NCBI RefSeq assembly: GCF_000143415.4
Contig: NW_003314273.1
Span: forward strand, 1,518,052-1,582,051
Source of the DNA: Selaginella moellendorffii
Taxonomy: Eukaryota; Plantae; Lycopodiophyta
Reading direction: 5' to 3'
DNA length: 64,000 nt
Shown here: in pieces, positions 1-64,000 of the stretch
Position numbering within the stretch: the first letter of the stretch is position 1
How the letters are laid out: the number at the start of each line of letters is the position of its first letter
Notes under the pieces: generated by a model
Seen by the model: the letters and a program-made list of their open reading frames with translations, nothing else
Told to the model about the DNA's origin: nothing
Databases searched by the model: none
Program-made: the position numbers and the translations under genes

Positions 1-3000
1 CACCCCTTTTGAAGTTAGCACCTTCAGTTAGGGGATTTGTTCCCTTGACTTGCCAATCTCGCTTAGCAAGTCATCTGACCAACATAACATGGTTTCATGC
101 ATAAGAGTGAAAATCCTTGACCATCGACTTTCGTTCAAAACCATCCCTTTAAACACTTTGGAACTACTTCCCTAACCTTGATAGCATTGCTTTATAGGAA
201 GCTTCAAGACCACATTTCTGCTGTGCCACTCTAATTTCATGCGTTCTATAAACCATCTACACTTGGCTTTCTAGGTACTAAGTTACCTAGAATTGTCTTT
301 GGGTACTTTGAAGGAATTTTGTCCCTTATTTTGTTAAGGCCTCTCTTTTTGCAAGCTTTCTAATTGCCATATGGTCTAACATGGACAATTCCATGCTTTA
401 GACTCTTCATGATATCACGGTTGTTATTAACAACATGCTTTAGCACCCACTTGATTCTCCACTCCCCACTTGCCTAACCACTCTTCGTAATAAGTACAAA
501 GCGAGCAATAAGTGAGTCTCTAGAAAAGGGACACAAGAGGACCAACACATGACACGTGGATGAGTCCGAGATGGAGTTTGAGTTGGACCCGATATGGAGT
601 CAGAGATGGAGTCTGAGATGGACTCGAGATGGAGTTCGAGATGGAACCGAGATTGAGACCGAGACCTAGACTAAGACCGAAACCAAGTCCAAGTCCGAGG
701 CCGAGACCGAGACCAAATCCAAGTCCAAGTCCGAATACTAATACAAGCTGTTGGGTGAAAGCCCAAAGCGATCGTCCCCCGGGGGGGGGGGGGGGGGGGG
801 ATGCTGCTGGGGGTTCCAAAAGTATAGTAGGGAGAGTGTGGGGGCTAGAGCCCATTGGAGCCAATTTGGCCAGGAAAGGTTAGTTTGGCCTAGGAAGGCC
901 ATACCCAGCTATTGGGTGATGGGATGACCATTGAGAAGTTAAGGGCTAGAGTGAATATAGACCGACAAGCGGGGTATCTTGGTGAAGTGTTCAAGAGCCA
1001 GCTCTAGTTTCCCCGGGAGATCGAATGGTCGATTCTCCCAATCCAAGTATGGGTGGCAATACTTACTTGGATACCTGGTGTGGCTCAACGAAACCTCGCT
1101 CTAAGCCCATGGCTAGAGCACCCAAAGGTGGAAGGCAGGGAACCATGAGGCTTGCGAAGGGCCACGGTGTTCCGAAATGTTGTCCCAAAGTCCTAGATTG
1201 TGAAAAGGAAGAGGAGCAGTCCTTTGGTGTAGAGACCAAGGATACGGTCATGGGAGGAGGAAGTCCCAGAGGACTGTGGTGTAAGCTCCTGAGTTTGGAC
1301 TTCCCGGGAGGTCACCCAGCCCAGTACTATTCAAACCCAAGGACGCTTAACCCCAAATATCCCAAGACCCTTAACCGATTGGAAAAGGAGGTGCACTCTT
1401 ATTCATGGGCCCTTTCCCTTTATATTTGAACCCCATAAATCGTCTCTCAAGTCGTTCTCTTTGGTTGCTTACACGTGGGACTTAGTGGTCAGGCCTGTGT
1501 GCCTTGATCCAGTGGCAGTGTTGGCGAACACAACCGTGGACAGAAAGGGACTTGGTGGGGACCAAAAAAGGGATATTGGAGAAGGTTATTCCCCATGCCT
1601 GCGGGCATTCTAAGGGTGTTAAAGAATGGATCTGGGATGATCACTCATGGATGGATGGCCTAATCTTTTAGAGACAAGATTGTGATGCAGGTGGCATTAG
1701 ACCACCGGTGTAACCAAGGTGAAGGGGCATGGCCTTAGTGTAGCGAGCTAATATGTCAGTGGTACCTTGAGGTGTCAGTCATGGGATCGGACATGTGGAA
1801 CACTTGGGCCAAGTGTAAAGTTTGAGTGGCAGGGATGCCATTCTCGGGGCTAGCAAGCTTAAGTCCGGAATAGGACTTATGGAGGTTGTGAGTGAGACTC
1901 CTCCAAGTGGTTGGAGGTGTGGTTAAGTGACTAAACTAGAATGAAAAAATTAATTACTTACAATTTGGTATTAGAGCTATTTCTTAGTCCGACTCTTATT
2001 GGTGCCCAAGTATATCACCACTTGTATTGGAATTGGAAGGTCCTACGTATGGACCTATCCTCGGGAGTAGCATGTTGAGAGGATATGGCTCCCCACTCAA
2101 GTTCATGCGTGAACTTGTGCGCAATGTGGTGGATGGAAAAGGGCCAATAAGGAAACGACTTTGGGATCTTGGGAACAGTATAAGGTTTTTCTCAGAGAGT
2201 TGAGGATGTGATCCAGATGAGCATTTGACTTAGCAAACTGACTAATGTAGTTATGGTAAACAACTATAGTTGGGATTACGGGAAAGATAAAGACTCCAAA
2301 GCAATAAAGGAGTCACAAAATTATCCTCATATAGTTGAGGTTGGTGCTCATGAATGTGAGACCACAATTAATGACTGTGAGAGGTCAAATATAGAAGAGG
2401 ACACAAGTCCTTGAAATGGTAGCTGGGGCTACCTTCAATAAATGCTGGAACAACCCAAGGAGTTGGGGGTGTACTTAGAGGATGAGTTGGTATTCTCATC
2501 ACATAGATAAGTAATCTTAAGGGGCAAAGGTTACCCCTAGAGAACAAAATCATGTGTTAGAGTAACACTTGCAAAGATGGTCCTTGTGAGTAGAACATGA
2601 ATACAAGAAGTATTCCAGCGAGCTAACACCTCAAAATAGGACCTTATAAATTAGATTATAAAGTCCAAAAATGCTAGATGACTCAAGTAGAGTCAAAGAA
2701 TAGTCCTAAGGGATTTGTAAAAGCATTTGGACTAAGGTGTGTTCTACCCCACAAAGAAGGGGGAGGATCATAAGATCCAAGTATGAGAACAGTGGGTATC
2801 TCATTGATGGCAAAATGTGCCATACTAAAGTCGTGGGAAAAGTGTTCCTAGAAGAAAACAACTTTGACACAAAGTTGTATGTAAACTCTATAATGCAGTG
2901 CTAATGGATAATTGGCATAAGAAAGGACCGTATTGGTTTTGGCAAGGACCTAGACGTAAAAGTGTTATAAAGGTAGGCTCGTGGAGCCAATGGTGTGGAG

Positions 3001-3958
3001 ACACCAAATGTGCCAAGGTGTGATGCCTTGAGGTCAGATTGCCAGGTTCATGAAAACCCCTTCCTAAAGAAATCCTAATGGAAATAGGAATGGCATAGCC
3101 TAAGCTGGAAGGCATACAGTTGGAGTGTGGTGACCTAAGTAATGATGGAGGTGTGGAAGCACCAGCAATGAGTTGTAGGACTTGACAACTATGAGGCAAC
3201 TAAACAAAAGGTGTAAAATAATTGGTTAAATTAATAGAAGGTAACTATTTAAGACTTCAAGGATAAGGAAGTTAGATATATCTTTATGGGGGATAAATTG
3301 CTTATGTTGCGATATAGTAAGTCAATATCATAAAGGGAATGCTCATTGTTAAATAAGGCCATCATTGGGACACCCAAACACTCTAGAACACCAAGAGGTG
3401 GTGTTGGTGTCGTGAATAGACAAAGCCCAAGGGACTAAGTCCTTAGCAAATAATGGATAGGAGGTACTATCTAAACGTCCAAGGTTGTGGAGATAAGAGA
3501 AGTTTGTCTACCCAAATTGGACAAAGCCTAAAATGGGATCTTGGCAAGGCTAGTGATGGGCATATAAAGGCCCATAAGTAGCAACATTAATCCCAGTATG
3601 TGGGATTATAAGGTGAGCACACCCGGATCGAGGAACCACTCCCTAGGCTATTAGGTAGGTTCATCTCTATGAATACTTGCTAAGGCATAGTAGAAAGTGT
3701 AAATCTATCCTCCTATTCTAGAGGAGAATAATCGAAGGAAATGTGTGAAGCCCAAAGCTAGTAAGGGGATAGAACCGAAACATAGGAATTGAAAGGCATA
3801 ACGCTTGAGCACTTCATTGGGAGTTCCACTCCCGCTCTCGACCTTTCAAGTCAGAGCTTTTAGTCCAAACATGTTATGCTTGTTTGGCTTTCACTTCGGA
3901 CACCACCATGTGGTGCCCTTTCGACTCCACTTTGGGGCTTAGGGATTTGTGTCTCACA
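1..3958. mobile_element. Partial copy of LTR family A (degenerate internal region plus LTR) carrying an internal ~3.3-kb inversion
   Basis: 1-~487 matches family A internal sequence at ~17490-17970. ~488-3803 is the reverse complement of ~18000-21165, including the LTR end near 1962 and PBS TGGTATTAGAGC. ~3805-3958 resumes the LTR tail (...GATTTGTGTCTCACA) in the original orientation. Confidence 0.8.
1280..1473 (-). mobile_element. Cassandra-type TRIM solo LTR (194 bp) with a 5S rRNA-derived segment
   Basis: TGTAAG...CTTACA termini; near-identical to the LTRs at 56063-56256 and 56462-56655; imperfect TSD TGTGG/CGTGG; minus strand reads GTTAAGCGTCCTTGGG...AGTACTGGGCTGGGTGACCTCCCGGGAAGTCC (5S box A/IE/C region). 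Confidence 0.88.
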
Positions 3959-5100
3959 GCTAACTTTACGAAAGGAAGAGTTAGTGATTGATATTGAAGT
4001 TATTGAATCCTTATTGGATTTGAGTTAAAATATATGGATTATTAATGATTCTTTTATACTTTTTATAAAGTGAATTACGTCTTACTATAGATGGATTCAT
4101 GATGGATCGTTTGGTGATCATTTGTTGAACATAGCTTTGTTATGCTTGGTTTTTGGATTGATGCAGACATGCTTTTCATTAACTTTGGTATTATGAAGTT
4201 TGGCTTATGGATGTGTTGAGAACGATATTATGGGTTGTACTATGAGTTTTTCTTTAGCATTAAAATTAGTTTATGTGAAACTTGTGATCATTGTTTTGAG
4301 AGACTTGGATATAGACTTCTTTAAGCTTTTAGTTCTTTGAATTTTATGCTCATTGTTCCATTTGTTAGAAGTTGTTAGGAAAGGTATTTTCGGCTCATTA
4401 ACTTCGATGTTGAAGTCAGTATTTGCATCTAGCAATCATTAGTGATGATTGACTATCATCTAAGATAATTGATTATTCTTGTCCAAAGTTTTACTTGATT
4501 ATTATTGATATAGAATGATTTATCGTTCTTTGGGATGTTGGATTCCTTCTTCAATGATAATTATGCATCTCTATTTATAGGATAATTGATGATCTTTCAT
4601 GATAGTTAGTTAATCTCTTTGATGGCATATGACTTTTCATAATACCACATGTTCTTTGTGGTTTACTTTGGATTGGTCTCTAGTTTGAGATATTGGTAGA
4701 ATGTTACTGACGCTTGCTTGAGCAATTCTAGTTCCTCGGTATTGTTGATTGGGATCTATACAGATTAACTATTGCAATAGTTGACATGAATGAGTATTTA
4801 TTGGTCTTGCTACATTTATTTTGTTCTATTGATTGTTGTTATGGTTAATTTTGATAAATTTAATATTATTTCCTTCGGGTGATACATTCACAAGCATTTT
4901 TCTTGCCAGTCAATGATATTTTATATTATTTTAGCTATCTTTTGTAAGTTGTTTGGCATATTATCTACAATCTTTGGTAGTTAAGCTTTATCATTGAGTT
5001 TTCTTGATGATACAATTGCTATTGAATTTTGTTGGGTGGTGAATTCTATATTTTTCAACTATAGTGATTTTGGTGGTTCCTATACTCTAATACTAGTTTA

Positions 5101-5754
5101 TCACCAAGGGGAACATATAGCAAAGGGAAATTCAAGAAGAGTTTCTCTAAGAATGAGTCTTCGAGGTTCCGAAAAAGCAAATCCGGTGGCTAGCGAGCAA
5201 GTACGTGGGGGAGTCAAGCAAAAAGAGACAAACCCATGGATAAGAAGGTCAAGTTTTTTAACAGCGTGGGAAACAACGTATGCTACAACTGCGGTGAAGT
5301 GGGACACTTTTCGAGGGAATGTCCTTACCCGAAGAAGGCCAGAGCCAATATGGCCATTAAGTCATGTGAAGTCCAAATTGAGGTATGTGATCCAGTCCCT
5401 AGCTCAAAGTTACTCATTACACGAGCAACTTTGGTAGAGAGTCATTTGTGACATCTACTAGCCCTCTGAGGGAAGCTCGGAGGTAGCTTTGTTAAGATCC
5501 TTATTGACACGGGTGCTTCAGATAATTTTGTGGCTGCAGACATAGTTCGGCAAGCCGGACTACTGGTGCAGCGGCTGAGCGAACCAAGGACTATAGAGTT
5601 TGTTCAAGGTAGCCAAAGCACCGATGAGGTACTTCGACAAGCGAGATTCGAAGTAGGGACTTGGAAAGTAGACATGGATTTCACCGTGTTGGACATGGCG
5701 GGATTTGACGTGATCTTCAGGATGGATTGGTTCAATTGGTTCATGGTAGCCCTG
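5101..5754 (+). pseudogene. Ty3/Gypsy gag C-terminus (zinc knuckle) and aspartic protease remnant, interrupted by family A element and resuming at 21325
   Basis: CYNCGEVGHFSREC knuckle; LIDTGAS protease motif near 5500-5520; DVIFRMDW motif; reading continues after the TSD as HGQGRNLVILVN at 21325. Confidence 0.8.
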
Positions 5755-7425
5755 TGTAAGCGACTAATTTTTCCATTTTACTTTAGTCACTTAATTGCAC
5801 CTCCGACCACTTGGAGGAGTCTCACTCACAACCTCCGTAAGTCCTATTTTGGACTTGGGCTTACTAGCCCCGAGAATAGCATCCCCGCCACTCAACCTAT
5901 GCACTTGGTCCAAGTGCTCTACGTGCCCGATCCCATGACTGACACCCCAAGGTACCACTAACATATCAGCCTGTTACGCTATGGCCATGTCCATTCACCT
6001 TCGTCACAACGATGGTCTGACACCACCTGCATCCCAGTCCTATCACTCAAAGACTGGGCCATCCATCCACGAGTGATCATCCCAGATCCACTCCTTAGCA
6101 TCCTTAGGATGCCCACAGACATGGGGATTAGCCTTCCCAATATCTCCGTTCCAGTCCCCACCAAGTCCCTTTTCATCCTTGGCCGTGCTCGCCAACACTG
6201 CCACTGGATCAAGGCCCATGGGCCCGACCACTAAGTCCCACTGTCCTCTAGGACTTCCTCCCTATGTGACCGTGTCTTTGGTCACCACACCAGAGGACTA
6301 CTCCTCTTCCTTTCCATAGTCTGGGACTTTGGGACGACATTTCGGAACACCGTGGCCCTACACGGGCCTCGTGGGTACTCTCCCTGCCTTTCGCCTTTAG
6401 GTGCTCTAGCCATGGGCTTAGAGCGAGGTTGCATTGAGCCACACTAGGTATCCAAGTAGGTAGTGCCACCCACACTTGGACTGGGAGCATCGGCCAGACG
6501 ATCTCCCGGGGGAACTAGAGCCGGCTCTTGAACACTTCACCAAGCTACCCCGCTTGTCAGTCCATGTTCACTCTAGTCTTGGACTTCCCAGTGGTCAGCT
6601 CATCACCCAACACTGGGTGCAGCCTCTCTGGGCCAAACTGGCCTTTCCTGGCCAAACTGGCTCCACTGCAGTCCTCCCCCTTACTATACTTTTGGAGCTC
6701 ACCAAACCCCCCAGGGTCTGGGAGACGAACGCTTTGGGCTTTCACCCTCTCAGACTTGAACTCGGACTCGGACTCGGACTCGGACTCGGACTCGGACTCG
6801 GACTCGGACTCGGACTCGGACTCGGACTCGGACTCGGACTCGGACTCGGACTCGGACTCGGACTCGGACTCGGACTCGGACTCGGACTCGGACTCGGACT
6901 CGGACTCGGTCTCGGTCCCGATCTCGGTCTCGCTCTTGGTCTCGGTCTCGGTCTCAGTCTCGGTCTCGACCTCGGACTCCATCTCGGATTCCGTCTCGGG
7001 TCCATCTCAGACTCCGTCTCGGTCCACCTCAGACTTCGTCTCGGACTCCATCTCGGACTCCATCTTGGTCCATCTCGGACTCCGTCTCGGTCCACCTCGG
7101 ACTTCGTCTCGGACTCCATCTCGAACTCCGTCTTAGTCCATCTCGGACTCCATCTTGGACTCCGTCTCGGTCCACCTCGGACTCCATCTCGGACTCCTCC
7201 ACGTGTCATGTGTTGGTCCTTTTGGGTCCCTTTTTGGAGCCTCGCTTATTGCTTGCTTCATGCTTGTTCCTTGAGCACTCCGTTGGGAGTTCCACTCCCG
7301 CTCTCAACCTCTCAAGTCGGAGTCTTTTAGTCCAAACGTGTTACGCTCGTTTGGCTTTTGCTTTGGCCACTACCACGTGGCACCCTTTCGGCTCCACTTT
7401 GGGGCTTAGGGATTTGTGTCTCACA
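5755..7425 (-). repeat. 3' LTR of family A element (1.67 kb)
   Basis: TGTAAGCGAC...GTGTCTCACA; near-identical to 19843-21319 apart from the repeat arrays. Confidence 0.92.
6761..7195. repeat. (CTCGGA)n hexamer array (about 24 perfect units, 6761-6904) followed by CTCGGT units and degenerate 12-mer GGACTCCATCTC units
   Basis: Directly visible; source of the spurious SD/LG/ES-repeat ORFs. Confidence 0.95.
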
Positions 7426-8849
7426 ACTCCACCACCCATAGACAAAGTTCGATGTCCTCATCAAACGGTAAACACTTTTACAAAGTAACACCCGCATGTA
7501 TTACCATTTCCATCCTTGGCACTCAGCCAATATTTGTCTATGGTTTGACACCAAAGGCTCACCATGCCTTGTTTATCCTCTAAGGAGCATAGTCTCTCTA
7601 ACATAGAGACTCATTCGACCATCTGGGGTGGTTTGCTCCCTTTTATTGGTTCAGTTCTTGCTAAACCCGTTAGAGACTCTCTGGAGAACTACAAAATCAC
7701 CTCTACAATGATCTTGTGAATAAGTGGAGAACTACAAAATCACCTCTACAATGATCTTGTGAATCCTCTCTAATCTAAACTAAATCCAAACATAAAAAGG
7801 AAAGAAATACTTAGCCATGTGCTATTGCAAAGATGTTGATGTTGAGATTGATGCACATCTCACAGCCTTGATCCCCAGAAGGCAGTGAGTAAGATAGGCA
7901 TGGAAGAGAAGAGTAGATATTGAGCAAGTGGAGTGTATGTTATTATGGCCAAGCATATAAAAAGATAGAAAGGGGATAGGTCTGGCGTGCTATCACCAGC
8001 CTATATAACCACTACATGCCCAATCATCCAAGTCAAGAATTTAGACCGGGAGAAATCCTGATCTCAATTCCTAACTCAGAAAATGCCTTTGTGCGAAAAT
8101 CATGATGCAAAATGCATGTACCTCTCTACTCTCCGACGACTAGAGTTGAGCGGCTCCTGCAGCTCAAGCTTCCATTGTGGTGGTAGTAGCAGTTGTGGTG
8201 TTAGCCTCTGGTTCTTCCTCGTAGTCCTCAAGCTCATCGCGGGTGTAGTTCTTTATGGCAGTCTCGAGCACTGTAGTTGGGCCTTGAGCTCCATGTTCTC
8301 TTTGGTGAGGCGGGCATTCTCAAGTTGGTACTGTTGCGCTAATTCAAAAGATTCTCGGTAGGTGTTTGGTGTTGGGAGTCCGTGAGCTTGTATAGTGCGA
8401 AGGATTCCCTTTACCTGATCGAGTTCCAGAGCCATGCTCGCCATTTTCTCCTCGTGTGGGCGTGCAAAAACATTGCGGAAGAAGCTCTCCATTCCGTCCC
8501 GTGTGTACACCGCCATGTTGGAGTTATGGTACTGCTCCAGGAAGTTTGTAGGCATGGGACGGATCACTTTCGGCTGCTGCTGGTCCTGATGATGATGCTC
8601 CTGCTGCTCCGAATTGTAGTGGTGGCGCTTGTTGTTCACGCGCTCGTGATGAAATTGGCGTTGCATTGTTGAACGAGGCGGCTGCATGTTGTCGGCAGTG
8701 GTGTCTGAAGCAAATGTCTGTTGCAGCTCATCTGGCTGCTATAGCTCGGTTGGCTGCTGCGGCAAAAGATGGCTGCTCCTCAGCACGCTGGTGTGGTGAA
8801 GATGGCTGCTCAGCATTCTGTGGCAACGAATGTTGGTGCTGCTCGACGA

Positions 8850-11200
8850 ATTGTTTCCTTTGATCTTGCGTGGTACATGATGTGGGAACTGTTGTAGTTG
8901 TTAAATAATTAAAGATTTCTTGAAGTGTATCGTGGGTGGTAATCTTAAAAAGATGTGAATCAGGTAAGTCATCATTGGGGTCTTGTATATTTTCTCCAGT
9001 TGTAATTCTACTGAAATGATCAGCTTGTTCATGGTATTTGCTTGGTTTGTGAACTATTTCAAAATTGAATTCTTGTAATAACAAAAACCATCTTGCTATT
9101 CGTCAGCTAAGGATGGGTTTGTTGAGTAGATGAATCAATGCTTGATGATCAACGAATATTTTGACTTTGTTGGAAAGTAAATAATGTCGGAATTTGGTTA
9201 AGGCATATATCATGCCTAAGGCTTCTTTTTCTGTGGTTGTATAATTCATTTCAGGTGGAGAAAGTCGTCGACTTGCATAATATATTGGGTGATCACGATG
9301 ATCATCTTTTCATTGGCACAGAATTGCTCCTAGCGCATAGTCAGAAGCATCAACTTGTACGAGAAATTCTTGAGTCCAGTTTGGTTGGACCAAAATTGGT
9401 GCTTGTGTAAGTTTTTCTTTAAGTATCAAGAATGCTTGCTAACATTCTTGAGTCCAGTGATAGAATTTGTCTTTCTTAAGTAACTTAGTTAATGGTGTAG
9501 CAACTTGGGCATAGTCTTTGATAAATCTTCTATGGTAACCCATCTTGCCCAGAAAACTGCGCAAGCTTTTAAGATCATGAGGTGGTTGCATTTTCATAAT
9601 GACGTCGTTTTTAGCTTTATTGATTTGAATGCCTTGAGTGGAAACAATGTGGCCAAGTAGTATGCCAGATTTAACAAAGAAAGTACATTTTTCAGGATTT
9701 AGAGCAACTTGGTTTTGTCTGCATTTGATAAAACATTTCTCGAGGTATTCAAGGTGTTTGTCTTTAGGTCCAAAGACACTAAAATCATCCATAAAGACTC
9801 GCATGAAATCTGTGAGATAATCTTGGAAGGTATCGGTAATGATCCGTTGAAATGTAAATGGGGCATTGGTTAATCCAAATGGCATTCGCATGTATGTGTA
9901 TGCTCCCCATGGACTTATGAAAGCTGTTTTATGTTGATCCTCGACAGCTATATGTACTTGATTGTAGCCTGAAAAACCGTCAAGAAATGAGTACATCTCA
10001 TGTCCGGCAACGGCATCAAGTATTTCATCTGAAAATGGGATGGGAAAGGCATCTTTCGTTGTGGCATCATTTAACTTCTTGTAGTTTACACAGATACGTA
10101 ATTTCCCATTTTTCTTGGGTACAATGACTAAAGGTGATAACCATTGGGCATTTTGTATTGGATATATGAATCCTGCTTCAAGGAGCTTGTTAATTTCAGC
10201 TTTTACTTTCTCAGCGAATGTTGGATTCATCCGGTAAGCAGTTTGTTTAATAGGTCGAACTCTTGGAAGTAATTCGATTCGATGTGTACATAATTCAGGT
10301 GGTATACCCTTGAGGTCTTTATATGACTACGCAAAGACATCTTTATACTTAGTAAGGAGCATAATAGCCTCAAGTTTAAATGGTTTGTCAAGTTGTGTAG
10401 TTATTAAGATGTTTTGTGGGTTTGAGGGAACCCCTAGATTTAATTCTTCAATATCTTCATTGATATTTACACGAAGTTTGAATTCTTGATTTTCAATGGT
10501 AAGTGCGGATTCGTCTTGTATATCTAGGTGATATTCCGTAGTTTGTAGTTGTTCGGGTTGTATTGCTGGTTTTGCTTTTTGTATGGTACTTTTTGTTGTA
10601 TGTTTCTTCTTTAAATGAGGTTGTTTTGAATCTTCATAGTCTTGACACTTGGTTATAGGGAGTATCCTGTTGAGGTCAATTTCTTGAATTGCCTTAAGTT
10701 CAGGATATGCTTCAAATAATTTAGCTTCTTCAAGATCGTCTAAGCCTTCTTGTCAATTGTATTCTTGAACTTGTGTTGGTTGGAAACTTCTTAAGATTTT
10801 CTTGCTTGTCAATGTTGATATTTTAGTTTGTCCTTGTTGGGATTGGATACATATCTCATGTTCCATCCAATACTGTGCAGAAACAGCTTTGTTAAGCCAA
10901 GGTCTGCCTAACAAGATTTCGTAAGAAGATTCTTCAATCGGCATTTTTAACACAACAAAGTTAACTTTAAATTTATGTCCTTTGACTGTCATAGAGACAT
11001 CACGAATGATGCCTGTTGGTCTGACAACTCTTTGATCAGCTATGCGTACATTGAATGGTGCAGCTTGTATATTGCCCAATCCTAAAGCTTTGCATAGTGC
11101 ATATTCAATGATATTAGCCCCAGAACCTCCATCAAGGATAACTCTTTCAATATGATTTTTGCCGATGTGTACATTGATACAAGGTACATTATCATCATAA
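8850..11200 (-). pseudogene. pol: Pol of element B: protease, RT and RNase H with stops; truncated before integrase
   Basis: ILDGGSGANI protease motif near 11110-11140; RT motifs LDGFSGYNQV, MPFGLTNAP, FMDD (9439-10230); RNase H DASDY...YFASR...LLQEF. Confidence 0.9.
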
Positions 11201-11823
11201 TCACCAGGTTGGATTCTTTTAGCTTGTTCTTGTTGTGTTGGTTGAGATTGGTGTTTTTCTTGTGTGCAAGCTTCAAGGATCCTTCAATTACAGATCTTCA
11301 AGATTTGGTCTTTCATATATGGTGCTATTTGCAGTATTTGTTGTAGGGTTAAAGTAATTCCCTGCTGTAGTATGTGCTCAGCAATGGTTGTATGTTCATC
11401 TTGAGTAAAGCTTAATACTTGAGTTTGGTTGTCTTGATTGTATATTTGATCATTAATAATTTCGGGATCTTTGTTTTGAAGCTCTTGTTGTATGGTGTTA
11501 AGTATTTTCTTACTCTTTTTCCACTTGGTATTCTCAATTTCTATCGCGTGATCACTTTCATCTTGTTCTTCATAATTATCAGGTTGTTGACATTCATATT
11601 GTGTTCTAGTGATTGCCAAAACTTCTGGTTCTTCAATCATTAGTTGTTCTTCAACTTCTCCTTGAACTACTCGTGCTGCTGGTGGTCTTCCAGTAGGAGG
11701 TTGATTGACTCTTTGGTTTTGTGGATTGTATTATTGTCGAATTTGATTTTCTTGTGGTTGATTTTGTCTTGGTTGATAATGCTATTGCAAGGCTTGATTG
11801 TTGTAATTGTTATATTGCCTTTG

Positions 11824-13212
11824 TTAGCTTTGGTTGTAGTTGTTCCATTGTGGACGTTGATAATTGTTTTGGTGTCCATTGTATCGTTGTTGGTTGTAAT
11901 TGCTTCTATAATCATTTTGTCCTTGATTATAGTCTTGATTTTGTGGGGGATTATATCCACGATTATATCCTTGATTATATTGTTGATTATCTTGATAATA
12001 ATAGTTTCTTGGTGGTCTCTGTTCTTGATTGTTGTTTCCTTGATAATTTTGTCGTGGTGTTCCTCGTTGAACATTTTCTACTCTTGAAACTTCGGTGGTA
12101 TTCCTATATCGACAATTCTTGGCTATATGTCCTTCTCTATCATAAATTTGACATTTGGGTAATTGGAATTTACAGTCTGAAATAGAATGTCCTTCATTTT
12201 TGCATTTTGTACAAAAGACTCTTTGTTTAAGTTCCGTTGAGGCTATCTTCTTCAATACATGTCTAATGTCTTTTCCCTGTGTCTGTTTCATTTTGGTCCT
12301 AATTAGTATTTCTTCCTCTTCATCATCCGAGTCATCGTTAACATAAGAAGATTCACCTTTAGTGAACTGCTTAAACCGTTTCTCAAGTTTTAAGATTCCT
12401 TGAGATAGTGCATCAACACTTTCTTCATCTGGTGTATCAGCCAATGCAATCATGTTGCGATAGGCTTCTCGTAATCCTTGTACATAAGACAAACTCTTGC
12501 CTTTGTCGGTAATGAGATCTTTACATTTCTTTGCATGTAATTTGAATCGTCTAATATAGTTTTGAATTCCTTCCCTTGGTCGCTGTTTTATATTCTTAAT
12601 GTGCTCATAATGCTCCTCTGGTGTTCCTCCAGCTGGGAATTGTTCCTTGAATTGTTCAAGTTTCTCGTCATGTGGTACAGAATCCTCTAGAGTATTATAC
12701 CACTCAAGAGCTTTTCTTTTAAGTGTGTATGGGAAAAGTATGTCTTGATGCTGTTCTTGATTGTTCATTTTGACAATTTGGTTGAATTGTTTTACATGTA
12801 ATTCTGAATCTTCTGTCTTACTTCCTGTGAAAATTGGATATGTAACCATGCTTCCAATTGTACTCATCGGATTAATGATTGCCATAGACCGTTGTAGACT
12901 TTGTTGGTTGAGTTGTTGTTCTGGCGAGTCCAGATTTGAGTAATCTGGTGCTATGTATTTTGCTTCTTCAAATGTCTCAAACTCTGGGGTGTCTTTGATA
13001 TTCAATTCTTTATTATCTTTAACTGGGTTGCTCGACTTGGCAACTTGAATTTGTTTATCCTCTTTGTCGTACTTGTTTAAAATCATTTCTAAAATTTGTT
13101 GCTGTTGTTGTTCTAATTTCTCTTTTACTACCTCTTCCTTTTTCACTTCTCGATTCTTTTGTCGAAGATCTCTTTCTCGGATCTTGATTGGGTCTGGTTT
13201 CTGTTTGTACAT
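11824..13212 (-). pseudogene. gag: Gag of element B (retrotransposon gag domain, two zinc knuckles, N/Q/Y-rich tail)
   Basis: FPYTLKRKALEWY and KQRPREGIQNYIRRF gag motifs; CTKCKNEGHSISDC knuckle plus a second degenerate knuckle. Confidence 0.88.
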
Positions 13213-16200
13213 TCAGTTTGCTAAGTCTTCTCAACTTGAATGTCGAGGAAAGTTTCTTGAATTTGTGTTTCGCCTAATTTGTCTTGAGTCAATTGTTGTT
13301 TTTCATAGATTGCAAAGTCAAGCTCTTACGTCTTGAGTCTATTACAAGTTTTGATCTTATAGTATAAATGCGAAGTCAAGCTCTTGTGTCTTGAGTCTTC
13401 AATCGAGATTTTCTTTCTCGATTCTTCTTGAGTTTCTTCTCGAGGTCACTTTCCTGAGTCTAGCTTAGGAAAGGTCTTGTATTTGAAAAATCAGATGGTG
13501 TAAGTATGCACTATTTTGTTTGTTGGAAGGAGGTCTGTTTTGTCATAAATTGATTGATGTAGCTATTCGCTGGTAAATTTTGGATACTGCTCGCCAACTT
13601 TGGGATCGAGCAGGTATGTAAATGATTGCAATTCTCTCTAGTAGTCCAATCTTGAATAGTTGTTTTAATCTCTTACAGTGTGTTGGTTGTTTTTGTATGC
13701 GAGCTCTCATTACGAGCTGTTGTGTTTCCCAGTCGTTGGTAAGATCTGAAGATGCTGAATATGGCAGTGGTTGTATTTTTAATGTCCTAATTCTTGTATG
13801 TTCCGTGTCTCAAGTGACGTCCACACGTCAAAGTATGAATTTTAAACAATTCTTGTTGCTGTAAGCCTATGTGTGCGCAAATCTATCCAATGCGCTTTTC
13901 TCTATGGTCGATTTCGTGGTAGTGTATTTCCCTGAGGCCGTTCTTGCCGGTCTTGTTCTACTTCCCTCTGTCGTATAGCACGTCCTCTTCCACGATCAGA
14001 GTCGATCGCTTCAAGAACTTCCCAAGGTATAGTCTCAATTAATATTCTTGCATTGTAAGTTTGTAATCGTGACACAAGATCTCCTAAAATACTCCTTAAA
14101 ATACTGAAATTTCTTGTACGCACTCTTCCTTGTTGGTTGCGAGTGGTGTATATTTCTAAGCTGGGATTTCGATGTTGGACCTCAGTGTCAAAGTTGAAAT
14201 TTGTTACTGTATTTAATCTTGGCCCATTGTGATTCCGTCTTAAATTTCTTCTCCTTCGATTCGTAATCCTTGAGCTTCCAAGATGTCCCTTTGAACTTGT
14301 CACAAGTTCAGGTTCCCGTCGGTTTCTTGAACTCAAATTCTCAATTCGAATTTGTTGATTGACTTGTTCTTGATTCCTTAATTCTCCAGCTATTCTTGTC
14401 CGTCCTAAACGATGTCAATATGTTATAGTGTATAGTTCGTTAAGGGTGCTTGTTGGTAGAGTTACACCTAGAGGACTTTGAAGAAGTCGATAAAGTAATT
14501 TTGCATTCTCTTCAAAATCCCTAAATCTAAGTGTGTCAACAAACCAACAAACTTGTGGTTCAATGGTTCCACACTCTGTTGCTACTATAACTCTTGTCAA
14601 ATCAGTGTTGAAAACAAGTGTTAATGGTTGAAAAGTTTCACATTTATGTATGCCTAGAAATTCGATAATTGTCTGTTGAAAGATGTGTCCACGATACACC
14701 CAAGTTAGGGTTCTTCGAGTTGCAAAGAAATTGAAATAAACATGTTTTTCTTTCAACATTTCCTCATTTTCGCATTCTTCCTATTTGCTAGACAATTTGT
14801 AAAAGAGTCTCAAAAGTGTTTCTTAAAGTTTTTGAAAGCAACGAAAGCTTTGTTTCTCTTCTTTTTCTAAACTATCGTTACTCTTTTTAGTGTCGTCTTC
14901 TTGGGCTATTTCTTCCCGTTTCTTTCTCTCTTCTACTATAGCACTTTCATCCTTGATTCGGAGTCTTTCTTTCGCTTGCTTGCAAGTATTGCATCGCCAT
15001 TTTGGATAGCATTGCTTGTATGGTTTTGCACAATTTCTGAAACCACACAAAAGACAATCTTCGTATCTTGTACAGCTTGTATCTCCAAATGGGCAGTCGT
15101 GCTTTTACATTCTTCCTCCATCGCCAGCCGCTAGAATTTTTCTTTGGTCATTTCTTTGTCGCAGATTCTTGATATATTTGTTTTCTTCAACCTCTCGCTA
15201 AAAGCGATTACGCTCACACCCCAAGTTTTCTGCGACTTGGGTGGCTTCAATCTTCAAGTGTTCTTCATGTTTTCATGCTCGTTAACACTTGCTTGCTCTG
15301 ATTTCTTGTCGGAGATTCTTCAAATATTCTGATGTGCAGAATATTCTTCGTCGTCAACCTCTTGCCAAGAGGCAGTTATGGAGGATGCTTGGACTTTCTA
15401 AGAAGTGGGCGATCACTAGATGATCGTAGTCTTCAAGCGCTTGGTCTCTAGCATGTTTGCCATGCTTCTTGCTGTAGATTTTTGTCGATTTTCTTCTTTT
15501 TGTTTCTTTTTGACTTTTCCCTTGATTCTTGACTTCGGCTTGTTCTTTTAGTTGTGGCTAAGGCTTCCAGTATTTGTTCTTTGGGTGCTCTTCACTTCGC
15601 TTATCCCATCGTGGTCGCCAAAGTGGAGAACTACAAAATCACCTCTACAATGATCTTGTGAATCCTCTCTAATCTAAACTAGATCCAAACATAAAAAGGA
15701 AAGAAATACTTAGCCATGTGCTGTTGCAAAGATGTTGATGCTGAGATTGATGCACATCTCACAGCCTTGATCCCCAGAAGGCAGTGAGTAAGATAGGCAT
15801 GGAAGAGAAGAGTTGATATTGAGCAAGTGGAGTGTATGTTATTATGGCCAAGGATATAAAAAGATAGAAAGGGGATAGGTCTGGCATGCTATCACCAGCC
15901 TATATAACCACTACATGCCCAGTCATCCAAGTCAAGAATTTAGACCGGGAGAAATCCTGATCTCAATTCCTGACTCAGGAAATGCCTTTGTGCGAAAATC
16001 ACGATGCAAATGCATGTACCTCTCTACTCCCTCTCTAACTTATTTCCACTACTCGTTCTCGAGTAGTCTCAGATTCCATTGACATAACCTTGCACTTAGG
16101 AACTTTTAATTTTGACTTCTCAGAGTCAATTTCCTAGGTGTCTCCGACACCTTACATTGCACATGGTGCAAGTCCACTTCCCTATCCTAGGAAGTTCTTT

Positions 16201-18704
16201 ATTTGAGGATACCATCATCCTCTCTCTGATATCGTGCCACCTTTGACATTAAGTTTTGGTTATCATAATTGGTGCTAAGGCTGCCCATGGCCCTATTATT
16301 TGGCTACCTTACCGCTCCCCCCTTTGGAGCATCCACTTTCGCGAAATCGGAGTGGTTGGGAATCCACCCTTAGGGAAACTTTGCCTTTCCCATAATCCGT
16401 TAACACCCAACACATTAGTGTTCTCGGCCTAACTTTGCCATTTGGATTCTTTCCCAGGATTCCCATGGCTCTTTTCCTAGCCACTAGTCTTTTGCTCCTA
16501 TCCTTGATTGTTACCCAGCAACATAAGATCGCTACCTCCATTTTCGAGGTTTCCTTTCAGTTCCATAGCAAACACTTTGTTTTGCCAAGTCTAGAGCGTA
16601 TTCACCCCTAGTACGTCTCTTTAACATTTTCTGCTGTGGGCTCTATCCACGGCCCAACTTTTGAAATCCTTTCTTAGATCTTTTATAGAGACTACCTTTC
16701 TCGGACTTATTATACCACAACATTGACATAGCTCATTTCCCTTAGGTGTTCTTCCCACTTGGTCACCTTGACCAAGCCACACCATTATCAATAGTTCAAA
16801 TCAACACTTTGAACTAGGAATCATATTCCTTAACCCAAACAAAGACTTTGTCCTTGTTTAGCCACAAGATCACCTGGTGATCTCATTTTGACCCCTTAAT
16901 AGGTCTACCCATAGGAACTAGGTCTTCTAGACCCCTCCATGTTGTTGACTATAACCCCGGGGGCATCCCCCACACTTGGCGGTGCGCCCAAGCCAACCCT
17001 TCCGGCCAAGGATCCATAGCAACTGAGACTTAGTGTCCCCATCTCATTCACCACGTCCTTGGTGCCCTTTGCACCAAAGTGTTCAAGTTAGATATGCCGA
17101 GCTTTCACTCTAAGCAATCTAACCGTGCATCACGACTCCGAGGCATCCCTCACTTGACGGTGTGCCCAAACCAGTCTCCTTACTGAGAGTCCATGACCAC
17201 CGAAATATAAGTGTCCTCATATTCCAAACCATCACCACGCCCTAGTGATTTGGGACTCGAACCCAAGCACTAGAGGGTTGGGACTTGAACCCAACCTCCG
17301 TATATGCATTTACGGACGGCATCACCCCAGATGCCTGACGTGACTCCCCACGCTGGTGCACCAATTTATATTTAAAGCGCGCTATAGATCATGCTTAGGA
17401 ACCTAGTTCCTCCGCACTGCCAAGTCCTCTCACTTGACACGTTTTGTGATCATGCATGGACTCCTCCATGCTCGGCCCCCTGGGCCACCCCTTTGAAGTT
17501 GGCTCCTTCAACTAGGGTATTTGTTCCCCCCAACTTGCCAATCTCACTTAGCAAGTCATTTGGCCACCGTAACATGGTTCATGCATAAGCGTGAAAGTCC
17601 TTAACCATCGACTTTCGTTCAAAGCCTTCTCTTTGAACACTTAGGAACTACTTCCCCAATCTTGATAGCCTTGCTTCATGGCAAGCTTCAAAACCACGCT
17701 TTTGCTGCGCCATTCTGATTTCACGCATTCTATGAACCATTTACACTTGGCCTTTCTAGGTACTAAGCTACCTAGAATCGTCTTTGGGAACCTTGAAGCA
17801 ACTCTGTCCCTTAGCTTGCTAAGGCCTCCCTTTTCACAAGCTTTATAGTTGCCATATAGTCTAACATGGACAATTCCATATTTTAGACTCTCCATGGCAT
17901 CACGGTTGCTAGCAATAACATCCTCGAGCACCCTCTTGATTTTCCACTCCCAACTTGTATAACCACCGTTGGATATGCCCTTCGATTTCTATTGTTCAAT
18001 TCCATCCCAATACTATTTGCCTTTTGGCCCCATATGTTTCCTTTGGTTATTCTCCTCCACACTAGGAGGATAACTTTGTACATTTTACTATGCCTTAGAA
18101 AGTATTCTTAGGGATGAACCTACCCGATAGCCTAGGGAGTGGTTCCTCAATCTTGGGCATGCTCACGTTATAATCCCACACATCGGGATTAACGTTGTTG
18201 CTTATGGGCCTTTACATGCCCATCACTAGCCTTGCCAAAATTCCATTTTTGGCTCTGTTCAATTCGGGTAGACAGTCTTCTCCTGTCTCTACAACCTTGG
18301 ACATTTGGATAGCACCTACTATCCATCATTCACTAGGGACTTAGTCCCTTGGGCCTTATCTACTGCCCTTGCGACACAAAACACCACCTCCTGGTGTTTT
18401 AGAGTGTTTGGGTGTCCCAATGATGGCCTCCTGACAATGAGCATTTCTGTTTATGATATTGACTTATTAAATCGCAACATAAGCAATTTATCCCCCGTAA
18501 GGGTATATATAACTTCCTTATGGCATTAAGAAGTCTTGGGTAGCTACCTTCTACCCATTTAACCAATTATCTTGCACCTCTTGCTTAGTTGCCCCATAGT
18601 TGTCAAGTCCTATAACTCATTGTTTGGTGCTTCCACACTTCCATCATTATCTGGGTCACCACACTCCAACCGCATGCCTACCAGCTTAGGCCATGCCATT
18701 CACG

Positions 18705-18804
18705 NNNNNNNNNNNNNNNNNNNNNNNNNNNNNNNNNNNNNNNNNNNNNNNNNNNNNNNNNNNNNNNNNNNNNNNNNNNNNNNNNNNNNNNNNNNNNNNN
18801 NNNN
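18705..18804. other. Assembly gap (100 N)
   Basis: Run of N. Confidence 1.
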
Positions 18805-19842
18805 GCCCCAAGAGCTTACCCTTATGACACTACTTATTAGTGTCTAGGTTTTTGCCAAGACTAATATAGTTGTTCTTCATGCTAACTATTTGTTAGCACT
18901 GCACCATAGTGTTTGCACCCAACTCTAGGCCAAAGTTGCTTTCTTCTGGGAACATCTTTCCCACAACTTTGGTATGGCACATTCTGCTATCAATGACATA
19001 CCTACTGTTCTTATACTTGGATCTTATGATCCTCCCCATACCTCATGGGGCACCATACACCTCAGTCCAAATGCTCCAACCAATCCCTTAGGACCATTCC
19101 CTGACTCTGCTTGAGTCATCCAGCATTTTGGACTTTGCTAATCCAACAACCTGCGAGGTCTCAGTCTTAGAGGTGCCAACTCACTGGAATACAACTTCTT
19201 GTATTCATGTCCTACTCACAAGGACAATCTTTGCAAGTGTTACTCTAATACTTGATGATTTTTTTGGGGCTAACCTTTGCCCCTTAGGACTACTTGTCCA
19301 TGTGATGAGAATAGCAACACATCTTTAAGTACACCCCAAACTCCTTGGGTTGTTCCAGCATTTATTAGAGGTAGCCCCGGCTACCATTTCAAGGACTGGT
19401 GTCCTCTTCTGTATTTGACCTCCCACGGTCAACAATTCCGGTCTCAAATTTATGAGTACCAACCTCAACCATATAAGGGTAATCTTGTGACTCTTTTATT
19501 GTTTTGGAGTCTGCATCTTTCCCGTGATCCCAATTATAGTTGTTTACCACAACTACATTATCTCGTTTGCTGCGTCAAATGCTCATCTGGATCACATCCT
19601 CAGCTCTCTGAGGAAACCCTTATACTGTTCCCAAGATCCCCAAAGTCGTTCCATTATTGGCCCTTTTCTATCCACCACCTCACCTAAAAGTTCACACATG
19701 AACTGTAATGGAGAGCCATGTCTTCCCGACCTGCTACTCCTCAAGGATAGGCCCACTCCTCGAACCTTCCGATGCAAACACTAGTGGTGATATACTTGAG
19801 CACCAATAAAAGTCGGACTAAGGAACAGTTCCGATACCAAGT

Positions 19843-21319
19843 TGTAAGCGACTAATTTTTCCATTTTACTTTAGTCACTTAACCACACCTCCGACCACTT
19901 GGAGGAGTCTCACTCACAACCTCCGTAAGTCCTATTTTTGACTTGGGCTTACTAGCCCCGAGAATGGCATCCCCACCACTCAACCTATGCACTTGGTCCA
20001 AGTGCTCCACGTGCCCGATCCCATGATCGACACCCCAAGGTACCACCAACATATCAGCCTGTTACGCTAAGGCCATGTCCATTCACCTTGGTCATAACGA
20101 TGGTCTGACACCACCTGCATCCTAGTCCCGTCACTCAAAGACTTGGCCATCCATCCATGAGTGATCATCCTAGATCCACTCTTTAGCATCCTTAGGGTGC
20201 CCACAAATATGGGGATTAGCCTTCCCCAATATCTCCATTCCAGTCCCCACCAAGTCCCTTTTCGTCCTTGGCCGTGCTCGCCAACACTGCCACTGGATCA
20301 AGGCCCACGGGCCCGACCACTAAGTCCCACTGTCCTCTAGGACTTCCTCCCTATATGACCGTGTCCTTGGTCACCACACCAGAGGACTACTCCTCTTCCT
20401 TTCCACAGTCTGGGACTTTGGGACGACATTTCGGAACACCGTGGCCCTACGCGGGCCTCGTGGGTACTCTCCCTGCCTTTCGCCTTTAGGTGCTCTAGCC
20501 ATAGGCTTAGAGCGAGGTTCCATTGAGCCACACTAGGTATCCAAGTAGGTAGTGCCACCCACACTTGGACTGGGAGCATCGGCCAGACGATCTCCCGGGG
20601 GAACTAGAGCCGGCTCTTGAACACTTCACCAAGCTACCCCGCTTGTCGATCCATGTTCACTCTAGTCTTGGACTTCCCAGTGGTCAGCTCATCACCCAAC
20701 ACTGGGTGCAGCCTCTTTGGGCCAAACTGGCCTTTCCTGGCCAAACTGGCTCCACTGCAGTCCTCCCCCTTACTATACTTTTGGAGCTCACCAAACCCCC
20801 CAGGGTCTGGGAGACGAACGCTTTGGGCTTTCACCCCTCAGACTCGAACTCGGACTCAGACTCGGACTCAGACTCGAACTCGGACTCAGACTCGGAGTCG
20901 GACTCGGACTTGGCCTCGGCCTCAGCCTCGGTCTCGGTCTCGACCTCGGACTCCATCTTGGATTCCGTCTTGGGTCCATCTCAGACTCCATCTCGGTCCA
21001 CCTCGGACTTCGTCTCGGACTCCATCTTGGATTCCGTCTCGGTCCATCTCGGACTCCGTCTTAGTCCACCTCGGACTCCATCTTGGACTCCTCCACGTGT
21101 CATGTGTTGGTCCTTTTGGGTCCCTTTATGGAGCCTCGCTTATTGCCCGCTTCATGCTCGTTCTTTGAGCACTCCGTTGGGAGTTCCACTCCCGCTCTCA
21201 ACCTCTCAAGTCGGAGCCTTTTAGTCCAAACGTGTTACGCTTGTTTGGCTTTTGCTTTGGCCACTACCACATGGCACCCTTTCGGCTCCACTTTGGGGCT
21301 TAGGGATTTGTGTCTCACA
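19843..21319 (-). repeat. 5' LTR of family A element
   Basis: TG...CA termini; adjacent PBS; matches 5755-7425. Confidence 0.92.
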
Positions 21320-24300
21320 CCCTGCATGGACAAGGTAGGAACCTTGTGATACTAGTCAATGCCCAAGGAAGAAGATCCAAGGTGGAGGCCCAGGATCTAA
21401 AGGTACGGCAATGCAAGGCCAAAGATTTGTGCCTAAACCTGGTGTCCACAAGAGGACAACTCACTAAAGTGACCAAGGCTGCATTTTTGTGCTTACTCTT
21501 GGTGAAGAGTGACAAAAAAACAGAAACGGAAGAAGTACCTTTAATGATCCAGCAATCTTTCTTTTGGATTTTTCTCAAGAAATTGTTAGCAAAAAAATTT
21601 AAACTTGAGTTTTTTGGCAATATATGCTGAACTCAAATTTTAAACTTGTCACATACTATGTGGCTTTGGTAACGATTGAAAAACTATCCTTCCTGCATTG
21701 TTTGGGCACTAAGTCACTACAATCGCAAGAAGAATTCTTTCGTTTAGTGTTGTCTAGGCTTAGGGCCTTTGCAATCACTAAAGAGATCTACTTGTGATTC
21801 CTAGTGCTAGGCATGTTTGGAATTCATAAGCAATTTTCTCCAAACTATTTTTCAAGCCAAAGAGTGATGATTTATCCCACCGTGGTCACCAAAGTGAGTA
21901 AGGCTTTTTTACCTATACTCGCATTCTTGCTTCTACTTGCAAAATAGTGACAAACAAACAGAGGCAGAAACATAAAGAAGATAAGAAGAATGAGAAGATA
22001 ATAGAAAAGAACTCAGCCTTAAACCCTAAAGGCGTGAGTAAAGATAAGCATATATCACTCTCTCAACTTTACTTTGTAGAAATAGTCATATGTAGGAGAA
22101 AAGATGGTTAATTCAATGCAAATGCATATAATAATGAGTGGGGGTTGTTTTCTAGCACATCTAAGTGTTATTTATATACTACATAATTTTGTAACCATTT
22201 TTAACTGCTTCTTGCTTGTTTATGACAAGCGTTACCTAGGTTGGGTCTTTTTTCTTTGAATACCTAAGCTTAAGCATAACTCTATTTCATCTAAGCTTCC
22301 TTCTTTTGCTATGCCTAGAAAGATATATAAGATAAAACATTTATCTCTTCATCAAGTACTATGAGGCTCATTGGTCCTTGCCCCTTAAGAAGTTTGAACC
22401 TTCCCTTTGGGTTGGAATTCGGGATTTGAGGGGGATTTAAAGGGTCTTATGATCAAGTTTTGTTATATTAAGGAATGTTAAAAATTTAGAGGCTTGGTGT
22501 GGTTGACTACTTATATTTATTAAAAGTGTAGTTGAACCTTAAATCTAGTCTATTCTAAGGAGGGGAATTGAGAAAGAGAGTTTGAAAATTTATGAAGATA
22601 TAGCTAACACTATATTATTTATGTTGTAAATAGTTAAAGCTAAGTAAAACCAAATAGGAGCTAATATTATAGGAAAAGACCTTTAAATGGAATTTAACTA
22701 TGGAATCCTCCTATATTAAGCATTAGTCCTTCTATATTGTTACATGATAGTTTGTTATGTCCCACCAAACACCTTATTAGTTATAGTTATGGTAAGTGCC
22801 TAAATCTTGCAATGATGCAAATCTATAGAATAAAGAAAGTGATCTAAACACCATGGTGTTGTTTATGCATCCCGATTCATGATTTTATGCCATTCTTTAT
22901 GCCATCCATATTTAATATATTTTCAAGCTAGTCCTAAAGACAATCTCATTGGACTACATTAATGTGAGCTTTTATATAGGGGAGGGGGATATGAGGGTTT
23001 CAGATGTATAGTAGGGATAGTGGTTGAAAACATGAGATATTAATTTGGCTCCTATTGGGCCATGTCACTCCTTATTCTACATTTGGCTTACTCCATGTTA
23101 TGTTAGTTAATGGGGTACCCACCTCTTTATGTTAGGCCACTAGTATTTTAAACTTGTGCCAAACTCCATTTGATACCATTTGGGTGTAGGGGTATACAGG
23201 GAGGTGGTGCTTGAAGGGGATTTGAGTGCATACTGAACCCTCATTCCATAGTGCAATAGGCTTGGAATTTAACTCCAAATTCATGTACACTACATTGGTA
23301 TCAGAAAAACTATCTCAACGATTTCTTTTGTTAGAGTTTCTGACTTCAATTGCATATATAGAGACTTTCCTAGAAGATCTAAATTGACATGTGTACATGG
23401 GCTAGGATCTGAAGGTTAAATGAAAGAACTATCAAACTAAAACATTTATGAAGCTCTAAGGATTTGGTGGTTGACCTAGGATCTTGATTCAGTTCTTGCA
23501 TGAAAATATAGTAAATGCTAGATCGTTAGAACCAATTTAAGTTTCCCATCTATTTGAATTTATGGTATGATTTGATAGGAATTTTCAAAATCTACTATAG
23601 GATATTAGTACACTGTCATTGTGTCTGATTACAACTAATTCAATAGATTGATATGTGTGCCTTGCAAAACTTCTTATGCAAATGGTGGTTTTATTATGGA
23701 TCAGGTCAAGGTCCTGGCCTGCCTCTAATATTATTAAGATGTTGACACAATGGCTCAATATTGAGTAGTCTTCTACATCTTCTTATCATCAAAATAGATG
23801 TCTTAGAAAAACTTAAATTGGATGCTTAAAAAAATGATTTCAAAGTACATAGACCTGCATTTGAAATTTGGATTGGTGGTTGCTATATTTGCAATTTGCT
23901 TATATGTTAGCCACATAAATGCATTTACATCTCTCTCTCTTTTGTGCACTATTTGCATAGGAGCTTGTTTTACCTCTTACTGTGGGTTTGATTCCAATCA
24001 CTCTGCACTATCCAGAGGGGAGAGCATGGTTGGAGTATCTGGATCAAGTATTACTAGTGTTACATATGCAGTCTTTGGAGTTATGAGTAGGCATAGGCAT
24101 AAGAGTATCAATAGTGTTTTTATGATATACGGCATAGCTGCCCACTACACTATCAACCAGGTGATCTAGTGTTGGCAAAGTTTCTACAACTTGGAGATCC
24201 GCATTACCTGGCTAGTCGATTGCCTCGGATTCAACCCTTTCACTAATAATGATACTGGAGGGGGTAGTCTGAGGTCTCTATGTATGGTATACATATATTC

Positions 24301-26911
24301 TATGTAGGCTAATCTGGGTTGCCATGTTAGTGCAGTCTAGACCAGTAATTGTCTATCTAAGAATGAGCCTCCGGTAATCTAAAGATACCTCTCTTTTGCC
24401 ATACTTAGGGTTCTCTCATGCTTGCAACTAGCATGTAAGTTAGCTACACTGGACCATGTAGAAATGACTATTTATGTTTTGATGGTTAAGAAAATGTTCA
24501 AACTGTCTGGGACAGTGCCAATGGCTATCTTGCATATCTATTTGAAATAGTCACAGACACCCGCACTTGACATAAAACAGAAGCAGGACATGTTAATACA
24601 TGCTACATGCTATTGCATCTTTTCAAGCCATAAGCTGCGATGGAGCATTGAATTCATCTGGATAATCTACAGGACGAAAAGAACAGAAAAAAGAGCAATT
24701 GCAATCACAAGAGATTTTCCTTTTCTTGTTTACCTCTGGATCCACTGCCATCTTTTATGGGGCCTCTCAACCAAAGTTTACAATGTGGCATCGACCTACA
24801 TCCACTGAAAAAGAAGAAAAAATGAGAGACTAAACTTGCCTTGATTTCTCGGAAAGAGAATATGAAGAGGTGCTTCTTATGCTGGGATCGCTTCACCAGG
24901 GTCGCTCACCTTCCTATGCACAGAAAATTGCAACAAAAAAGTCCAAGAAATTAATAGAACTGTCACCAAACAAAAATAAGTGGATGATAAAGGTTTCGTT
25001 TCTACCATCTCTTCTTCCTTGTTTTATGCTGCAAGAAGTAGTTCCAAAACACGTAACCGCTTCTCCCAGCACCGTGGTAGATATAGTGCTCGCCCAAGTA
25101 GCCACCTGAGCCTAGGGATGCTTATTCGCTAGTGGCTTGCCCACTCATTGTATCACTGCTAATCAATGATCCGAGGGTGGCTGTGGACGTGGCCAAAGTA
25201 TTTTGCTCGATTTAGCCACAGACCCTGCATAGCATGCAAATTTCATGAAATTTAAAAGGAAGTAGAGATTTTAGAGGAAAGAAAACCCAAGATCAACAAT
25301 GCGAATGAGAAATTAATACGTCAAACTTGAGAGTTCCGAAAGCCCTGCCACTTTGTTCAAAACTTAGATCCTTTCGCTCCACCAGGAACTTCCCTAAGTG
25401 CTGAGTTAAGCAGAGATGGGAAACAAGTATTTGCATAGCTGAGGGGTGAGTGTCTCACAACCAAACCCATAACATTCTAAGTGGTGTTAGCATGCAATCA
25501 CAAGAACTTGAAGAAAATTAAGAAATGCAAGAGCTTACCATTGCTGTGCAAGCAATACACCAGTAAGGAGGCAAACAAGCACAAGTGTGACACTTGGCTG
25601 GAATACAACACCAACCAGCAGTGTAGAATTGGAAGATGAGAAGCAAGTTTGTTCTTCTTGCAAATACCTGCATCTGAAAGCATCATTAACCTCCTTGCAG
25701 CAAAATAAATCGTCTGGGAGAACAAAGGGGAAAAGATATATAAGTTTGTGCCTTCTTGTCCAAACGTGATAGAAAAGTGAAGTGAATTGATTTGATTAAA
25801 TTTGCTTCAGAAGGTTGCAGGCATGATCAGACTGTTCTGGCTGAAGTCTTTATGGCCCCAGTTGTGCTGCAAATCTATCCAATGTCAAGATTTTCTGTCA
25901 CCTCCTTGTGGCTCCCTGGTTTGCTCCCAGGAAGTCTTTCTTAAGATTTTTCAATTTTGAGTCTCAAAGCTAACGTACTCAGGCAAGTTGTCAAGATAAA
26001 AACACCAAGGGAAATCTTGAAGGTGAAGAGCGTACCATCATCAGATGAGCAGCCTGCAAGACATAATAATCTATGGCCCCATTAAAAGGCAAAAGGCCTT
26101 CTGCTGGAAACACTTTGGAGGGATTGCTTTGGCCAGCCCCATCTATAGACAGAAAGGACTTCTTTCTATTCTGGATGGTAAAGAGCCACCACCAGACGTT
26201 GCAGGGGCGATGTTCCGAGTTTACTAGTTTACTAAACCTCGCCAATACTAGCCATTATCAACAAGCTGGGGAAAAAAGAGACGGAGTCTTGTTTACTGCT
26301 CAAGCTCTAGTGATCCACCACGTGAGATTCATGTACTATCACAAGATTGAAGGCTTTCACAATTTCCCAACCACTCTTGCTGTTGAGCGGGGCTGTGGGG
26401 TCCAGTTGATACTCCCTCCTCTCTTGAAAAATTAGAGTGTCCGGCTTATTTGCGCTTTGTCTCGGAGCCATCAGTCCAGAATAGAGAGCAGGTAACAGAA
26501 AGTTTAGCTCACTGGAATATTTTGAAAAGAAAAATTCCCAATGACTGAAAGGGGAGACTGGATTTCGAGCCATATTATAATTTTCAAGATTTACGTAAAA
26601 AAAGCATCATTATCCATGAGCAAAGCATGATTTCAGTGGCTTGATCAAGGCAAAAGGATACTTATAGTAAGTGCAGGTCATGCAAGCTCCCTCAACACCT
26701 ATCCAGAAGCAACTCCAGAGCTGCAGCGTTGAGCCTCAGTCATAAATACCTGCCCCTCAAAGGAGGGATTAACGCATATATGAAAAGCTTCATATGACGG
26801 TACGTACTATATGGAAAATACAATCACTTCTATTATCTCTTCTAGCCCTTGAGGCTCTTTATACATGCGTATGATATATCCATGAATCCTGCATTGTACT
26901 TGCCTCCAACA

Positions 26912-27790
26912 CTCCCCCTCGATTTGATGGTGAGGAAATCAGAATATCACGGAAGAGTCTCCTGATCCATAGTGCCTCCTTGACAGCTTCAGTCACCACG
27001 TTGTACTCTGCCTCACAAGAAGAAAGTGCCACCATTCTCTGTTTCTGACTTCACAACAAAACAATCGCATTACCAAATTTGAAAGCGTACCCTATGGTAG
27101 ATCTCTGTCATCAAGATCTCCTGCTAGATCTGCATCAACCATCCCGTATGAGATAATTGATCCTGCTCCAATTTCTTCAGTGGTTGAACTCCAGAAAGAG
27201 GGAGGCTGTTTCTTCCACGTAGTTGAAAATCCGTTCTACTGCATACCAATGGCACTTACCTGGATTTTGCATAAACTGGCAGACTTGAGAGACTTGCTGC
27301 AACATCAGGACGACTTGCTGTAGCTAGGTACATCAAATCACTGACTCCTTTCTGATATGGCAACCTCCTTGGAACATGGTTCGTCTGCTTTGAAAGTTTG
27401 GAAGCTTGAAGAGCTGGAGTAGGAGCTGCTCGCCACTAAAAGAACATCCTGTACTCAAGAAAACTTGCAATATATTTATGTTCATTGAATTTTATGCTCA
27501 CGAGAGATTGTAATCCTAAGCAATAGGAAATCTTACCCAGACCGGTGATCTTTAATTGCTGTGATAGCTGCGTTTTCAGCCAATTAAGGCTTACTGTTTT
27601 GCCTTTCATAATTAGATTATCCATGAAAACACATACCAGAATACGTGACCCAGCAATGATGATACAGATTCCAATCTGCTTTGGTTCTGAAAAAATCAGT
27701 TGTTAGAAAAAAAAAAATTATTCAATGTTTTGTATGAGATCCTAGGAGATTGTTTGAGTCAGTAGATGGATAATTTGAGTTCAGAGACGT
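26912..27790 (-). pseudogene. Ty1/Copia RT-RNase H remnant with PPT
   Basis: Minus-strand VALSSCEAEY motif near 27003-27033; MYLATASRPD-like RT motif; PPT GAGGGGGAG followed by TGTTGGA (start of a 3' LTR) at about 26905-26920. Confidence 0.75.
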
Positions 27791-27799
27791 TCCTTGTAT

Positions 27800-30700
27800 C
27801 TAGAGTTCATGGGCCCAGTACAATTTGTGTTTCCACAACTTCTGAAACACTAGCTCCAAGTGTTTCAAATGATCCTCTAACGTTTCACTGAAGACTAGAA
27901 CATCGTTGATGTATAGAACAACAAATGTTTCCAAATAATCTCTGAATATTCTATCCATCATAGTTCTAAACGTTGTCGGAGCATTACATAACCCTAACGG
28001 CATGACAAGGAATTCATAAGATATATACCGAGTCTTAAAGGCTGTCTTCTCCACATCCTGATCTGCCACCCGTATCTGATGATACCTGGACCGCAAATCA
28101 AGTTGTGTAAAATACTTAGCCTTTAAAAGTTGGTCAAACAAGTCATCAATGCAAGGCAAAGGATAACTGTTTTTAACCGTGATTTTGTTGAGTGCCCAAT
28201 AGTCAATACACATCCTCATGGTTCCATCCTTTTTCATAACAAAAAAGACCGGCACTTCATAAGGTGACTTGCTTAGTCAAATATGACCTTTGTCAAGAAG
28301 GTTCGTGAGTTGCTTCTTGAGTTTAGCCATCTCTCTGATGTTCAACTGATATGGACCTTTCATAGGTGGTTTAGAACCCGGAATAACCTCAATCCGATGA
28401 TCAACCTCACAACTAGGAGGTAGCTCTGGTGGCAAATCCTTTGGGAAGATATCCTTATTCTGCTCCAATATCTTCTTTGGTACAAGATCAACCTTGTCAC
28501 CGATTTGAATTGAGTCACCCACACCCTCAACTTCCATCACTTGAACCCAAAAGGTTCGGCATCCCTTCTTAGTTGTTTTTTGAGTGGCTCTCCCAGTCAG
28601 GAAATTAGCATCCCAATCCTTTGAGGAGCGCTTTTGCAACTGGAAGGACACATCAAGACGTCCTTCTGACTTCAATGTGATGCGACTTTGTCCAGCACCA
28701 TAAATCCCTTTTATATATTTATTGAAGAAATCCATACCGAACACCACACGAGACCTTGTCTTATGCTTGTTGGGACATTCCAAGGACCTATGTCCTGACT
28801 CTCCACAATGGAAGTAATGACCCACACTACCCATTCCACTAGGAGTAGGTTTCACAGGTTGTTGTTGCTTGTACCCACTAGGAGGAGAAATAGAGGGCCT
28901 AGGACTAGAAGAAGTTGCTGGTGCTCTCCAACCACCACCACCACCTTTGTTAACCGTTGTTTGTGAGCCCCCAGGGCAGAACCTGCCTTCCACCCTCTGT
29001 TTCCAATCACCTTATTTATTCCCAAAATTCTTATTCTTGTCTGAGGTACTAGCATACGGCTGCTGATATTGTTCCATGAGCGAGTGACTAAAGGCAACTT
29101 GTTGTGCTGCCTCCTTACAGTCCAAGTATGTCTTCAAGTTAAACTTCAAAATCTCATTGTGAGAAAGTGAATTTAAACCCTCCAAGAAATAACTCCAAGG
29201 ATCTTCGTCACTCATATTTGTAATCATAATGTGCTTCTGAGCAAACGCATTAACGTAATGCATGAGGTCCCCTCGCTACTTTAACTGCCGCAGCTCCACA
29301 CAAAGTCTTAGACCCATCCGGCAAGTATTCCTTATGGATACGAGACTGCATCTTAGTCCAACTTCTAGTCTGCACTTTTTCAGCACACACCTTGCACCAC
29401 CAAGTTTTGGCATGATTGGTGAGGAAGGATTGCACACACGCAACTTTTGTATGATCATCTACGTCTGCCGCTATGAAATAACTTTTCATATTGTAGACCC
29501 ATCTTCCAAAACCTATAGTCCCGCATGCCTCTAAAATTGGGTGGTTTTGGAGGCTTGAACTTTGAAACTGACAGTTGCAGAACTTCATCATCCTCAAAAC
29601 TTGAAAAGGAGTTCGGTTGCTTAGGCCTAGCTGGTTTAGCTGCCTCAACTTCTTTCTTTCTCTTTTTGTTCTCCTTCTTCAATTTGTGAATCTCCCTTTG
29701 CAAATTCTCGATCTCGACTTCTTGAGCCATACGCTGCAGTGCTGCAACATCTAGCTCTTCCTCTTCTGACTCAAGCTTTACCTCTTCCACAGCATCTCTA
29801 GTAGGAGTTTCCTCCTCTCGATTCACCCGTCTAAAGGTTTCAGCATCATCAGCATGGTTTCATTTCACCATTCCGCTAGCTACATGCATGCCTCTATCAG
29901 TAATTGAACATGGATACAACATTCTTACCGAATGGTGCAATCCAACTAATCCTACACAAGTTGCTTTGGATTTACTAGAAAAGTCTCTGCATATGCAACT
30001 TGAGTCAGAAAATCCGACTAAAGTTGGATAGGAATCGCTGAGACAATTCCTTTGATACCAAATGTAGCACACTTGAATTTGGAGCCATATTCCAAGCCCA
30101 TTGCGCTACAAAACAAGGGTCCAGTATAATCCCACGAGCACCAACTCCCCGTATTTAGCACCTGCATGCAAAATGGTGTCAGATGGAGTTTGGCACACTT
30201 TTGGCATACTGGTGGCCTAACGCGAGGAGGAGGGTACCCCACCGACTAGAGTAGTGTGGAGCTTGAGCTTAGACCCAAGCCGGACGCAGAACAAGGAGCT
30301 ACACAGCCTAGCGGGAGCCAAACTAATGTCTCAAGTGGCTGGACATGCATTCCAACCACTATCCCTACTATATATTTGGAACCCCCTATAGCCTCCCCCC
30401 CTTGAGGAACAAGCTTTGGGCTTTCACCCCAAGCCTCCTTTAGTACTAAGAGTTAGTCTCTAGGACAAGTTTGAAACTTACTAAATATGGAATATCCCTA
30501 GATTGCGAATTTGGACACGGGACAAACACCATTGTGTTCAGACCAATCTCTACATTCTGTAGATATGCCAAATGAGCAAATCCAGACACTTTCCATAAAT
30601 AGCATTTGGAACTAAAATGAGACCAACACAAAGGGTATGATAGTGAGGGTGTTTGGCAGATACGGTAAGTTATCATTCAGCGATATTGAGGGACTAGTCT

Positions 30701-30975
30701 TAATACGTGGGGGTTCTTGATACTAGCAAGTGTAAGACAATGACACGAGTTTCTCAAACCAGACCGAGTATGCTCAGCAAGAAACACATAGGGTTCCTAC
30801 CTTATGTTTATCCAATTTAAGTACAAGGTCATTGACCAGTTTTTCAACTAGCTCAAGTGGGAACGATAAAGGGAACCAACTATACCAACCTTCTGCTGTT
30901 ATGGCAGTAAGGAAAGAGTGTCCATAAAAACTGGCTGACAAGTATCTTTTGATACCCAAAGTCACATTCACAACA
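27800..30975 (-). mobile_element. Truncated Ty3/Gypsy element: 5' LTR (family H, 30063-30975), PBS-Met, decayed gag-PR-RT
   Basis: PBS TGGTATCAAAG near 30050-30060; gag motifs; RT motifs [32 protein letters not shown] (27800-28255), chromovirus-like in style. Confidence 0.82.
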
Positions 30976-31383
30976 GATTTGAGATAGACTCTGAGAAGGA
31001 ATCCGAGATGGAGTCCAAGATAGGACCTGAGATAGAGTCCAAGAAAGAGTCCAAGATGGAGTTCAAGAAGGATTCTAAGAAGGAGTCCAATATGGACATG
31101 TGATAGACTTGAGATAGAGGGCAAGATGGAGTCTGAGGTGGAGTCCAAGATGAATCTAAAATGGAGCCCGAGATGGAGTCTGATATGGACCCAAGAGGGA
31201 CCCAAGATGGAGTCCAAGATGGACGTAAGATGGAGTTCGAGATGGACTCGAAATGGAGTGAGAAGTCAAGAACGAGACTAAGATCGAGATTGAGACTGAG
31301 ACCGAGACTGTGACCGAGTCCTAGACCGAGTTGGAGACTGAGTTTGAGATTGAGTTTGAGTTCAAGTCCGAGTCTAAATCTGA
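30976..31383. repeat. Degenerate 12-mer/hexamer array derived from a family A-type LTR (reverse orientation)
   Basis: GAGATGGAGTCC-like and GAGACC/GAGTCC-like units. Confidence 0.75.
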
Positions 31384-32062
31384 TGTAGCACGTGGTTTTT
31401 AGCCTTTATCCTATAGTGATTTACCATAGGATAACCATGAAGTAGAATCTAAACCCTCTATGTGCCACATGTCACATGCCATGTGCCATATACCATATGT
31501 CCAAAGGACAATGGTGCAAAACTCAAGTTTCAGGATCTTGGGATACTAAACGAAAGAACAAAGCCAAACTCCTAAGCATGGAGCCAAGGAGCGATAACAC
31601 TAGAGCATAGAACAACTCCCAAACGTACAGCTTAAGGAGTGAAGGGATAGGAGCACTGAGTGACTTGGAACAGTCCTAGATCATTCAACATTCCAATGCC
31701 AAAACCAGTATGCAAAAAAGAGCCAAATGGAGTCTGGCGCATACCGATGGCTTAACGCGAGGATATGGGTACTTCACCAGCTAGCATGGTGTGGAACTTG
31801 GGCTTAGACCCAAGCCGGATGTAGAACAACAGAATTAACAAGTCAGGTTAAGTATGCTTGGCTAAATAAACACTTAGGAATTCTGTCCTTATGCTCGTTC
31901 GGCCAAACACAGATGCAAAGTCTAGTTTATTAACACTTGAACAAGAGGGAATGATAAAGGGTCCAACAATATCGACCTCCTGCCGTCATAGCAGTAAGAA
32001 AAGAATATCTGATAAGACTAGTAGAAAAGTAACTTTCGATACCCAAAATTACATTTGCGACA
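31384..32062 (-). repeat. Family H LTR (internally deleted) followed by a PPT
   Basis: TGTAGCAC...TTTGCGACA termini; similar to 54931-55403 and to the 58314 end; CCCTCTCCCC immediately 3' on the plus strand. Confidence 0.7.
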
Positions 32063-32699
32063 CCCTCTCCCCCTTAAGGAAGATCAATGTCCTCATCAAT
32101 GCATACTCTAATCTAGAACACTGCCAAGGAAACAACTCTAGAAAAAGTTCATAGTATTCACACTTTGTGAGAAATGCACCAACTTAAATGGGTTATGATG
32201 CAACCTCTTTGCCTAACGCAGATGCACTACTAACTCAGACACCTTTTAGTTGTCACTGACAAAGAAATGACCAATGGAGTTAGCCACCCTTGCTACTCTG
32301 GGTGTCACTAGCTTACAAAAGTGTGATATACCCTTGCCCATAGGTGGCATAGCTAGAGGCCCTAACCCTCATAAGCAAAGAAACCAAACCCATTGGTAAG
32401 GTTTAGATAAACTATTGTAAATAGGCAGCTAGAGTTGTTTACACGGTTACGGCCTTTAAAATGGAATAAAGAACATCGATAGAGAGGCAGATGATGTGAC
32501 TAATTGACAGTAGTTACCCCATGACTAAAGATTTCACCATGCACACAAAATGCCAAAGCCAGTCTGCCTATATTGGCCCAAACTCAAAGATCAATAGATG
32601 GACAATATTAAAGTCATAGACAATGATATCTTAGAGATTTAATTATCAGTGAATAAATTTTAAATTAGAACATAAAAGTATTCCAAGTAAGTTATCATT

Positions 32700-34800
32700 T
32701 TTGGCCCCTTTGCTAAACGTGGACCCCAACCTCGTCGTGTTCCCCTTTCGCAGGTTATCGTTGAAATGCACCTTGATAGCCGCATTCAACGCTTCTTTGT
32801 AATTAGTCGGGTTCCAACGCATCACCTTGCTGCAAGCCTAGGTTTGGAAGCCCAATATGAAGGCATGGAATGCATCCATATCCCCTATATCCGTGACAAG
32901 TATCCTCTTTGCAATAAACCCATTCATATACTTTTGAATGGTTCCGGTCTGCTTCAGCCTACTCAGCTCGTCTCTTAGATACAGAGTAGCATTCGGATGA
33001 ACGTAAGTCGTGCGGATCCTCGCCTTCATCATGTCCCAAGTGGCCACTAGTCCTTCATTGGCCTCTGTCGTTCTCCACCAAGACTTGGCATTATCTGCCA
33101 AGTATTGTTTTGAACATGGGACTTTCTCCAAGCTCGATAACTGCAACGCTCGGAAGTAGTCCTCCATATCATAAAACCAATCCTCCACCACCTTATAGTC
33201 GTTCACTCCCTTGAAGACCGGTGGGGGCTTTAGTTTGTACTTGGGAACTGCCTGAGGGACTGATTCCACTTCGGTCTGTTTGACCTTGTTTGGTTCTACC
33301 TCAGTCCCTACCGAAGGGTCTGCACCTTCTGCGCTGCCAACATCCGCAGTCTTTCGCTTTTTCTTCCACTTCTCGTCATGCTTTAGCTTGCATACAAGAG
33401 TCTCCAACAGGGCATTGGTCTGTGCCAATTGTCCTTCTAGAACGTCCAATCGAGCCTTGGATGACCGCACCTCGCCACCGGACTCCTGTTTGGAAGTTTC
33501 CTCACTAGAGTCCTCCTCATGCAAGGATTCCTCATCCATAGCCTCTTCTTCGACCGGAGGCTCCAGCTCTGGAGGAGGTTTCATCTCCGCCTTGGTTCCT
33601 TTCCACCCTGCCTTTGCCATCTCTCAGCAATCCGCCTCTATCCTTCTCTAGAACTGAGGAAAAAGCTCCGATACCAAATTGTAAGCCACAAATTTTTCCT
33701 TTTCAATTTGCCAGCGTACCTCGTCTATCCGTCCAACACTGCCTTAGTTTTTGCTAAGTTCCCTTGCCAAGGTTCCCGCCTATGGTACCAGCTCCTACTT
33801 GGTCCTACTTGGTTTCAGCTACTCACTGCACGAGCAACGGAGTGTTAGCCATCCATCCACGAATTCCCAAATCTCTCCCAATCCCCCTCCTGGGGTTAGA
33901 CTGGACTTAAGGTTCGGTTACACTTCCCGCAGGCACAAGCAGCTAAGCACACCAAGCCTCCAGGTTCCTAACATCCCTTGGTACAACAAGACTTGATCAT
34001 GGGACCCTCTAAATCCCAAGCCTTGGGTGCAACACTTGCTTCGGGACGCCAGGGCGAAACACCATGGCCTAACGGCCCAGTATAGGTACCTCTACCCCCC
34101 CCCCACTTCCATCCCGAAAGAAGGCCCAAGCCCCTAGGAAGGGCGAGGACCATTGAGCCACATGGTACTCAAGTGGGGCACCACTCCACATGAGCTAGGA
34201 GCACCGTAGTCGGTTTCCCTTTCGGGAGTGGGAGCTGCTCATGAGCATTTCCTGGGGTGGCCCCTCCGGCACCACTCAAGTCTCTATTCACTCCCACCCA
34301 AGGCCCCTTGGCCACAGTCTCAACCTCAAGTCAATTTGGAAGCACCACTAGAGAGTTCCTTCAAGACTGGTTCCTGGACCTCACTATCCCTACTTTTGGA
34401 ACCCCCCTCCCCCAAGGAGATGCACGCTTTGGGCTTTCACCCCTTGACCCGTATTAGTACTCGGACTCAGTCTCAGACTTGATCTCGGACTCGATCTCGG
34501 ACCCGACTTCGGACTCGGTCTCGGACCCGACTTCGGACCCGATCTCGGACTCGACTTCGGACTCAACCTTGGACTCGGTCTTGGACCCGATTTGGATCTC
34601 GGACTCTGTCTCGAACTCGGTCTCAAACTCGGTCTCCAATTCGGCCTTGGACTCGACCCGGACTCTATCTCAAACTTGGTCTTAGAGTCAGTCTTGGACT
34701 CGATTTTGGACTCGGTCCCATCCGATGAACTCTTTGTCATTTTGGTCATGCTTTCGGGGATCCTTTAGCCTACGACACTTTGGCGAGTTGGTTCCTTACA
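32700..34800 (-). mobile_element. gag: Ty3/Gypsy 5' fragment: LTR family I (33680-34800), PBS-Met and gag (32838-33620)
   Basis: LTR TGTAAG...CTTACA; PBS TGGTATCGGAGC; gag motifs KPPPVFKG...WFYDMEDYF...AKSWW...LKQTGTIQKY. Confidence 0.85.
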
Positions 34801-36699
34801 GATACATTTATTACGTGTCATAATTTTTCTAGGCATGCACAAGTAAGAAAATTGGGCACTTATAACTCTTGTCTTTGAGTCCAATTTAAAAATAACTAAA
34901 GCCAACCTTAGTGAAGAACAAATTGGGGAATTATTGACCCAAATCTTACGAAGCTTTAACAAGGCAGCTTTTTATCCAAGGTCCTTTACCTTGGACAATT
35001 ACTCAAACATGGTTTGAGAGTAGACTTGTCTTAAGTTTAAGTCTTCTATGCATATTGCAAGAGCCTATGAAACTCAAATAAAACTCATAAGTCAAAAATT
35101 TGAATATGGTTATCACGAACCGTTATAATTATTCAAACCACTCTACATTTAGTACACCTAGGCAAAGTAACCAAGGCTCATCTCTTATACATAGAAAGTT
35201 TGCAAACACTACTTAGTGTGAAAGATGTCACTCTCCTATATATTGTGAGAGCACTCACATCACATTTAGCTCTATAGAGAGGAATCAAGGGCAATCATGT
35301 GAAACACACCCCATATCCTCTGAAGTAAGGCATAGATAAAAAGTAAATATACAAGTGAATAGGCATGAAAATCTGTCTTTCAAACTAATTGAGCGATGCT
35401 CAATTACTAAGGGAAATACTCACCACTTTAGGTGTGAAATACCCTTTGCAAGACATGAACCACCCTTTATAAGATGTGATCCACAAGTGTATATACCTCC
35501 TCATAGGAGAGAATTACCACTTAATGAATATTTTCCACATAAGCAAAATTATACAATTACTCTAGTAAGAGTTATAGCTTAATTTCCACCTATATTTGAA
35601 ACACACAAATCACCTTATGTGCTAATCAAGCTTTTGCCAAACAAAGTAGTTGAGAGGCTTCATGTCATAAATGTTGAACAAAGAGTTGTAGAGCTTGTTG
35701 CTAGGTGTAGGTGTCAGTCTTGGAGACACTACAACCATTTTTTTGATCTCTAGAGAACTAAAGCAAACTTAGAGATAAAAAGGGTTTTGTTTAAAAAGGT
35801 GAAACAAGCCTTAGACACTCTAAGAAATTCTGAAATGCATTGTAAAGCTAAAAAAAAATTGTCACATAAACTTGAGTAAAGATTTGTATTGATTATAACC
35901 ACTTGTTGGCAAAAAAGTTAAAGAGAAATTTGCCTTAAAAAGCAATTTTTATTTAGATCTAAAGCAAAGTCTTTCATAAATTAGGTATGATATGTTTAAA
36001 AAACAACTTAACATCATTTCACAAAAAAATTGATCTAGAATAGGCTATCATGTGCTAGACAATTTGACTCTTATGTTGATTTCACAGAGCAGTTTCATGG
36101 AATAGTCTTCACGCCCCATCCAAATTAGTCCGTAGTGTTGATTCATTTAAAAGAGGTTTGCCCAAAATTTGCCAAGAGCAATAGGCCACTTTTTCTAATT
36201 TCACAGTTGTAAGGGCAAAGTTAGCTATCAACTTGAGGGTAAGACCCACTGTGAAGTAGGCAAGCTACTCTAGAATTAATTATTAAGTGCTAAAAGCTTT
36301 GCATTGAATTAATCTTAACAACACTAAACATGGGTAAAAGGAAAGATCCTCTTGTGCACTTAGGTGAAGAGATTGAGGATTCCTGACCCTCCACAGTCTT
36401 AATAGAAGTTCATTGGGGGAGTTAAGGTAGACAAAATAAGAATTTTTACCAGTGATCTATCATACATATTAGAAGATATATTTTACTTATAAACCCATAT
36501 AGAAGTTAGTTAATCCCCATTCTATGTGACTAGGTAAAAGTATAAGAAAACAAAAACTAAATTATCTTGTGTCTCTAACTAGGCTAGCAAATGATAGATT
36601 TAATGAAATTAATTAAATAGATAGACAAATTACCGAGTGGAATACTTTATAATATTCTGCTCAAGATATACAAAAGTCTTACTCCTGGTACCTTTACTA

Positions 36700-39600
36700 T
36701 TGTCAAAGAAGGTTTGATAATACATATAGATTACTTTGTAAGTACATAGTGTAAGCAAGACTTATATATGTGGAATTATCTCTATAAAAAGAAAATAGTA
36801 CCTAGATTCTTCTTATACAGAGAAATAGTTTGCCTATCTAAGCTAAACATAAATCTTAAGTATTATAACTTATAAAGGATTTATAAAATTCTGCCTACTA
36901 GAAAATTGCTAAAACTTTATGCAATCATAAGCAAAGAAGCTATTATGGGAACTTTAACGGTTCACAATAAAGTTATAGGCAGAAATACATTTGCTGATAA
37001 TTGGGCTAATAGATGTTGGATAAATTCCAAATTTAGATTGATATGCAACAAAATTTTATGGAGTAAAAATTTCTTAAAATGAACTACATCTCAATGATAT
37101 TGATATGCTGTGAAAAACAACATTTGTTACTCGAGAAATTTATGCGACTTTTATATAAAAAATATCCTAGATATTTGGCCTCTAGAGGAAAGCTATACCC
37201 ATTTTGAAATTGATTGGGAAGTTAAGTGCTTGCTCCTAAGAGTGACTAATAGGCTAATTTACAAGGGGAATACATTAAATAACAAAACCTTGTACCATTT
37301 TATAAATGAGGTATAATAGCTAGGTGTGCCATAATATCAATGCCAACAAACCTCAAAATATATAAATATAGACTAACAATTGATTTTACCTATAAAGGTT
37401 TAGAGGGCATAGTCCCTATGTATAAAATTGTCACTGTTTATACCAAACAAAGTAATAAATATATAACATTTCCCTCACAATTTGATGAGCAAAAGGCAGT
37501 TTGAAAATAAGTATTCACAAGATCTAAAATGAGATTACAGAGCACTTACTCGTGATATTCACGATCTTAACCTCCCTATACAACAATTTAAATCATTACT
37601 CAATCAAGCTAAAGAAAAGTTTAAAAGAGAGAAAATTGAAAGCATATTAGATACACTTCAAGGAAGAGGAAATCAAAAATCTTAATACAACTTTAATAGT
37701 CATTCAAAATACATGAATCCATACACTACTCCTCTTTTGCAGCATCGACATATAAAAAACACCTCTACTTTTGCTAAGGGTAGTGGAATACAAAACAACT
37801 AGAGTGACTCCCTATAATAGGAAGAAGACCTAAATTTACAGCTCTTACCCTCTAACTATGATCCAGGTTCCCTTACGAACCAAACATCTATTTTGCATAT
37901 AGTAGTTGCAACATAGAGTATTTTCTGTCAAATTGCAATAAGTACAATGACAATTGTAAGAACGGCAATATATATCATCACATATACATCTTTTTCTGGA
38001 ATTAAAGGAAAGGACCCATAACTGCATAAGGAGCAATATACAGAAGCAATTAAACTTAATCAAGTAGATGGGCATGAAAAGAATCTTTTCTCCTATATGC
38101 TCAAAAACAAAGCAAAAAACTAGTACTATGATAATGATGTCAAAAAGTTCAGTATATTTGATGAACAAATAAAGGTTTTTTTTAAAGCTTTCTCCATAAA
38201 AACAAACCTAGGAGAAATCTATGATGAGTTACAAAAGTTTCATCAAGGAAAATCTGAGACAATTGAGGAATATACAACTCGATTCAACAAGCATTATAAA
38301 CATTGTAAAGACTTAGTGTTAGACAAAATGTGCCTACACCTACATATACATGACCTCAAGAAAATTTATCATGAATATGCGATAAAGAGAGCTCATATAA
38401 ATTTTGATGACTTAAAAAAGTTATGATTGCCTACTAAGATCTCATAAATCAATATGACATAGAAGATATGGTGAAATAAGACTAAAAGATGACTCTTATA
38501 GACAAGGAAACTAATTATATAAGAAGCTTCAAATTACAAGCCAATCTCAAACAAGAGATTTGGTGTACCAAATGCAAAAATGAAGGCCATAGCAAGGAAA
38601 AATGCAAACCTTAATTAATCAAGTGTCAATTTTGTGAAAAAGAGGGGCATTTAGGTAAAGAGTGCAGAACCTTGTTTAAACAACTAGGAGGTTAACAAAT
38701 AGCCCAAGTTAATAAAACAACACATAAGCAAAATTATCCATTTGATAATAGAAGTTATCGTTCGAGGAATGATTACAATATGCCAAATGTGAATACCCAC
38801 ATACTAAAAGGTAAGATGACCATTGGGATTATCCACTATGGGTAATTTTTGAGATTATCCACCTAACCATGAGGACTGTAGGCCTAGAGACTATAATCAA
38901 CCTAGAGAATATGATTAGCATAGAGGCTATAATAGGCTTAGATATTATAAAATGCCAAAAAAGTATAATTAAGCAAAGACTTTTATTCGCTATCTTAGGT
39001 TATACAATTAAGTTAAATCATCAAGCAAAAATGATAAGCCTTCTATGGTTACACAACCTGCAACTAAGCACATTGAGATTGACCTTAATTTATGATTGGG
39101 AAGAAGGCTTAGATGATTTCCAAGAACAATCAATCTTAGAAACTTTTCCTAAAATTGAGTCAATTTTAAAAGTTGATCTTTATTCAATACTCAAAGAAAT
39201 ACTTAAGCAAGAACCCCTAGACCAAAGATCAATACAGCCATAAAAGATTTCTCCTTAAAAAAGGATTTTGCTTATAAAATTGATCAATAAAGAAACTATG
39301 TTTTACATGTTTCTTATGATCAACCACTTAAGTAAATCAAATTTAGTAAATGAGGATAATCTGCATGCTGTTACAAATGCTCAAAGATTGCAAATTAAAT
39401 TTCACAATCAAACCATATATTTACTAAAATATTACAAGGATATTTTTGCCTGGTTTTACACAGATTTAAAAGGCATCCCGCCAGAACTCTATATGCATCA
39501 TATTGAGATATACTTGGAAAATATGTCTAAAATGTAGATGCTCTTAAAATGAATTCTAATTTACTAAGGTAAAGTCAAGGAGGAAATTGATAAACTTCTC

Positions 39601-42038
39601 TACATAAAATTCATTTATCCAATCCAAAATGCTCAAAACTTTCACCACTTCTAATTGTGTCTAAGAAATATAGCAATTTACAAGTTTGTGTAAATTATGA
39701 AAAGCTAAATGATGCAACAAAAAAAGATATGTTTTCTATTCCTTTCATAAATGAAATTCTGGATTTAGTAGTAGATCATGAAATGTATTCATTTTTTTAA
39801 TAGATTTTTGGGTTATATCCAATTCAAAGTAGCACTTGAAAATCAACACAAAACAACTTTTATAAGCCCATGAAGAATTTATGTCTATTGCAAAATACCT
39901 TTTGGTTTATGTAATGATCTTTTTATATTTCAAAGAGTTATTGTAAACACTTTTAAAGAATATTTCATTGATTTTATAAGAGTTTTCATAGATGATTTTA
40001 GTGTCTTCAACTCCAAAAAGGAACATTTAATATGCTTGCAAAAATATTTCCAAAAATATAGAGAATATAGCATTTCTTTTAATCTAGAGAAATGTAATTT
40101 TTTTGTAAATTCAAGCACACTTTTAGGTCATATTATATGCAAAAAAACATCCTTGTAAACAAAGATAAAATTCAAAAGATTGAGACAATGTTTTTACCAC
40201 ACAATTTAAAAAGTCTCTGTTTCTTTCTAAGTAAAGTTCGCTACCATAGGCAATTTATGAAAGCTTATATAAAGATTGTTAAGCCACTTACTGATCTTTT
40301 AAAAAAAAATACTCCATTTATATGGAATTTGTTTTGTTAAAAAGCAGTTTTAAGGCTTAAATAATGCATCAAAAAGACACTTATACTTATTAAGCCCAAA
40401 TGAACAAAAGAGTTTCACCTATAAGTGGATATTTTTGATATTGCTATAGATACAATATTGTTCCAGACACAAAGTGATTAAAAGGATCATGCTATCTACT
40501 ATGCTAGTAGACGTTTAAATCCTATTGAACATAATTACATAATGACTGAAAAAGAAGCCTTAAACATAATTTAAGCTTTACAAAAATGTAGACATTATCT
40601 TTTGGCAATAAAAGTAATTGTCTTTGTTGACTATAAGGCTCTTTTATAAGCCATATATATCTACTCGACTAACTAAATGATTTTTACTACTACAAAAATA
40701 TAACCTTAAAATAGTATAAAGATTTGAAAAATTCCATAAACAGGCCGATTGCCTAATCCGCATCACTACAAGAGAGTCACCTAATACTAAGGTAGAAAAA
40801 CTCCTATTTGTTCATTATTTGTAATTTTTATGCCTACCACTTGGTTAAAAGATATACAAATCTATTTTTGTATAGGCACTGTTCCACCCCATTATAACTC
40901 GCCAAAGAAAAAGAAATCATTTGTCTTGTAGACACAACTTTGCTCTGTCGTGGGGGAGCACTTATATAAATTAGGCATCGATAGAACACTAAGAAGATGT
41001 GTTAATAGGCAAGAAGAAAAAAATAAAATTCTAAAGGAAGCTCACTTATCCCCATTATAAAATCACAGTTAAAAAAGTCTTACAAGCAACGCTATGGTGG
41101 CCTATGCTTTGAAAAGATATAGCAATTTTATGTAAAAATTGTAATATTTACTAAAGGCATAAACTACCACCTAAAACAAAATCCATGAATGAAATCCTAA
41201 CTATTCATATGAAGCATTTCATAAATGGGGATTGGATTTTATGGGTCTTATGGTGACAAGAAGTAAGAGGAACAAATACATTTTAGTCGCCACTAATTAT
41301 GTGACTAAATGGGTAGAAGCTATACCTATAAAATAAACCTCAACCACTAACATTGCCAAATTCCTTTATGAAAACATCATTGTAAGATTTAGTTTGCATA
41401 AGGAGATCGTCACAGATAGAGACACCCATTTCATCAATGAAATAATAGAAATTCTTGTACAAAAATTCATTCTTAATCACAAAAAGTTTATGCCATATTA
41501 CCCACAAGGGAATAGTCAGGCTGAATCAACTAGCAAAGTGCTTAAAAACATCTTGAAAAAGATTGTAAAGGACAATTAAAAAGACTTTGATAAGGAAATC
41601 CTAGATGCTTTATGGGTTTATAGGACTACGTATAAAGTATTCATATGCATGACACCATCTCGTCTTACTTATGGCCAGGAAACTTTAATGCTTATGGAAT
41701 TTATAATTCCCTCTTTGCATATTGCAATTAAAAATGGCTTAGATGAAAAAGAAGCTCTTAAGTAAAAACTTGCCAAAATAGAAAACTTAAACAAGCTTAA
41801 GCTTAGAGCAATCTAGACCCTACACACAATTCAAAAAGCCAAAAATGCTAAACATGATAGACAATTGAAAATCATTTATAAGTTTAAGCCAAGAGATAAA
41901 ATCCTTTGGTATCAAAGCAAAATAGATATTCTTATAAACAAATTCAAGAGAAAATGAAATGCTCTCTAATTATTTTGTTTAAAATATTAACTCTAGGAAT
42001 GGATGAAGTGCATAACTTAAACGGGGATGATACTACAA
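36700..42038 (+). mobile_element. Heavily decayed, AT-rich Ty3/Gypsy element D (gag, RT, RH, IN remnants), related to element B; resumes at 54432
   Basis: WCTKCKNEGH knuckle near 38561; YKDIFAW...KGIPPE; FIDDFS; integrase WGLDF and YPQGNSQAE motifs. The left boundary is approximate. Confidence 0.8.
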
Positions 42039-42062
42039 AAGCTCTATTTCGTTAAAGTGGGA
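42039..42062 (+). repeat. Left terminal inverted repeat
   Basis: Exact reverse complement of 54408-54431. Confidence 0.95.
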
Positions 42063-43667
42063 TTTATTCAGTAAAATGGGACTAGGTACAAATTTTCAAG
42101 TATTTGAAAATGACGTGAAATTATATGTTTTTTGTCCAGGGGCTAGACATATCTGGGGCATGGTGACTAGCGCGGTGACTTTATGTCCAGACTGTGTCCA
42201 TCTGGTTGTATAATAAATCTCATTGTCAAGGTGAACAAGCCGAATCTGAAGCTAAAGAAGAGCGATGGCATGCGCGCACACACTATTTGTTTGTTCATTG
42301 AGCGTGTGGTGAGCTTTCCAAGATGAACGTCATTCCTATTAGCCAGACATATAACTTAATGGTGAGAACATTTAGATATTATTCAATGTTATCTTTTTCT
42401 AACGAATCTAATTGTGAAGGTGTAGCAAGAGGCATTGCTAGTCTGGAGAAGTCATTTAACTCATTTGACCCTTAGTGTATTTTCATGAAACTAAATAACA
42501 TTCATATTATTAAGGAATTTCTCTAGTACCTTTTTTTTACGACATAGAGGCTTGCATTTCTTTCAAAGGTGATTTAGTAAAAGGCCTGAGGGCACATGCC
42601 ATTCTATTTCTCAGACCGGTATTAAGATATACTAGTGCAAAGGGAAAAAGGTATTTGGTGATCAAGTAAATGGCATGAGGGCACACGCCATTATAAGCCT
42701 AAGCGCTAGTGGACACCTCCTTTTTGGTACTCTCAGTGGTACTATCATCCTTCTCCGGGTCAGTTGTTTTGCTTTGGATTGTTGTCTCTGATGTTACTGG
42801 GGCGTTCTCGATAGTTGTTAATGTTGCCGTTTGTTCAGAAAAATGATCACCTGGAGTATAGTACGGGGAGTTTGGAAGACTTATATATTCTACATCTTCA
42901 CCTATCTCCTTCTTCGTCTCCTTTTCTGCCTCACTTACAGATTTTGTGCTTGCCATGAGAACACTCTTCACCCTAAAATATGGAGTTCGTTGTGTTATAA
43001 AAGGAAACCAACACACACACTGCAAGGGAATGATGGTACATAAAGCACGTAAGCCCACAATATGGGTTTATGTGCCATTAATATGGGCCACATGCCATAT
43101 TATTAGATTTATGCACGTGTGATTGGTAAATGCATATGTCACATCATCTTTGTTTTACCTCACACACTATATCAGGCCTAATGAACCATATCACATGTGC
43201 GCACATGCTATATATATGGAGAAGTATTATGCAAGGATAGAAATTCAATGCATGATTGTGGAGAGCAATGGCATGAAGCCACATGCTAAATAACATTTTA
43301 GAGAAAGAATTAAAATAAAAACATGCAAACAGTACTAAGTGGACCAAGACTTAGAAGTGCACAATTGAATGAGGTATTTCTAATAAATACTTCACTCACC
43401 TCATATAGGAATGGCTACCACTCTCAAATGGCGTATCACCTCATGCCATCACCTCGCAATTTGTTATAACAATCCGATGAATTCATATTCGGCTTGTTCA
43501 CCTTGAACTTTAAGTAAGATTTGCTAGAACAACTAAGAATTTATACTTGTTATTTGTATCATCTCACCTAGGAATGGCGTAAGGCCACATGCCATCACGC
43601 CTCCTCTGATTTAGATTCGGATTGTTCACCTTGAAATAAAATACATTAGAAACTTAATAAAGGAATA

Positions 43668-46493
43668 TTAATGAATCTCACTTTGAACCCGGGTTATGAA
43701 TGCTCTTGCTGCATCTCTTGCATGGTCTGGCAAGGTGATGGTGGCACTCTGCTTCCGCATCCAACCATGCACAACATTATCCACCGATATGCTCATGCTG
43801 GGATCCCTTGGATTCAACACCCATCTCTTTTCTAGGCAATCCTTCGTATATTCGGAACTTGGCTTGAACCACTCCACAGTTACATTGAAGGAGTTAGTTT
43901 CCGCGTCCTCCTCTGCATCAGTGATGCAGCGCCCCACCTATATCATTTGTTTTTTATTACTGGGTCTGACAAGCACGACCATTCCTTTGCAGACCTGTAC
44001 TGGATTGAATGCTGAATCCGGCTTCTTGTTCCTCGGCCCACAATAGTGATCCTCAACATCGTTATCTGTCACTGCATTTCCAGAGGACATTGTTCCGCTA
44101 CTATCTGGTGCTCTGGGTTCTGGCCAAAAGGACTCTTCCAATTCTTCATATACAACCGGCCCATTTTGGATAGCAGATATAATCTTCTCCCAGTATTCGA
44201 GCAAAGGCTTGCACCTCTGAAAATAGGATTCTCCACCAAACACCAACCCCCTCTTCCAGAAGGCAATATGCTGTCTAATCCCGGCCACTATACTTTCCTG
44301 GTCTTTGAGTCCATCCGGGTGCATCGGCTGTGGGGAACCCTGAGGAATCATAGGTTCCCCAGTTATGGGATCTCTCTTGAAGAGTTCAATGCCGTCCACT
44401 GGCAGCCACACTGTGTCCCATTCTCTCATCTTGTACCTCATCACTGGAGCACCGTCACACATGCTGAAATGAAACTGAAGAGGCTTGGAGTGGCCAATCA
44501 GCGTTTCGAATCCGTCCCTGATGTAGCCTCTTACAAACCCCTTAAAGTTTGGAACCTCTGTAAGAAGTGCAGCTTCAACAGTGCCTTTGATGCAATTTTG
44601 GAATTCATCGTAGAGTTGTGGGAGGGTGAGGACATTGGATCACCGGAGGGACTCTGCCAGGTGACTGAACATGGCATCGACGTCTTCATGAGTGTGCCCA
44701 ACCATGAGAAAGCCAAGTGTAACCGTTTCAAATATGCCTTTGGCAACAAGCATCGCCAAGTACGCGAAGACGTACATGTTTTTGTTCTCACTGCCAGCAT
44801 TGTCTGTTTGGAGCAGAAGATGGGGTGGAAGGCCACATCGGCCGCAAGAACTTCCTTGAGATTCTGCTTCGTTTGGATGAGGCTGTGCATTCACCGGGCG
44901 ACCACCCTCGTCGGAATGGTATGAGGCCTCACGTGATAACCCTACAATCTGACGGCCAACATATTCACTGGGATGGCATGGGGCCCCACGCGATACTGCA
45001 AGCCTTTGCTCCTCCTCCAGCTGAACCCTGTATGGGGTTCGATCGACAAGGGCCTTATGCAAGGGTTCGCCGTTTAGCTCAGTCTGCGCACTTTGTAGAG
45101 ACCTTAAGTGTTTTGCTAGGGACGCAATCATCATGTTTGCACCCCCGCCACCCCATAGAGGTACAAAGAAGTTCCCATAGTTCTGGGCACCATGCCCATG
45201 AGCGATTATGCCAAACAGAGACACAGGCAGCTGCATGGATGAAGAGATTGCCTTGGGGGCAGGATTGAGTCGAGGTAAGCACGTCTTTTTCTGGTCCATT
45301 TTGTCGTGGATGATGCAGAGGTAAGAGTCAGGTCTCTCCATGGAGAGAATCCTGTTATGATAATATGCAGTCCTGCAACTTCTCTGCTCGATGTTGTGGT
45401 CGAGCCGCCTTCTAACCAACGTCTCTCGCTCTTGAGCGCTGCAAGAATTCTTCGACAAAGCCATTTTGATAGCAGTGCACTCGTCACACTTTGAAAAGCT
45501 GGAGTACTTTCCTATACTCACATCCCTGAACCTGTTGCTCCACAATCTACTAAATCTAGATTGGCTCAGCTTCCTGTAGCCATTACTCTGGAGTTCCCGA
45601 TTCACATCTTCCAATATGGCCCCCTTGGTATACATGGAAGGGAGAACTTGTTGGGTGTCTCGTGTTCCATCTTCCAAGAGGCGGGTTTTATGTGGTTGCT
45701 GCTCGCTACATGTCTCGATAAACCTCTTGAAGATTGCCTCTCTATATACAACATGACCCCTGGTTTTGTGCGTACCGTCGTTCCCATGGACTGCCTGTTG
45801 AACCCTTTGTTCCTCGAACTCAGTTTTGATTCTGTAGAATGTGGTTCGAGGGACTCCATAAATGATTCTCCATGCCTTCATGCAGACCAAACCCCTCTGG
45901 AAGACCATGCCCCCCACCTGATGTTCTGAAGCATCAACAGATGACCGTAATGCCTTATACATAAAATTGCGAGCTGCCATCCAGGACAATATCTTGTATC
46001 TTGCTCTCTCCTCTTCAATAGCATCCCAATCAGCATGCTGACAACACCTCCTCTTGCAACAAGCAACTGTCGAGACCATTCGAACCTCCATCGCCATTTT
46101 CTGCCTTTTCGGTTCGTTGCTCAGATCCTTTTGGCTGCGCTTTAGGAAGGTGTACTTTCTTTTCCCATGAAGAGATGTTCTGTCATCAGTTGTAGTGGTG
46201 TTTGATTGTGAATCCTTCACATTCTCAAACACTAAGTGCCTCAATTTCCACCGCACAATGCTTCCAATAATCAGACTATTTTCTTCTGTGTCAACAACCT
46301 CTAAAATCGCAACTCCAATATCATCCCAGCCCAATTCTTGATTAACAACCACATCTCTTGGATCGACAACTGTGGCTAAGCCCTCAGCTACCACCTCCCC
46401 CTCGGGGTTGTTTAGAAACACCTTCGCCTGAATCCATGTAGCACGGTTCTTAAGATCCACGGAGGGAACATGCATCGCACTTGCGGAGGCCAT
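43668..46493 (-). pseudogene. DDD-type transposase (~941 aa, Sola1-like motifs) with two in-frame stops
   Basis: ORFs 44640-46493, 43938-44462 and 43668-43937 are in one frame, separated only by TGA (44640-42) and TAG (43938-40). Motifs: FSKCDEC, IIHDKMDQKK, LQTDNAGSENKN, FLMVGHTHEDVDAMFS. A splice acceptor (TTTCAG) lies just before the ATG. Confidence 0.85.
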
Positions 46494-48398
46494 TCTGAAA
46501 GTGCAGAAAAGAAGTTAAGACCATACAAAAAATGATTGGAGAATGGCCTAAATCATAACATACCAAACAACCTCAATAGCATGAGGCCACATGCCATTAT
46601 TCAAACATGCTATTGACACCCATGTGAAATTTCGCATTCACAAAATTGGCATGAGGCCTCATGCCATCTTGATAAACACATAGCTACAAGTAGGTAAAGA
46701 AACTATTGGCAATATGCTAGTGATGAACTTGCAAGCCCCAAGATGGCATGAGCCCTCATACCATTAGTGGTACCGTAGCGCCACTCGCACCACCGCAACT
46801 GCTCGTAGCACCGCTCGCACAAACTGCCACTCGCATAAACTGTCGCTCGCAATGGCCCTCGCAATGCCGCAATCGCTCGTAGACGCATAAACCACAGCCC
46901 ACAACGCCGCTTACACAAGCAGCGCTCACTGCGCTCAGCGGAACCAAGAACACGGCGCACAAAAATGATAGACCTAGGAATGAGTTCGAGAATTCAAAAA
47001 TAACACACGCTTGAACGTCACATCAAATCCTCTGACAAACCAGATCTTATGATTCCTCTGACAAATTTCAAACTGAGTAGCGTCTAGACTTTGCTGTCGG
47101 AGGTTGAACTTTGTCACATCATGTCCTTGCCTCGATCCAGCTGTGCCATGTCAGTGATTCGAACTTTGCCATGCCATGTCAGCGATCCGCGCCAAGATTA
47201 TTCGCCGTGTAAAGGAATAATTATGCTGTGTGTGTACGTCCATTTATGGCAATATAAGGCCACACGCCATTTAAAGAATAATGCTAGTCGAACATTTTTT
47301 GGTGCATTTTTGGGTTTAAAATTGCATGAGCCCACACGCTATAAAGTTTACCTATACCAAAAATAGAAACAGCTTTATTTACTTGGGAATTTAAGTGGTT
47401 GAGGCATTTTTAAACTTACAAACACATGCCCTACTTACATTCCTTTGGTTGCTTAAAATTCAAAAATATTATAAACCTTTCTTTTTACATTTTGAATGTT
47501 TTCAATTATGGTTTTTGATTTTCGCAGGACCAGCCTAGTAACACGCCATTCAAGGAATAATGCCACAGGACGCCTGGATTTTTGGGTTTAAAATGTTTAG
47601 GGTTTTTTGGGTTTTTTCAAAATATTTTGGGTCCAACGTTTTTTGGGTTTCTTTGGTTCAAAATTGCATGAGCCCACACGCTATAATATTGATTTGAGAG
47701 AAAAATAGAAACAGATAGAATTTCTTTATTTAGCTGAACATCTGCCATTTTTGGAAATACAAGATGCTTTGGAATATCCAATCATGCATGGTATAAATAT
47801 AGTGAGGGTATTAAATGATATCCCAATCATGATCTTTCTTTTGGATTTCGCGTGCATGCAGTCCGAGGAATGATGACATTGCGGATTTCTTTTGGATTTT
47901 GCGTGCTTGCATGCGCGCGGCAATCCAGAAATTAATGGTGGCGCCCAAGTCTGAGGAATGATGACGTGGCGGGATTACCAACCGTTGTGACATTTCGCGC
48001 GTGTGAGGTTAGGTTTTGCATTTTGCTTCATACTCGCGCTCGCGCTCGCATCACACTCGCGCTCCCGCTCGCATCGCGCTCCCACTCGCGATCACACTCA
48101 CTTCTCTACAGGTTTCTCGTGTGCATCGGCGTCCACTCGCGCTTGCATCACACTCGCGCTCGCATCGCGCTCGTGTGCATCGGCGTCCACTTCAAGACAC
48201 ACCCAGTTTGTAACTTCGCCGCCAACTCCGCCGCCCACTCCGCCACCCACACGCAGCCCACTTGGCGTCCCGGGAGATTTCAGCACCACTCTCCAACTGT
48301 AAGTGGCAGAGTAGCCTTGCTGCTACGATCTGCTGCACATACAGTGCACATTCACCAGCGAGTCTGGCCTCGATTGTCACGCCTCCATTCGGCTTCAA
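46494..48398. promoter_or_regulatory. Putative bidirectional promoter/5' UTR region of the transposon, with two CpG-dense blocks
   Basis: Lies between the two divergent start codons; CTCGCG/CTCGCA-rich blocks at ~46775-46960 and ~47995-48270 flank an AT-rich core with duplicated segments. Confidence 0.55.
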
Positions 48399-51300
48399 AT
48401 GGTAAGTCTTTTAGGCCAAGTAGAAAATGGCATGAGGCCACATGCCATTCAGTAGCAACATTGGCATGCACTGATTGGGCTCTCGAGTGCAGTCCGGTTA
48501 CAGATGGCGTGTAGCCTCACGCCATCTTAGGATGCAGCCTCAAGACATCTGATGCAGTGGTGAATGGCGTGTGGCCTCACGTTATTTCCAGCTGCTAGTT
48601 TTTCATCTGTCAGCTCTAATTGTTGTGCATTTCTGAACAGGCGAGGAATTGCGTTCTTCTTCCAGCCACTGTCAATGTGGATGCAGAGAAGGGGGAGGAG
48701 CTCACCAGTTGGACTTTCGGGATGGAAGGCGAGGATCTGATGTTGTGCAACACAGATGGTGGGAGAAAAGAATGCATGGGGATCCTCATCCAAGTGACAG
48801 ACACTCCATGCAGTTCCATGCAAGAATATGGACTGGCACTTGTGGTAAAGACAGCGTCCGCCTTCAAGATCCACCTTGCACATCCTAGTGGCTTCCCGGA
48901 GGGGGGCAGCGGCTATGAGGAATTCCTAGAGGGAGCTAGGGAGAGGTTGTCCAGGAGGCCCACAATTTCAAAGACGCTGCGGGTCTATGAAGATCACATG
49001 GAATCCACGGACCTCACCTACGGCGATGTTCAAAAACTATATTCCAACATTGAGCCGTTGAGAGTGCCTCCAGTTCGCGAAGCGAAGGGGAAGGGGGTCG
49101 ATCTGGAAACTACCCCGAAGCAGAAAAGGGTGGTCAAGCTCAAGCCGACGTCCGACTCTGCTGCTCCAAAAAAGAAGCTACTCGGTGATGCCATTGCCTC
49201 AGGTTCGAACACTACACCCACCAAAAAGAAGAGCCGCAAAGAGCAGAAAGAGCAAGAAGAGGCAGCAAAAATCGTCGCAGATAATAGTACTTGTTACTAT
49301 TCCAACAAAGTATATACAATTGACGTGAGCCGTATCGACATCCAAAGCAAATACAACCACAGGCTAGTATCTGATGAGTGGGTGGAGAAACTGAAGCAGA
49401 AGATGCTGGCAAGTCCAGTAACACCCGACATCGCAGACGTGATCCCCTACTACCGAACAATGAAGGGCGAGACGAGGTTTCCAGACTTGATCAATAGGAA
49501 GGTGTTGGACGATCAGAACATCCGGTTCTATGCCGTCTCCGGGCAGCATTCTAGCTTGGCGATGCAACAGATAGTTGTGGATATTATGGTGGGCGAGGAG
49601 GTGAAGAAAGTCTTCAAGACAAGAGTTGTCCGCCTGATAAAAGGCAACTCGCCCCTCCAATCTATCATATACATCTCCCACGCGCAGAATGTCAAGCAAG
49701 AAACGTGCTACAAATCGGGTCTGCACGAGACATTGGCACGAACACGGAAGCTCTAGGTTCAACTGAAGAAGCCACAAAAACCAGGACAAGGACGTGCACT
49801 AGCAACTAGCGCCTGGCAGGTAAGCCTCGTTGCATGTGGCATAGCATGTGGCCTCACGCCATTTCCATTGCAGGAATTCTCGAGTCTTCTCTCGAAAACA
49901 CTGGGGGTCAATGACACACTCAGCATCCATAACATTCTACTCGCGACAAAAGTTGTTTTTGACAAATGGGTAGATGTGCTGAGGAGGTACCATGACGGGG
50001 AGTTGCTAAACTCAATGGGTGTGGAGGACGGCCGGAAGCCCAATGATTTGAAGCTCAATGCTTTGTGTTTCTCACGGTCTCTAAGCGACGACGACCTTCT
50101 GACAGTGGCTAATGCTCTTCTACGTGGTGAGGTAGTCTTCAACAAGACCAAAATGACTCCCGGCCATATTGTGACATACGAGGACTTGTGCACGACTCTG
50201 AGAGCTCGTGCGCTATTGAAGGATTGGATCTTCGAGCAAGTGGCCGTGGAGAGGGTGAGCATCGACACCACGCAAGAGATGATGGAAGAGCTGGAGTTGT
50301 CAAATGAAGACATCGACGAGTACGTGAAGGGGGCCCCCAAGTTCATTAATCTGCTGCGGGATGCCACGAAAAGTAAAGCTGAGAAGTTGGATCAGTATCC
50401 AAATTTCATTAAGAGGGATGTCGACCGCCGGCTTCAGAAACAGCTCGACCCCGCAGCAGAGGCCTATCGAGAACCTTACCGGGTATACGTGAATTCGGAT
50501 GAGGATCATAGGTGGAGGAGCATCGTTTCCCGCGGAGATGAGCAGGTCAAGAACATCTTTTGTGTGATGGACTTCACAAACGAGGAGATCACTCATGCAG
50601 ACGAAGTCAGCTCCATCATTGACTTAATGGTGGGACTTGCGGAGGTGGAATCTTCAGTCCACTATATGATCTACGACTCCGAATCCTATCACAAGTTCTG
50701 GAAGGCCTTGAACGAGGTGAAGGCTCGGTTAAAAGGCAAGGAGATGCGGGAGATCCATGGGATAATGGCTAAGAAGAAGATACCGACGAATGTCCACATC
50801 TTCACACTCGCCCTTGTTATTGGTCCTGCAGCAGAGTGGGACTGGAGTGACTTCCCAGCTTCGTTCAACAAGGCCGATCGAATTGATCTGAGGGAGGTCA
50901 ATTTACCTGTGCCTGAGGAACTGAAGACGGCTATGGAGCTTTCGAATCCAAAGAAAGCTCCAGGTGCAGCATGGGAAATGCTCAGCTGGGTCTTCAACGC
51001 AATAGCGAGTGACTCCAAGGGCAAATGCGTTGTCGAGTACAACTGCGGCGGACTATTCTTTCGAGCCGCACTACTCAAGGGTGTCCCGTGTGTTGCGGTG
51101 ACAAACTCCATTGAAGAGGTGACTTCAATGGAGCATATAATTATAGTTGCCAAAGAAAAACAGTATCTTCTCTGCGAACCTGGTGAGTACGCACTTTAAG
51201 TTTAAATGTTATCTCACAAGCTCTGTATGCAGGAGCATGGCCACCCCCAGATGCTGAAACGGCGTTAACAGCTACTGATGTTAGGCCGAGCTCACAACCT

Positions 51301-53989
51301 GCAATAGGTAAGGTCACGTGAGGCCTCACGCCATTTTGATTATAGATCGTTGTGAATATTCAGACACGAGGACTGAAAAGCACACTGGTGGCACGTCGAA
51401 GAAGGACAAACAGACAAGCAATAGGAAAAAAGGAGGTACAAATTATATTTGCAATGGCGTGTGGTCTCATGCCATTCCTTGCAGGAGACACTTCTTCAAA
51501 GGCAAAACAGGCAAGCACCAGCCAAGCTCAAACTGACAGTGGTCATAAAAAGCGAAAGCACGTTGGACAGTCGTCGGGATCAGAGGCGTTTGATTCGAAA
51601 AGGAAGAAGGGCAACGAAAAGATGATAGGTAATGCCTCGCGGTTATGGCGTGTGTGCTCATGCCATTCATTGCAGATCAAGGGCTGAGTGAAAGGAGCCA
51701 GTCACCACCTCCTGACTCAGATTCCTATGGCAGACTCCCCTTCCCCAATCTCAATGGAGAGGTACAATGGATGAGGGATGCTTTTCAAGTCAGGGCCACG
51801 TTTTTCTCATCTCGTCGTCTTCGAAGGGTGCAAGAACGTGCAGAAACCATGTTAAGACAGTCGGGTGAGGATACGGTCCTAGGTCAAGCACTAAAACAGG
51901 CTATGGATGTCTTGTATTTTGAGATGGAGACTCGGCCAGATGATTTTCCCAAGATGGTCCTGGAAGAACAAGCCATCCAGCCTGAGCAGCCTATGGAAGA
52001 AATACAGGAGGGGGATGAGGAGCCAGAGAAAGATAATGAGTAGGAAGAGCAGAAGGACGAAGAGGAGGACAAAGAAGAGGAGGACGAAGAAGAGGACGAA
52101 GAGGACTTGGATGGTCCTCACAATGGTGACGATCACAATAACGACGACGACGATGATGACGACGATGGCCAGCCTGAGGTGGCCAAAGAGCAGCGGAGGA
52201 AGGTCATACAAGACAAACCATCAGGTAAATAATAGTACATCCATTCCTAACCTTTTACCATTTCTAACATTGTCCATGTAGGTCGCAGAGCAAATGGTAA
52301 GTAGAGATTATTCAGTTGAATTAAGATACAAACTCTAGCCTTTAGTGTCGAGGAAGGATAGTGCCAAGCAAGGGTCGAAACGTATGTCCAATCTTTCAGA
52401 ATCAGCAGTGCGCCCAAGTGATATCGGTCCTAGTTCCTCAATAGCAGTTGATGGTAAATACAGTATAGTCGATTCAATGTGCTAATGAGTTTGTTTTTAA
52501 TAGCCAGTAGGGAGGATACCATCTCAATCGAAGGGAGATATTTGGACATGCATATGGATCCGCCAGTGGACTCTACTTGCCTGCAAGAGTCATCAGAGCT
52601 GGTGGAGGTTACTATCCATATCAACGCCAAGCAAGCTGACCACGCTCCACTTGATGCTGCCCATACCACTGACTCAATCTTGTCCACGTATCCAACTGAC
52701 GGTGACCAGGCGCCATTGGACCCGCATGAGGCCGCCCCAGCCGCCGAGCCGGTCGTATCCTCATTTCCAACGTGTGCCCAATCGTTTGACTACGCGCCGT
52801 TGGAACCTCCCTACACCGCCCCTGCTGCCTGTTCGGTCATGTCCACTTTGCCAACGGAGGCACCAACTGAAATGGCGTGTGATCACACGCCATCGGAACC
52901 ACCCCATGCCACTGTTGAGCCAGTTGTACCAGAGTCTACAGCTGAAATGGCATGTGCCCACACGCCATCGGATGCGATTGACCCCACATTGTAGAGGAGA
53001 GTATTTCCGCCCTTCACGTTTCCTCGACCAAAACCCTCTCAACGACCATCGGGAGCACCATTCGCTAATATTGTAGATGGTAAAATTGACTTGTACTATT
53101 TTTTATGCTGACGCATTTCATTTCAGAGTCACGGCGAAGGTACTATATCGTTTTTGATCTGAACGGTGTCCTTTTCTCCCATGAGCGTGGCTCGTCCTCG
53201 AATGTCACTGCACCCTCCAAAGCCTGCGGTCGCAAGTTGGTCAAAAGAGACAGATTCACATTAATCACACGGGAGAAACTGCGGGATCTAATAATGACCA
53301 TGCGACACTTAAAACAGAGGGCCGGGTTCAATTTGCAATTGGGAGTTTGGACATCCATGATGCGCCACAATGCATTAACGTTGCTACAGATGATGCACGA
53401 TCAGACGCGAGTAATATTACCATTTGACTTTCTCCTAACGCAGGAGGATTGCTTGACTATGGTCCATGTGAGGGGTAGCAAGCCCATCTTCGTCAAGCCA
53501 GAGGCTGTAGTGATGAACCGGATTGTTAGGTCAAGTGAAATCCTCATCATCGATGACTCGTCGATTAAAACTGCAGCGAACACGCACACATATGCAGTGC
53601 ACCCCATCTCTTGCAGTATGGAAACTAGGGAGAAGAAACCGTATGTTCTGGGGGACCTTGCAAAACGGCTTGGAGCGATGGTGATAGAGAACTGGCCAGT
53701 CCAGGAGGTGGCTGCAGAAATCAACCAAATGGCAGATGGAACGGTATATCAGAAGCCATTTGATCGGACAGACACCAGTCATCATTTATGGCATGTATAT
53801 TGTCTAGCCAAGCACTATCCGCATCTCCATAATCTACTCAACTGAATGGGTTCTTCGACCACTGAACATGAGCGTGGACGTATTAGAGAAGAGATGGCAT
53901 TACTATTGGGTTTAAATCCTGATAGTGTGGAGAGTGATGAAATTCCAAGATTATTGTATAGGCGTTGGAGGCAAAAAATAACAGTCTGA
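48399..53989 (+). pseudogene. 11-exon transposon cargo gene (~1600 aa): ParB/Srx-like domain, degenerate amino-MTase-like fold, basic/acidic low-complexity linker, FCP1/NIF-type HAD phosphatase
   Basis: Exons 48399-401, 48641-49819, 49874-51182, 51233-307, 51364-435, 51485-628, 51676-52224, 52282-296, 52346-453, 52504-53079, 53127-53845 (probably to 53989). All introns are GT-AG and the frame is kept. Stops at 49754, 52041, 52992, 53843. Motifs: FYAVSGQHSSLA; VVEYNCGG...AALLKG; IVFDLNGVL, GVWTS, IIDDS. Confidence 0.75.
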
Positions 53990-54407
53990 GATGGCATGTA
54001 TTTATTTAAAAATGTAACTTATTATGGCATGGGGTTCCATGCCATTGTATTAATATTAAAAGACAATTCTTTGAGAGGATTTGCATTATACTAGAAGTGT
54101 TACAGCATGTTATTGGAAGTCTATGAAGTTGTTTTATTAATAAGGGGAAAGTAAAGATTGAATGGGGATTTGGGCTCCACCTAGACTCGGAACAACTGAG
54201 CCAATATTAAAAGGATGGAAAGAAATTGGACGACGATGACAAGGAGAAGAGAGAGGTGAAGCAGTGGCAGAGGGAGGAGAAGTGATTGAGTAGACATTTC
54301 CTTGTTTAAAATAAAATGGCATGTGCCTCAATGCAGTTGAATTTTGTTATATTTATATACTATATAAAGGTTTGGAAACCTTATTTTACAAGTGGGATAA
54401 TGACAAT

Positions 54408-54431
54408 TCCCACTTTAACGAAATAGAGCTT
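54408..54431 (-). repeat. Right terminal inverted repeat
   Basis: TCCCACTTTAACGAAATAGAGCTT. Confidence 0.95.
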
Positions 54432-55403
54432 ACAATAGTAAATTTAAATTGTTTAAGAAAGTACCATGAAGATATAAGCATAAATATTTTTTATATCTTA
54501 GGGTGCAAAAATATGGATAATCTCATAAATAAAGCCCTCGCAAGGATTTATCGTTAAAGAGGGCCTTTTATTTTCCAGCAAAACACCAAAAGATTGGGTG
54601 TAGTTTTATTAGACACAAAACTAGCAAAGAGCCTTTATCTAGAGGGGCCTACTATGGAAGTTCCTATGGAGAGGGGGCTTGCTTGTGAATTGGATCCCGA
54701 AGGTTTGCCTAGATGTGTCACCTAGAACCATTCATCTAGTGGTGTCCACATCCATTCTCGAGTACCTACATTCTCTTGCTTCCATAAGAAATGCCAGATC
54801 TGTGCTTCTTTCTTAGCTTTTTCTGGACTATTTTGCCCTCCTCTCTTTTCCAGTTGTAGAACATGGGCTGCTGTTGTAGTAATCATTCTGGTCCACACCC
54901 GTGACACCACCATCTTCGATCCTTCATGTTTGTAGCGCATGTGGTTTTGACCCTTTATCCTATGGTGATTTACCATAGGATAACACCACGAAGCGGAACC
55001 TAAACCCTCTTTGTGCCACGTGACAGATGCCACGTGTCACATGCCACGTGTCCATAGGAACCCAAGGTTTAGGGCCTTGGGCCACTGAACGAAGGAACAG
55101 TGCCAAACTCCCAAGCGTGAAGCCAAAGAGTGGTGGAACTGAACCACGGAGCAACTCCTGAGCATATAGCCCAAGGAGCGAAGGAACAAGAGCCTGGAGC
55201 GACTTGGAACAGTCCTGGAGCAACTAGCATCCCAATGCCAGGACCAACACACAAAATGGAGCCAAACGGAGTCTGGCGCTATTTCAGCATATCGGTGGCC
55301 TAACGCGAGGATATGGGTACTCCACAAGCTAGCATGGTGTGGAACTTGGGCTTAGACCCAAGCCGGACGCATAACAAGGACAAGCACGCAAGCGGGAGCT
55401 AGA

Positions 55404-57651
55404 TGTGAGACACAAAATCCCTAAGCCCCAAAGTGGAGCCGGAAGAGCGCCACATGGTAGTGGCCGAAGCGAGAGCCAAACGAGCGTAACACGTTTGGAC
55501 CAAAACCTCCGACTTGAAAAGTCAAGAGCGGGAGTGGAACTCCCAACAAAGTGCTCGAGGAATAAGCACGAAGCGAGCAATAAGCGAGGCTCCAAAAAGG
55601 GACCCAAAAGGACAAACACATGACACGTGGAAGTGTCCGAGATGGACCCGAGATGGAGTCTGAGATGGAGTCCGAGATGGAGTCTGAGATGGACCCGAGA
55701 TGGAGTCCGAGATGGAGTCCGAGATAGACCCAAGATGGACCCGAGATGGAGTCCGAGATGGAGTCCGAGATGGACCCGAGATGGACCCGAGATGGAGTCC
55801 GAGATGGAGTCCGAGATGGAGTCCGAGATGGAGTCCGAGATGGAGTCCGAGATGGACCCGAGATGGACCGGAGATGGAGTCCGAGATGGAGTCCGAGATG
55901 GACCCGAGATGGACCCGAGACCGAGACCGAGGCCGAGACTGAGGCCGAAGCCGAGACTGAGACCAAGTCCGAGTCCAAAACCGGGACCGAGACCGAGTCC
56001 GAGTCCGAATACAAATACAGGCAGTTGGGTGAAAGCCCAAAGCGATTGTCCCACAGGGGGGGTGTAAGCTCCTGAGTTTGGACTTCCCGGGAGGTCACCC
56101 AGCCCAGTACTATTCAAACCCAAGGACGCTTAACTCCAACTATCCCAAGACCCTTAACCGATTGGAAAAGGGGGTGCACTCTTGTTCATGGGCCCTTTCC
56201 CTCTATATTTGAACCCCATGGATCGTCTCTCGAGTCGTTCCCTTTGGTTGCTTACAATCCACCACGCTTCCCTGCAAGTTCACGCCCTCGTGAACGGAAG
56301 CTGAGAGCCGCAGCTCTCCCGAGAGCCTCGCTCTCTTGACACCCTACCCCTCGGGTCGAGCCCAGCGGGAGCAAACTGGACCAGCCAGATGTCAATCAAC
56401 ATGTGGTGTGATTCCCTTAGCCAACCAACAGAGTCGGACCCGAGACCCCTCTGATACCAAATGTAAGCTCCTGAGTTTGGACTTCCCGGGAGGTCACCCA
56501 GCCCAGTACTATTCAAACCCAAGGACGCTTAACTCCAACTATCCCAAGACCCTTAACCGATTGGAAAAGGGGGTGCACTCTTGTTCATGGGCCCTTTCCC
56601 TCTATATTTGAACCCCATGGATCGTCTCTCGAGTCGTTCCCTTTGGTTGCTTACAGGGGGGAGGGGGCTGCCGGGGGTTCCAAAAGTATAGTAGGGAGAG
56701 TGTGGGGGTTGGAGCCCAATGGAGCCAGTTTGGCCAGGAAGGGCTAGTTTGGCCCAGGAAAGGCCAGTTTGGCCCAGGAAGGCCATACCCAGTGTTGGGT
56801 GATGAACTGACCACTGGGAAGTCCAAGACTAGAGTGAATACAGACTGACAAGCGGGGTAGCTTGGTGAAGTGTTCAAGAGCCGGCTCTAGTTCCCTTGGG
56901 AGATTGACTGGCCGATGCTCCCAGTCCAAGTGTGGGTGGCACTACCTACTTGGATACCTGGTGTGGCTCAACGGAACCTCGCTCTAAGCCCATGTCTAGA
57001 GCACCCAAAGGCGGAAGGCGGGGAGAGTACCCATGAGGCCCGCGTAGGGCCATGGTGTTCCAAAATGTTGTCCCAAAGGCCCAGACTATAGAAAGGAAGA
57101 GGAGTAGTCCTCTGGTGTAGTGACCAAGGATACAGTCGAGTGGTGAGAAAGTCCTATAGAACTGTGGGACTTAGTGGTCAGGCCTGTGGGCCTCGATCCA
57201 GTGGCAGTGTTGGTGAACACGGCCATGGGCAGAAAGGGACTTGGTGAAGACCGGAAAAGGGATATTGGGGAAGGCTATTCCCCATGTCTGTGGGCATCCT
57301 AAGGATGCTAAGGAGTGGATATGGAATGATCACTCTTGGACGGATGGCCTAGTCCTTGAGAGATGGGATTGTGATGCAGGTGGTGTTAGACCTCTGGTGT
57401 GACCAAAGTAAAGGGGCATGGCCTTAGCGTAACGGGCTGATATGTCGGTGGTACCTTGGGGTGTTTATCATGGGATCAAACACATGGAGCACTTGGATCA
57501 AGTGCAAAGGTTGAGTGGCGGGGATGCCATTCTCGGGGCTAGCAAGCCCAAGTCTGAAATAGGGCTTATGGAGGTTGTGAGTGAGACTCCTCTAAGTGGA
57601 TGGAGGTGTGGTTAAGTGACTAAAGTATAATGGAAAATTTAGTCGCTTAAA
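55404..57651 (+). mobile_element. Solo LTR, family A (opposite orientation to 5755-7425), containing a Cassandra TRIM
   Basis: Reverse complement of LTR A; perfect TSD CTAGA (55399-55403, 57652-57656). Confidence 0.9.
56063..56655 (-). mobile_element. Complete Cassandra-type TRIM (593 bp)
   Basis: Two apparently identical 194-bp LTRs (56063-56256, 56462-56655) with a 5S rRNA-like core; 205-bp non-coding interior; PBS TGGTATCAGAG; PPT-like GCGTGGTGGAT; TSD GGGGG. Confidence 0.93.
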
Positions 57652-58379
57652 CTAGACTATGCCTTAGGTTGGTCGGCCATGCCCGAAATACCCATTATCC
57701 CTACTATACATTTGGAACCCCCCACAGCCCCTCCCCCTTGAGGAACACACGCTTTGGGCTTTCACCCCAAGCCTCCCTTAGTTTCAGGAGTTAAGTCTCT
57801 GGGACAAGCTCGAAACTTACTAAATATGGAATGGCCCTAGATTGTGAATTTGGACATGGAACGAACACCATTGTGTTCAGGACGATCTCTACATTCCGTA
57901 GATATGCCAAATAAGCAAATCTGGACACTTTCCATAAATAGCATTTGGGACCGAAATGAGACCAACACAAAGGGCATGATAGCGAGGGTGTTTGGTAGAC
58001 ACGGTAAGCTATCATCTAGCGATATTTAGGGACCAAACTCAATATCACGGGGGTTCCCAACACTAGCAAGTGCAAGTCAACGAATGAGTTTCTCTAACCA
58101 AGTCAAGTATGCTTGACAAATAGCACGTAGGAATTCTATCCTTATGCCCATTTGGTCAAGTGCACACGCAAAGACCAGTTTCTCAACTAGCTTAGGCAGA
58201 GACTGATAACGGGCCCAGCAATACCGATCTCTTGCCATCGTGGCAGTAAGGTAAGAGTGTCCGTAAGGAGTAGTCGACAGGTAACTTTCGATACTCGAAG
58301 TCACATTCGCGACAATGTTTGTCATTAAAAATTCTGTTACACTTGGCTTTCCACACTTCCCACAATGTAATACTTGTTT

Positions 58380-59035
58380 GGTGTTTGGCAGATACGGTAA
58401 GCTATCATCCAACGATATTGAGGGACTAGTCTCAACACGCGAGGGTTCTTGTCACTAGCAAGTGCAAGACAAAACGAGAAGAGAACTTTTTACCAGGCTA
58501 AGTATGCTTAGCTGATAACAAGTAGGAATTCTGTCCTTATGCTCATCTAGTCTAAGTACACTCAAAATGCCCAGTTAACTCCACTAGCATAAGAGGGACT
58601 AATAAAGGGTCCAGCAATACCAACCTTCTGCCATTGTGGCAGTAAGGAAAGAGTGTCCGTAAGAACTAGCCGATAGGTAACTTTCGATACCTGAAGTCAC
58701 ATTTGCGACACTCATCAAGGTTCCCACCTTTTGTACCAACTCGTACTCTGTTCTATTTGATTTCAATACTCACTGCATGAGCAACAGAGTGTTAACCATC
58801 TGTCCATAGATGTCGCGAATGTGACTTTGGGTATCAAAAATTACCTGTCGGCTATCCTTTCATATATTCTTTTTTATTGCCATGACGGTAGGAGGTCGGT
58901 ATTGCTGGACCCTTTATTAGTCCCTCTTGTGTTAGTGGAGTTAACTGGGCATTTCAAGTGTACTCAGACACGGTAAGCTATCATCCAATAATATTGAGGG
59001 ACTAGTCTTAATACGCAAGTGTTCTTGACACTAGC
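58380..59035. repeat. Two oppositely oriented family H LTR-end fragments
   Basis: ...TTTGCGACA ends at 58710 and TGTCGCGAAT... starts at 58811. Confidence 0.7.
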
Positions 59036-59107
59036 TAGTTACTGCCCAACTAACTTGACTAACACAAGAAGGACTAATAACGACCTCCTACCATTATGGC
59101 AGGAAGG

Positions 59108-61620
59108 TGTAAGCGACTAAATTTTCCATTACTTTAGTCACTTAACCACACTTCTGACCACTTGGAGGAGTCTCACTCACAACCTCCATAAGTCCTATTT
59201 TGGACTTGGGCTTGCTAACCCCAAGAATGGCATCCATACCACTCAACCTTTGCACTTGTTCCAATGCTCCACATGTTCGATCCCATGACCGACACCCCAA
59301 GGTACCACTGACATATCAGCCCGTTACACTAAGGCCATGCCCATTCACCTTGGTCACATCGGTGGTCTGACACCACCTACACCACAGTCCTGTCTCTCAA
59401 AGACTGGGCCATCCGTCCATGAGTGATCATCCCAGATCCACTCCTTAGCATCCTTAGGATGCCCACAGATATGGGGAATAGCCTTCCCCAATATCCCCTT
59501 TCCGGTCCCCACCAAGTCCCTTTCTGCCCATGGCCGTGTTTGCTAATACTGCCACTAGATCAAGGCCCACAGGCCCGACCACTAAGTCCCATGGTTCTCT
59601 GGGACTTCCTCCTCACATGACCGTATCCTTGGTCTCTACACTATAGGATGGCTCCTCTTCTTTTTCATATTCTGGGACCTTGGGGTAACATTTTGGAACA
59701 CCATGGCCTTACGCGAGCCTCGTGGGTACTCTCCCCCGCCTTCTACCTTTGGGTGCTCTAGCCGTGGTCTTAAAGCCAGGTTCTGTTGAGCCACACCAGG
59801 TATCTAAGTAGGTAGTGCCACCCACACTTGGACTGGGAACATTGGCCAGTCGATCTCCCGGGGGAACTAAAGCCGGCTCTTGAACACTTCACCAAGCTAC
59901 CCCACTTGTCGGTCCATGTTCACTTTAGTCTTGGACTTCCCAGTGGGCAGCTCATATCCCAACACTAGGTACAGCCTTCTTGGGCCAAACTGGCCTTCCT
60001 TGACCAAACTGGCTCCCCCTACTATACTTTTGGAGCTCACCAAACCCCCTAGGGTCTGGGAGACGAATGCTTTGGGATTTCACCCTCTCGGACTCGAACT
60101 CAAACTTGGACTCGGACTCAGACTCGGACTCGGACTCAGACTCAGACTTGGACTCTGACTCCGACTCCGACTCCGACTCGGGCTTGGACTCGGTCTCGGT
60201 CTTGGCCTCGGCCTCGGTCTCAGTCTCGGTCTCGGTCTTGGTCTCGGTCCCGGTCTCGGTCTTGGTCTCGGTCTCGACCTCAGAATCCATCTCAGGTCCT
60301 TCTCGGACTCCATCTCAGATTCCATCTCGAGTCCATCTCGGACTCCATCTTGGACTCCATCTCAGGACTCCATCTTGGGTCCATCTCGAACTCCATCTCG
60401 GACTCCGTCTCGGTCCATCTCGGACTCCGTCTCGGTCCATCTCGGACTCCATCTTGGGTCCATCTCGAATCCATCTCAGACTCCATCTTGGACTCCATCT
60501 CGGTCCATCTTAGACTCCATCTCGGAGTCCATCTTGGGTCCATCTCGGACTCCATCTTGGGTCCATCTCAGACTCCATCTTAGGTCCTTTTTTAGAGCCT
60601 TGCTTATTGCTCGCTTCGTGCTCATTCCTTGAGCACTTTGTTAGGAGTTCCACTCCCGCTCTCGACCTTTCAAGTCGGAGCTTTTAGTCCAAACGTGTTA
60701 CACTCGTTTGGCTTTTGCTTCGGCCACTACCACATGGCGCCCTTCCGGCTCCACTTTGGGACCCAGGGATTTTGTGTCTCACAACTCCACCACCCATAGA
60801 CGAAGTTCAATGTCCTCATCGAACGGTAAACACTTTTATAAAGTAATACCAACATGTATTACCCTTTCCATTCTTTGCACCTCACCAATATTCGTTAATG
60901 GTTTGATACCGAAGGCTCACCATGCCCTACCCTCCTCTAAGGAGGATAGTCTCTCCAACTTAGAGACTGATTGGACCACTTATAATGGTTTTCTCCTTTT
61001 ATTGGTTTAGTTCTTGCTAAACCTGTTAGAGATACCGTCTATATGTCAATCCCACTATTCCTTCTCGAGTAGTCTCAGTTTTCACGATATAACCTTTGCA
61101 CTTTGGAACTTTTACTTCTAACTTCTTGAAGTCACTTTCCTAGGTGTCTCCGACACCTTGCATTTCACATATTGTGCAACTCCACTTCCCTATCCTAGGA
61201 AGTTCTTTACTTGAGGGCACCATCATCCTCTCTTCTATTTCGGGCCTCTTTGGGCACTAAGTTCTAGTCATCAAAATTTGTGCTAGGGCTGTCCATGGCC
61301 CTATCATTTGGCTACCTTATTGCTCCCTCCCTTGGAGCTTCCACTTTCGCCAAATTGGAAGGATTCTATCATTGGAAACACCTTGCCTTTCTCACAATTT
61401 GTTAGCCCCCAACACATTAATGTTTTTGGCCCAACTTTGCCTTTTTGGATTCTTTCCCATGGTTCCCATGGCCTTTTTCTTAGCCATTAGTCTTTTGCTC
61501 CTATCCTTGTTTGTTGCACCTAGCAACATTGGATCGCTACCTCCATTTTCGAGGTATCCTTTCAGTTCTATAGCAAAGAATTTGCTTTGCTAAGTCCAAA
61601 GGGTGTTTACCCTTAGTAAG
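59108..61620 (-). mobile_element. Family A 3' LTR (59108-60783) with PPT and partial internal region
   Basis: Matches 5755-7680 and 16030-16620, without the element B insertion. Confidence 0.87.
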
Positions 61621-61621
61621 T

Positions 61622-63598
61622 CTTGGGAGCTGCTCTTGAGCATTTCCTGGGTTGGCCCCTCCGGCACCACCCAAGTCCCTGCTCACTCCCACCCAAGGCC
61701 CCTCAGCCCCAGTCTCAACCTCAAGTCAGTTTGGAAGCACCACTGGAGAGCTCCTTTAAGACTGGTTCCTGGACCTCACTATCCCTACTATACTTTTGGA
61801 ACCCCCTGCAGCCCCCCCCCCCCCCAGGAGACGCACGCTTTGGGCTTTCACCCCTTGACCCGTATTAGTACTCGGACTCGGTCTCGGACTTGATCTCGGA
61901 CCCGACTTCGGACTCAGTCTCGGACTCGATCTCGGACTTGATCTTGAACCCGATCTCGGACTAGACTTCAGACTTGACCTCGGACTTGGTCTCGGACCCA
62001 ATTTGGATCTCGGACTCTGTCTCAAACTCGGTCTCGAACTTAGTCTCTGATTCGGCCTCGGACTCAATCCCGGACTTTATCTCAAACTCGGTCTCAGAGT
62101 CGGTCTTGGACTCGATCTTCGACTCGGTCCTATCTGATGAACTCTTTGTCATTTTGGTCATGCTTTCGGGGATCTTTTGGCCTATGACACCTTGGTGAGT
62201 TGGTTCCTTACAACTGCACCACCCATAGAAGAAGTTCGATGCCCACATCGAATGTCTCTCTTTTTTATCCTACAACTTGTTGACCATGTCTCCGGGGGCA
62301 TCCCCCCACTTAGCGGTGTGCCTAAGTTAGCCTCCCCGGCCAAGAGCCAATGACAACGGAATATAGGTGTCCCTATACTCCTCACCTCACCATGCCCTAG
62401 TATGGGGTCGGGACTTGAACCCAGCCTTGCTTTACTAGGGGGTTGGGACTCGAACCCAACCTCTGTAAAATACGTCTACGGATTCGACATCCCCGTTGGG
62501 AGTCGGGCATAGTTCCCTACACCTGGTTGACCTAGCTAACCCATGCTAATTAGCTTACCTTCGGCGCACCTTCGGTCCCAACATATGCTATTGCTCAAAT
62601 TCACAAATTGATACTTGATCTGAGATAATGTCTTCTGGCCTTCCCCGCACTCAAACCACTTGTTCGAAGAACAGCTTCGCCACACCTTCCGCATCCACTT
62701 CCGTTGTGGTGGGTATGAAATGTGCCATATTCGAAAATCAATCCACCACCACGAATATCGCATCGAACCCCTCGCTTGGAGGGAGTCCGGTGATAAAGTC
62801 CATCGTAAGACATTTCCACGGACGATCTGGAATTGGGATGCTTTGTAACAAGCCCCCACTAGCCTTAGTCACGGCTTTGACCTGCTGATATGTTGGACAT
62901 GTCTTTCCATAGTCTTGGACGTCCTTAGCCATATCTGGCCAGTGGTACTTCCTCTTGAGTAAGCCCATTGTCTTTGGCACTTCGCCGTGTCCCGCAAGAG
63001 GTCCGTCATGACACTCTTCTAAGGCTACCTTCCTTAGTTCCCCTTCTGGAACATACACCCTCGTTTGCTTGTAATATATGAGTCTGTTGTGTTCCACATA
63101 AGCCTGTTTTCTCTTCCATTGGCAACTCACCTCTCTGGTGAGCTTCCCGTGCCTCTAGATTCCTTAGCAACACTTCTTGTGCTAAACCATCATTCTCATA
63201 TGCAGTCAACACATCATCCCAAAAGGTTGCTGTCACGCTGGATATCGCTAACTTCAAGCTCGCTTTTCGACTTAGCGCATCTGCCATGATGTTGCTCTTC
63301 CCAGGCTTGTACAGAATCTCGCAATCAAACTCGGCCAAGGCATCCGTGAGTTTGTCTCTTTTCGCTTGACTCCCCCACATACTTGTTCGCTAGCCACCGG
63401 ATTTGCCTTTCCAGAACCCCGAGGACTCATTCTTAGAGAAACTCTTCTTGAATTTCCCTTTGCTATATGTTCCCCTTGGTTTGGCCCCTTTGTTAAATGT
63501 GGACCCCGACCCCGTCACGTTCCCCTTTCACAGGTTATTGTTGAAATCCACCTTGATGGCCGCATCCAATGCTTCCTTGTAGTTGGTCGGGTTCCAGC
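61622..63598 (-). mobile_element. Ty3/Gypsy fragment: partial family I LTR (to 62212), PPT, integrase and RNase H remnant, gag fragment
   Basis: LTR matches 34207-34800; integrase HHCC region (ECHDGPLAGH...TCPTYQ) and MDFITGLP; YKPGKSNIMADALSR; 63355-63598 matches the gag at 5101-5225 and 32700-32820. Confidence 0.82.
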
Positions 63599-64000
63599 TG
63601 TTGCGAATGTGACTTCAGGTATCGAAAGTTACCTGTCGGCTAGTCCTTATGGACACTCTTACCTTACTCCCACAATGGCAGGAGGTCGGTATTGTTGGAC
63701 CCGTTATTAGTCTCCGCCTAAGCTAGTTGAGAAACTGGTCATCACATGTGCACTTAGACCGGAAGGGCACTAAGGAAGGAAATCCTAAGTTGTCATTTAG
63801 TCAAGCAGAGTTGACACGGTGATGAGAAACTCATGATGTTGACTTGCACTTGCTAGTGTTGGGAACCCCCGCGATATTGAGATTGGTCCCTCAATATCGC
63901 TAGATGATAGCTTACCGTGTCTGCCAAACACCCTCGCTATCATGCCCTTTGTGTTAGTCTCATTTCGGTCCCAAATACTATTTATGGAAAGTGTCTAGAT
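63599..64000. repeat. Family H LTR end, running off the window
   Basis: TGTTGCGAATGTGACTT terminus; reverse complement of 57920-58314. Confidence 0.8.

What the first reader, a model, noticed from the sequence alone, without database searches (positions are those of the whole stretch)
42039..54431. Candidate new system: Sola-like DNA transposon encoding a ParB-like multidomain protein plus its own array of parS-like palindromes
Seen: exact TIRs, a 4-bp TSD, an in-frame reconstructable empty site, a transposase, a divergent large cargo gene, and about 25 copies of a 22-bp palindrome found only between the TIRs. Known: bacterial ParB loads at palindromic parS sites and spreads along DNA; Arabidopsis VANDAL elements encode VANC proteins that bind short motifs in their own non-coding regions and introns to counter silencing. 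Inferred: the cargo protein recognises the palindromes and delivers a chromatin or transcription-modifying activity to its own element, either anti-silencing or transpososome assembly. I know of no described Sola element with this architecture.
Basis: partly seen in the sequence, partly recalled or inferred. Interest (0 to 1): 0.93.

Follow-up and report, generated by a model that had tools for sequence, protein, structure and literature searches.

The report
Two-gene DNA transposon studded with palindromes
This is a decayed 12.4-kb cut-and-paste transposon whose non-coding DNA carries 24 copies of its own 24-bp palindrome beside a second gene with a ParB-like fold, but relatives that lack this gene have their own palindromes, so the palindrome is probably a self-recognition tag of the whole transposon lineage.

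Summary
The element spans 42039-54431, with TIRs exact for 24 nt and a 4-bp ACAA duplication. An independent deleted copy ends at the same base. The 24-bp dyad AATGGCRTG-WGGCCW-CAYGCCATT occurs 24 times inside and never in the other 51.6 kb.

The transposase (Pfam DUF7869) and the divergent multi-exon gene each carry two in-frame stops, so this copy is dead.

The ParB reading is right at fold level only. A model of the conserved exon matches almost only ParB, Noc, KorB and sulfiredoxin. No sequence family is hit, and the ParB arginine motif is replaced by GQHS. The C-terminal NIF-like phosphatase domain has DLNGV in place of DxDx(T/V).

None of 80 related transposase loci encodes this gene. 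Yet 14 of the 53 with enough upstream sequence carry arrays of their own 22-26-bp palindromes upstream of the transposase, against 0 of 53 shuffled controls. Many share a GGCC core.

The gene's few homologues elsewhere also sit among palindromes of their own, so a role for it is not excluded.

Most likely the palindromes are lineage-specific sites for an element-encoded dimer, probably the transposase. I rate this a new variant of a known kind.

The parts
42035..42038 (.). Left copy of the 4-bp target-site duplication (ACAA)
   Evidence: Read directly; matches 54432-54435.
42039..42065 (+). Left terminal inverted repeat, AAGCTCTATTTCGTTAAAGTGGGATTT
   Evidence: I2: 27 nt, 96% complementary; first 24 nt exact. 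The independent copy L001 ends at this same base.
42264..43596 (.). Left-arm cluster of 6 palindrome copies (starts 42264, 42580, 42669, 43267, 43427, 43573), downstream of the transposase coding frame. Also holds an inverted duplication, 42226-42287 against 43573-43634.
43704..46493 (-). Transposase pseudogene (Pfam DUF7869). It has a Cys-rich CCx3CC segment, an HTH-like segment and conserved Asp residues D397, D564 and D604/D606. In-frame stops lie at 44640-44642 and 43938-43940.
44915..44995 (.). Two degenerate palindrome copies inside a lineage-specific, poorly conserved insert of the transposase, between the first and second conserved Asp
46494..48398 (.). Divergent intergenic (promoter) region with 5 palindrome copies (starts 46575, 46645, 46742, 47320, 47662), a roughly 340-bp duplication and CTCGCA-rich tracts
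48399..48401 (+). Proposed start codon of the second gene, immediately followed by a GTAAGT donor
   Evidence: Inferred because homology to P0009 extends upstream of the first in-frame ATG of exon 2.
48402..48640 (+). Intron 1 (239 nt) with 3 palindrome copies (starts 48426, 48503, 48563)
48641..49819 (+). Exon 2: N-terminal region, Lys-rich linker and the ParB/sulfiredoxin-fold domain (about 49295-49819). In-frame TAG at 49754-49756. The exon ends ..AWQ|GTAAGC at the intron position that homologues share (..WK|GT).
49820..49873 (+). Intron 2 (54 nt), made of a donor, one palindrome (49840-49863) and an acceptor 10 nt further on
49874..51182 (+). Exon 3: a domain of unknown fold, conserved with the exons downstream of the cargo homologues in L004, L005 and L086
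   Evidence: The AlphaFold model is unusable (pLDDT 37).
51308..51363 (+). Intron 4 (56 nt) with one degenerate palindrome (starts 51312)
51436..51484 (+). Intron 5 (49 nt) with one palindrome (51453-51476); acceptor 8 nt after it
51629..51675 (+). Intron 6 (47 nt) with one palindrome (51644-51667); acceptor 8 nt after it
51676..52224 (+). Exon 7, ending in an acidic tract, with an in-frame TAG at 52041-52043
52871..52969 (.). Two palindrome copies in a 75-bp duplication within a Pro-rich open frame (52479-52994) whose coding status is unclear
53127..53845 (+). Last large exon: NIF/FCP1-like HAD phosphatase domain whose first motif reads FDLNGVL instead of DxDx(T/V)
   Evidence: (PF03031, 7.7e-5, 22.9 bits against a 21.8 cut-off).
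54023..54338 (.). Right-arm palindrome copies (starts 54023, 54315)
54405..54431 (-). Right terminal inverted repeat
54432..54435 (.). Right copy of the target-site duplication (ACAA)

Best explanation
The feature is a dead copy of a two-gene cut-and-paste DNA transposon. Its transposase belongs to the DUF7869 clade and has a conserved Asp triad; the element makes a 4-bp TSD, which makes it Sola-like. Shown: the 24-bp dyad AATGGCRTG-WGGCCW-CAYGCCATT fills nearly all non-coding space of the element, namely both arms, the divergent promoter region and five of the short introns of the second gene. Shown: analogous lineage-specific 22-26-bp palindrome arrays, often with a GGCC core, recur upstream of DUF7869 transposases that have no second gene. 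Inferred: the palindromes are double-stranded DNA binding sites for a dimeric protein encoded by the element. They would work as a self-recognition code that separates cognate copies from the rest of the genome. Inferred: the binder is most probably the transposase, through its N-terminal Cys-rich and HTH-like region. It is the only protein shared by all palindrome-bearing relatives. Binding would serve autoregulation or re-activation of the divergent promoter, and possibly assembly of the two ends. Inferred, weaker: the second protein (ParB/sulfiredoxin fold, a central unknown domain, nuclear-localisation-like basic exons, an acidic tract and a NIF-like pseudo- or variant phosphatase) is an accessory factor of one sub-lineage. 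It would act on the same tagged DNA, either by binding the palindromes itself or by recruitment, and would modify transcription or chromatin there.
For: The motif is confined to the element and far above chance. Copies avoid coding sequence: 2 of 24 fall in 55% of the element (p = 2e-6). The constraint pattern is dyad-symmetric at the DNA level. C6 and G19 are kept in 23/24 and 22/24 copies while positions 7 and 18 vary freely. The 7-18 pair is not compensatory (A/C 8, A/T 7, G/T 4, G/C 4). This fits half-site recognition, AATGGCRTG, by a dimer rather than a hairpin. RNA folding of the four palindrome-bearing short introns gives z-scores of +0.45, +0.11, -2.98 and -2.02, so no consistent structure. 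Fourteen of 53 related transposase loci have at least 3 similar palindromes within 3 kb upstream, against 0 of 53 shuffled controls (sequences). L023 has 10 copies on both sides of the ORF, with 0 expected. No cargo homologue is found in any of the 80 loci. The outer arms differ between lineages while a GGCC-type core recurs (L030, L055, L056, L074, L068, L073 and the window). The transposase has an invariant Cys cluster, and the segment around ..AW..I.G.S...FYRYK gives sub-threshold HTH hits. Precedent: transposases and transposon accessory proteins that bind motif arrays in their own non-coding DNA and re-activate cognate copies (VANC, PMC5735166; AtMu1 transposase and Spm TnpA, bioRxiv 10.64898/2026.08.24.746577).
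Against: No binding was measured, so the binder is inferred only from co-occurrence. The palindrome half-site has no similarity to the TIR. The transposase would therefore need a second specificity, or the palindromes do not serve end recognition. Most related loci are short or decayed metagenome contigs 28-43% identical to the window transposase, so a diverged or off-contig second gene cannot be fully excluded. Cargo homologues on contigs with no detectable transposase (L086, L003, L005, L087) are also surrounded by their own palindromes, which equally fits the cargo being a binder. The central W..W asymmetry follows gene direction (8:1 against 0:5, p = 0.003), and a symmetric dimer site does not explain that.
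Confidence: 0.5

Rival explanations
1. The ParB-like cargo protein is the specific reader of the palindromes, a eukaryotic ParB-parS-like or VANC-like pair. It loads on them and delivers its phosphatase-like or other activity to its own element.
For: The ParB/Srx fold is supported by two structure libraries, and several hits are ParB, Noc or KorB proteins that bind palindromes. Every contig with a cargo homologue has its own GC-rich palindromes. L086 has 18 copies with 0 expected, including a 26-bp-period array at the 5' end of the gene and two copies in the intron after the ParB-like exon. L003, L005 and L087 have one to three in that same intron. L086 shows no transposase similarity in the 2.4 kb upstream of the gene.
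Against: Relatives with a transposase and no detectable cargo gene carry equivalent arrays. In ParB proteins the sequence-specific contacts come from the HTH domain, not the N-terminal fold (established knowledge), and no HTH could be shown here. The arginine motif used for CTP binding is absent, replaced by GQHS/GQHT. The cargo family is tiny: five real hits among 1.84 billion representatives.
Confidence: 0.25
2. The palindromes act at the RNA level. As hairpins in introns and untranslated regions of both transcripts, they would help or regulate splicing of the 47-56-nt introns, or act as a tag for an RNA-binding factor.
For: Four of five short introns consist of little more than a donor, one palindrome and an acceptor 8-28 nt downstream. 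The central asymmetry reads the same way on the sense strand of both divergent genes (p = 0.003). Two introns fold better than shuffles (z = -3.0 and -2.0).
Against: There is no compensatory maintenance of pairing: 8 of 24 copies have an A/C clash at pair 7-18. Two palindrome introns fold no better than shuffles. Intron 3 is equally short (50 nt) with no palindrome. In relatives the arrays lie in tandem upstream of the transposase ORF, at 47-bp spacing in L023 and 26-bp spacing in L086, which looks like promoter-side DNA rather than intron sequence.
Confidence: 0.1
3. The palindromes have no function for the element. They would be a selfish or slippage-prone mini-repeat that spreads within the element by duplication or gene conversion, like the palindromic elements that insert in frame into Rickettsia genes, or they would be binding sites for a host factor.
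For: Some copies lie in duplicated blocks: 47320/47662 are identical, 52871/52946 lie in a 75-bp duplication, and 42264/43573 lie in an inverted duplication. Copies occur in frame inside open frames (44915, 44972, 52871, 52946). One relative's palindrome has a CACGTG core typical of host bHLH/bZIP sites (L012).
Against: There are no copies in the other 51.6 kb of the window. The trait recurs across transposases only about 30% identical, each lineage having its own sequence, which argues for maintained co-evolution with an element-encoded factor. Constraint on specific half-site positions persists despite CpG decay.
Confidence: 0.1

Closest known systems
Sola superfamily of eukaryotic DNA transposons (Sola1-3; as summarised in PMC10741241)
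   Same: Terminal inverted repeats, a 4-bp target-site duplication, a DDD-type transposase, a size within the reported 2-15 kb range, and occurrence in non-flowering plants.
   Different: Similarity to reference Sola transposases could not be tested; the only family hit is Pfam DUF7869. In the papers I could search, no Sola element is described with a second ParB-fold gene or with element-wide palindrome arrays.
VANDAL (Mutator-like) elements with VANC anti-silencing proteins (PMC5735166; PMC10398659)
   Same: An accessory gene beside the transposase. A short motif accumulates in the element's own non-coding regions and introns. Motif sequences diverge between lineages.
   Different: A different transposon superfamily. 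The motif is a 24-bp dyad rather than a short asymmetric motif in tandem repeats. The accessory protein has an unrelated architecture (ParB/Srx fold plus NIF-like). Here the motif arrays also occur in relatives without the accessory gene.
En/Spm (CACTA) TnpA with subterminal 12-bp motifs, and transposases acting as sequence-specific regulators (bioRxiv 10.64898/2026.08.24.746577)
   Same: Multiple binding motifs near the ends and the promoter, some in inverted pairs, are read by an element-encoded protein that controls transcription and epigenetic state of cognate copies.
   Different: Here the motifs also fill internal introns. There is no homology to TnpA. The binder is unknown.
Bacterial ParB-parS, Noc-NBS and KorB-OB systems
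   Same: A ParB/Srx-fold N-terminal domain, and the target is a 16-24-bp palindrome present in several copies on the replicon that encodes the protein.
   Different: No significant sequence similarity. The GxxRxxA/GERR arginine motif is absent. An HTH is not demonstrated. The setting is a eukaryotic nuclear, intron-containing gene fused to a NIF-like domain. Copy number and placement (introns, promoter) are unlike a partition site.
PIF/Harbinger two-gene transposons (transposase plus a Myb-like DNA-binding protein)
   Same: Two genes, one of which may supply DNA recognition and recruit the transposase.
   Different: The proteins are unrelated, the TSD is 3 bp, and no palindrome arrays are known (from my own knowledge).

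Membership tests
Sola superfamily DNA transposon | 4-bp target-site duplication | tested here: met
   ACAA at 42035-42038 and 54432-54435. The element end is confirmed by the second copy L001.
Sola superfamily DNA transposon | Terminal inverted repeats (11 bp to over 1 kb reported) | tested here: met
   27-nt TIR, first 24 nt exact.
Sola superfamily DNA transposon | DDD catalytic triad in the transposase | tested here: inconclusive
   D397 and D400, D564, and D604 and D606 are invariant in 7 homologues that are 31-47% identical to the window. Their catalytic role is inferred from conservation only; no structure was made.
Sola superfamily DNA transposon | Sequence similarity to reference Sola1, Sola2 or Sola3 transposases | not testable with these tools
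   No Repbase or published Sola sequences could be reached. Pfam gives only DUF7869 and DUF8039.
ParB/Srx superfamily | ParB N-terminal / sulfiredoxin fold | tested here: met
   AlphaFold model from alignment A1 (pLDDT 66, pTM 0.61). In the PDB, nearly all of the top ~40 Foldseek hits are ParB, Noc, KorB, PadC, Srx, SbnI or Atu1540 (E from 5e-3, probability up to 0.99). In BFVD, ParB/Spo0J/Srx proteins dominate, with 6 hits at E <= 1e-3.
ParB/Srx superfamily | Significant sequence match to a ParB-type family model | tested here: not met
   No Pfam, NCBIfam or PDB sequence hit for the exon, its homologues or their profile. The only trace is a 0.13 E-value touch of DUF6551 in P0011.
Canonical ParB (CTP-dependent DNA clamp binding parS) | Arginine-rich nucleotide-binding motif (GxxRxxA / GERR box) | tested here: not met
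   The equivalent segment is (A/V)(I/V)(S/D)GQH(S/T)xxAA in the window and all four homologues that cover it, with no Arg. The identity of the ParB motif is from established knowledge.
Canonical ParB (CTP-dependent DNA clamp binding parS) | Helix-turn-helix domain after the N-domain that reads the palindrome | tested here: inconclusive
   Helices follow the core in the model, and some ParB hits align over 150-198 columns but at rmsd 10-13 A. The next exon could not be modelled (pLDDT 37).
Canonical ParB (CTP-dependent DNA clamp binding parS) | Specific binding of the protein to the palindrome | not testable with these tools
   Needs EMSA, DAP-seq or ChIP.
FCP1/SCP (NIF) CTD-phosphatase-like HAD family | Match to Pfam NIF above the gathering score | tested here: met
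   PF03031, E = 7.7e-5, 22.9 bits against a 21.8 cut-off. This is marginal. HAD-IIIC scores 0.017.
FCP1/SCP (NIF) CTD-phosphatase-like HAD family | Catalytic DxDx(T/V) motif | tested here: not met
   The motif reads FDLNGVL, with the second Asp replaced by Asn. The NIF ORF near a related transposase (L078) reads FNLNGVL. The family motif is from established knowledge.
VANC-type anti-silencing system | Motif enriched in the element's own non-coding regions and diverging between lineages | tested here: met
VANC-type anti-silencing system | Accessory protein homologous to VANC, with loss of methylation at bound copies | not tested
   No VANC sequence was compared. Pfam returns only NIF for the cargo pieces. 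Methylation data are not available.
ParB-DNA methyltransferase fusions (beta-class N6/N4 methyltransferases) | Methyltransferase motifs IV (DPPY) and I (FxGxG) with a significant family match | tested here: not met
   A motif-I-like string is seen by eye (window VVEYNCGGLFFRAALL; L086 VLDFFSGGMGLKAALLEH). There is no Pfam, NCBIfam or PDB support, and the DPPY position reads DFTN/EFSA.

The most novel reading that the evidence does not exclude
A eukaryotic DNA transposon lineage has evolved a ParB/Srx-fold accessory protein that reads a lineage-specific palindromic code written into every non-coding part of its own element, including introns reduced to little more than the binding site. It would use this code to direct a transcription- or chromatin-modifying activity, such as a CTD-phosphatase-like module, to cognate copies. 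That would be a eukaryotic counterpart of ParB-parS and an anti-silencing system independent of VANC.
Probability: 0.2. Interest if true: 0.85.

Novelty: new variant of a known kind. Interest (0 to 1): 0.62.

Why it matters
Motif arrays that let an element-encoded protein recognise its own copies have been worked out mainly in a few flowering-plant systems (Spm TnpA, VANDAL VANC, AtMu1).

This clade is poorly known: it is Sola-like, and its only family assignment is a domain of unknown function. Here the same logic seems to be written far more openly, as long dyad-symmetric sites whose outer arms change from lineage to lineage around a recurring GGCC core.

That gives a ready set of natural cognate and non-cognate pairs for testing how transposons keep self-recognition specific.

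The second gene is the first case I could find of a ParB/sulfiredoxin-fold domain inside a eukaryotic cut-and-paste transposon, and it is fused to a degenerate CTD-phosphatase-like domain. If it acts on the tagged DNA, it would be a new type of transposon accessory factor.

The 47-56-nt introns built around a binding site also show how strongly such sites can be retained in a compact element.

Tried and rejected
1. Word-indexed homologue searches with the two large cargo exons found nothing. Only the exhaustive search gave five weak true homologues, plus one spurious repeat protein, P0008.
2. Sequence searches of the cargo pieces, homologues and profile against the PDB, Pfam and NCBIfam gave no significant hit except NIF.
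3. The idea that exon 3 is a degenerate beta-class DNA methyltransferase, as in bacterial ParB-methylase fusions, came from a motif-I-like string. It has no statistical support, and the AlphaFold model was unusable (pLDDT 37), so I did not send it to a fold search.
4. I looked for a shared N-terminal domain between transposase and cargo. BLASTP gave E = 0.38 and the alignment was unconvincing.
5. TIRs could not be identified in the long related loci, so I cannot say whether their arrays are subterminal.
6. RNA-hairpin reading: there is no compensatory pattern and folding z-scores are inconsistent.
7. Rfam found nothing in the window.
8. A scan of viral contigs with the transposase alignment found no relative. 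The cargo alignment was too divergent for that tool.
9. The reference Sola papers were not retrievable.
10. Host identity was not established. The clues are 47-56-nt GT-AG introns, relatives on contigs of JGI metagenome series that I recall, unverified, as peat-moss-associated, one of which carries a PPR gene, and a UniParc protein 96% identical to the transposase.

Full report
**The observation**

The element is real and its limits are exact. A 27-nt inverted repeat with one mismatch, and with its first 24 nt exact, lies at 42039-42065 and 54405-54431. It is flanked on both sides by ACAA.

Contig L001, from a public sequencing run, holds a second copy that is 97% identical. That copy lacks window 42173-44603 and ends at the very same terminal base, followed by a different flank, AAAG. 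A UniParc protein 96% identical to the transposase shows a third copy.

The palindrome ATGGCATG-N6-CATGCCAT occurs 22 times at up to 3 mismatches, all between 42265 and 54337, with 0.40 expected in the window. With the fuller consensus AATGGCRTG-N6-CAYGCCATT there are 24 copies inside and none in the remaining 51.6 kb.

The rest of the window is retrotransposon debris with RVT_1 and gag fragments.

Rejoining the flanks gives an 86-codon open frame across the junction. It lies in AT-rich DNA and has no paralogous empty site in the window, so it carries little weight.

**The transposase**

One frame on the minus strand, from 46490 to about 43704, is colinear with 1060-1074-aa homologues at 35-36% identity.

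- It hits Pfam DUF7869 at 9e-30.
- Its homologues also carry DUF8039.
- Invariant residues include a Cys cluster, the D397/D400 pair, D564 within (Q)xDN, and GHTHxDxD with D604 and D606.
- A segment around FYRYK gives only sub-threshold HTH hits.

This copy has in-frame stops at 44640-44642 and 43938-43940, so it is a pseudogene.

The 4-bp TSD, the TIRs and an Asp triad fit what is written about Sola elements (PMC10741241). I could not reach any reference Sola sequence, so superfamily membership stays untested.

**The second gene**

It is transcribed divergently from the transposase. Reading GT-AG sites and frames gives this model:

| Feature | Coordinates | Notes |
|---|---|---|
| Start codon | 48399-48401 | Abuts a GTAAGT donor |
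| Intron 1 | 48402-48640 | 239 nt |
| Exon 2 | 48641-49819 | |
| Intron 2 | 49820-49873 | 54 nt |
| Exon 3 | 49874-51182 | |
| Three small basic exons | between 51233 and 51628 | Separated by introns of 50, 56, 49 and 47 nt |
| Exon 7 | 51676-52224 | Ends in an acidic tract |
| Uncertain stretch | 52225-53126 | Structure not resolved |
| Last large exon | 53127-53845 | |

The intron after exon 2 sits where the homologues have theirs..WK|GT. In-frame stops at 49754-49756 and 52041-52043 show that this gene is broken too.

**What the second protein is**

The two big exons found nothing in the word-indexed search. The exhaustive search of 1.84 billion representatives returned five true but weak homologues, with E from 4.5e-6 to 1e-3. 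They share the block ..R..S..HV..L...M...P..ADViPY...iRF.AISGQHSaeAAK.

No sequence library recognises this block. An AlphaFold model built on the alignment (pLDDT 66, pTM 0.61) does find a clear fold:

- In the PDB it matches almost only ParB, Noc, KorB, PadC, sulfiredoxin, SbnI and Atu1540.
- In the viral library it matches ParB/Spo0J/sulfiredoxin proteins, six of them at E <= 1e-3.

The ParB/Srx fold is therefore supported. The arginine motif that ParB uses for CTP is not present; the segment reads GQHS or GQHT, closer to the DGQHR-type branch of the superfamily as I recall it.

Exon 3 is conserved with the exons downstream of three homologues. It could not be modelled (pLDDT 37). My impression of a degenerate methyltransferase motif I has no statistical support.

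The last exon matches Pfam NIF marginally (22.9 bits against a 21.8 cut-off). Its first motif is DLNGV rather than DxDx(T/V), so it may be inactive or altered.

**Anatomy of the palindrome**

The consensus is a full 24-bp dyad, AATGGCGTG-WGGCCW-CACGCCATT. Four properties stand out:

1. Only 2 of 24 copies lie in the 55% of the element that is coding (p = 2e-6). Both of these sit in a lineage-specific insert of the transposase.
2. Each half-site contains a CpG. C6 and its mirror G19 are kept in 23 and 22 of 24 copies, while positions 7 and 18 vary freely (A 15, G 8; C 12, T 12). The constraint is symmetric about the dyad.
3. Pair 7-18 shows no compensation: A/C 8, A/T 7, G/T 4, G/C 4.
4. The central W..W is asymmetric in a way that follows gene direction. 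A..A occurs 8:1 up to 48426 and T..T 5:0 from 48503 on (Fisher p = 0.003). I cannot explain this.

Properties 2 and 3, together with inconsistent RNA folding z-scores, point to recognition of double-stranded half-sites by a dimer rather than to a hairpin.

Four of the five short introns are little more than a donor, one palindrome and an acceptor 8-28 nt downstream. Intron 3 is just as short and has no palindrome.

**The decisive comparison**

A metagenome scan with the transposase alignment confirmed 353 relatives, and the best 80 loci were kept. None of those 80 has a detectable homologue of the second gene by tblastn, phmmer or a profile of alignment A1.

Many nevertheless carry arrays of their own 22-26-bp palindromes just upstream of the transposase:

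| Locus | Palindrome |
|---|---|
| L012, L016, L018 | GGAAATCTAGCACGTGCTAGATTTCC |
| L023 | CCCACGGGTGAACACCCGTGGG (10 copies, both sides of the ORF) |
| L002, L007 | AGGCTCAAACTYRAGTTTGAGCCT |
| L056, L074 | AAATGCCTAGTGGCCACCAAGCATTT |
| L073, L075 | GAAAATTGGGTRGCCRCCTAATTTTC |
| L030, L055, L068 | Further variants with a GGCC or GGTC core |

Of 53 loci with at least 600 bp of upstream sequence, 14 have three or more similar palindromes. None of the shuffled controls does. The palindrome array is therefore a trait of this transposon clade. Its outer arms are lineage-specific and a GGCC-type core recurs, which the window shares.

The transposase is the only protein common to all these loci, so it is the most economical candidate for the binder.

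The contigs that carry homologues of the second gene also have palindromes of their own.

- L086 has 18 copies of TCGCAACGCSGCGTTGCGA, with none expected. These include a 26-bp-period array at the 5' end of the gene and two copies in the intron after the ParB-like exon. It shows no transposase similarity in the 2.4 kb upstream of the gene.
- L003, L005 and L087 have one to three GC-rich palindromes in that same intron.

These contigs are too short to show what element they belong to. The data therefore show two associations, transposase with palindromes and second gene with palindromes. Only in this window are all three seen together.

**Comparison with known systems**

The logic resembles En/Spm TnpA with its subterminal motifs, VANDAL VANC (PMC5735166) and transposases acting as sequence-specific activators of cognate copies (bioRxiv 10.64898/2026.08.24.746577). 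The resemblance to bacterial ParB-parS is in fold and in the use of palindromes only.

I found no description of a ParB-fold gene in a eukaryotic cut-and-paste transposon, nor of palindrome arrays in Sola-like elements, in the searchable literature. That library lacks most subscription-journal papers.

**Verdict**

The feature is a dead copy of a two-gene, Sola-like transposon that carries a lineage-specific palindromic self-tag.

- The tag is probably read by the transposase (confidence about 0.5).
- It is possibly read, or also read, by the ParB-fold accessory protein (about 0.25).

I rate it a new variant of a known kind, with interest 0.62.

Noticed in passing
window 9439-10230(-), 11824-13212(-), 27800-28993(-), 32838-33620(-): Fragments of LTR retrotransposons (RVT_1, Retrotrans_gag, zf-CCHC) fill much of the window outside the element, so the transposon sits in a repeat-rich region.
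   Followed up: partly
window 55400-56000; also 60186-60786, 6830-7428, 20867-21319: A repeat of about 600 bp just right of the element recurs at least three more times in the window at 80-84% identity, in the opposite orientation at each of the three. Its family was not identified.
   Followed up: no
window 47254-47345 and 47540-47690: A duplication of about 340 bp in the divergent intergenic region carries two identical degenerate palindrome copies (starts 47320 and 47662).
   Followed up: no
window 42226-42287 vs 43573-43634, and 42226-42250 vs 43482-43506: An inverted duplication within the left arm (62 nt at 74%, with a 25-nt core at 96%). Each arm includes a palindrome copy.
   Followed up: no
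window 46760-46950 and 48020-48200: CTCGCA/CGCTCGC-rich low-complexity tracts flank the divergent promoter region on both sides. Their function is unknown.
   Followed up: no
window 49820-51675: All five introns in this stretch are 47-56 nt long, and from intron 3 onward all are phase 1. Introns this short hint at a host with very compact introns; the host was not identified.
   Followed up: partly
window 42264-54338 (palindrome positions 10 and 15): The central W..W of the palindrome is A..A on the transposase side and T..T on the other side, so it reads the same on the sense strand of both divergent genes (p = 0.003). A symmetric binding site does not explain this.
   Followed up: partly
L078 5197-5595 (and L077): A NIF-domain ORF (Pfam 4.9e-8) lies 4.4 kb upstream of a distant DUF7869 transposase. 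Like the window's NIF-like exon it has xLNGVL in place of DxDx(T/V). It could be a host gene or a remnant of a related accessory gene.
   Followed up: partly
L018 14539, 15368, 16256: Three identical copies of GGTGATAATGATGATTATCATC and 44-nt AT-rich inverted repeats lie downstream of the transposase. This may be a different nested repeat.
   Followed up: no
L086 2194-2524: Thirteen palindromes stand in a strict 26-bp tandem period at the 5' end of the cargo homologue. The gene caller read them through as an N-terminal extension of the protein.
   Followed up: partly
L034 1-110: A 34-bp tandem repeat holding two interleaved palindromes lies at the contig end, upstream of a DUF7869 transposase.
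   Followed up: no

What the first reader, a model, noticed from the sequence alone, without database searches (positions are those of the whole stretch)
42265..54337. About 25 copies of a 22-bp palindrome (consensus ATGGCATGAGGCCTCATGCCAT) spread over the whole element
The arms ATGGCRTG/CAYGCCAT sit at a fixed 6-nt spacing, and the spacer is semi-conserved (WGGCCW). Copies occur near both ends, in UTRs, in introns and in coding sequence (44916 and 44973 in the transposase; 52872 and 52947 in the cargo gene). Flanks differ between copies, so this is not tandem duplication or a MITE; fixed length and dyad symmetry suggest a site for a dimeric protein. By eye I found none in the ~51 kb outside the TIRs. 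Unlike typical transposase subterminal repeats, they cover the interior and do not resemble the TIR.
Basis: seen in the sequence. Interest (0 to 1): 0.88.

Follow-up and report, generated by a model that had tools for sequence, protein, structure and literature searches.

The report
Transposon-wide palindromic protein-binding sites
A 12.4-kb eukaryotic DNA transposon carries about 25 copies of its own 24-bp palindrome in its ends, leaders, introns and disordered coding linkers; they are most likely docking sites for a protein the transposon encodes, which resembles motif arrays known from plant transposons but occurs here in an unstudied transposase family.

Summary
A motif scan finds 25-26 sites scoring 13-38 bits, all inside the element (42039-54431). 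The best score in the other 51.6 kb is 1.8 bits. The unit is a 24-bp dyad, A-ATGGCRTG-WGGCCW-CAYGCCAT-T, and its flanks carry no information.

The element has 27-nt inverted ends and a 4-bp ACAA target duplication. It holds a DDE-type transposase gene (Pfam DUF7869) and a 1,574-codon orphan cargo gene; both are broken by in-frame stops.

The R/Y positions are two CpGs that decay independently, with no pairing covariation. That argues against a hairpin and for double-stranded half-sites.

Distant relatives of the transposase carry their own, different multi-copy palindromes of 18-32 bp. This holds for 11 of 48 short loci and 0 of 144 shuffles. The palindrome is therefore a lineage-specific cognate site, most likely for the transposase's N-terminal zinc/helix-turn-helix-like module. 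Binding was not shown.

Four of nine cargo-gene coding-sequence (CDS) introns contain a copy, placed so that its CTCAY sits where the branch point lies in the ordinary introns.

The closest analogues are the Spm TnpA and VANDAL VANC motif arrays. I rate this a new variant of a known kind, of moderate interest.

The parts
42039..54431 (.). Whole transposon (12,393 bp)
   Evidence: Bounded by the inverted repeats. The left end is confirmed by a second, internally deleted copy, L001, which stops at the same terminus.
42035..42038 (.). Putative target-site duplication ACAA, left
   Evidence: Read from sequence. The same 4 nt abut the right end.
54432..54435 (.). Putative target-site duplication ACAA, right
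   Evidence: Read from sequence.
42039..42065 (+). Left terminal inverted repeat, 27 nt, with no palindrome motif
   Evidence: pair I2, 96% complementary.
54405..54431 (-). Right terminal inverted repeat
   Evidence: pair I2.
43668..46493 (-). Transposase gene (Pfam DUF7869). One reading frame, broken by in-frame TGA at 44640-44642 and TAG at 43938-43940.
   Evidence: Pfam E=9e-30. A single tblastn segment against full-length homologues covers 46490-43704. P0160 has R where the TGA stands.
45753..46166 (-). Candidate DNA-binding module of the transposase: basic tail, CC-x3-CC plus Cys cluster, helix-turn-helix-like end
   Evidence: Alignment A3. AF2 model pLDDT 85.6. Weak HTH_29 hit in P0003. 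No significant PDB fold match.
48680..53845 (+). Cargo gene. The spliced model has 1,574 codons, 9 CDS introns of 38-57 nt, in-frame TAG stops at 49754, 52041 and 52992, and a C-terminal NIF/FCP1-like domain at 53105-53845.
   Evidence: Spliced translation. Pfam NIF E=7.7e-5. No homologues found for the first two long ORFs, and none of its ORFs matches a related locus.
42265..42286 (.). Palindrome copy, left subterminal region
   Evidence: 24.5 bits.
42581..42602 (.). Palindrome copy, left subterminal region
   Evidence: 28.4 bits.
42670..42691 (.). Palindrome copy, left subterminal region
   Evidence: 37.2 bits.
43088..43099 (+). Orphan half-site
   Evidence: 17.5 bits on the half-site matrix.
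43190..43211 (.). Palindrome copy, left subterminal region
   Evidence: 23.1 bits.
43268..43289 (.). Palindrome copy, left subterminal region
   Evidence: 26.6 bits.
43428..43449 (.). Palindrome copy downstream of the transposase stop, about 40 nt from a copy of the second motif
43574..43595 (.). Palindrome copy downstream of the transposase stop, about 20 nt from a copy of the second motif
44916..44937 (.). Palindrome copy inside the transposase ORF (variable linker between catalytic motifs)
   Evidence: Also present in L001.
44973..44994 (.). Palindrome copy inside the transposase ORF (variable linker)
   Evidence: Also present in L001.
46576..46597 (.). Palindrome copy, transposase 5' leader or upstream intron
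46646..46667 (.). Palindrome copy, transposase 5' leader or upstream intron
46743..46764 (.). Palindrome copy, transposase 5' region
47249..47272 (.). Weak copy: intact right half, decayed left half
   Evidence: 13.2 bits; half-site 18.9 bits.
47321..47342 (.). Palindrome copy in the divergent intergenic region, within a 342-bp direct repeat
   Evidence: family D6.
47663..47684 (.). Palindrome copy, second unit of the 342-bp repeat
   Evidence: family D6.
48427..48448 (.). Palindrome copy in the cargo-gene leader (putative 5' intron, 4 nt before an AG)
48504..48525 (.). Palindrome copy in the cargo-gene leader (putative 5' intron)
48564..48585 (.). Palindrome copy in the cargo-gene leader (putative 5' intron)
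49841..49862 (.). Palindrome copy in CDS intron 49820-49873
51313..51334 (.). Palindrome copy filling most of the 38-nt CDS intron 51308-51345
51454..51475 (.). Palindrome copy in CDS intron 51436-51484
51645..51666 (.). Palindrome copy in CDS intron 51629-51675
52872..52893 (.). Palindrome copy translated as MACDHTP, in a 75-bp in-frame repeat of the cargo gene
   Evidence: (family D7).
52947..52968 (.). Palindrome copy translated as MACAHTP, second repeat unit
54024..54045 (.). Palindrome copy, right subterminal region
54316..54337 (.). Degenerate palindrome copy, right subterminal region
   Evidence: 18.0 bits.
42227..42245 (+). Second left-arm motif CAAGGTGAACAANCCGAAT. Further copies lie at 43487-43505 (-) and 43615-43633 (-).
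   Evidence: 3 exact or near-exact copies inside, against 0.04 expected.

Best explanation
The palindromes are the cognate double-stranded DNA binding sites of a sequence-specific protein encoded by the transposon. That protein binds as a dimer or other two-fold symmetric unit.

The most likely binder is the transposase itself, through its N-terminal basic / Cys-cluster / helix-turn-helix-like module. Recognition of the unrelated 27-nt terminal repeats would be a separate function.

The likely unmutated site is ATGGCGTG-WGGCCW-CACGCCAT, with one CpG per half-site. The R/Y variation seen today is CpG-to-TpG/CpA decay in an old, methylated, dead copy.

I infer the following roles; none is shown:
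- Arrays near both ends help assemble the transposition complex.
- Copies in the divergent promoter and leader region and in the interior keep the protein concentrated along the whole 12-kb element for self-activation or anti-silencing, as described for TnpA and VANC. The CpGs would make occupancy sensitive to methylation.
- Interior copies survive only where sequence is free to vary: introns, disordered linkers and untranslated regions.
- In introns they are kept in the orientation and position where their CTCAY can serve as the branch point.
For: Shown by analysis:
1. The sites are exclusive to the element: 25-26 sites inside, best outside score 1.8 bits.
2. Motif edges are sharp and flanks carry no information.
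3. The two CpG-type positions vary independently (8/8/4/4, p=1). Between two copies of the element, 40 of 50 substitutions are transitions and 15 are CpG-type. CpG observed/expected is 0.41-0.58 in the flanking genome.
4. Relatives with 30-40% identical transposases carry their own multi-copy palindromes of 18-32 bp with unrelated sequences. Examples are 11 copies in L002, 10 in L021 and 7 in L004.
5. Eleven of 48 related loci of 8 kb or less have a palindrome family of 3 or more copies, against 0 of 144 Markov shuffles.
6. The cargo-gene ORFs have no counterpart in any of the 83 loci fetched, and the two long ORFs searched found nothing in the protein database. The transposase is the only protein these palindrome-bearing loci are known to share; most of those contigs are too short to show what else the elements carry.
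7. The transposase has a confidently modelled N-terminal module with conserved cysteines and a helix-turn-helix-like end.
8. Position 14 is T on the sense strand in 6 of 7 intronic copies against 4 of 18 others (p=0.0068). In the four CDS introns the A of CTCAY lies 15-17 nt from the 3' splice site. By my reading of the intron sequences, CTRAY lies 14-18 nt from it in the palindrome-free introns.

From the literature: family-specific motif clusters bound by TE proteins, including intronic ones (PMC5735166; bioRxiv 10.64898/2026.08.24.746577).
Against: - No binding data exist, and the module has no significant structural match (best Foldseek E=1.1), so its DNA-binding role is inferred.
- Only about a quarter of related loci show a repeated palindrome. 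Several (L006, L007, L009, L011) show none upstream, though many contigs are truncated.
- In relatives the palindromes cluster upstream of the transposase gene. Spread through the interior is seen only in this element, which is also the only one with the cargo gene, so the cargo protein could be the binder of the interior copies.
- The orientation and branch-point statistics are post hoc, on small numbers.
Confidence: 0.55

Rival explanations
1. The sites are bound by the 1,574-residue cargo protein, not the transposase. That protein would act as an element-specific regulator or anti-silencing factor in the manner of VANC, which would explain why copies run through the whole element including introns.
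For: The whole-element distribution in non-coding parts matches VANC21 targets (PMC5735166). Interior spread is seen only in the one element that has this gene. The cargo gene carries many sites in its own leader and introns. It ends in an NIF/FCP1-like domain, a fold family that includes RNA polymerase II CTD phosphatases (from my own knowledge).
Against: The first two long cargo ORFs have no recognisable DNA-binding domain and no homologues. Relatives that show no sign of this gene still have palindrome arrays. The internally deleted copy L001, as far as the contig reaches, keeps its sites.
Confidence: 0.17
2. The palindromes act as hairpins in RNA or single-stranded DNA, for example as intron structures aiding splicing, as small-RNA precursors, or as cruciforms used in transposition.
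For: The sequence is a perfect dyad able to form an 8-9 bp stem. Seven copies sit in introns just upstream of the 3' splice site.
Against: The only two variable stem positions do not covary: 8 A/T, 4 G/C, 8 A/C and 4 G/T pairs, exactly the product of the margins. Five of nine CDS introns lack the motif and have ordinary signals. Most copies are outside introns and on either strand. No Rfam family matches.
Confidence: 0.05
3. The sites are host transcription-factor sites that the element has accumulated as enhancers or promoter elements.
For: Several copies lie in the divergent promoter and leader region (46576-48585).
Against: There are none in 51.6 kb of surrounding genome. Relatives carry entirely different palindromes, which fits a co-diversifying element-encoded binder better than a conserved host factor.
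Confidence: 0.08
4. The copies have no function. They would be relics of a small self-copying palindrome or of repeated local duplication and gene conversion inside the element.
For: Some pairs clearly arose by local duplication (families D6 and D7, and the two similar intron ends). The window copy is dead, with five in-frame stops in its two genes.
Against: Most copies have unrelated flanks right up to the motif edge. The sites persist in translated linkers in frame. Intronic copies show a position and orientation bias. Independent lineages maintain analogous arrays.
Confidence: 0.1

Closest known systems
TnpA-binding subterminal motif clusters of En/Spm (CACTA) transposons
   Same: A short, family-specific motif in many copies within the element. 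High local density matters. The motif contains a CpG. It is bound by an element-encoded protein that both helps transposition and activates or demethylates the element. The binding domain is fused to the transposase in fungal and animal elements (bioRxiv 10.64898/2026.08.24.746577).
   Different: Those motifs are asymmetric 10-12-mers confined to the termini. Here the unit is a 24-bp dyad and two thirds of the copies are interior. The transposase matches DUF7869, not the CACTA Pfam families. The termini are not CACTA.
VANC anti-silencing target motifs of VANDAL (Mutator-like) elements in Arabidopsis
   Same: [quoted passage not shown] It differs between related families and co-evolves with the binder (PMC5735166).
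   Different: VANC motifs are 9-mers arrayed in one orientation, often as tandem repeats, and bound by a dedicated accessory protein. Here the units are mostly dispersed palindromes, and no VANC-like protein is detectable.
Operator-type palindromes of dimeric helix-turn-helix regulators
   Same: Two 8-9 bp half-sites in inverted orientation at a fixed centre-to-centre spacing of about 14 bp. The half-sites vary independently.
   Different: This is an architectural analogy only. The fold search gave CRP-family hits at non-significant E-values above 1.
Introner-like elements and MITEs that create introns
   Same: A repeated sequence unit recurs inside very short introns and overlaps a splicing signal.
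   Different: The copies have no terminal repeats or target duplications of their own. They are not found outside this element, most are not in introns, and their flanks are unrelated.

Membership tests
Pfam DUF7869 DDE-type transposase family | Significant match to PF25273 and conserved acidic catalytic motifs | tested here: met
   E=9.2e-30 for the window ORF. The motifs hDKMDQ.KT, LQ.DN and VGHTH.D.DA are invariant or nearly so in alignments A1 and A2. A profile search finds 11,914 cluster representatives at E<=1e-3.
Cut-and-paste TIR DNA transposon | Terminal inverted repeats flanked by a target-site duplication, with a second copy ending at the same terminus | tested here: met
   27-nt TIRs, 96% complementary. 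ACAA on both sides. L001 ends at the same terminus with a different flank.
CACTA/Mirage/Chapaev (CMC) superfamily | Transposase matches Transposase_21 (TNP2-like core) | tested here: not met
   No such hit in the window ORF or in 40 relatives at E<=1. Three of 40 relatives hit Transposase_23 (TNP1), best E=6.4e-7.
CACTA/Mirage/Chapaev (CMC) superfamily | CACTA-type termini and 2-4 bp target duplication | tested here: inconclusive
   The termini read AAGCTCT, not CACTA. The 4-bp duplication is compatible.
Sola, Academ and other superfamilies without older Pfam models | Similarity of the RNase H-like core to the published superfamily profiles | not testable with these tools
   The profiles are not available here. 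PMC5751038 states that these cores lacked Pfam matches. A 4-bp duplication is reported for AcademX (PMC10045372), but no XPG nuclease is present. Foldseek on the full model gave only weak RNase H-like hits (PIWI, Tn5, TnsB).
Transposase- or TnpA-type subterminal repeat arrays | Element-specific short motif in multiple copies | tested here: met
Transposase- or TnpA-type subterminal repeat arrays | Copies confined to the few hundred bp next to each terminus | tested here: not met
   Seven copies lie in the left 1.6 kb and two in the right 0.4 kb, but 16 are interior. In relatives they do cluster in the 1-1.5 kb upstream of the transposase gene.
Transposase- or TnpA-type subterminal repeat arrays | Motif differs between related element lineages | tested here: met
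Transposase- or TnpA-type subterminal repeat arrays | Bound by the element's own protein | not testable with these tools
   Needs EMSA, DAP-seq or ChIP.
VANC-type anti-silencing system | [quoted passage not shown] | tested here: met
   compared with PMC5735166.
VANC-type anti-silencing system | Motifs arrayed in one orientation at high density, often as tandem repeats | tested here: not met
   The units are dispersed dyads, with only three local duplications.
VANC-type anti-silencing system | Element encodes a VANC homologue | tested here: not met
   The first two long cargo ORFs have no Pfam, PDB or database homologues.
Structured RNA or DNA hairpin element | Compensatory variation that preserves the stem | tested here: not met
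   Positions 6 and 17 vary independently, odds ratio 1.0. No Rfam hit.
MITE or introner-like mobile unit | Copies dispersed outside the parent element, with shared ends or target duplications | tested here: not met
   None outside. Flanks carry no information.

The most novel reading that the evidence does not exclude
A very large, unstudied eukaryotic DDE transposase family (DUF7869) may generally use lineage-specific, CpG-containing palindromic operators. The transposase itself would read these as a methylation-sensitive signal along the whole element, combining the TnpA or VANC type of self-activation and anti-silencing with catalysis in one protein. In this element the operators would also have been built into, or have seeded, very short introns by supplying the branch point. 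That would let a transposon plant binding sites inside its own coding region.
Probability: 0.15. Interest if true: 0.75.

Novelty: new variant of a known kind. Interest (0 to 1): 0.55.

Why it matters
Sequence-specific self-recognition by transposon proteins (TnpA, VANC, Mutator transposase) has so far been worked out in a few flowering-plant families. Here the same logic appears in a different and very large transposase family known only as a domain of unknown function. The cis element is unusually clean: a 24-bp dyad, absent from the surrounding DNA, different in each lineage, with a CpG in each half-site. That gives an immediately testable protein-DNA pair. It also gives a way to ask whether methylation-sensitive, element-wide binding is a general transposon strategy. 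The overlap of the site with the intron branch point is a small but concrete example of binding sites and splicing signals sharing sequence.

Tried and rejected
1. I guessed by eye that the first cargo ORF had a ParB/Srx-like domain. Pfam at E<=5 and PDB sequence searches at E<=10 gave nothing, so I dropped it.
2. I considered 30-nt introns around sites 43428 and 43574. tblastn shows the transposase frame ends at 43668, so these sites lie downstream of the stop.
3. I searched for homologues of the cargo ORFs in the 5.8-billion-protein index and in 83 related loci. None were found.
4. I tried to assign a superfamily by structure. The full-length AF2 model (pLDDT 80) gave only weak RNase H-like and beta-barrel reader-like Foldseek hits. 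The model of the DNA-binding-like module (pLDDT 85.6) had no significant hit.
5. Literature searches for DUF7869, DUF8039 and their accession numbers found no papers.
6. I looked for terminal repeats in short related contigs to define complete relatives. None were captured.
7. I compared motif and flank conservation between the window and L001. There were 3 differences in 88 motif bases against 2.8% overall, too few to be informative.
8. The half-site resembles GCCAT-type factor sites. That is from memory only and was not tested, so I did not use it.
9. The source organism could not be identified with the tools. The short introns (38-57 nt) and CTRAY branch points only suggest a small-intron eukaryote.


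Full report
**Observation**

The strict pattern ATGGCRTG-N6-CAYGCCAT has 8 exact matches in the window, against none in 100 dinucleotide-preserving shuffles. Allowing up to 3 mismatches in the 16 arm positions gives 25 sites. All lie between 42265 and 54337, and the only hits elsewhere are four 4-mismatch noise matches.

A symmetrised 24-nt position weight matrix gives 25-26 peaks of 13-38 bits inside 42039-54431, about 2 per kb. The highest score anywhere in the remaining 51.6 kb is 1.8 bits. The matrix was built from these same sites, so only the absence outside is an independent result.

Information content is 1.4-2.0 bits at most arm positions and 0.5-1.6 bits in the spacer. It falls to about 0.1 bit within two bases of each edge.

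**What the element is**

- Two 27-nt inverted repeats (42039-42065 and 54405-54431, 96% complementary) are each flanked by ACAA.
- A Logan contig, L001, carries a 97% identical, internally deleted copy (junction 44604 to 42172). It ends at exactly the same terminus with different flanking DNA. This confirms the left boundary and shows the element was mobile.
- On the minus strand, one reading frame runs from 46493 to 43668 and aligns end to end with about 1,060-residue homologues. It matches Pfam DUF7869 (E=9e-30).
- That frame is broken by a TGA at 44640-44642, which is an arginine in the sister copy P0160, and by a TAG at 43938-43940.
- Alignments show invariant acidic motifs typical of a DDE-type catalytic core.
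- A profile search finds 11,914 cluster representatives at E<=1e-3, including nemertean and sea-urchin proteins.
- An AlphaFold2 model of homologue P0003 (pLDDT 80) shows N-terminal beta-barrels, a helical Cys-rich module ending in a helix-turn-helix-like motif, and an alpha/beta core. The core gives only weak RNase H-like Foldseek hits: PIWI, Tn5 and TnsB.
- No established superfamily could be assigned. CACTA Pfam cores are absent, although 3 of 40 relatives hit the TNP1 family.

On the plus strand, nine GT-AG introns of 38-57 nt join ten exons into a 1,574-codon frame. It has only three internal TAG codons. It ends in a weak NIF/FCP1-like domain. Its first two long ORFs, about 800 residues together, have no detectable relatives. 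Both genes are therefore pseudogenes in this copy.

**Where the palindromes sit**

| Region | Copies |
|---|---|
| 1.6-kb left non-coding arm | 7 |
| Poorly conserved linker of the transposase | 2 |
| Transposase 5' region | 3 |
| Intergenic 342-bp repeat | 2 |
| Cargo-gene leader | 3 |
| Cargo-gene CDS introns (4 of 9 introns) | 4 |
| 75-bp in-frame repeat of a proline-rich cargo segment | 2 |
| Right arm | 2 |

Long conserved coding stretches have none. The terminal repeats contain no copy. A different 19-nt motif occurs three times in the left arm.

**Hairpin or double-stranded site**

The only polymorphic arm positions, 6 (A/G) and 17 (C/T), would pair in a hairpin. Their joint distribution is 8 A/T, 8 A/C, 4 G/T and 4 G/C, exactly the product of the margins (Fisher p=1). 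Pairing is therefore not being preserved.

Both positions are the variable base of a CpG. Between the window and L001, 40 of 50 substitutions are transitions and 15 are CpG to TpG/CpA. The surrounding genome has CpG observed/expected of 0.41-0.58. The simplest reading is an original site ATGGCGTG-WGGCCW-CACGCCAT whose two CpGs decay independently in a methylated, dead copy. This favours a double-stranded site with two equivalent half-sites. No Rfam family matches.

**Relatives**

A scan of metagenome contigs with the transposase alignment returned 80 loci. De novo clustering of short palindromes shows that many carry their own multi-copy dyads with unrelated sequences:

| Locus | Palindrome | Copies |
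|---|---|---|
| L004 | TTTGGCCAT/ATGGCCAAA | 7 |
| L002 | TAACTCGAAC-N3-GTTCGAGTTA | 11 |
| L003, L005 | AGGCTCAAAC-N4-GTTTGAGCCT | 3-4 |
| L010, L014, L016 (variant in L023) | 24-32-bp GAAATCTAGCAC/GTGCTAGATTTC | 4-6 |
| L021 | CCACGGGTG-N2-CACCCGTGG | 10 |
| L032 | TTCCACTCG-N2-CGAGTGGA | 5 |
| L071, L073 | AAAATTAGGCGG/CCACCTAATTTT | 3-4 |

Among 48 loci of 8 kb or less, 11 have a family of at least three copies. None of 144 first-order Markov shuffles does. Most of these dyads also carry a CpG in each half, with TpG/CpA variants.

In relatives the copies cluster in the 1-1.5 kb upstream of the transposase gene. In L021 they lie on both sides of it. Not every relative shows them, and no complete relative was recovered.

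The cargo-gene ORFs have no counterpart in any related locus. The transposase is thus the only protein these palindrome-bearing loci are known to share, although most of those contigs are too short to show what else the elements carry.

**Interpretation**

The palindromes are best explained as lineage-specific cognate binding sites for an element-encoded, two-fold symmetric DNA-binding protein. The most probable binder is the transposase, through its N-terminal basic / Cys-cluster / helix-turn-helix-like module (alignment A3; model pLDDT 85.6). That module has no significant structural neighbour, so its function is inferred, not shown.

The literature gives close functional precedents:
- Spm TnpA binds dense, family-specific CpG-containing motif clusters and activates and demethylates cognate copies. 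The DNA-binding domain is fused to the transposase in fungal and animal elements (bioRxiv 10.64898/2026.08.24.746577).

By analogy, the arrays here would serve end recognition or synapsis plus element-wide self-activation or anti-silencing, with CpG methylation modulating occupancy. These functional steps are inference.

**An extra regularity**

The spacer W positions give many copies an orientation. Seven of eight oriented copies in the minus-gene half read A..A on the plus strand. Five of six in the plus-gene half read T..T (p=0.026). On the sense strand of the local gene, the site therefore tends to read GTG-TGGCCT-CAY.

- Position 14 is T in 6 of 7 intronic copies against 4 of 18 others (p=0.0068).
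- In the four CDS introns the palindrome ends 9-11 nt before the 3' AG, and the A of its CTCAY lies 15-17 nt from the splice site.
- By my reading of the intron sequences, CTAAC, CTAAT, CTGAC or CTCAC lies 14-18 nt from the splice site in the palindrome-free introns.

Intronic copies thus seem to double as the branch point. These statistics are post hoc and the numbers are small. Transcript data are needed.

**Verdict**

The claim that this is unlike known transposon repeats is softened by the VANC and TnpA precedents and by the subterminal-like clustering in relatives. The new points are the dyad architecture, the uncharacterised transposase family, the recurrence of lineage-specific palindromes across that family, and the integration of sites into very short introns. 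I rate it a new variant of a known kind, with interest about 0.55.

Noticed in passing
window 18705-18804: A run of 100 N, presumably an assembly gap.
   Followed up: no
window 9439-13212, 28277-28993, 32838-33620 (minus strand): ORFs with retrotransposon gag, zinc-knuckle and reverse-transcriptase domains. The element sits in a repeat-rich region.
   Followed up: partly
window 36001-42000: A 29-31% GC block directly left of the element, against 40-52% GC inside it. The whole window is CpG-depleted, with observed/expected 0.41-0.58 outside the element.
   Followed up: partly
window 42227-42245 (+), 43487-43505 (-), 43615-43633 (-): A second element-specific 19-nt motif, CAAGGTGAACAANCCGAAT, occurs three times in the left arm only, each within about 20-40 nt of a palindrome. 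It may be a second binding site or part of a longer subterminal repeat unit.
   Followed up: partly
window 48028-48262: Short CTCGCG-type and CCGCC-type tandem repeats in the cargo-gene promoter and leader.
   Followed up: no
window 53105-53845: The NIF/FCP1-like domain reads FDLNGVL where, from my own knowledge, the family has the catalytic DxDx(T/V) motif. The phosphatase may be inactive or divergent.
   Followed up: no
window 49754, 52041, 52992, 43938 (TAG) and 44640 (TGA): All five in-frame stops could have arisen by C-to-T or G-to-A transitions. The TGA is CGA in sister copy P0160. This fits the transition-dominated spectrum between copies.
   Followed up: partly
window 51183-53126: Eight of the nine CDS introns in the cargo-gene model are phase 1, and all are 38-57 nt. 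The 38-nt intron 51308-51345 is almost entirely palindrome.
   Followed up: partly
L016:15050-16799 and L007:5992-6914: This relative lineage has a second, different palindrome of about 44 nt (centre ATCATGAT). It occurs 2-3 times, 2.5-4 kb downstream of the transposase, in addition to the upstream 32-bp palindromes.
   Followed up: no
P0003 residues 13-88 and 125-196 (model): The tandem N-terminal beta-barrels give weak Foldseek matches to Agenet, SAWADEE, Spindlin and KOW-type barrels, which are readers of methylated histones (probabilities 0.3-0.8, TM-scores low). This hints at chromatin reading by the transposase. P0160 has two such barrels, and the window copy lacks the first.
   Followed up: partly
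L001:1-50: The contig starts with a long perfect palindrome, formed by a site-adjacent sequence and its reverse complement. This could be an assembly fold-back at the palindrome or a real rearrangement.
   Followed up: no

Follow-up and report, generated by a model that had tools for sequence, protein, structure and literature searches.

A probable, strongly diverged ParB/sulfiredoxin-like domain of the DGQHR type in the accessory gene of a Sola-like terminal-inverted-repeat transposon

ParB-like proteins are already known from the literature as accessory products of giant transposons in algae. The Ectocarpus element Sola1-1_Ec32 carries, opposite its transposase, an accessory gene with ParB-like and DNA methyltransferase domains, and similar proteins are cited for transposons of green and red algae (PMC12477816). 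In red-algal Plavaka elements, the ParB-domain gene PAG3 adjoins inverted-repeat arrays (bioRxiv 10.1101/2025.02.11.637652). So far, ParB-type accessory proteins of giant eukaryotic transposons have been mentioned only briefly, for brown, red and green algae, without functional study. At the level of the domain, comparison is best made with the DGQHR domains, which combine the signature QR / DGQHR / FxxxN with the ParB/sulfiredoxin (Srx) fold; DndB (DGQHR; PF14072, TIGR03187) and GmrS/DUF262 are ParB/Srx-fold NTP-binding or regulatory domains (PMC4619093). Furthermore, DUF3723 (PF12520) is a conserved auxiliary gene, of unknown function, of the fungal Starship giant transposons (PMC9156397).

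The locus described here lies in a stretch of 64,000 nucleotides (the window), which contains a 12.4-kb element (42039–54431) bounded by terminal inverted repeats (TIR) and flanked by the target-site duplication (TSD) ACAA. The 27-nt TIR arms are 96% complementary, the flanks were read directly, and contigs from another sequencing run diverge from the window right after position 54431. The element is tentatively called Sola-like, from the 4-bp length of its TSD. An accessory gene on the plus strand, carrying the ParB-like domain, lies opposite a DUF7869 transposase-like gene on the minus strand, and multiple copies of the gene region exist in this genome. The features of the element as a whole are the following:

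42039–42065, no strand: left TIR, a 27-nt arm, with the TSD ACAA at 42035–42038
42265–54337, no strand: the 22-bp palindrome ATGGCRTGnGGCCnCAYGCCAT, in an array of about 25 copies found only inside the element
44640–46493, minus strand: main exon of the transposase-like gene (DUF7869; Pfam PF25273, E = 9e-30)
54405–54431, no strand: right TIR, with ACAA again at 54432–54435

The palindromes are spread as single copies over the whole element, and several of them lie inside predicted mini-introns.

A preliminary description of this DNA had singled out a peptide of the accessory gene, YTIDVSRIDIQSKYNHRLVSDEWVEKLKQKMLASP...RFYAVSGQHSSLAMQQI...RVVRLI, as a ParB/Srx-like domain with an altered G-x-H-R box. 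The peptide is genuine and constitutes the C-terminal 158 residues (221–378) of a stop-free frame at 48620–49753 on the plus strand; judging from the sequence, the exon probably starts at an acceptor ending at 48640. The gene and the regions downstream of it are organised as follows:

48641–49099, plus strand: conserved N-terminal region of the accessory protein, common to the relative P0001 by alignment
49100–49279, plus strand: Lys-rich low-complexity linker, seen in the translation
49280–49753, plus strand: ParB/Srx-like (DGQHR-type) domain, assigned from homologues, invariant positions, hhalign to DUF6551 and DndB, and Atlas neighbours
49361–49363, plus strand: invariant Arg R28 of the domain, aligning with the QR-pair Arg of DGQHR-type domains
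49538–49552, plus strand: SGQHS motif inside the peptide, the counterpart of DGQHR / GERR / GCHR, with the final Arg replaced by Ser
49754–49756, plus strand: in-frame TAG in place of a conserved Trp codon, closing the reading frame
49757–49819, plus strand: remainder of the exon in the same frame, up to a GT donor
49820–49873, plus strand: predicted frame-preserving GT..AG intron of 54 nt, with one copy of the 22-bp palindrome at 49841–49862
49874–51182, plus strand: next exon (ORF2), 436 codons, read from the sequence
53090–53842, plus strand: FCP1/NIF-type phosphatase-like region (Pfam NIF, E = 8e-5; 22.8 bits, cut-off 21.8)

The N-terminal region finds no match in a Pfam scan, and the linker, to judge from its translation, may be NLS-like. 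The only RNA-labelled contig runs unspliced into the predicted intron.

Relatives of the domain were sought by an exhaustive phmmer search over 1.84 billion representatives, followed by a profile search. The former yielded P0001 (E = 1.6e-4) and P0002 (E = 3.3e-4), and the latter added P0003 and P0004 (E about 1e-31); an initial word-based homology search had been dominated by the Lys-rich linker and missed P0002. Each of the four relatives comes from an unrelated Logan contig, all carry [SD]GQH[ST], and 16 positions are invariant in all five sequences (Y7, V16, R28, D53, P56, F83, G88, Q89, H90, A94, R115, R118, P125, S133, N137 and S146). Because four relatives from other sequencing projects keep these residues, the peptide is coding sequence, beyond chance. 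In the homologue contigs L001–L003, no counterpart of ORF2 was detected, and a search for palindromes in these contigs, which are too short, gave nothing above shuffles.

Against Pfam, NCBIfam, PHROGs and PADLOC, neither the window domain nor any of its four relatives scores above threshold, and a PDB sequence search with the domain profile returned noise only. Below threshold, three different unbiased libraries give faint hits that all fall in one clan: P0004 matches DndB (E = 0.025, residues 31–126 on profile positions 36–127; in Pfam 14.1 bits, below the cut-off of 29.1), P0001 matches DUF6551 (E = 0.11; 12.4 bits against a cut-off of 26.8), and a further hit is to a ParB-like PHROG (E = 0.17). 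The window protein itself obtains no Pfam score for DndB or DUF6551. In profile–profile alignment with hhalign, the five-sequence family matches 12 DUF6551 proteins with a score of 36 (P = 1.2e-4), the N-terminal part of DUF6551 with P = 1.8e-5 (probability 78%; a score attained by 0 of 300 column shuffles) and the DndB N-termini with P = 2.5e-5 (probability 75%); these P-values are optimistic, because the comparison families were reached via a DGQHR pattern search, and the full values are not to be taken at face value, because shuffles in which the 16-column motif block was kept reproduce the score against DUF6551 (37.4 ± 2.0, compared with 35.9 observed).

Since the hhalign score thus comes almost wholly from the motif block, an unrelated or novel fold has to be considered, in which the likeness to ParB/Srx would be a short convergent or chance motif made up of a hydrophobic strand, G-Q-H and a helix; that no database model is significant, that the unconfident structure models match nothing and that the defining Arg is absent point in the same direction. 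We regard this as a possible but rather doubtful explanation in view of a second block, located upstream of the motif, collinear with it and without any role in selecting the target families. With the GQH block deleted on both sides, this strand–Arg–helix block aligns in register with DUF6551 (score 18.6, P = 0.004, 0 of 150 shuffles), and R28, invariant in all five members, falls on the QR Arg of DUF6551. The agreement of the three unbiased libraries on one clan, the Atlas neighbours, which include ParB_N and DUF6551, and the ParB-like accessory genes of published algal transposons of the same superfamily (PMC12477816) likewise argue against an unrelated fold. With DndB, the region before the motif matches only weakly (P = 0.085, 4 of 150 shuffles), and downstream of the motif nothing aligns by hhalign with either DUF6551 or DndB.

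DUF6551 in turn matches solved ParB/Srx structures (sulfiredoxin 6ky4, E = 0.007; Noc 7nfu, E = 0.0074). In Atlas, which uses a protein language model, the nearest clusters (0.95–0.97, 179–198 shared features) are eukaryotic hypothetical proteins and DUF3723, clusters of ParB_N and DUF6551 follow further down the list, and the structures predicted for the nearest hits are similar to those of ParB_N proteins (TM 0.45–0.65). A canonical ParB_N alignment drawn from plasmid and phage loci contained sequences too few and too alike to be useful. Kinship with ParB/Srx, as proposed in the preliminary description, is the best reading of these data, for which the faint hits, hhalign, the upstream block and Atlas constitute moderate evidence: the domain is probably a very divergent member of the superfamily, and its nearest branch would be the DGQHR type (DUF6551, DndB, GmrS/DUF262), not the partition ParB.

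Structure prediction adds little to this assignment. AlphaFold2 models from three- and five-sequence alignments are of low confidence (pLDDT 49.1 and 50.8). The check named beforehand, AlphaFold with Foldseek, accordingly yielded models of pLDDT 49–51 whose Foldseek PDB matches are meaningless in both cases, and a wide VIA-align search and an Atlas shape search with the second model returned noise only. Because both models are poor, the fold searches are uninformative for or against ParB/Srx. The order of secondary-structure elements in both low-confidence models (strand / Arg loop / helix / strand / strand-GQH / helix) is compatible with the ParB/Srx layout.

In ParB, Srx and GmrS, the final Arg of the motif has a central part in binding the nucleotide. 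Here, the residue following G88-Q89-H90 is Ser or Thr in five of five members, leaving no G-x-x-R phosphate-binding motif, and [SD]GQH[ST] stands in place of DGQHR/DGQQR; the Asp is kept in P0001 only, the Arg in none. The alteration of the G-x-H-R box noticed in the window is, hence, a property of the entire family, and because the final Arg is missing in all five members, canonical nucleotide handling is unlikely, and NTPase activity may have been lost. Retained in the domain are the first strand, an Arg like that of box I, the Pro of beta-2 and the core G-Q-H. The Arg of the would-be QR pair is preceded by His, Cys or Tyr in the family. An invariant SxxxN (S133, N137), recognised by eye and aligned with FxxxN by neither hhalign nor MAFFT, could be the FxxxN counterpart.

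The state of the motif also bears on a functional canonical ParB, which would load as a CTP-dependent clamp at the 22-bp palindromes, in the manner of parS, and spread over the element. The abundance of the palindromes, their confinement to the element and the ParB-type reading of the domain would fit such a role, and the same idea has been raised for red-algal PAG3 (bioRxiv 10.1101/2025.02.11.637652). We consider it improbable for this protein, given that the counterpart of GERRxRA reads SGQHSSLA, with neither Arg of the GERR box, and that the closest branch is DGQHR and not ParB_N. Furthermore, searches of ORF1 and ORF2 with ParB_N, HTH_ParB and KorB gave no hit at E ≤ 10 and thus no sign of an HTH_ParB or KorB-type domain for DNA binding; the element shows no ParA partner, and the present copy is truncated.

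Among the families of the DGQHR type, DUF6551 (PF20188, the phage/bacterial “ParB-like nuclease domain”) is the best profile–profile match. The alignment with it covers the first strand, the QR-pair Arg and the strand-DGQH-helix block, and bona fide phage members also occur without the final Arg (NGQHT, DGQMT). In contrast to DUF6551, the family described here has 24 residues inserted after helix 1, ahead of the GQH strand, and is found in a eukaryotic, intron-bearing context. DndB, the best Pfam hit of P0004, shares the QR-pair Arg, the G-Q-H core and a similar QR-to-GQH spacing; it differs in that Asp is replaced by Ser in four of five members and Arg by Ser or Thr in all five, scores stay below the gathering threshold, and a phosphorothioation or restriction context is absent. 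DUF3723 is the nearest named family in Atlas for the window protein and P0001 (0.95–0.96, 179–198 shared features), a link by Atlas features only, the PF12520 HMM giving no hit even at E ≤ 10 in any of the five members. The structural neighbours of the DUF3723 model include ParB_N proteins, and DUF3723 is likewise an accessory gene of a large eukaryotic transposon; Starships, however, move by a tyrosine recombinase and not by a DDE-type transposase.

Downstream of the domain, the C-terminal half of ORF2 may be a degenerate module resembling the beta-class amino-methyltransferases. Putative motifs were recognised by eye (DFTN for DPPY, NCGG for FxGxG), and the ten best named Atlas neighbours of ORF2, which are phage methylases, all belong to N6_N4_Mtase, at a score of only 0.85. 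Pfam on sub-pieces, phmmer against PDB and tblastn against phages gave no support for a methyltransferase. The NIF-like region, which may belong to the same transcript as the ParB-like gene, reads DLNGV where the family has DxDxT, and both modules look degenerate in this copy.

In its architecture, the locus recalls Sola1-1_Ec32, which is also a large (>10 kb) Sola-type TIR element with a long multi-domain gene opposite the transposase and a ParB-like domain near the N-terminus of the product; the methyltransferase domain of the algal protein may have its parallel here in a downstream region whose Atlas neighbours are all N6_N4 methylases. The algal element measures 21.5 kb, whereas the one described here is 12.4 kb long and contains dispersed palindromes; moreover, its putative methyltransferase part is undetectable by HMMs, the ParB-like motif lacks the Arg, and a NIF/FCP1-like region follows downstream. 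PAG3 of Plavaka, an EnSpm-type element, equally combines a ParB-type domain in a giant-transposon accessory protein with inverted-repeat sites in the element. It differs in the transposon superfamily, in the partner domain, a 2OG oxygenase, and in the repeats, which form tandem arrays beside the gene, in contrast to the single palindromes dispersed over the entire element described here.

These algal parallels are relevant to the origin of the gene, which had been described as transposon cargo of possibly horizontal origin, on the grounds that ParB-like domains are mainly prokaryotic or viral. In the present setting, this premise is not supported; the class occurs in transposons of brown, red and green algae (PMC12477816); nor does the gene look like captured cargo, the gene region being multi-copy in the genome and a comparable gene being carried by published algal Sola1 elements. 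Recent capture from a bacterium, a phage or a giant virus would agree with the fact that ParB/Srx domains of the DGQHR type and ParB–methyltransferase fusions are characteristic of phages and of the mobile elements of prokaryotes, as well as with the phage methylases among the Atlas neighbours of ORF2. Nevertheless, we judge it very improbable. A pattern scan and tblastn found no relatives in 185,579 prokaryotic (GTDB) genomes, IMG/VR and JGI metagenomes, tblastn against phages and plasmids returned chance hits only, the only relatives are intron-bearing eukaryote-like contigs, and the multi-copy gene has predicted spliceosomal introns. Because no prokaryotic or viral relatives were found, recent horizontal transfer is unsupported; a prokaryotic origin, if any, would be ancient.

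The copy in the window is itself a damaged one. Nearly all other copies compared in four sequencing runs read TGG where it has TAG; at position 49755, A>G accounts for all depth in three runs and for about 99% in the fourth, and Trp is found at the homologous place in P0001 and P0004. The TAG is a nonsense mutation that only this copy carries; with a conserved Trp codon replaced directly behind the domain, the copy is truncated and inactive.

On balance, we favour the explanation that the segment is the nucleotide- or DNA-handling domain of a large accessory protein of this 12.4-kb Sola-like TIR transposon. The intact protein would act on the DNA of its own element, an idea that has also been published for the Sola1-1_Ec32 protein (PMC12477816), and may recognise or bridge the approximately 25 dispersed palindromes via some part of its sequence. 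For the ParB-like module, we propose a role in dimerisation or as an altered-nucleotide switch, not that of a canonical CTPase clamp or nuclease. Much more tentatively, accessory protein and palindromes could be a self-recognition system in which the protein binds and bridges its own element's DNA and aids transposition or shields it from silencing, with the same ancient module present in DUF3723 and in uncharacterised animal and fungal proteins.

What is new here is a diverged member of a published class, which adds to the ParB-type accessory proteins a family present in multiple copies in a genome whose telomere repeats are of the plant type (TTTAGGG). Similar genes have probably been overlooked in plant annotations, because divergence is so high that no standard domain library recognises the domain. 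With its defined 22-bp palindrome in about 25 copies, the element is a small and convenient setting in which to study whether proteins of this kind recognise the transposon that encodes them. Should the language-model link to DUF3723 be confirmed, a conserved gene of Starships would gain a first hypothesis of its function, and if self-recognition holds true, ParB-type DNA handling would be an accessory function that recurs among the large DNA transposons of eukaryotes.

The peptide bearing the GQHS box forms the end of a long frame in the accessory gene of the transposon, which is laid out as follows:

48620-49753, forward strand: stop-free frame of 378 codons, by translation
49280-49753, forward strand: window domain (the ParB/Srx-like candidate), the final 158 residues of that frame
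49754-49756, forward strand: in-frame TAG closing the frame, from the sequence
49820-49873, forward strand: putative GT..AG intron of 54 nt that keeps the frame, from the sequence
49874-51182, forward strand: ORF2, the following exon, 436 codons, from the sequence

In the first frame, a region conserved in a homologue is followed by a Lys-rich linker and, finally, by the window domain; past the TAG, the same frame runs for 21 codons up to the GT donor at 49820. The contigs of the sole RNA-labelled run, covering 49569-49844 and 51604-51789, are unspliced across the putative introns.

Exhaustive phmmer searching of 1.84 billion representatives yielded no relatives beyond P0001 (E=1.6e-4) and P0002 (E=3.3e-4), and two further ones, P0003 and P0004, were found by profile search (~1e-31); all four come from other sequencing projects, where they sit on short Logan contigs. 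The five-sequence alignment (A3) contains 16 invariant positions (Y7, V16, R28, D53, P56, F83, G88, Q89, H90, A94, R115, R118, P125, S133, N137, and S146), and the box reads [SD]GQH[ST] throughout. With four homologues and these invariant positions, the peptide singled out in the preliminary description is real and not a product of chance. The similarity of P0001 extends upstream of the linker, where a second conserved region (CMG[IV]xIxV..., window 48641-49099, corresponding to P0001 residues 40-140) is present, for which no Pfam match was obtained.

The window domain and its relatives gave no significant match in Pfam, NCBIfam, PHROG, PADLOC or PDB sequences. Two AlphaFold2 runs with shallow alignments resulted in models of low confidence (pLDDT 49 and 51), which returned only noise in Foldseek, VIA-align and Atlas shape search. 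The faint matches from unbiased scans, all below significance, belong to one clan; in library scans, P0004 matched DndB (E=0.025, 96 residues spanning the Arg to the GQH helix) and P0001 matched DUF6551 (E=0.11), and one family member matched a ParB-like PHROG (E=0.17). For comparison, DGQHR-bearing bacterial genes were collected by pattern scan (according to Pfam, DndB and one DUF6551 protein), together with 11 phage DUF6551 proteins, many of them annotated as ParB-like. The profile of the DUF6551 set matches the solved structures of sulfiredoxin (E=0.007) and Noc (E=0.0074); hence, DUF6551 belongs in the ParB/Srx superfamily.

By hhalign, the family aligned with DUF6551 at a score of 36 (P=1.2e-4), with its N-terminal part at P=1.8e-5 (probability 78%), and with DndB N-termini at P=2.5e-5 (probability 75%), and none of 300 column shuffles neared the hhalign score. 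In a control, all columns were shuffled except the 16-column block RFYAVSGQHSSLAMQQ; this equalled the DUF6551 score (37.4 +/- 2.0 vs 35.9 observed) and gave most of the DndB score (31.1 +/- 1.9 vs 40.0 observed). Since DUF6551 and DndB are reached through the same motif, the full P-values are optimistic; therefore, the block was removed from both sides and the alignment repeated. The block-free upstream part (I-x-V-x-x-I ... R-x-l-n-x-e-h-V) was in register with DUF6551 over the first strand, the QR pair and helix 1, at a score of 18.6 (P=0.004, 0/150 shuffles), and the corresponding match to DndB was weak (P=0.085, 4/150 shuffles). Downstream of the motif, hhalign found no alignment to DUF6551 or DndB; the merged alignment consists of two blocks with a 24-residue insertion in between. 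The language-model neighbours of the window domain and of P0001:268-440 in the Atlas are eukaryotic hypothetical proteins and DUF3723 (0.95-0.97), with ParB_N and DUF6551 clusters further down the list, and the predicted structures of the nearest neighbours resemble ParB_N proteins (TM 0.45-0.65). The lack of any significant library match could also mean that the fold of the window domain is unrelated and its motif convergent, which is rather unlikely. On the faint one-clan matches and the motif-free DUF6551 block, we consider it probable that the window domain belongs to the DGQHR branch of the ParB/Srx superfamily, as the initial assignment to ParB/Srx had proposed in broader terms.

Several observations concern the DGQHR/DUF6551 loci themselves. 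In a mycobacteriophage, a Staphylococcus phage and a Dulem virus (L129, L135, L137), the DUF6551 gene directly follows a gene whose annotation is ParB-like or HTH DNA-binding, which suggests a two-gene ParB-type module; an integrase gene or an immunity-repressor gene is found close by at four other loci (L127, L128, L134, L136). A Thermoanaerobaculia MAG (L078:1226-6723) encodes three tandem DGQHR-motif paralogues of 641, 626 and 612 aa, two of which are called DndB-like by Pfam, one only weakly.

The G-x-x-R motif touches nucleotide phosphates in ParB, sulfiredoxin and GmrS. For the DGQHR/DGQQR branch, phosphate contacts of a motif of this type have been described (PMC4619093). The final Arg is absent from all five family members and G-Q-H is invariant; as judged from the alignment, the GQH site is clearly under constraint and canonical NTP handling by the family is unlikely, in line with the earlier suspicion that the changed GxHR box alters nucleotide handling. 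The Arg is likewise missing from three phage DUF6551 proteins of the comparison set, two of them reading NGQHT and one DGQMT; thus, Arg-less variants exist in a bona fide family. Searches of the accessory protein revealed no HTH of the ParB type. As a candidate mechanism, a ParB/Srx-like module with impaired nucleotide handling would recognise the DNA of its own element.

At position 49755, nearly all contigs of four same-organism runs carry G, not A (100% depth in three, ~99% in the fourth), so that other copies read TGG; given also the Trp at the aligned place in P0001 and P0004, the TAG is a nonsense mutation private to the window copy. The remaining differences from the majority in these runs are mostly A for G or T for C, a deamination pattern typical of a decaying and probably methylated repeat copy, and read depth indicates that the element is highly repeated. 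The window copy of the accessory gene is a pseudogene.

The element, flanked on both sides by a 4-bp duplication (ACAA), comprises the following further features:

42039-42065 and 54405-54431: terminal inverted repeats of 27 nt, 96% complementary when the arms are compared
42265-54337: about 25 copies of the 22-bp palindrome ATGGCRTGnGGCCnCAYGCCAT, confined to the element
49820-49873, 51436-51484, about 51629-51685, and 51308 to 51345 or 51363: palindrome-bearing putative introns
50540-50575 and 51025-51125, in ORF2: degenerate motif IV (DFTN), then motif I-like VVEYNCGGLFFRAALLKG...VAVTN, by eye
53090-53842, forward strand: NIF/FCP1-type phosphatase-like region (Pfam E=8e-5)

Elsewhere in the window, the palindrome has just three degenerate 3-mismatch matches. 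At least four short putative introns (~49-57 nt) contain one palindrome each, near the 3' splice site; the palindromes may bind protein, form RNA hairpins, or be small insertions from which the introns arose. The ten best named Atlas neighbours of ORF2 are all N6_N4 DNA methylases (score only 0.85), and the motif order of beta-class amino-methyltransferases is discernible by eye, with DFTN for DPPY and NCGG for FxGxG; HMM, PDB and tblastn searches gave no support for a methyltransferase. The NIF/FCP1-like region has DLNGV in place of the family's catalytic DxDxT and may, by this substitution, be inactive, at least in the window copy. In one sequencing run (X1), a single contig fuses element sequence with TTTAGGG-type telomere-like repeats (joint 48774/48861), consistent with a telomere motif of the plant type in this organism and, possibly, with a copy of the element lying close to a chromosome end.

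A DUF7869 transposase-like gene lies on the strand opposite to the accessory gene. In the Ectocarpus Sola1-1_Ec32 family (21.5 kb), a gene encoding a ParB-like and a DNA methyltransferase domain is likewise located opposite the transposase strand (PMC12477816), and Bostrychia PAG3 combines a ParB-like domain with a 2OG oxygenase, adjoining inverted-repeat arrays in Plavaka elements (bioRxiv 10.1101/2025.02.11.637652). The window element thus falls in a kind already described. Within that kind it has diverged strongly: its motifs are degenerate, it has an additional phosphatase-like region, and its palindromes are dispersed and not in tandem. "Cargo", as the gene had been termed, is a misnomer for what is an accessory gene of an element family. 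Genome, virus, phage, plasmid and metagenome searches found no prokaryotic, viral or metagenomic relative; hence, the horizontal origin raised in the preliminary description would be ancient at best. By language-model features, the nearest named family is DUF3723, whose model has ParB_N proteins among its structural neighbours. In Starships, DUF3723 is conserved as an auxiliary gene with no function assigned (PMC9156397), to which these resemblances may offer a lead.
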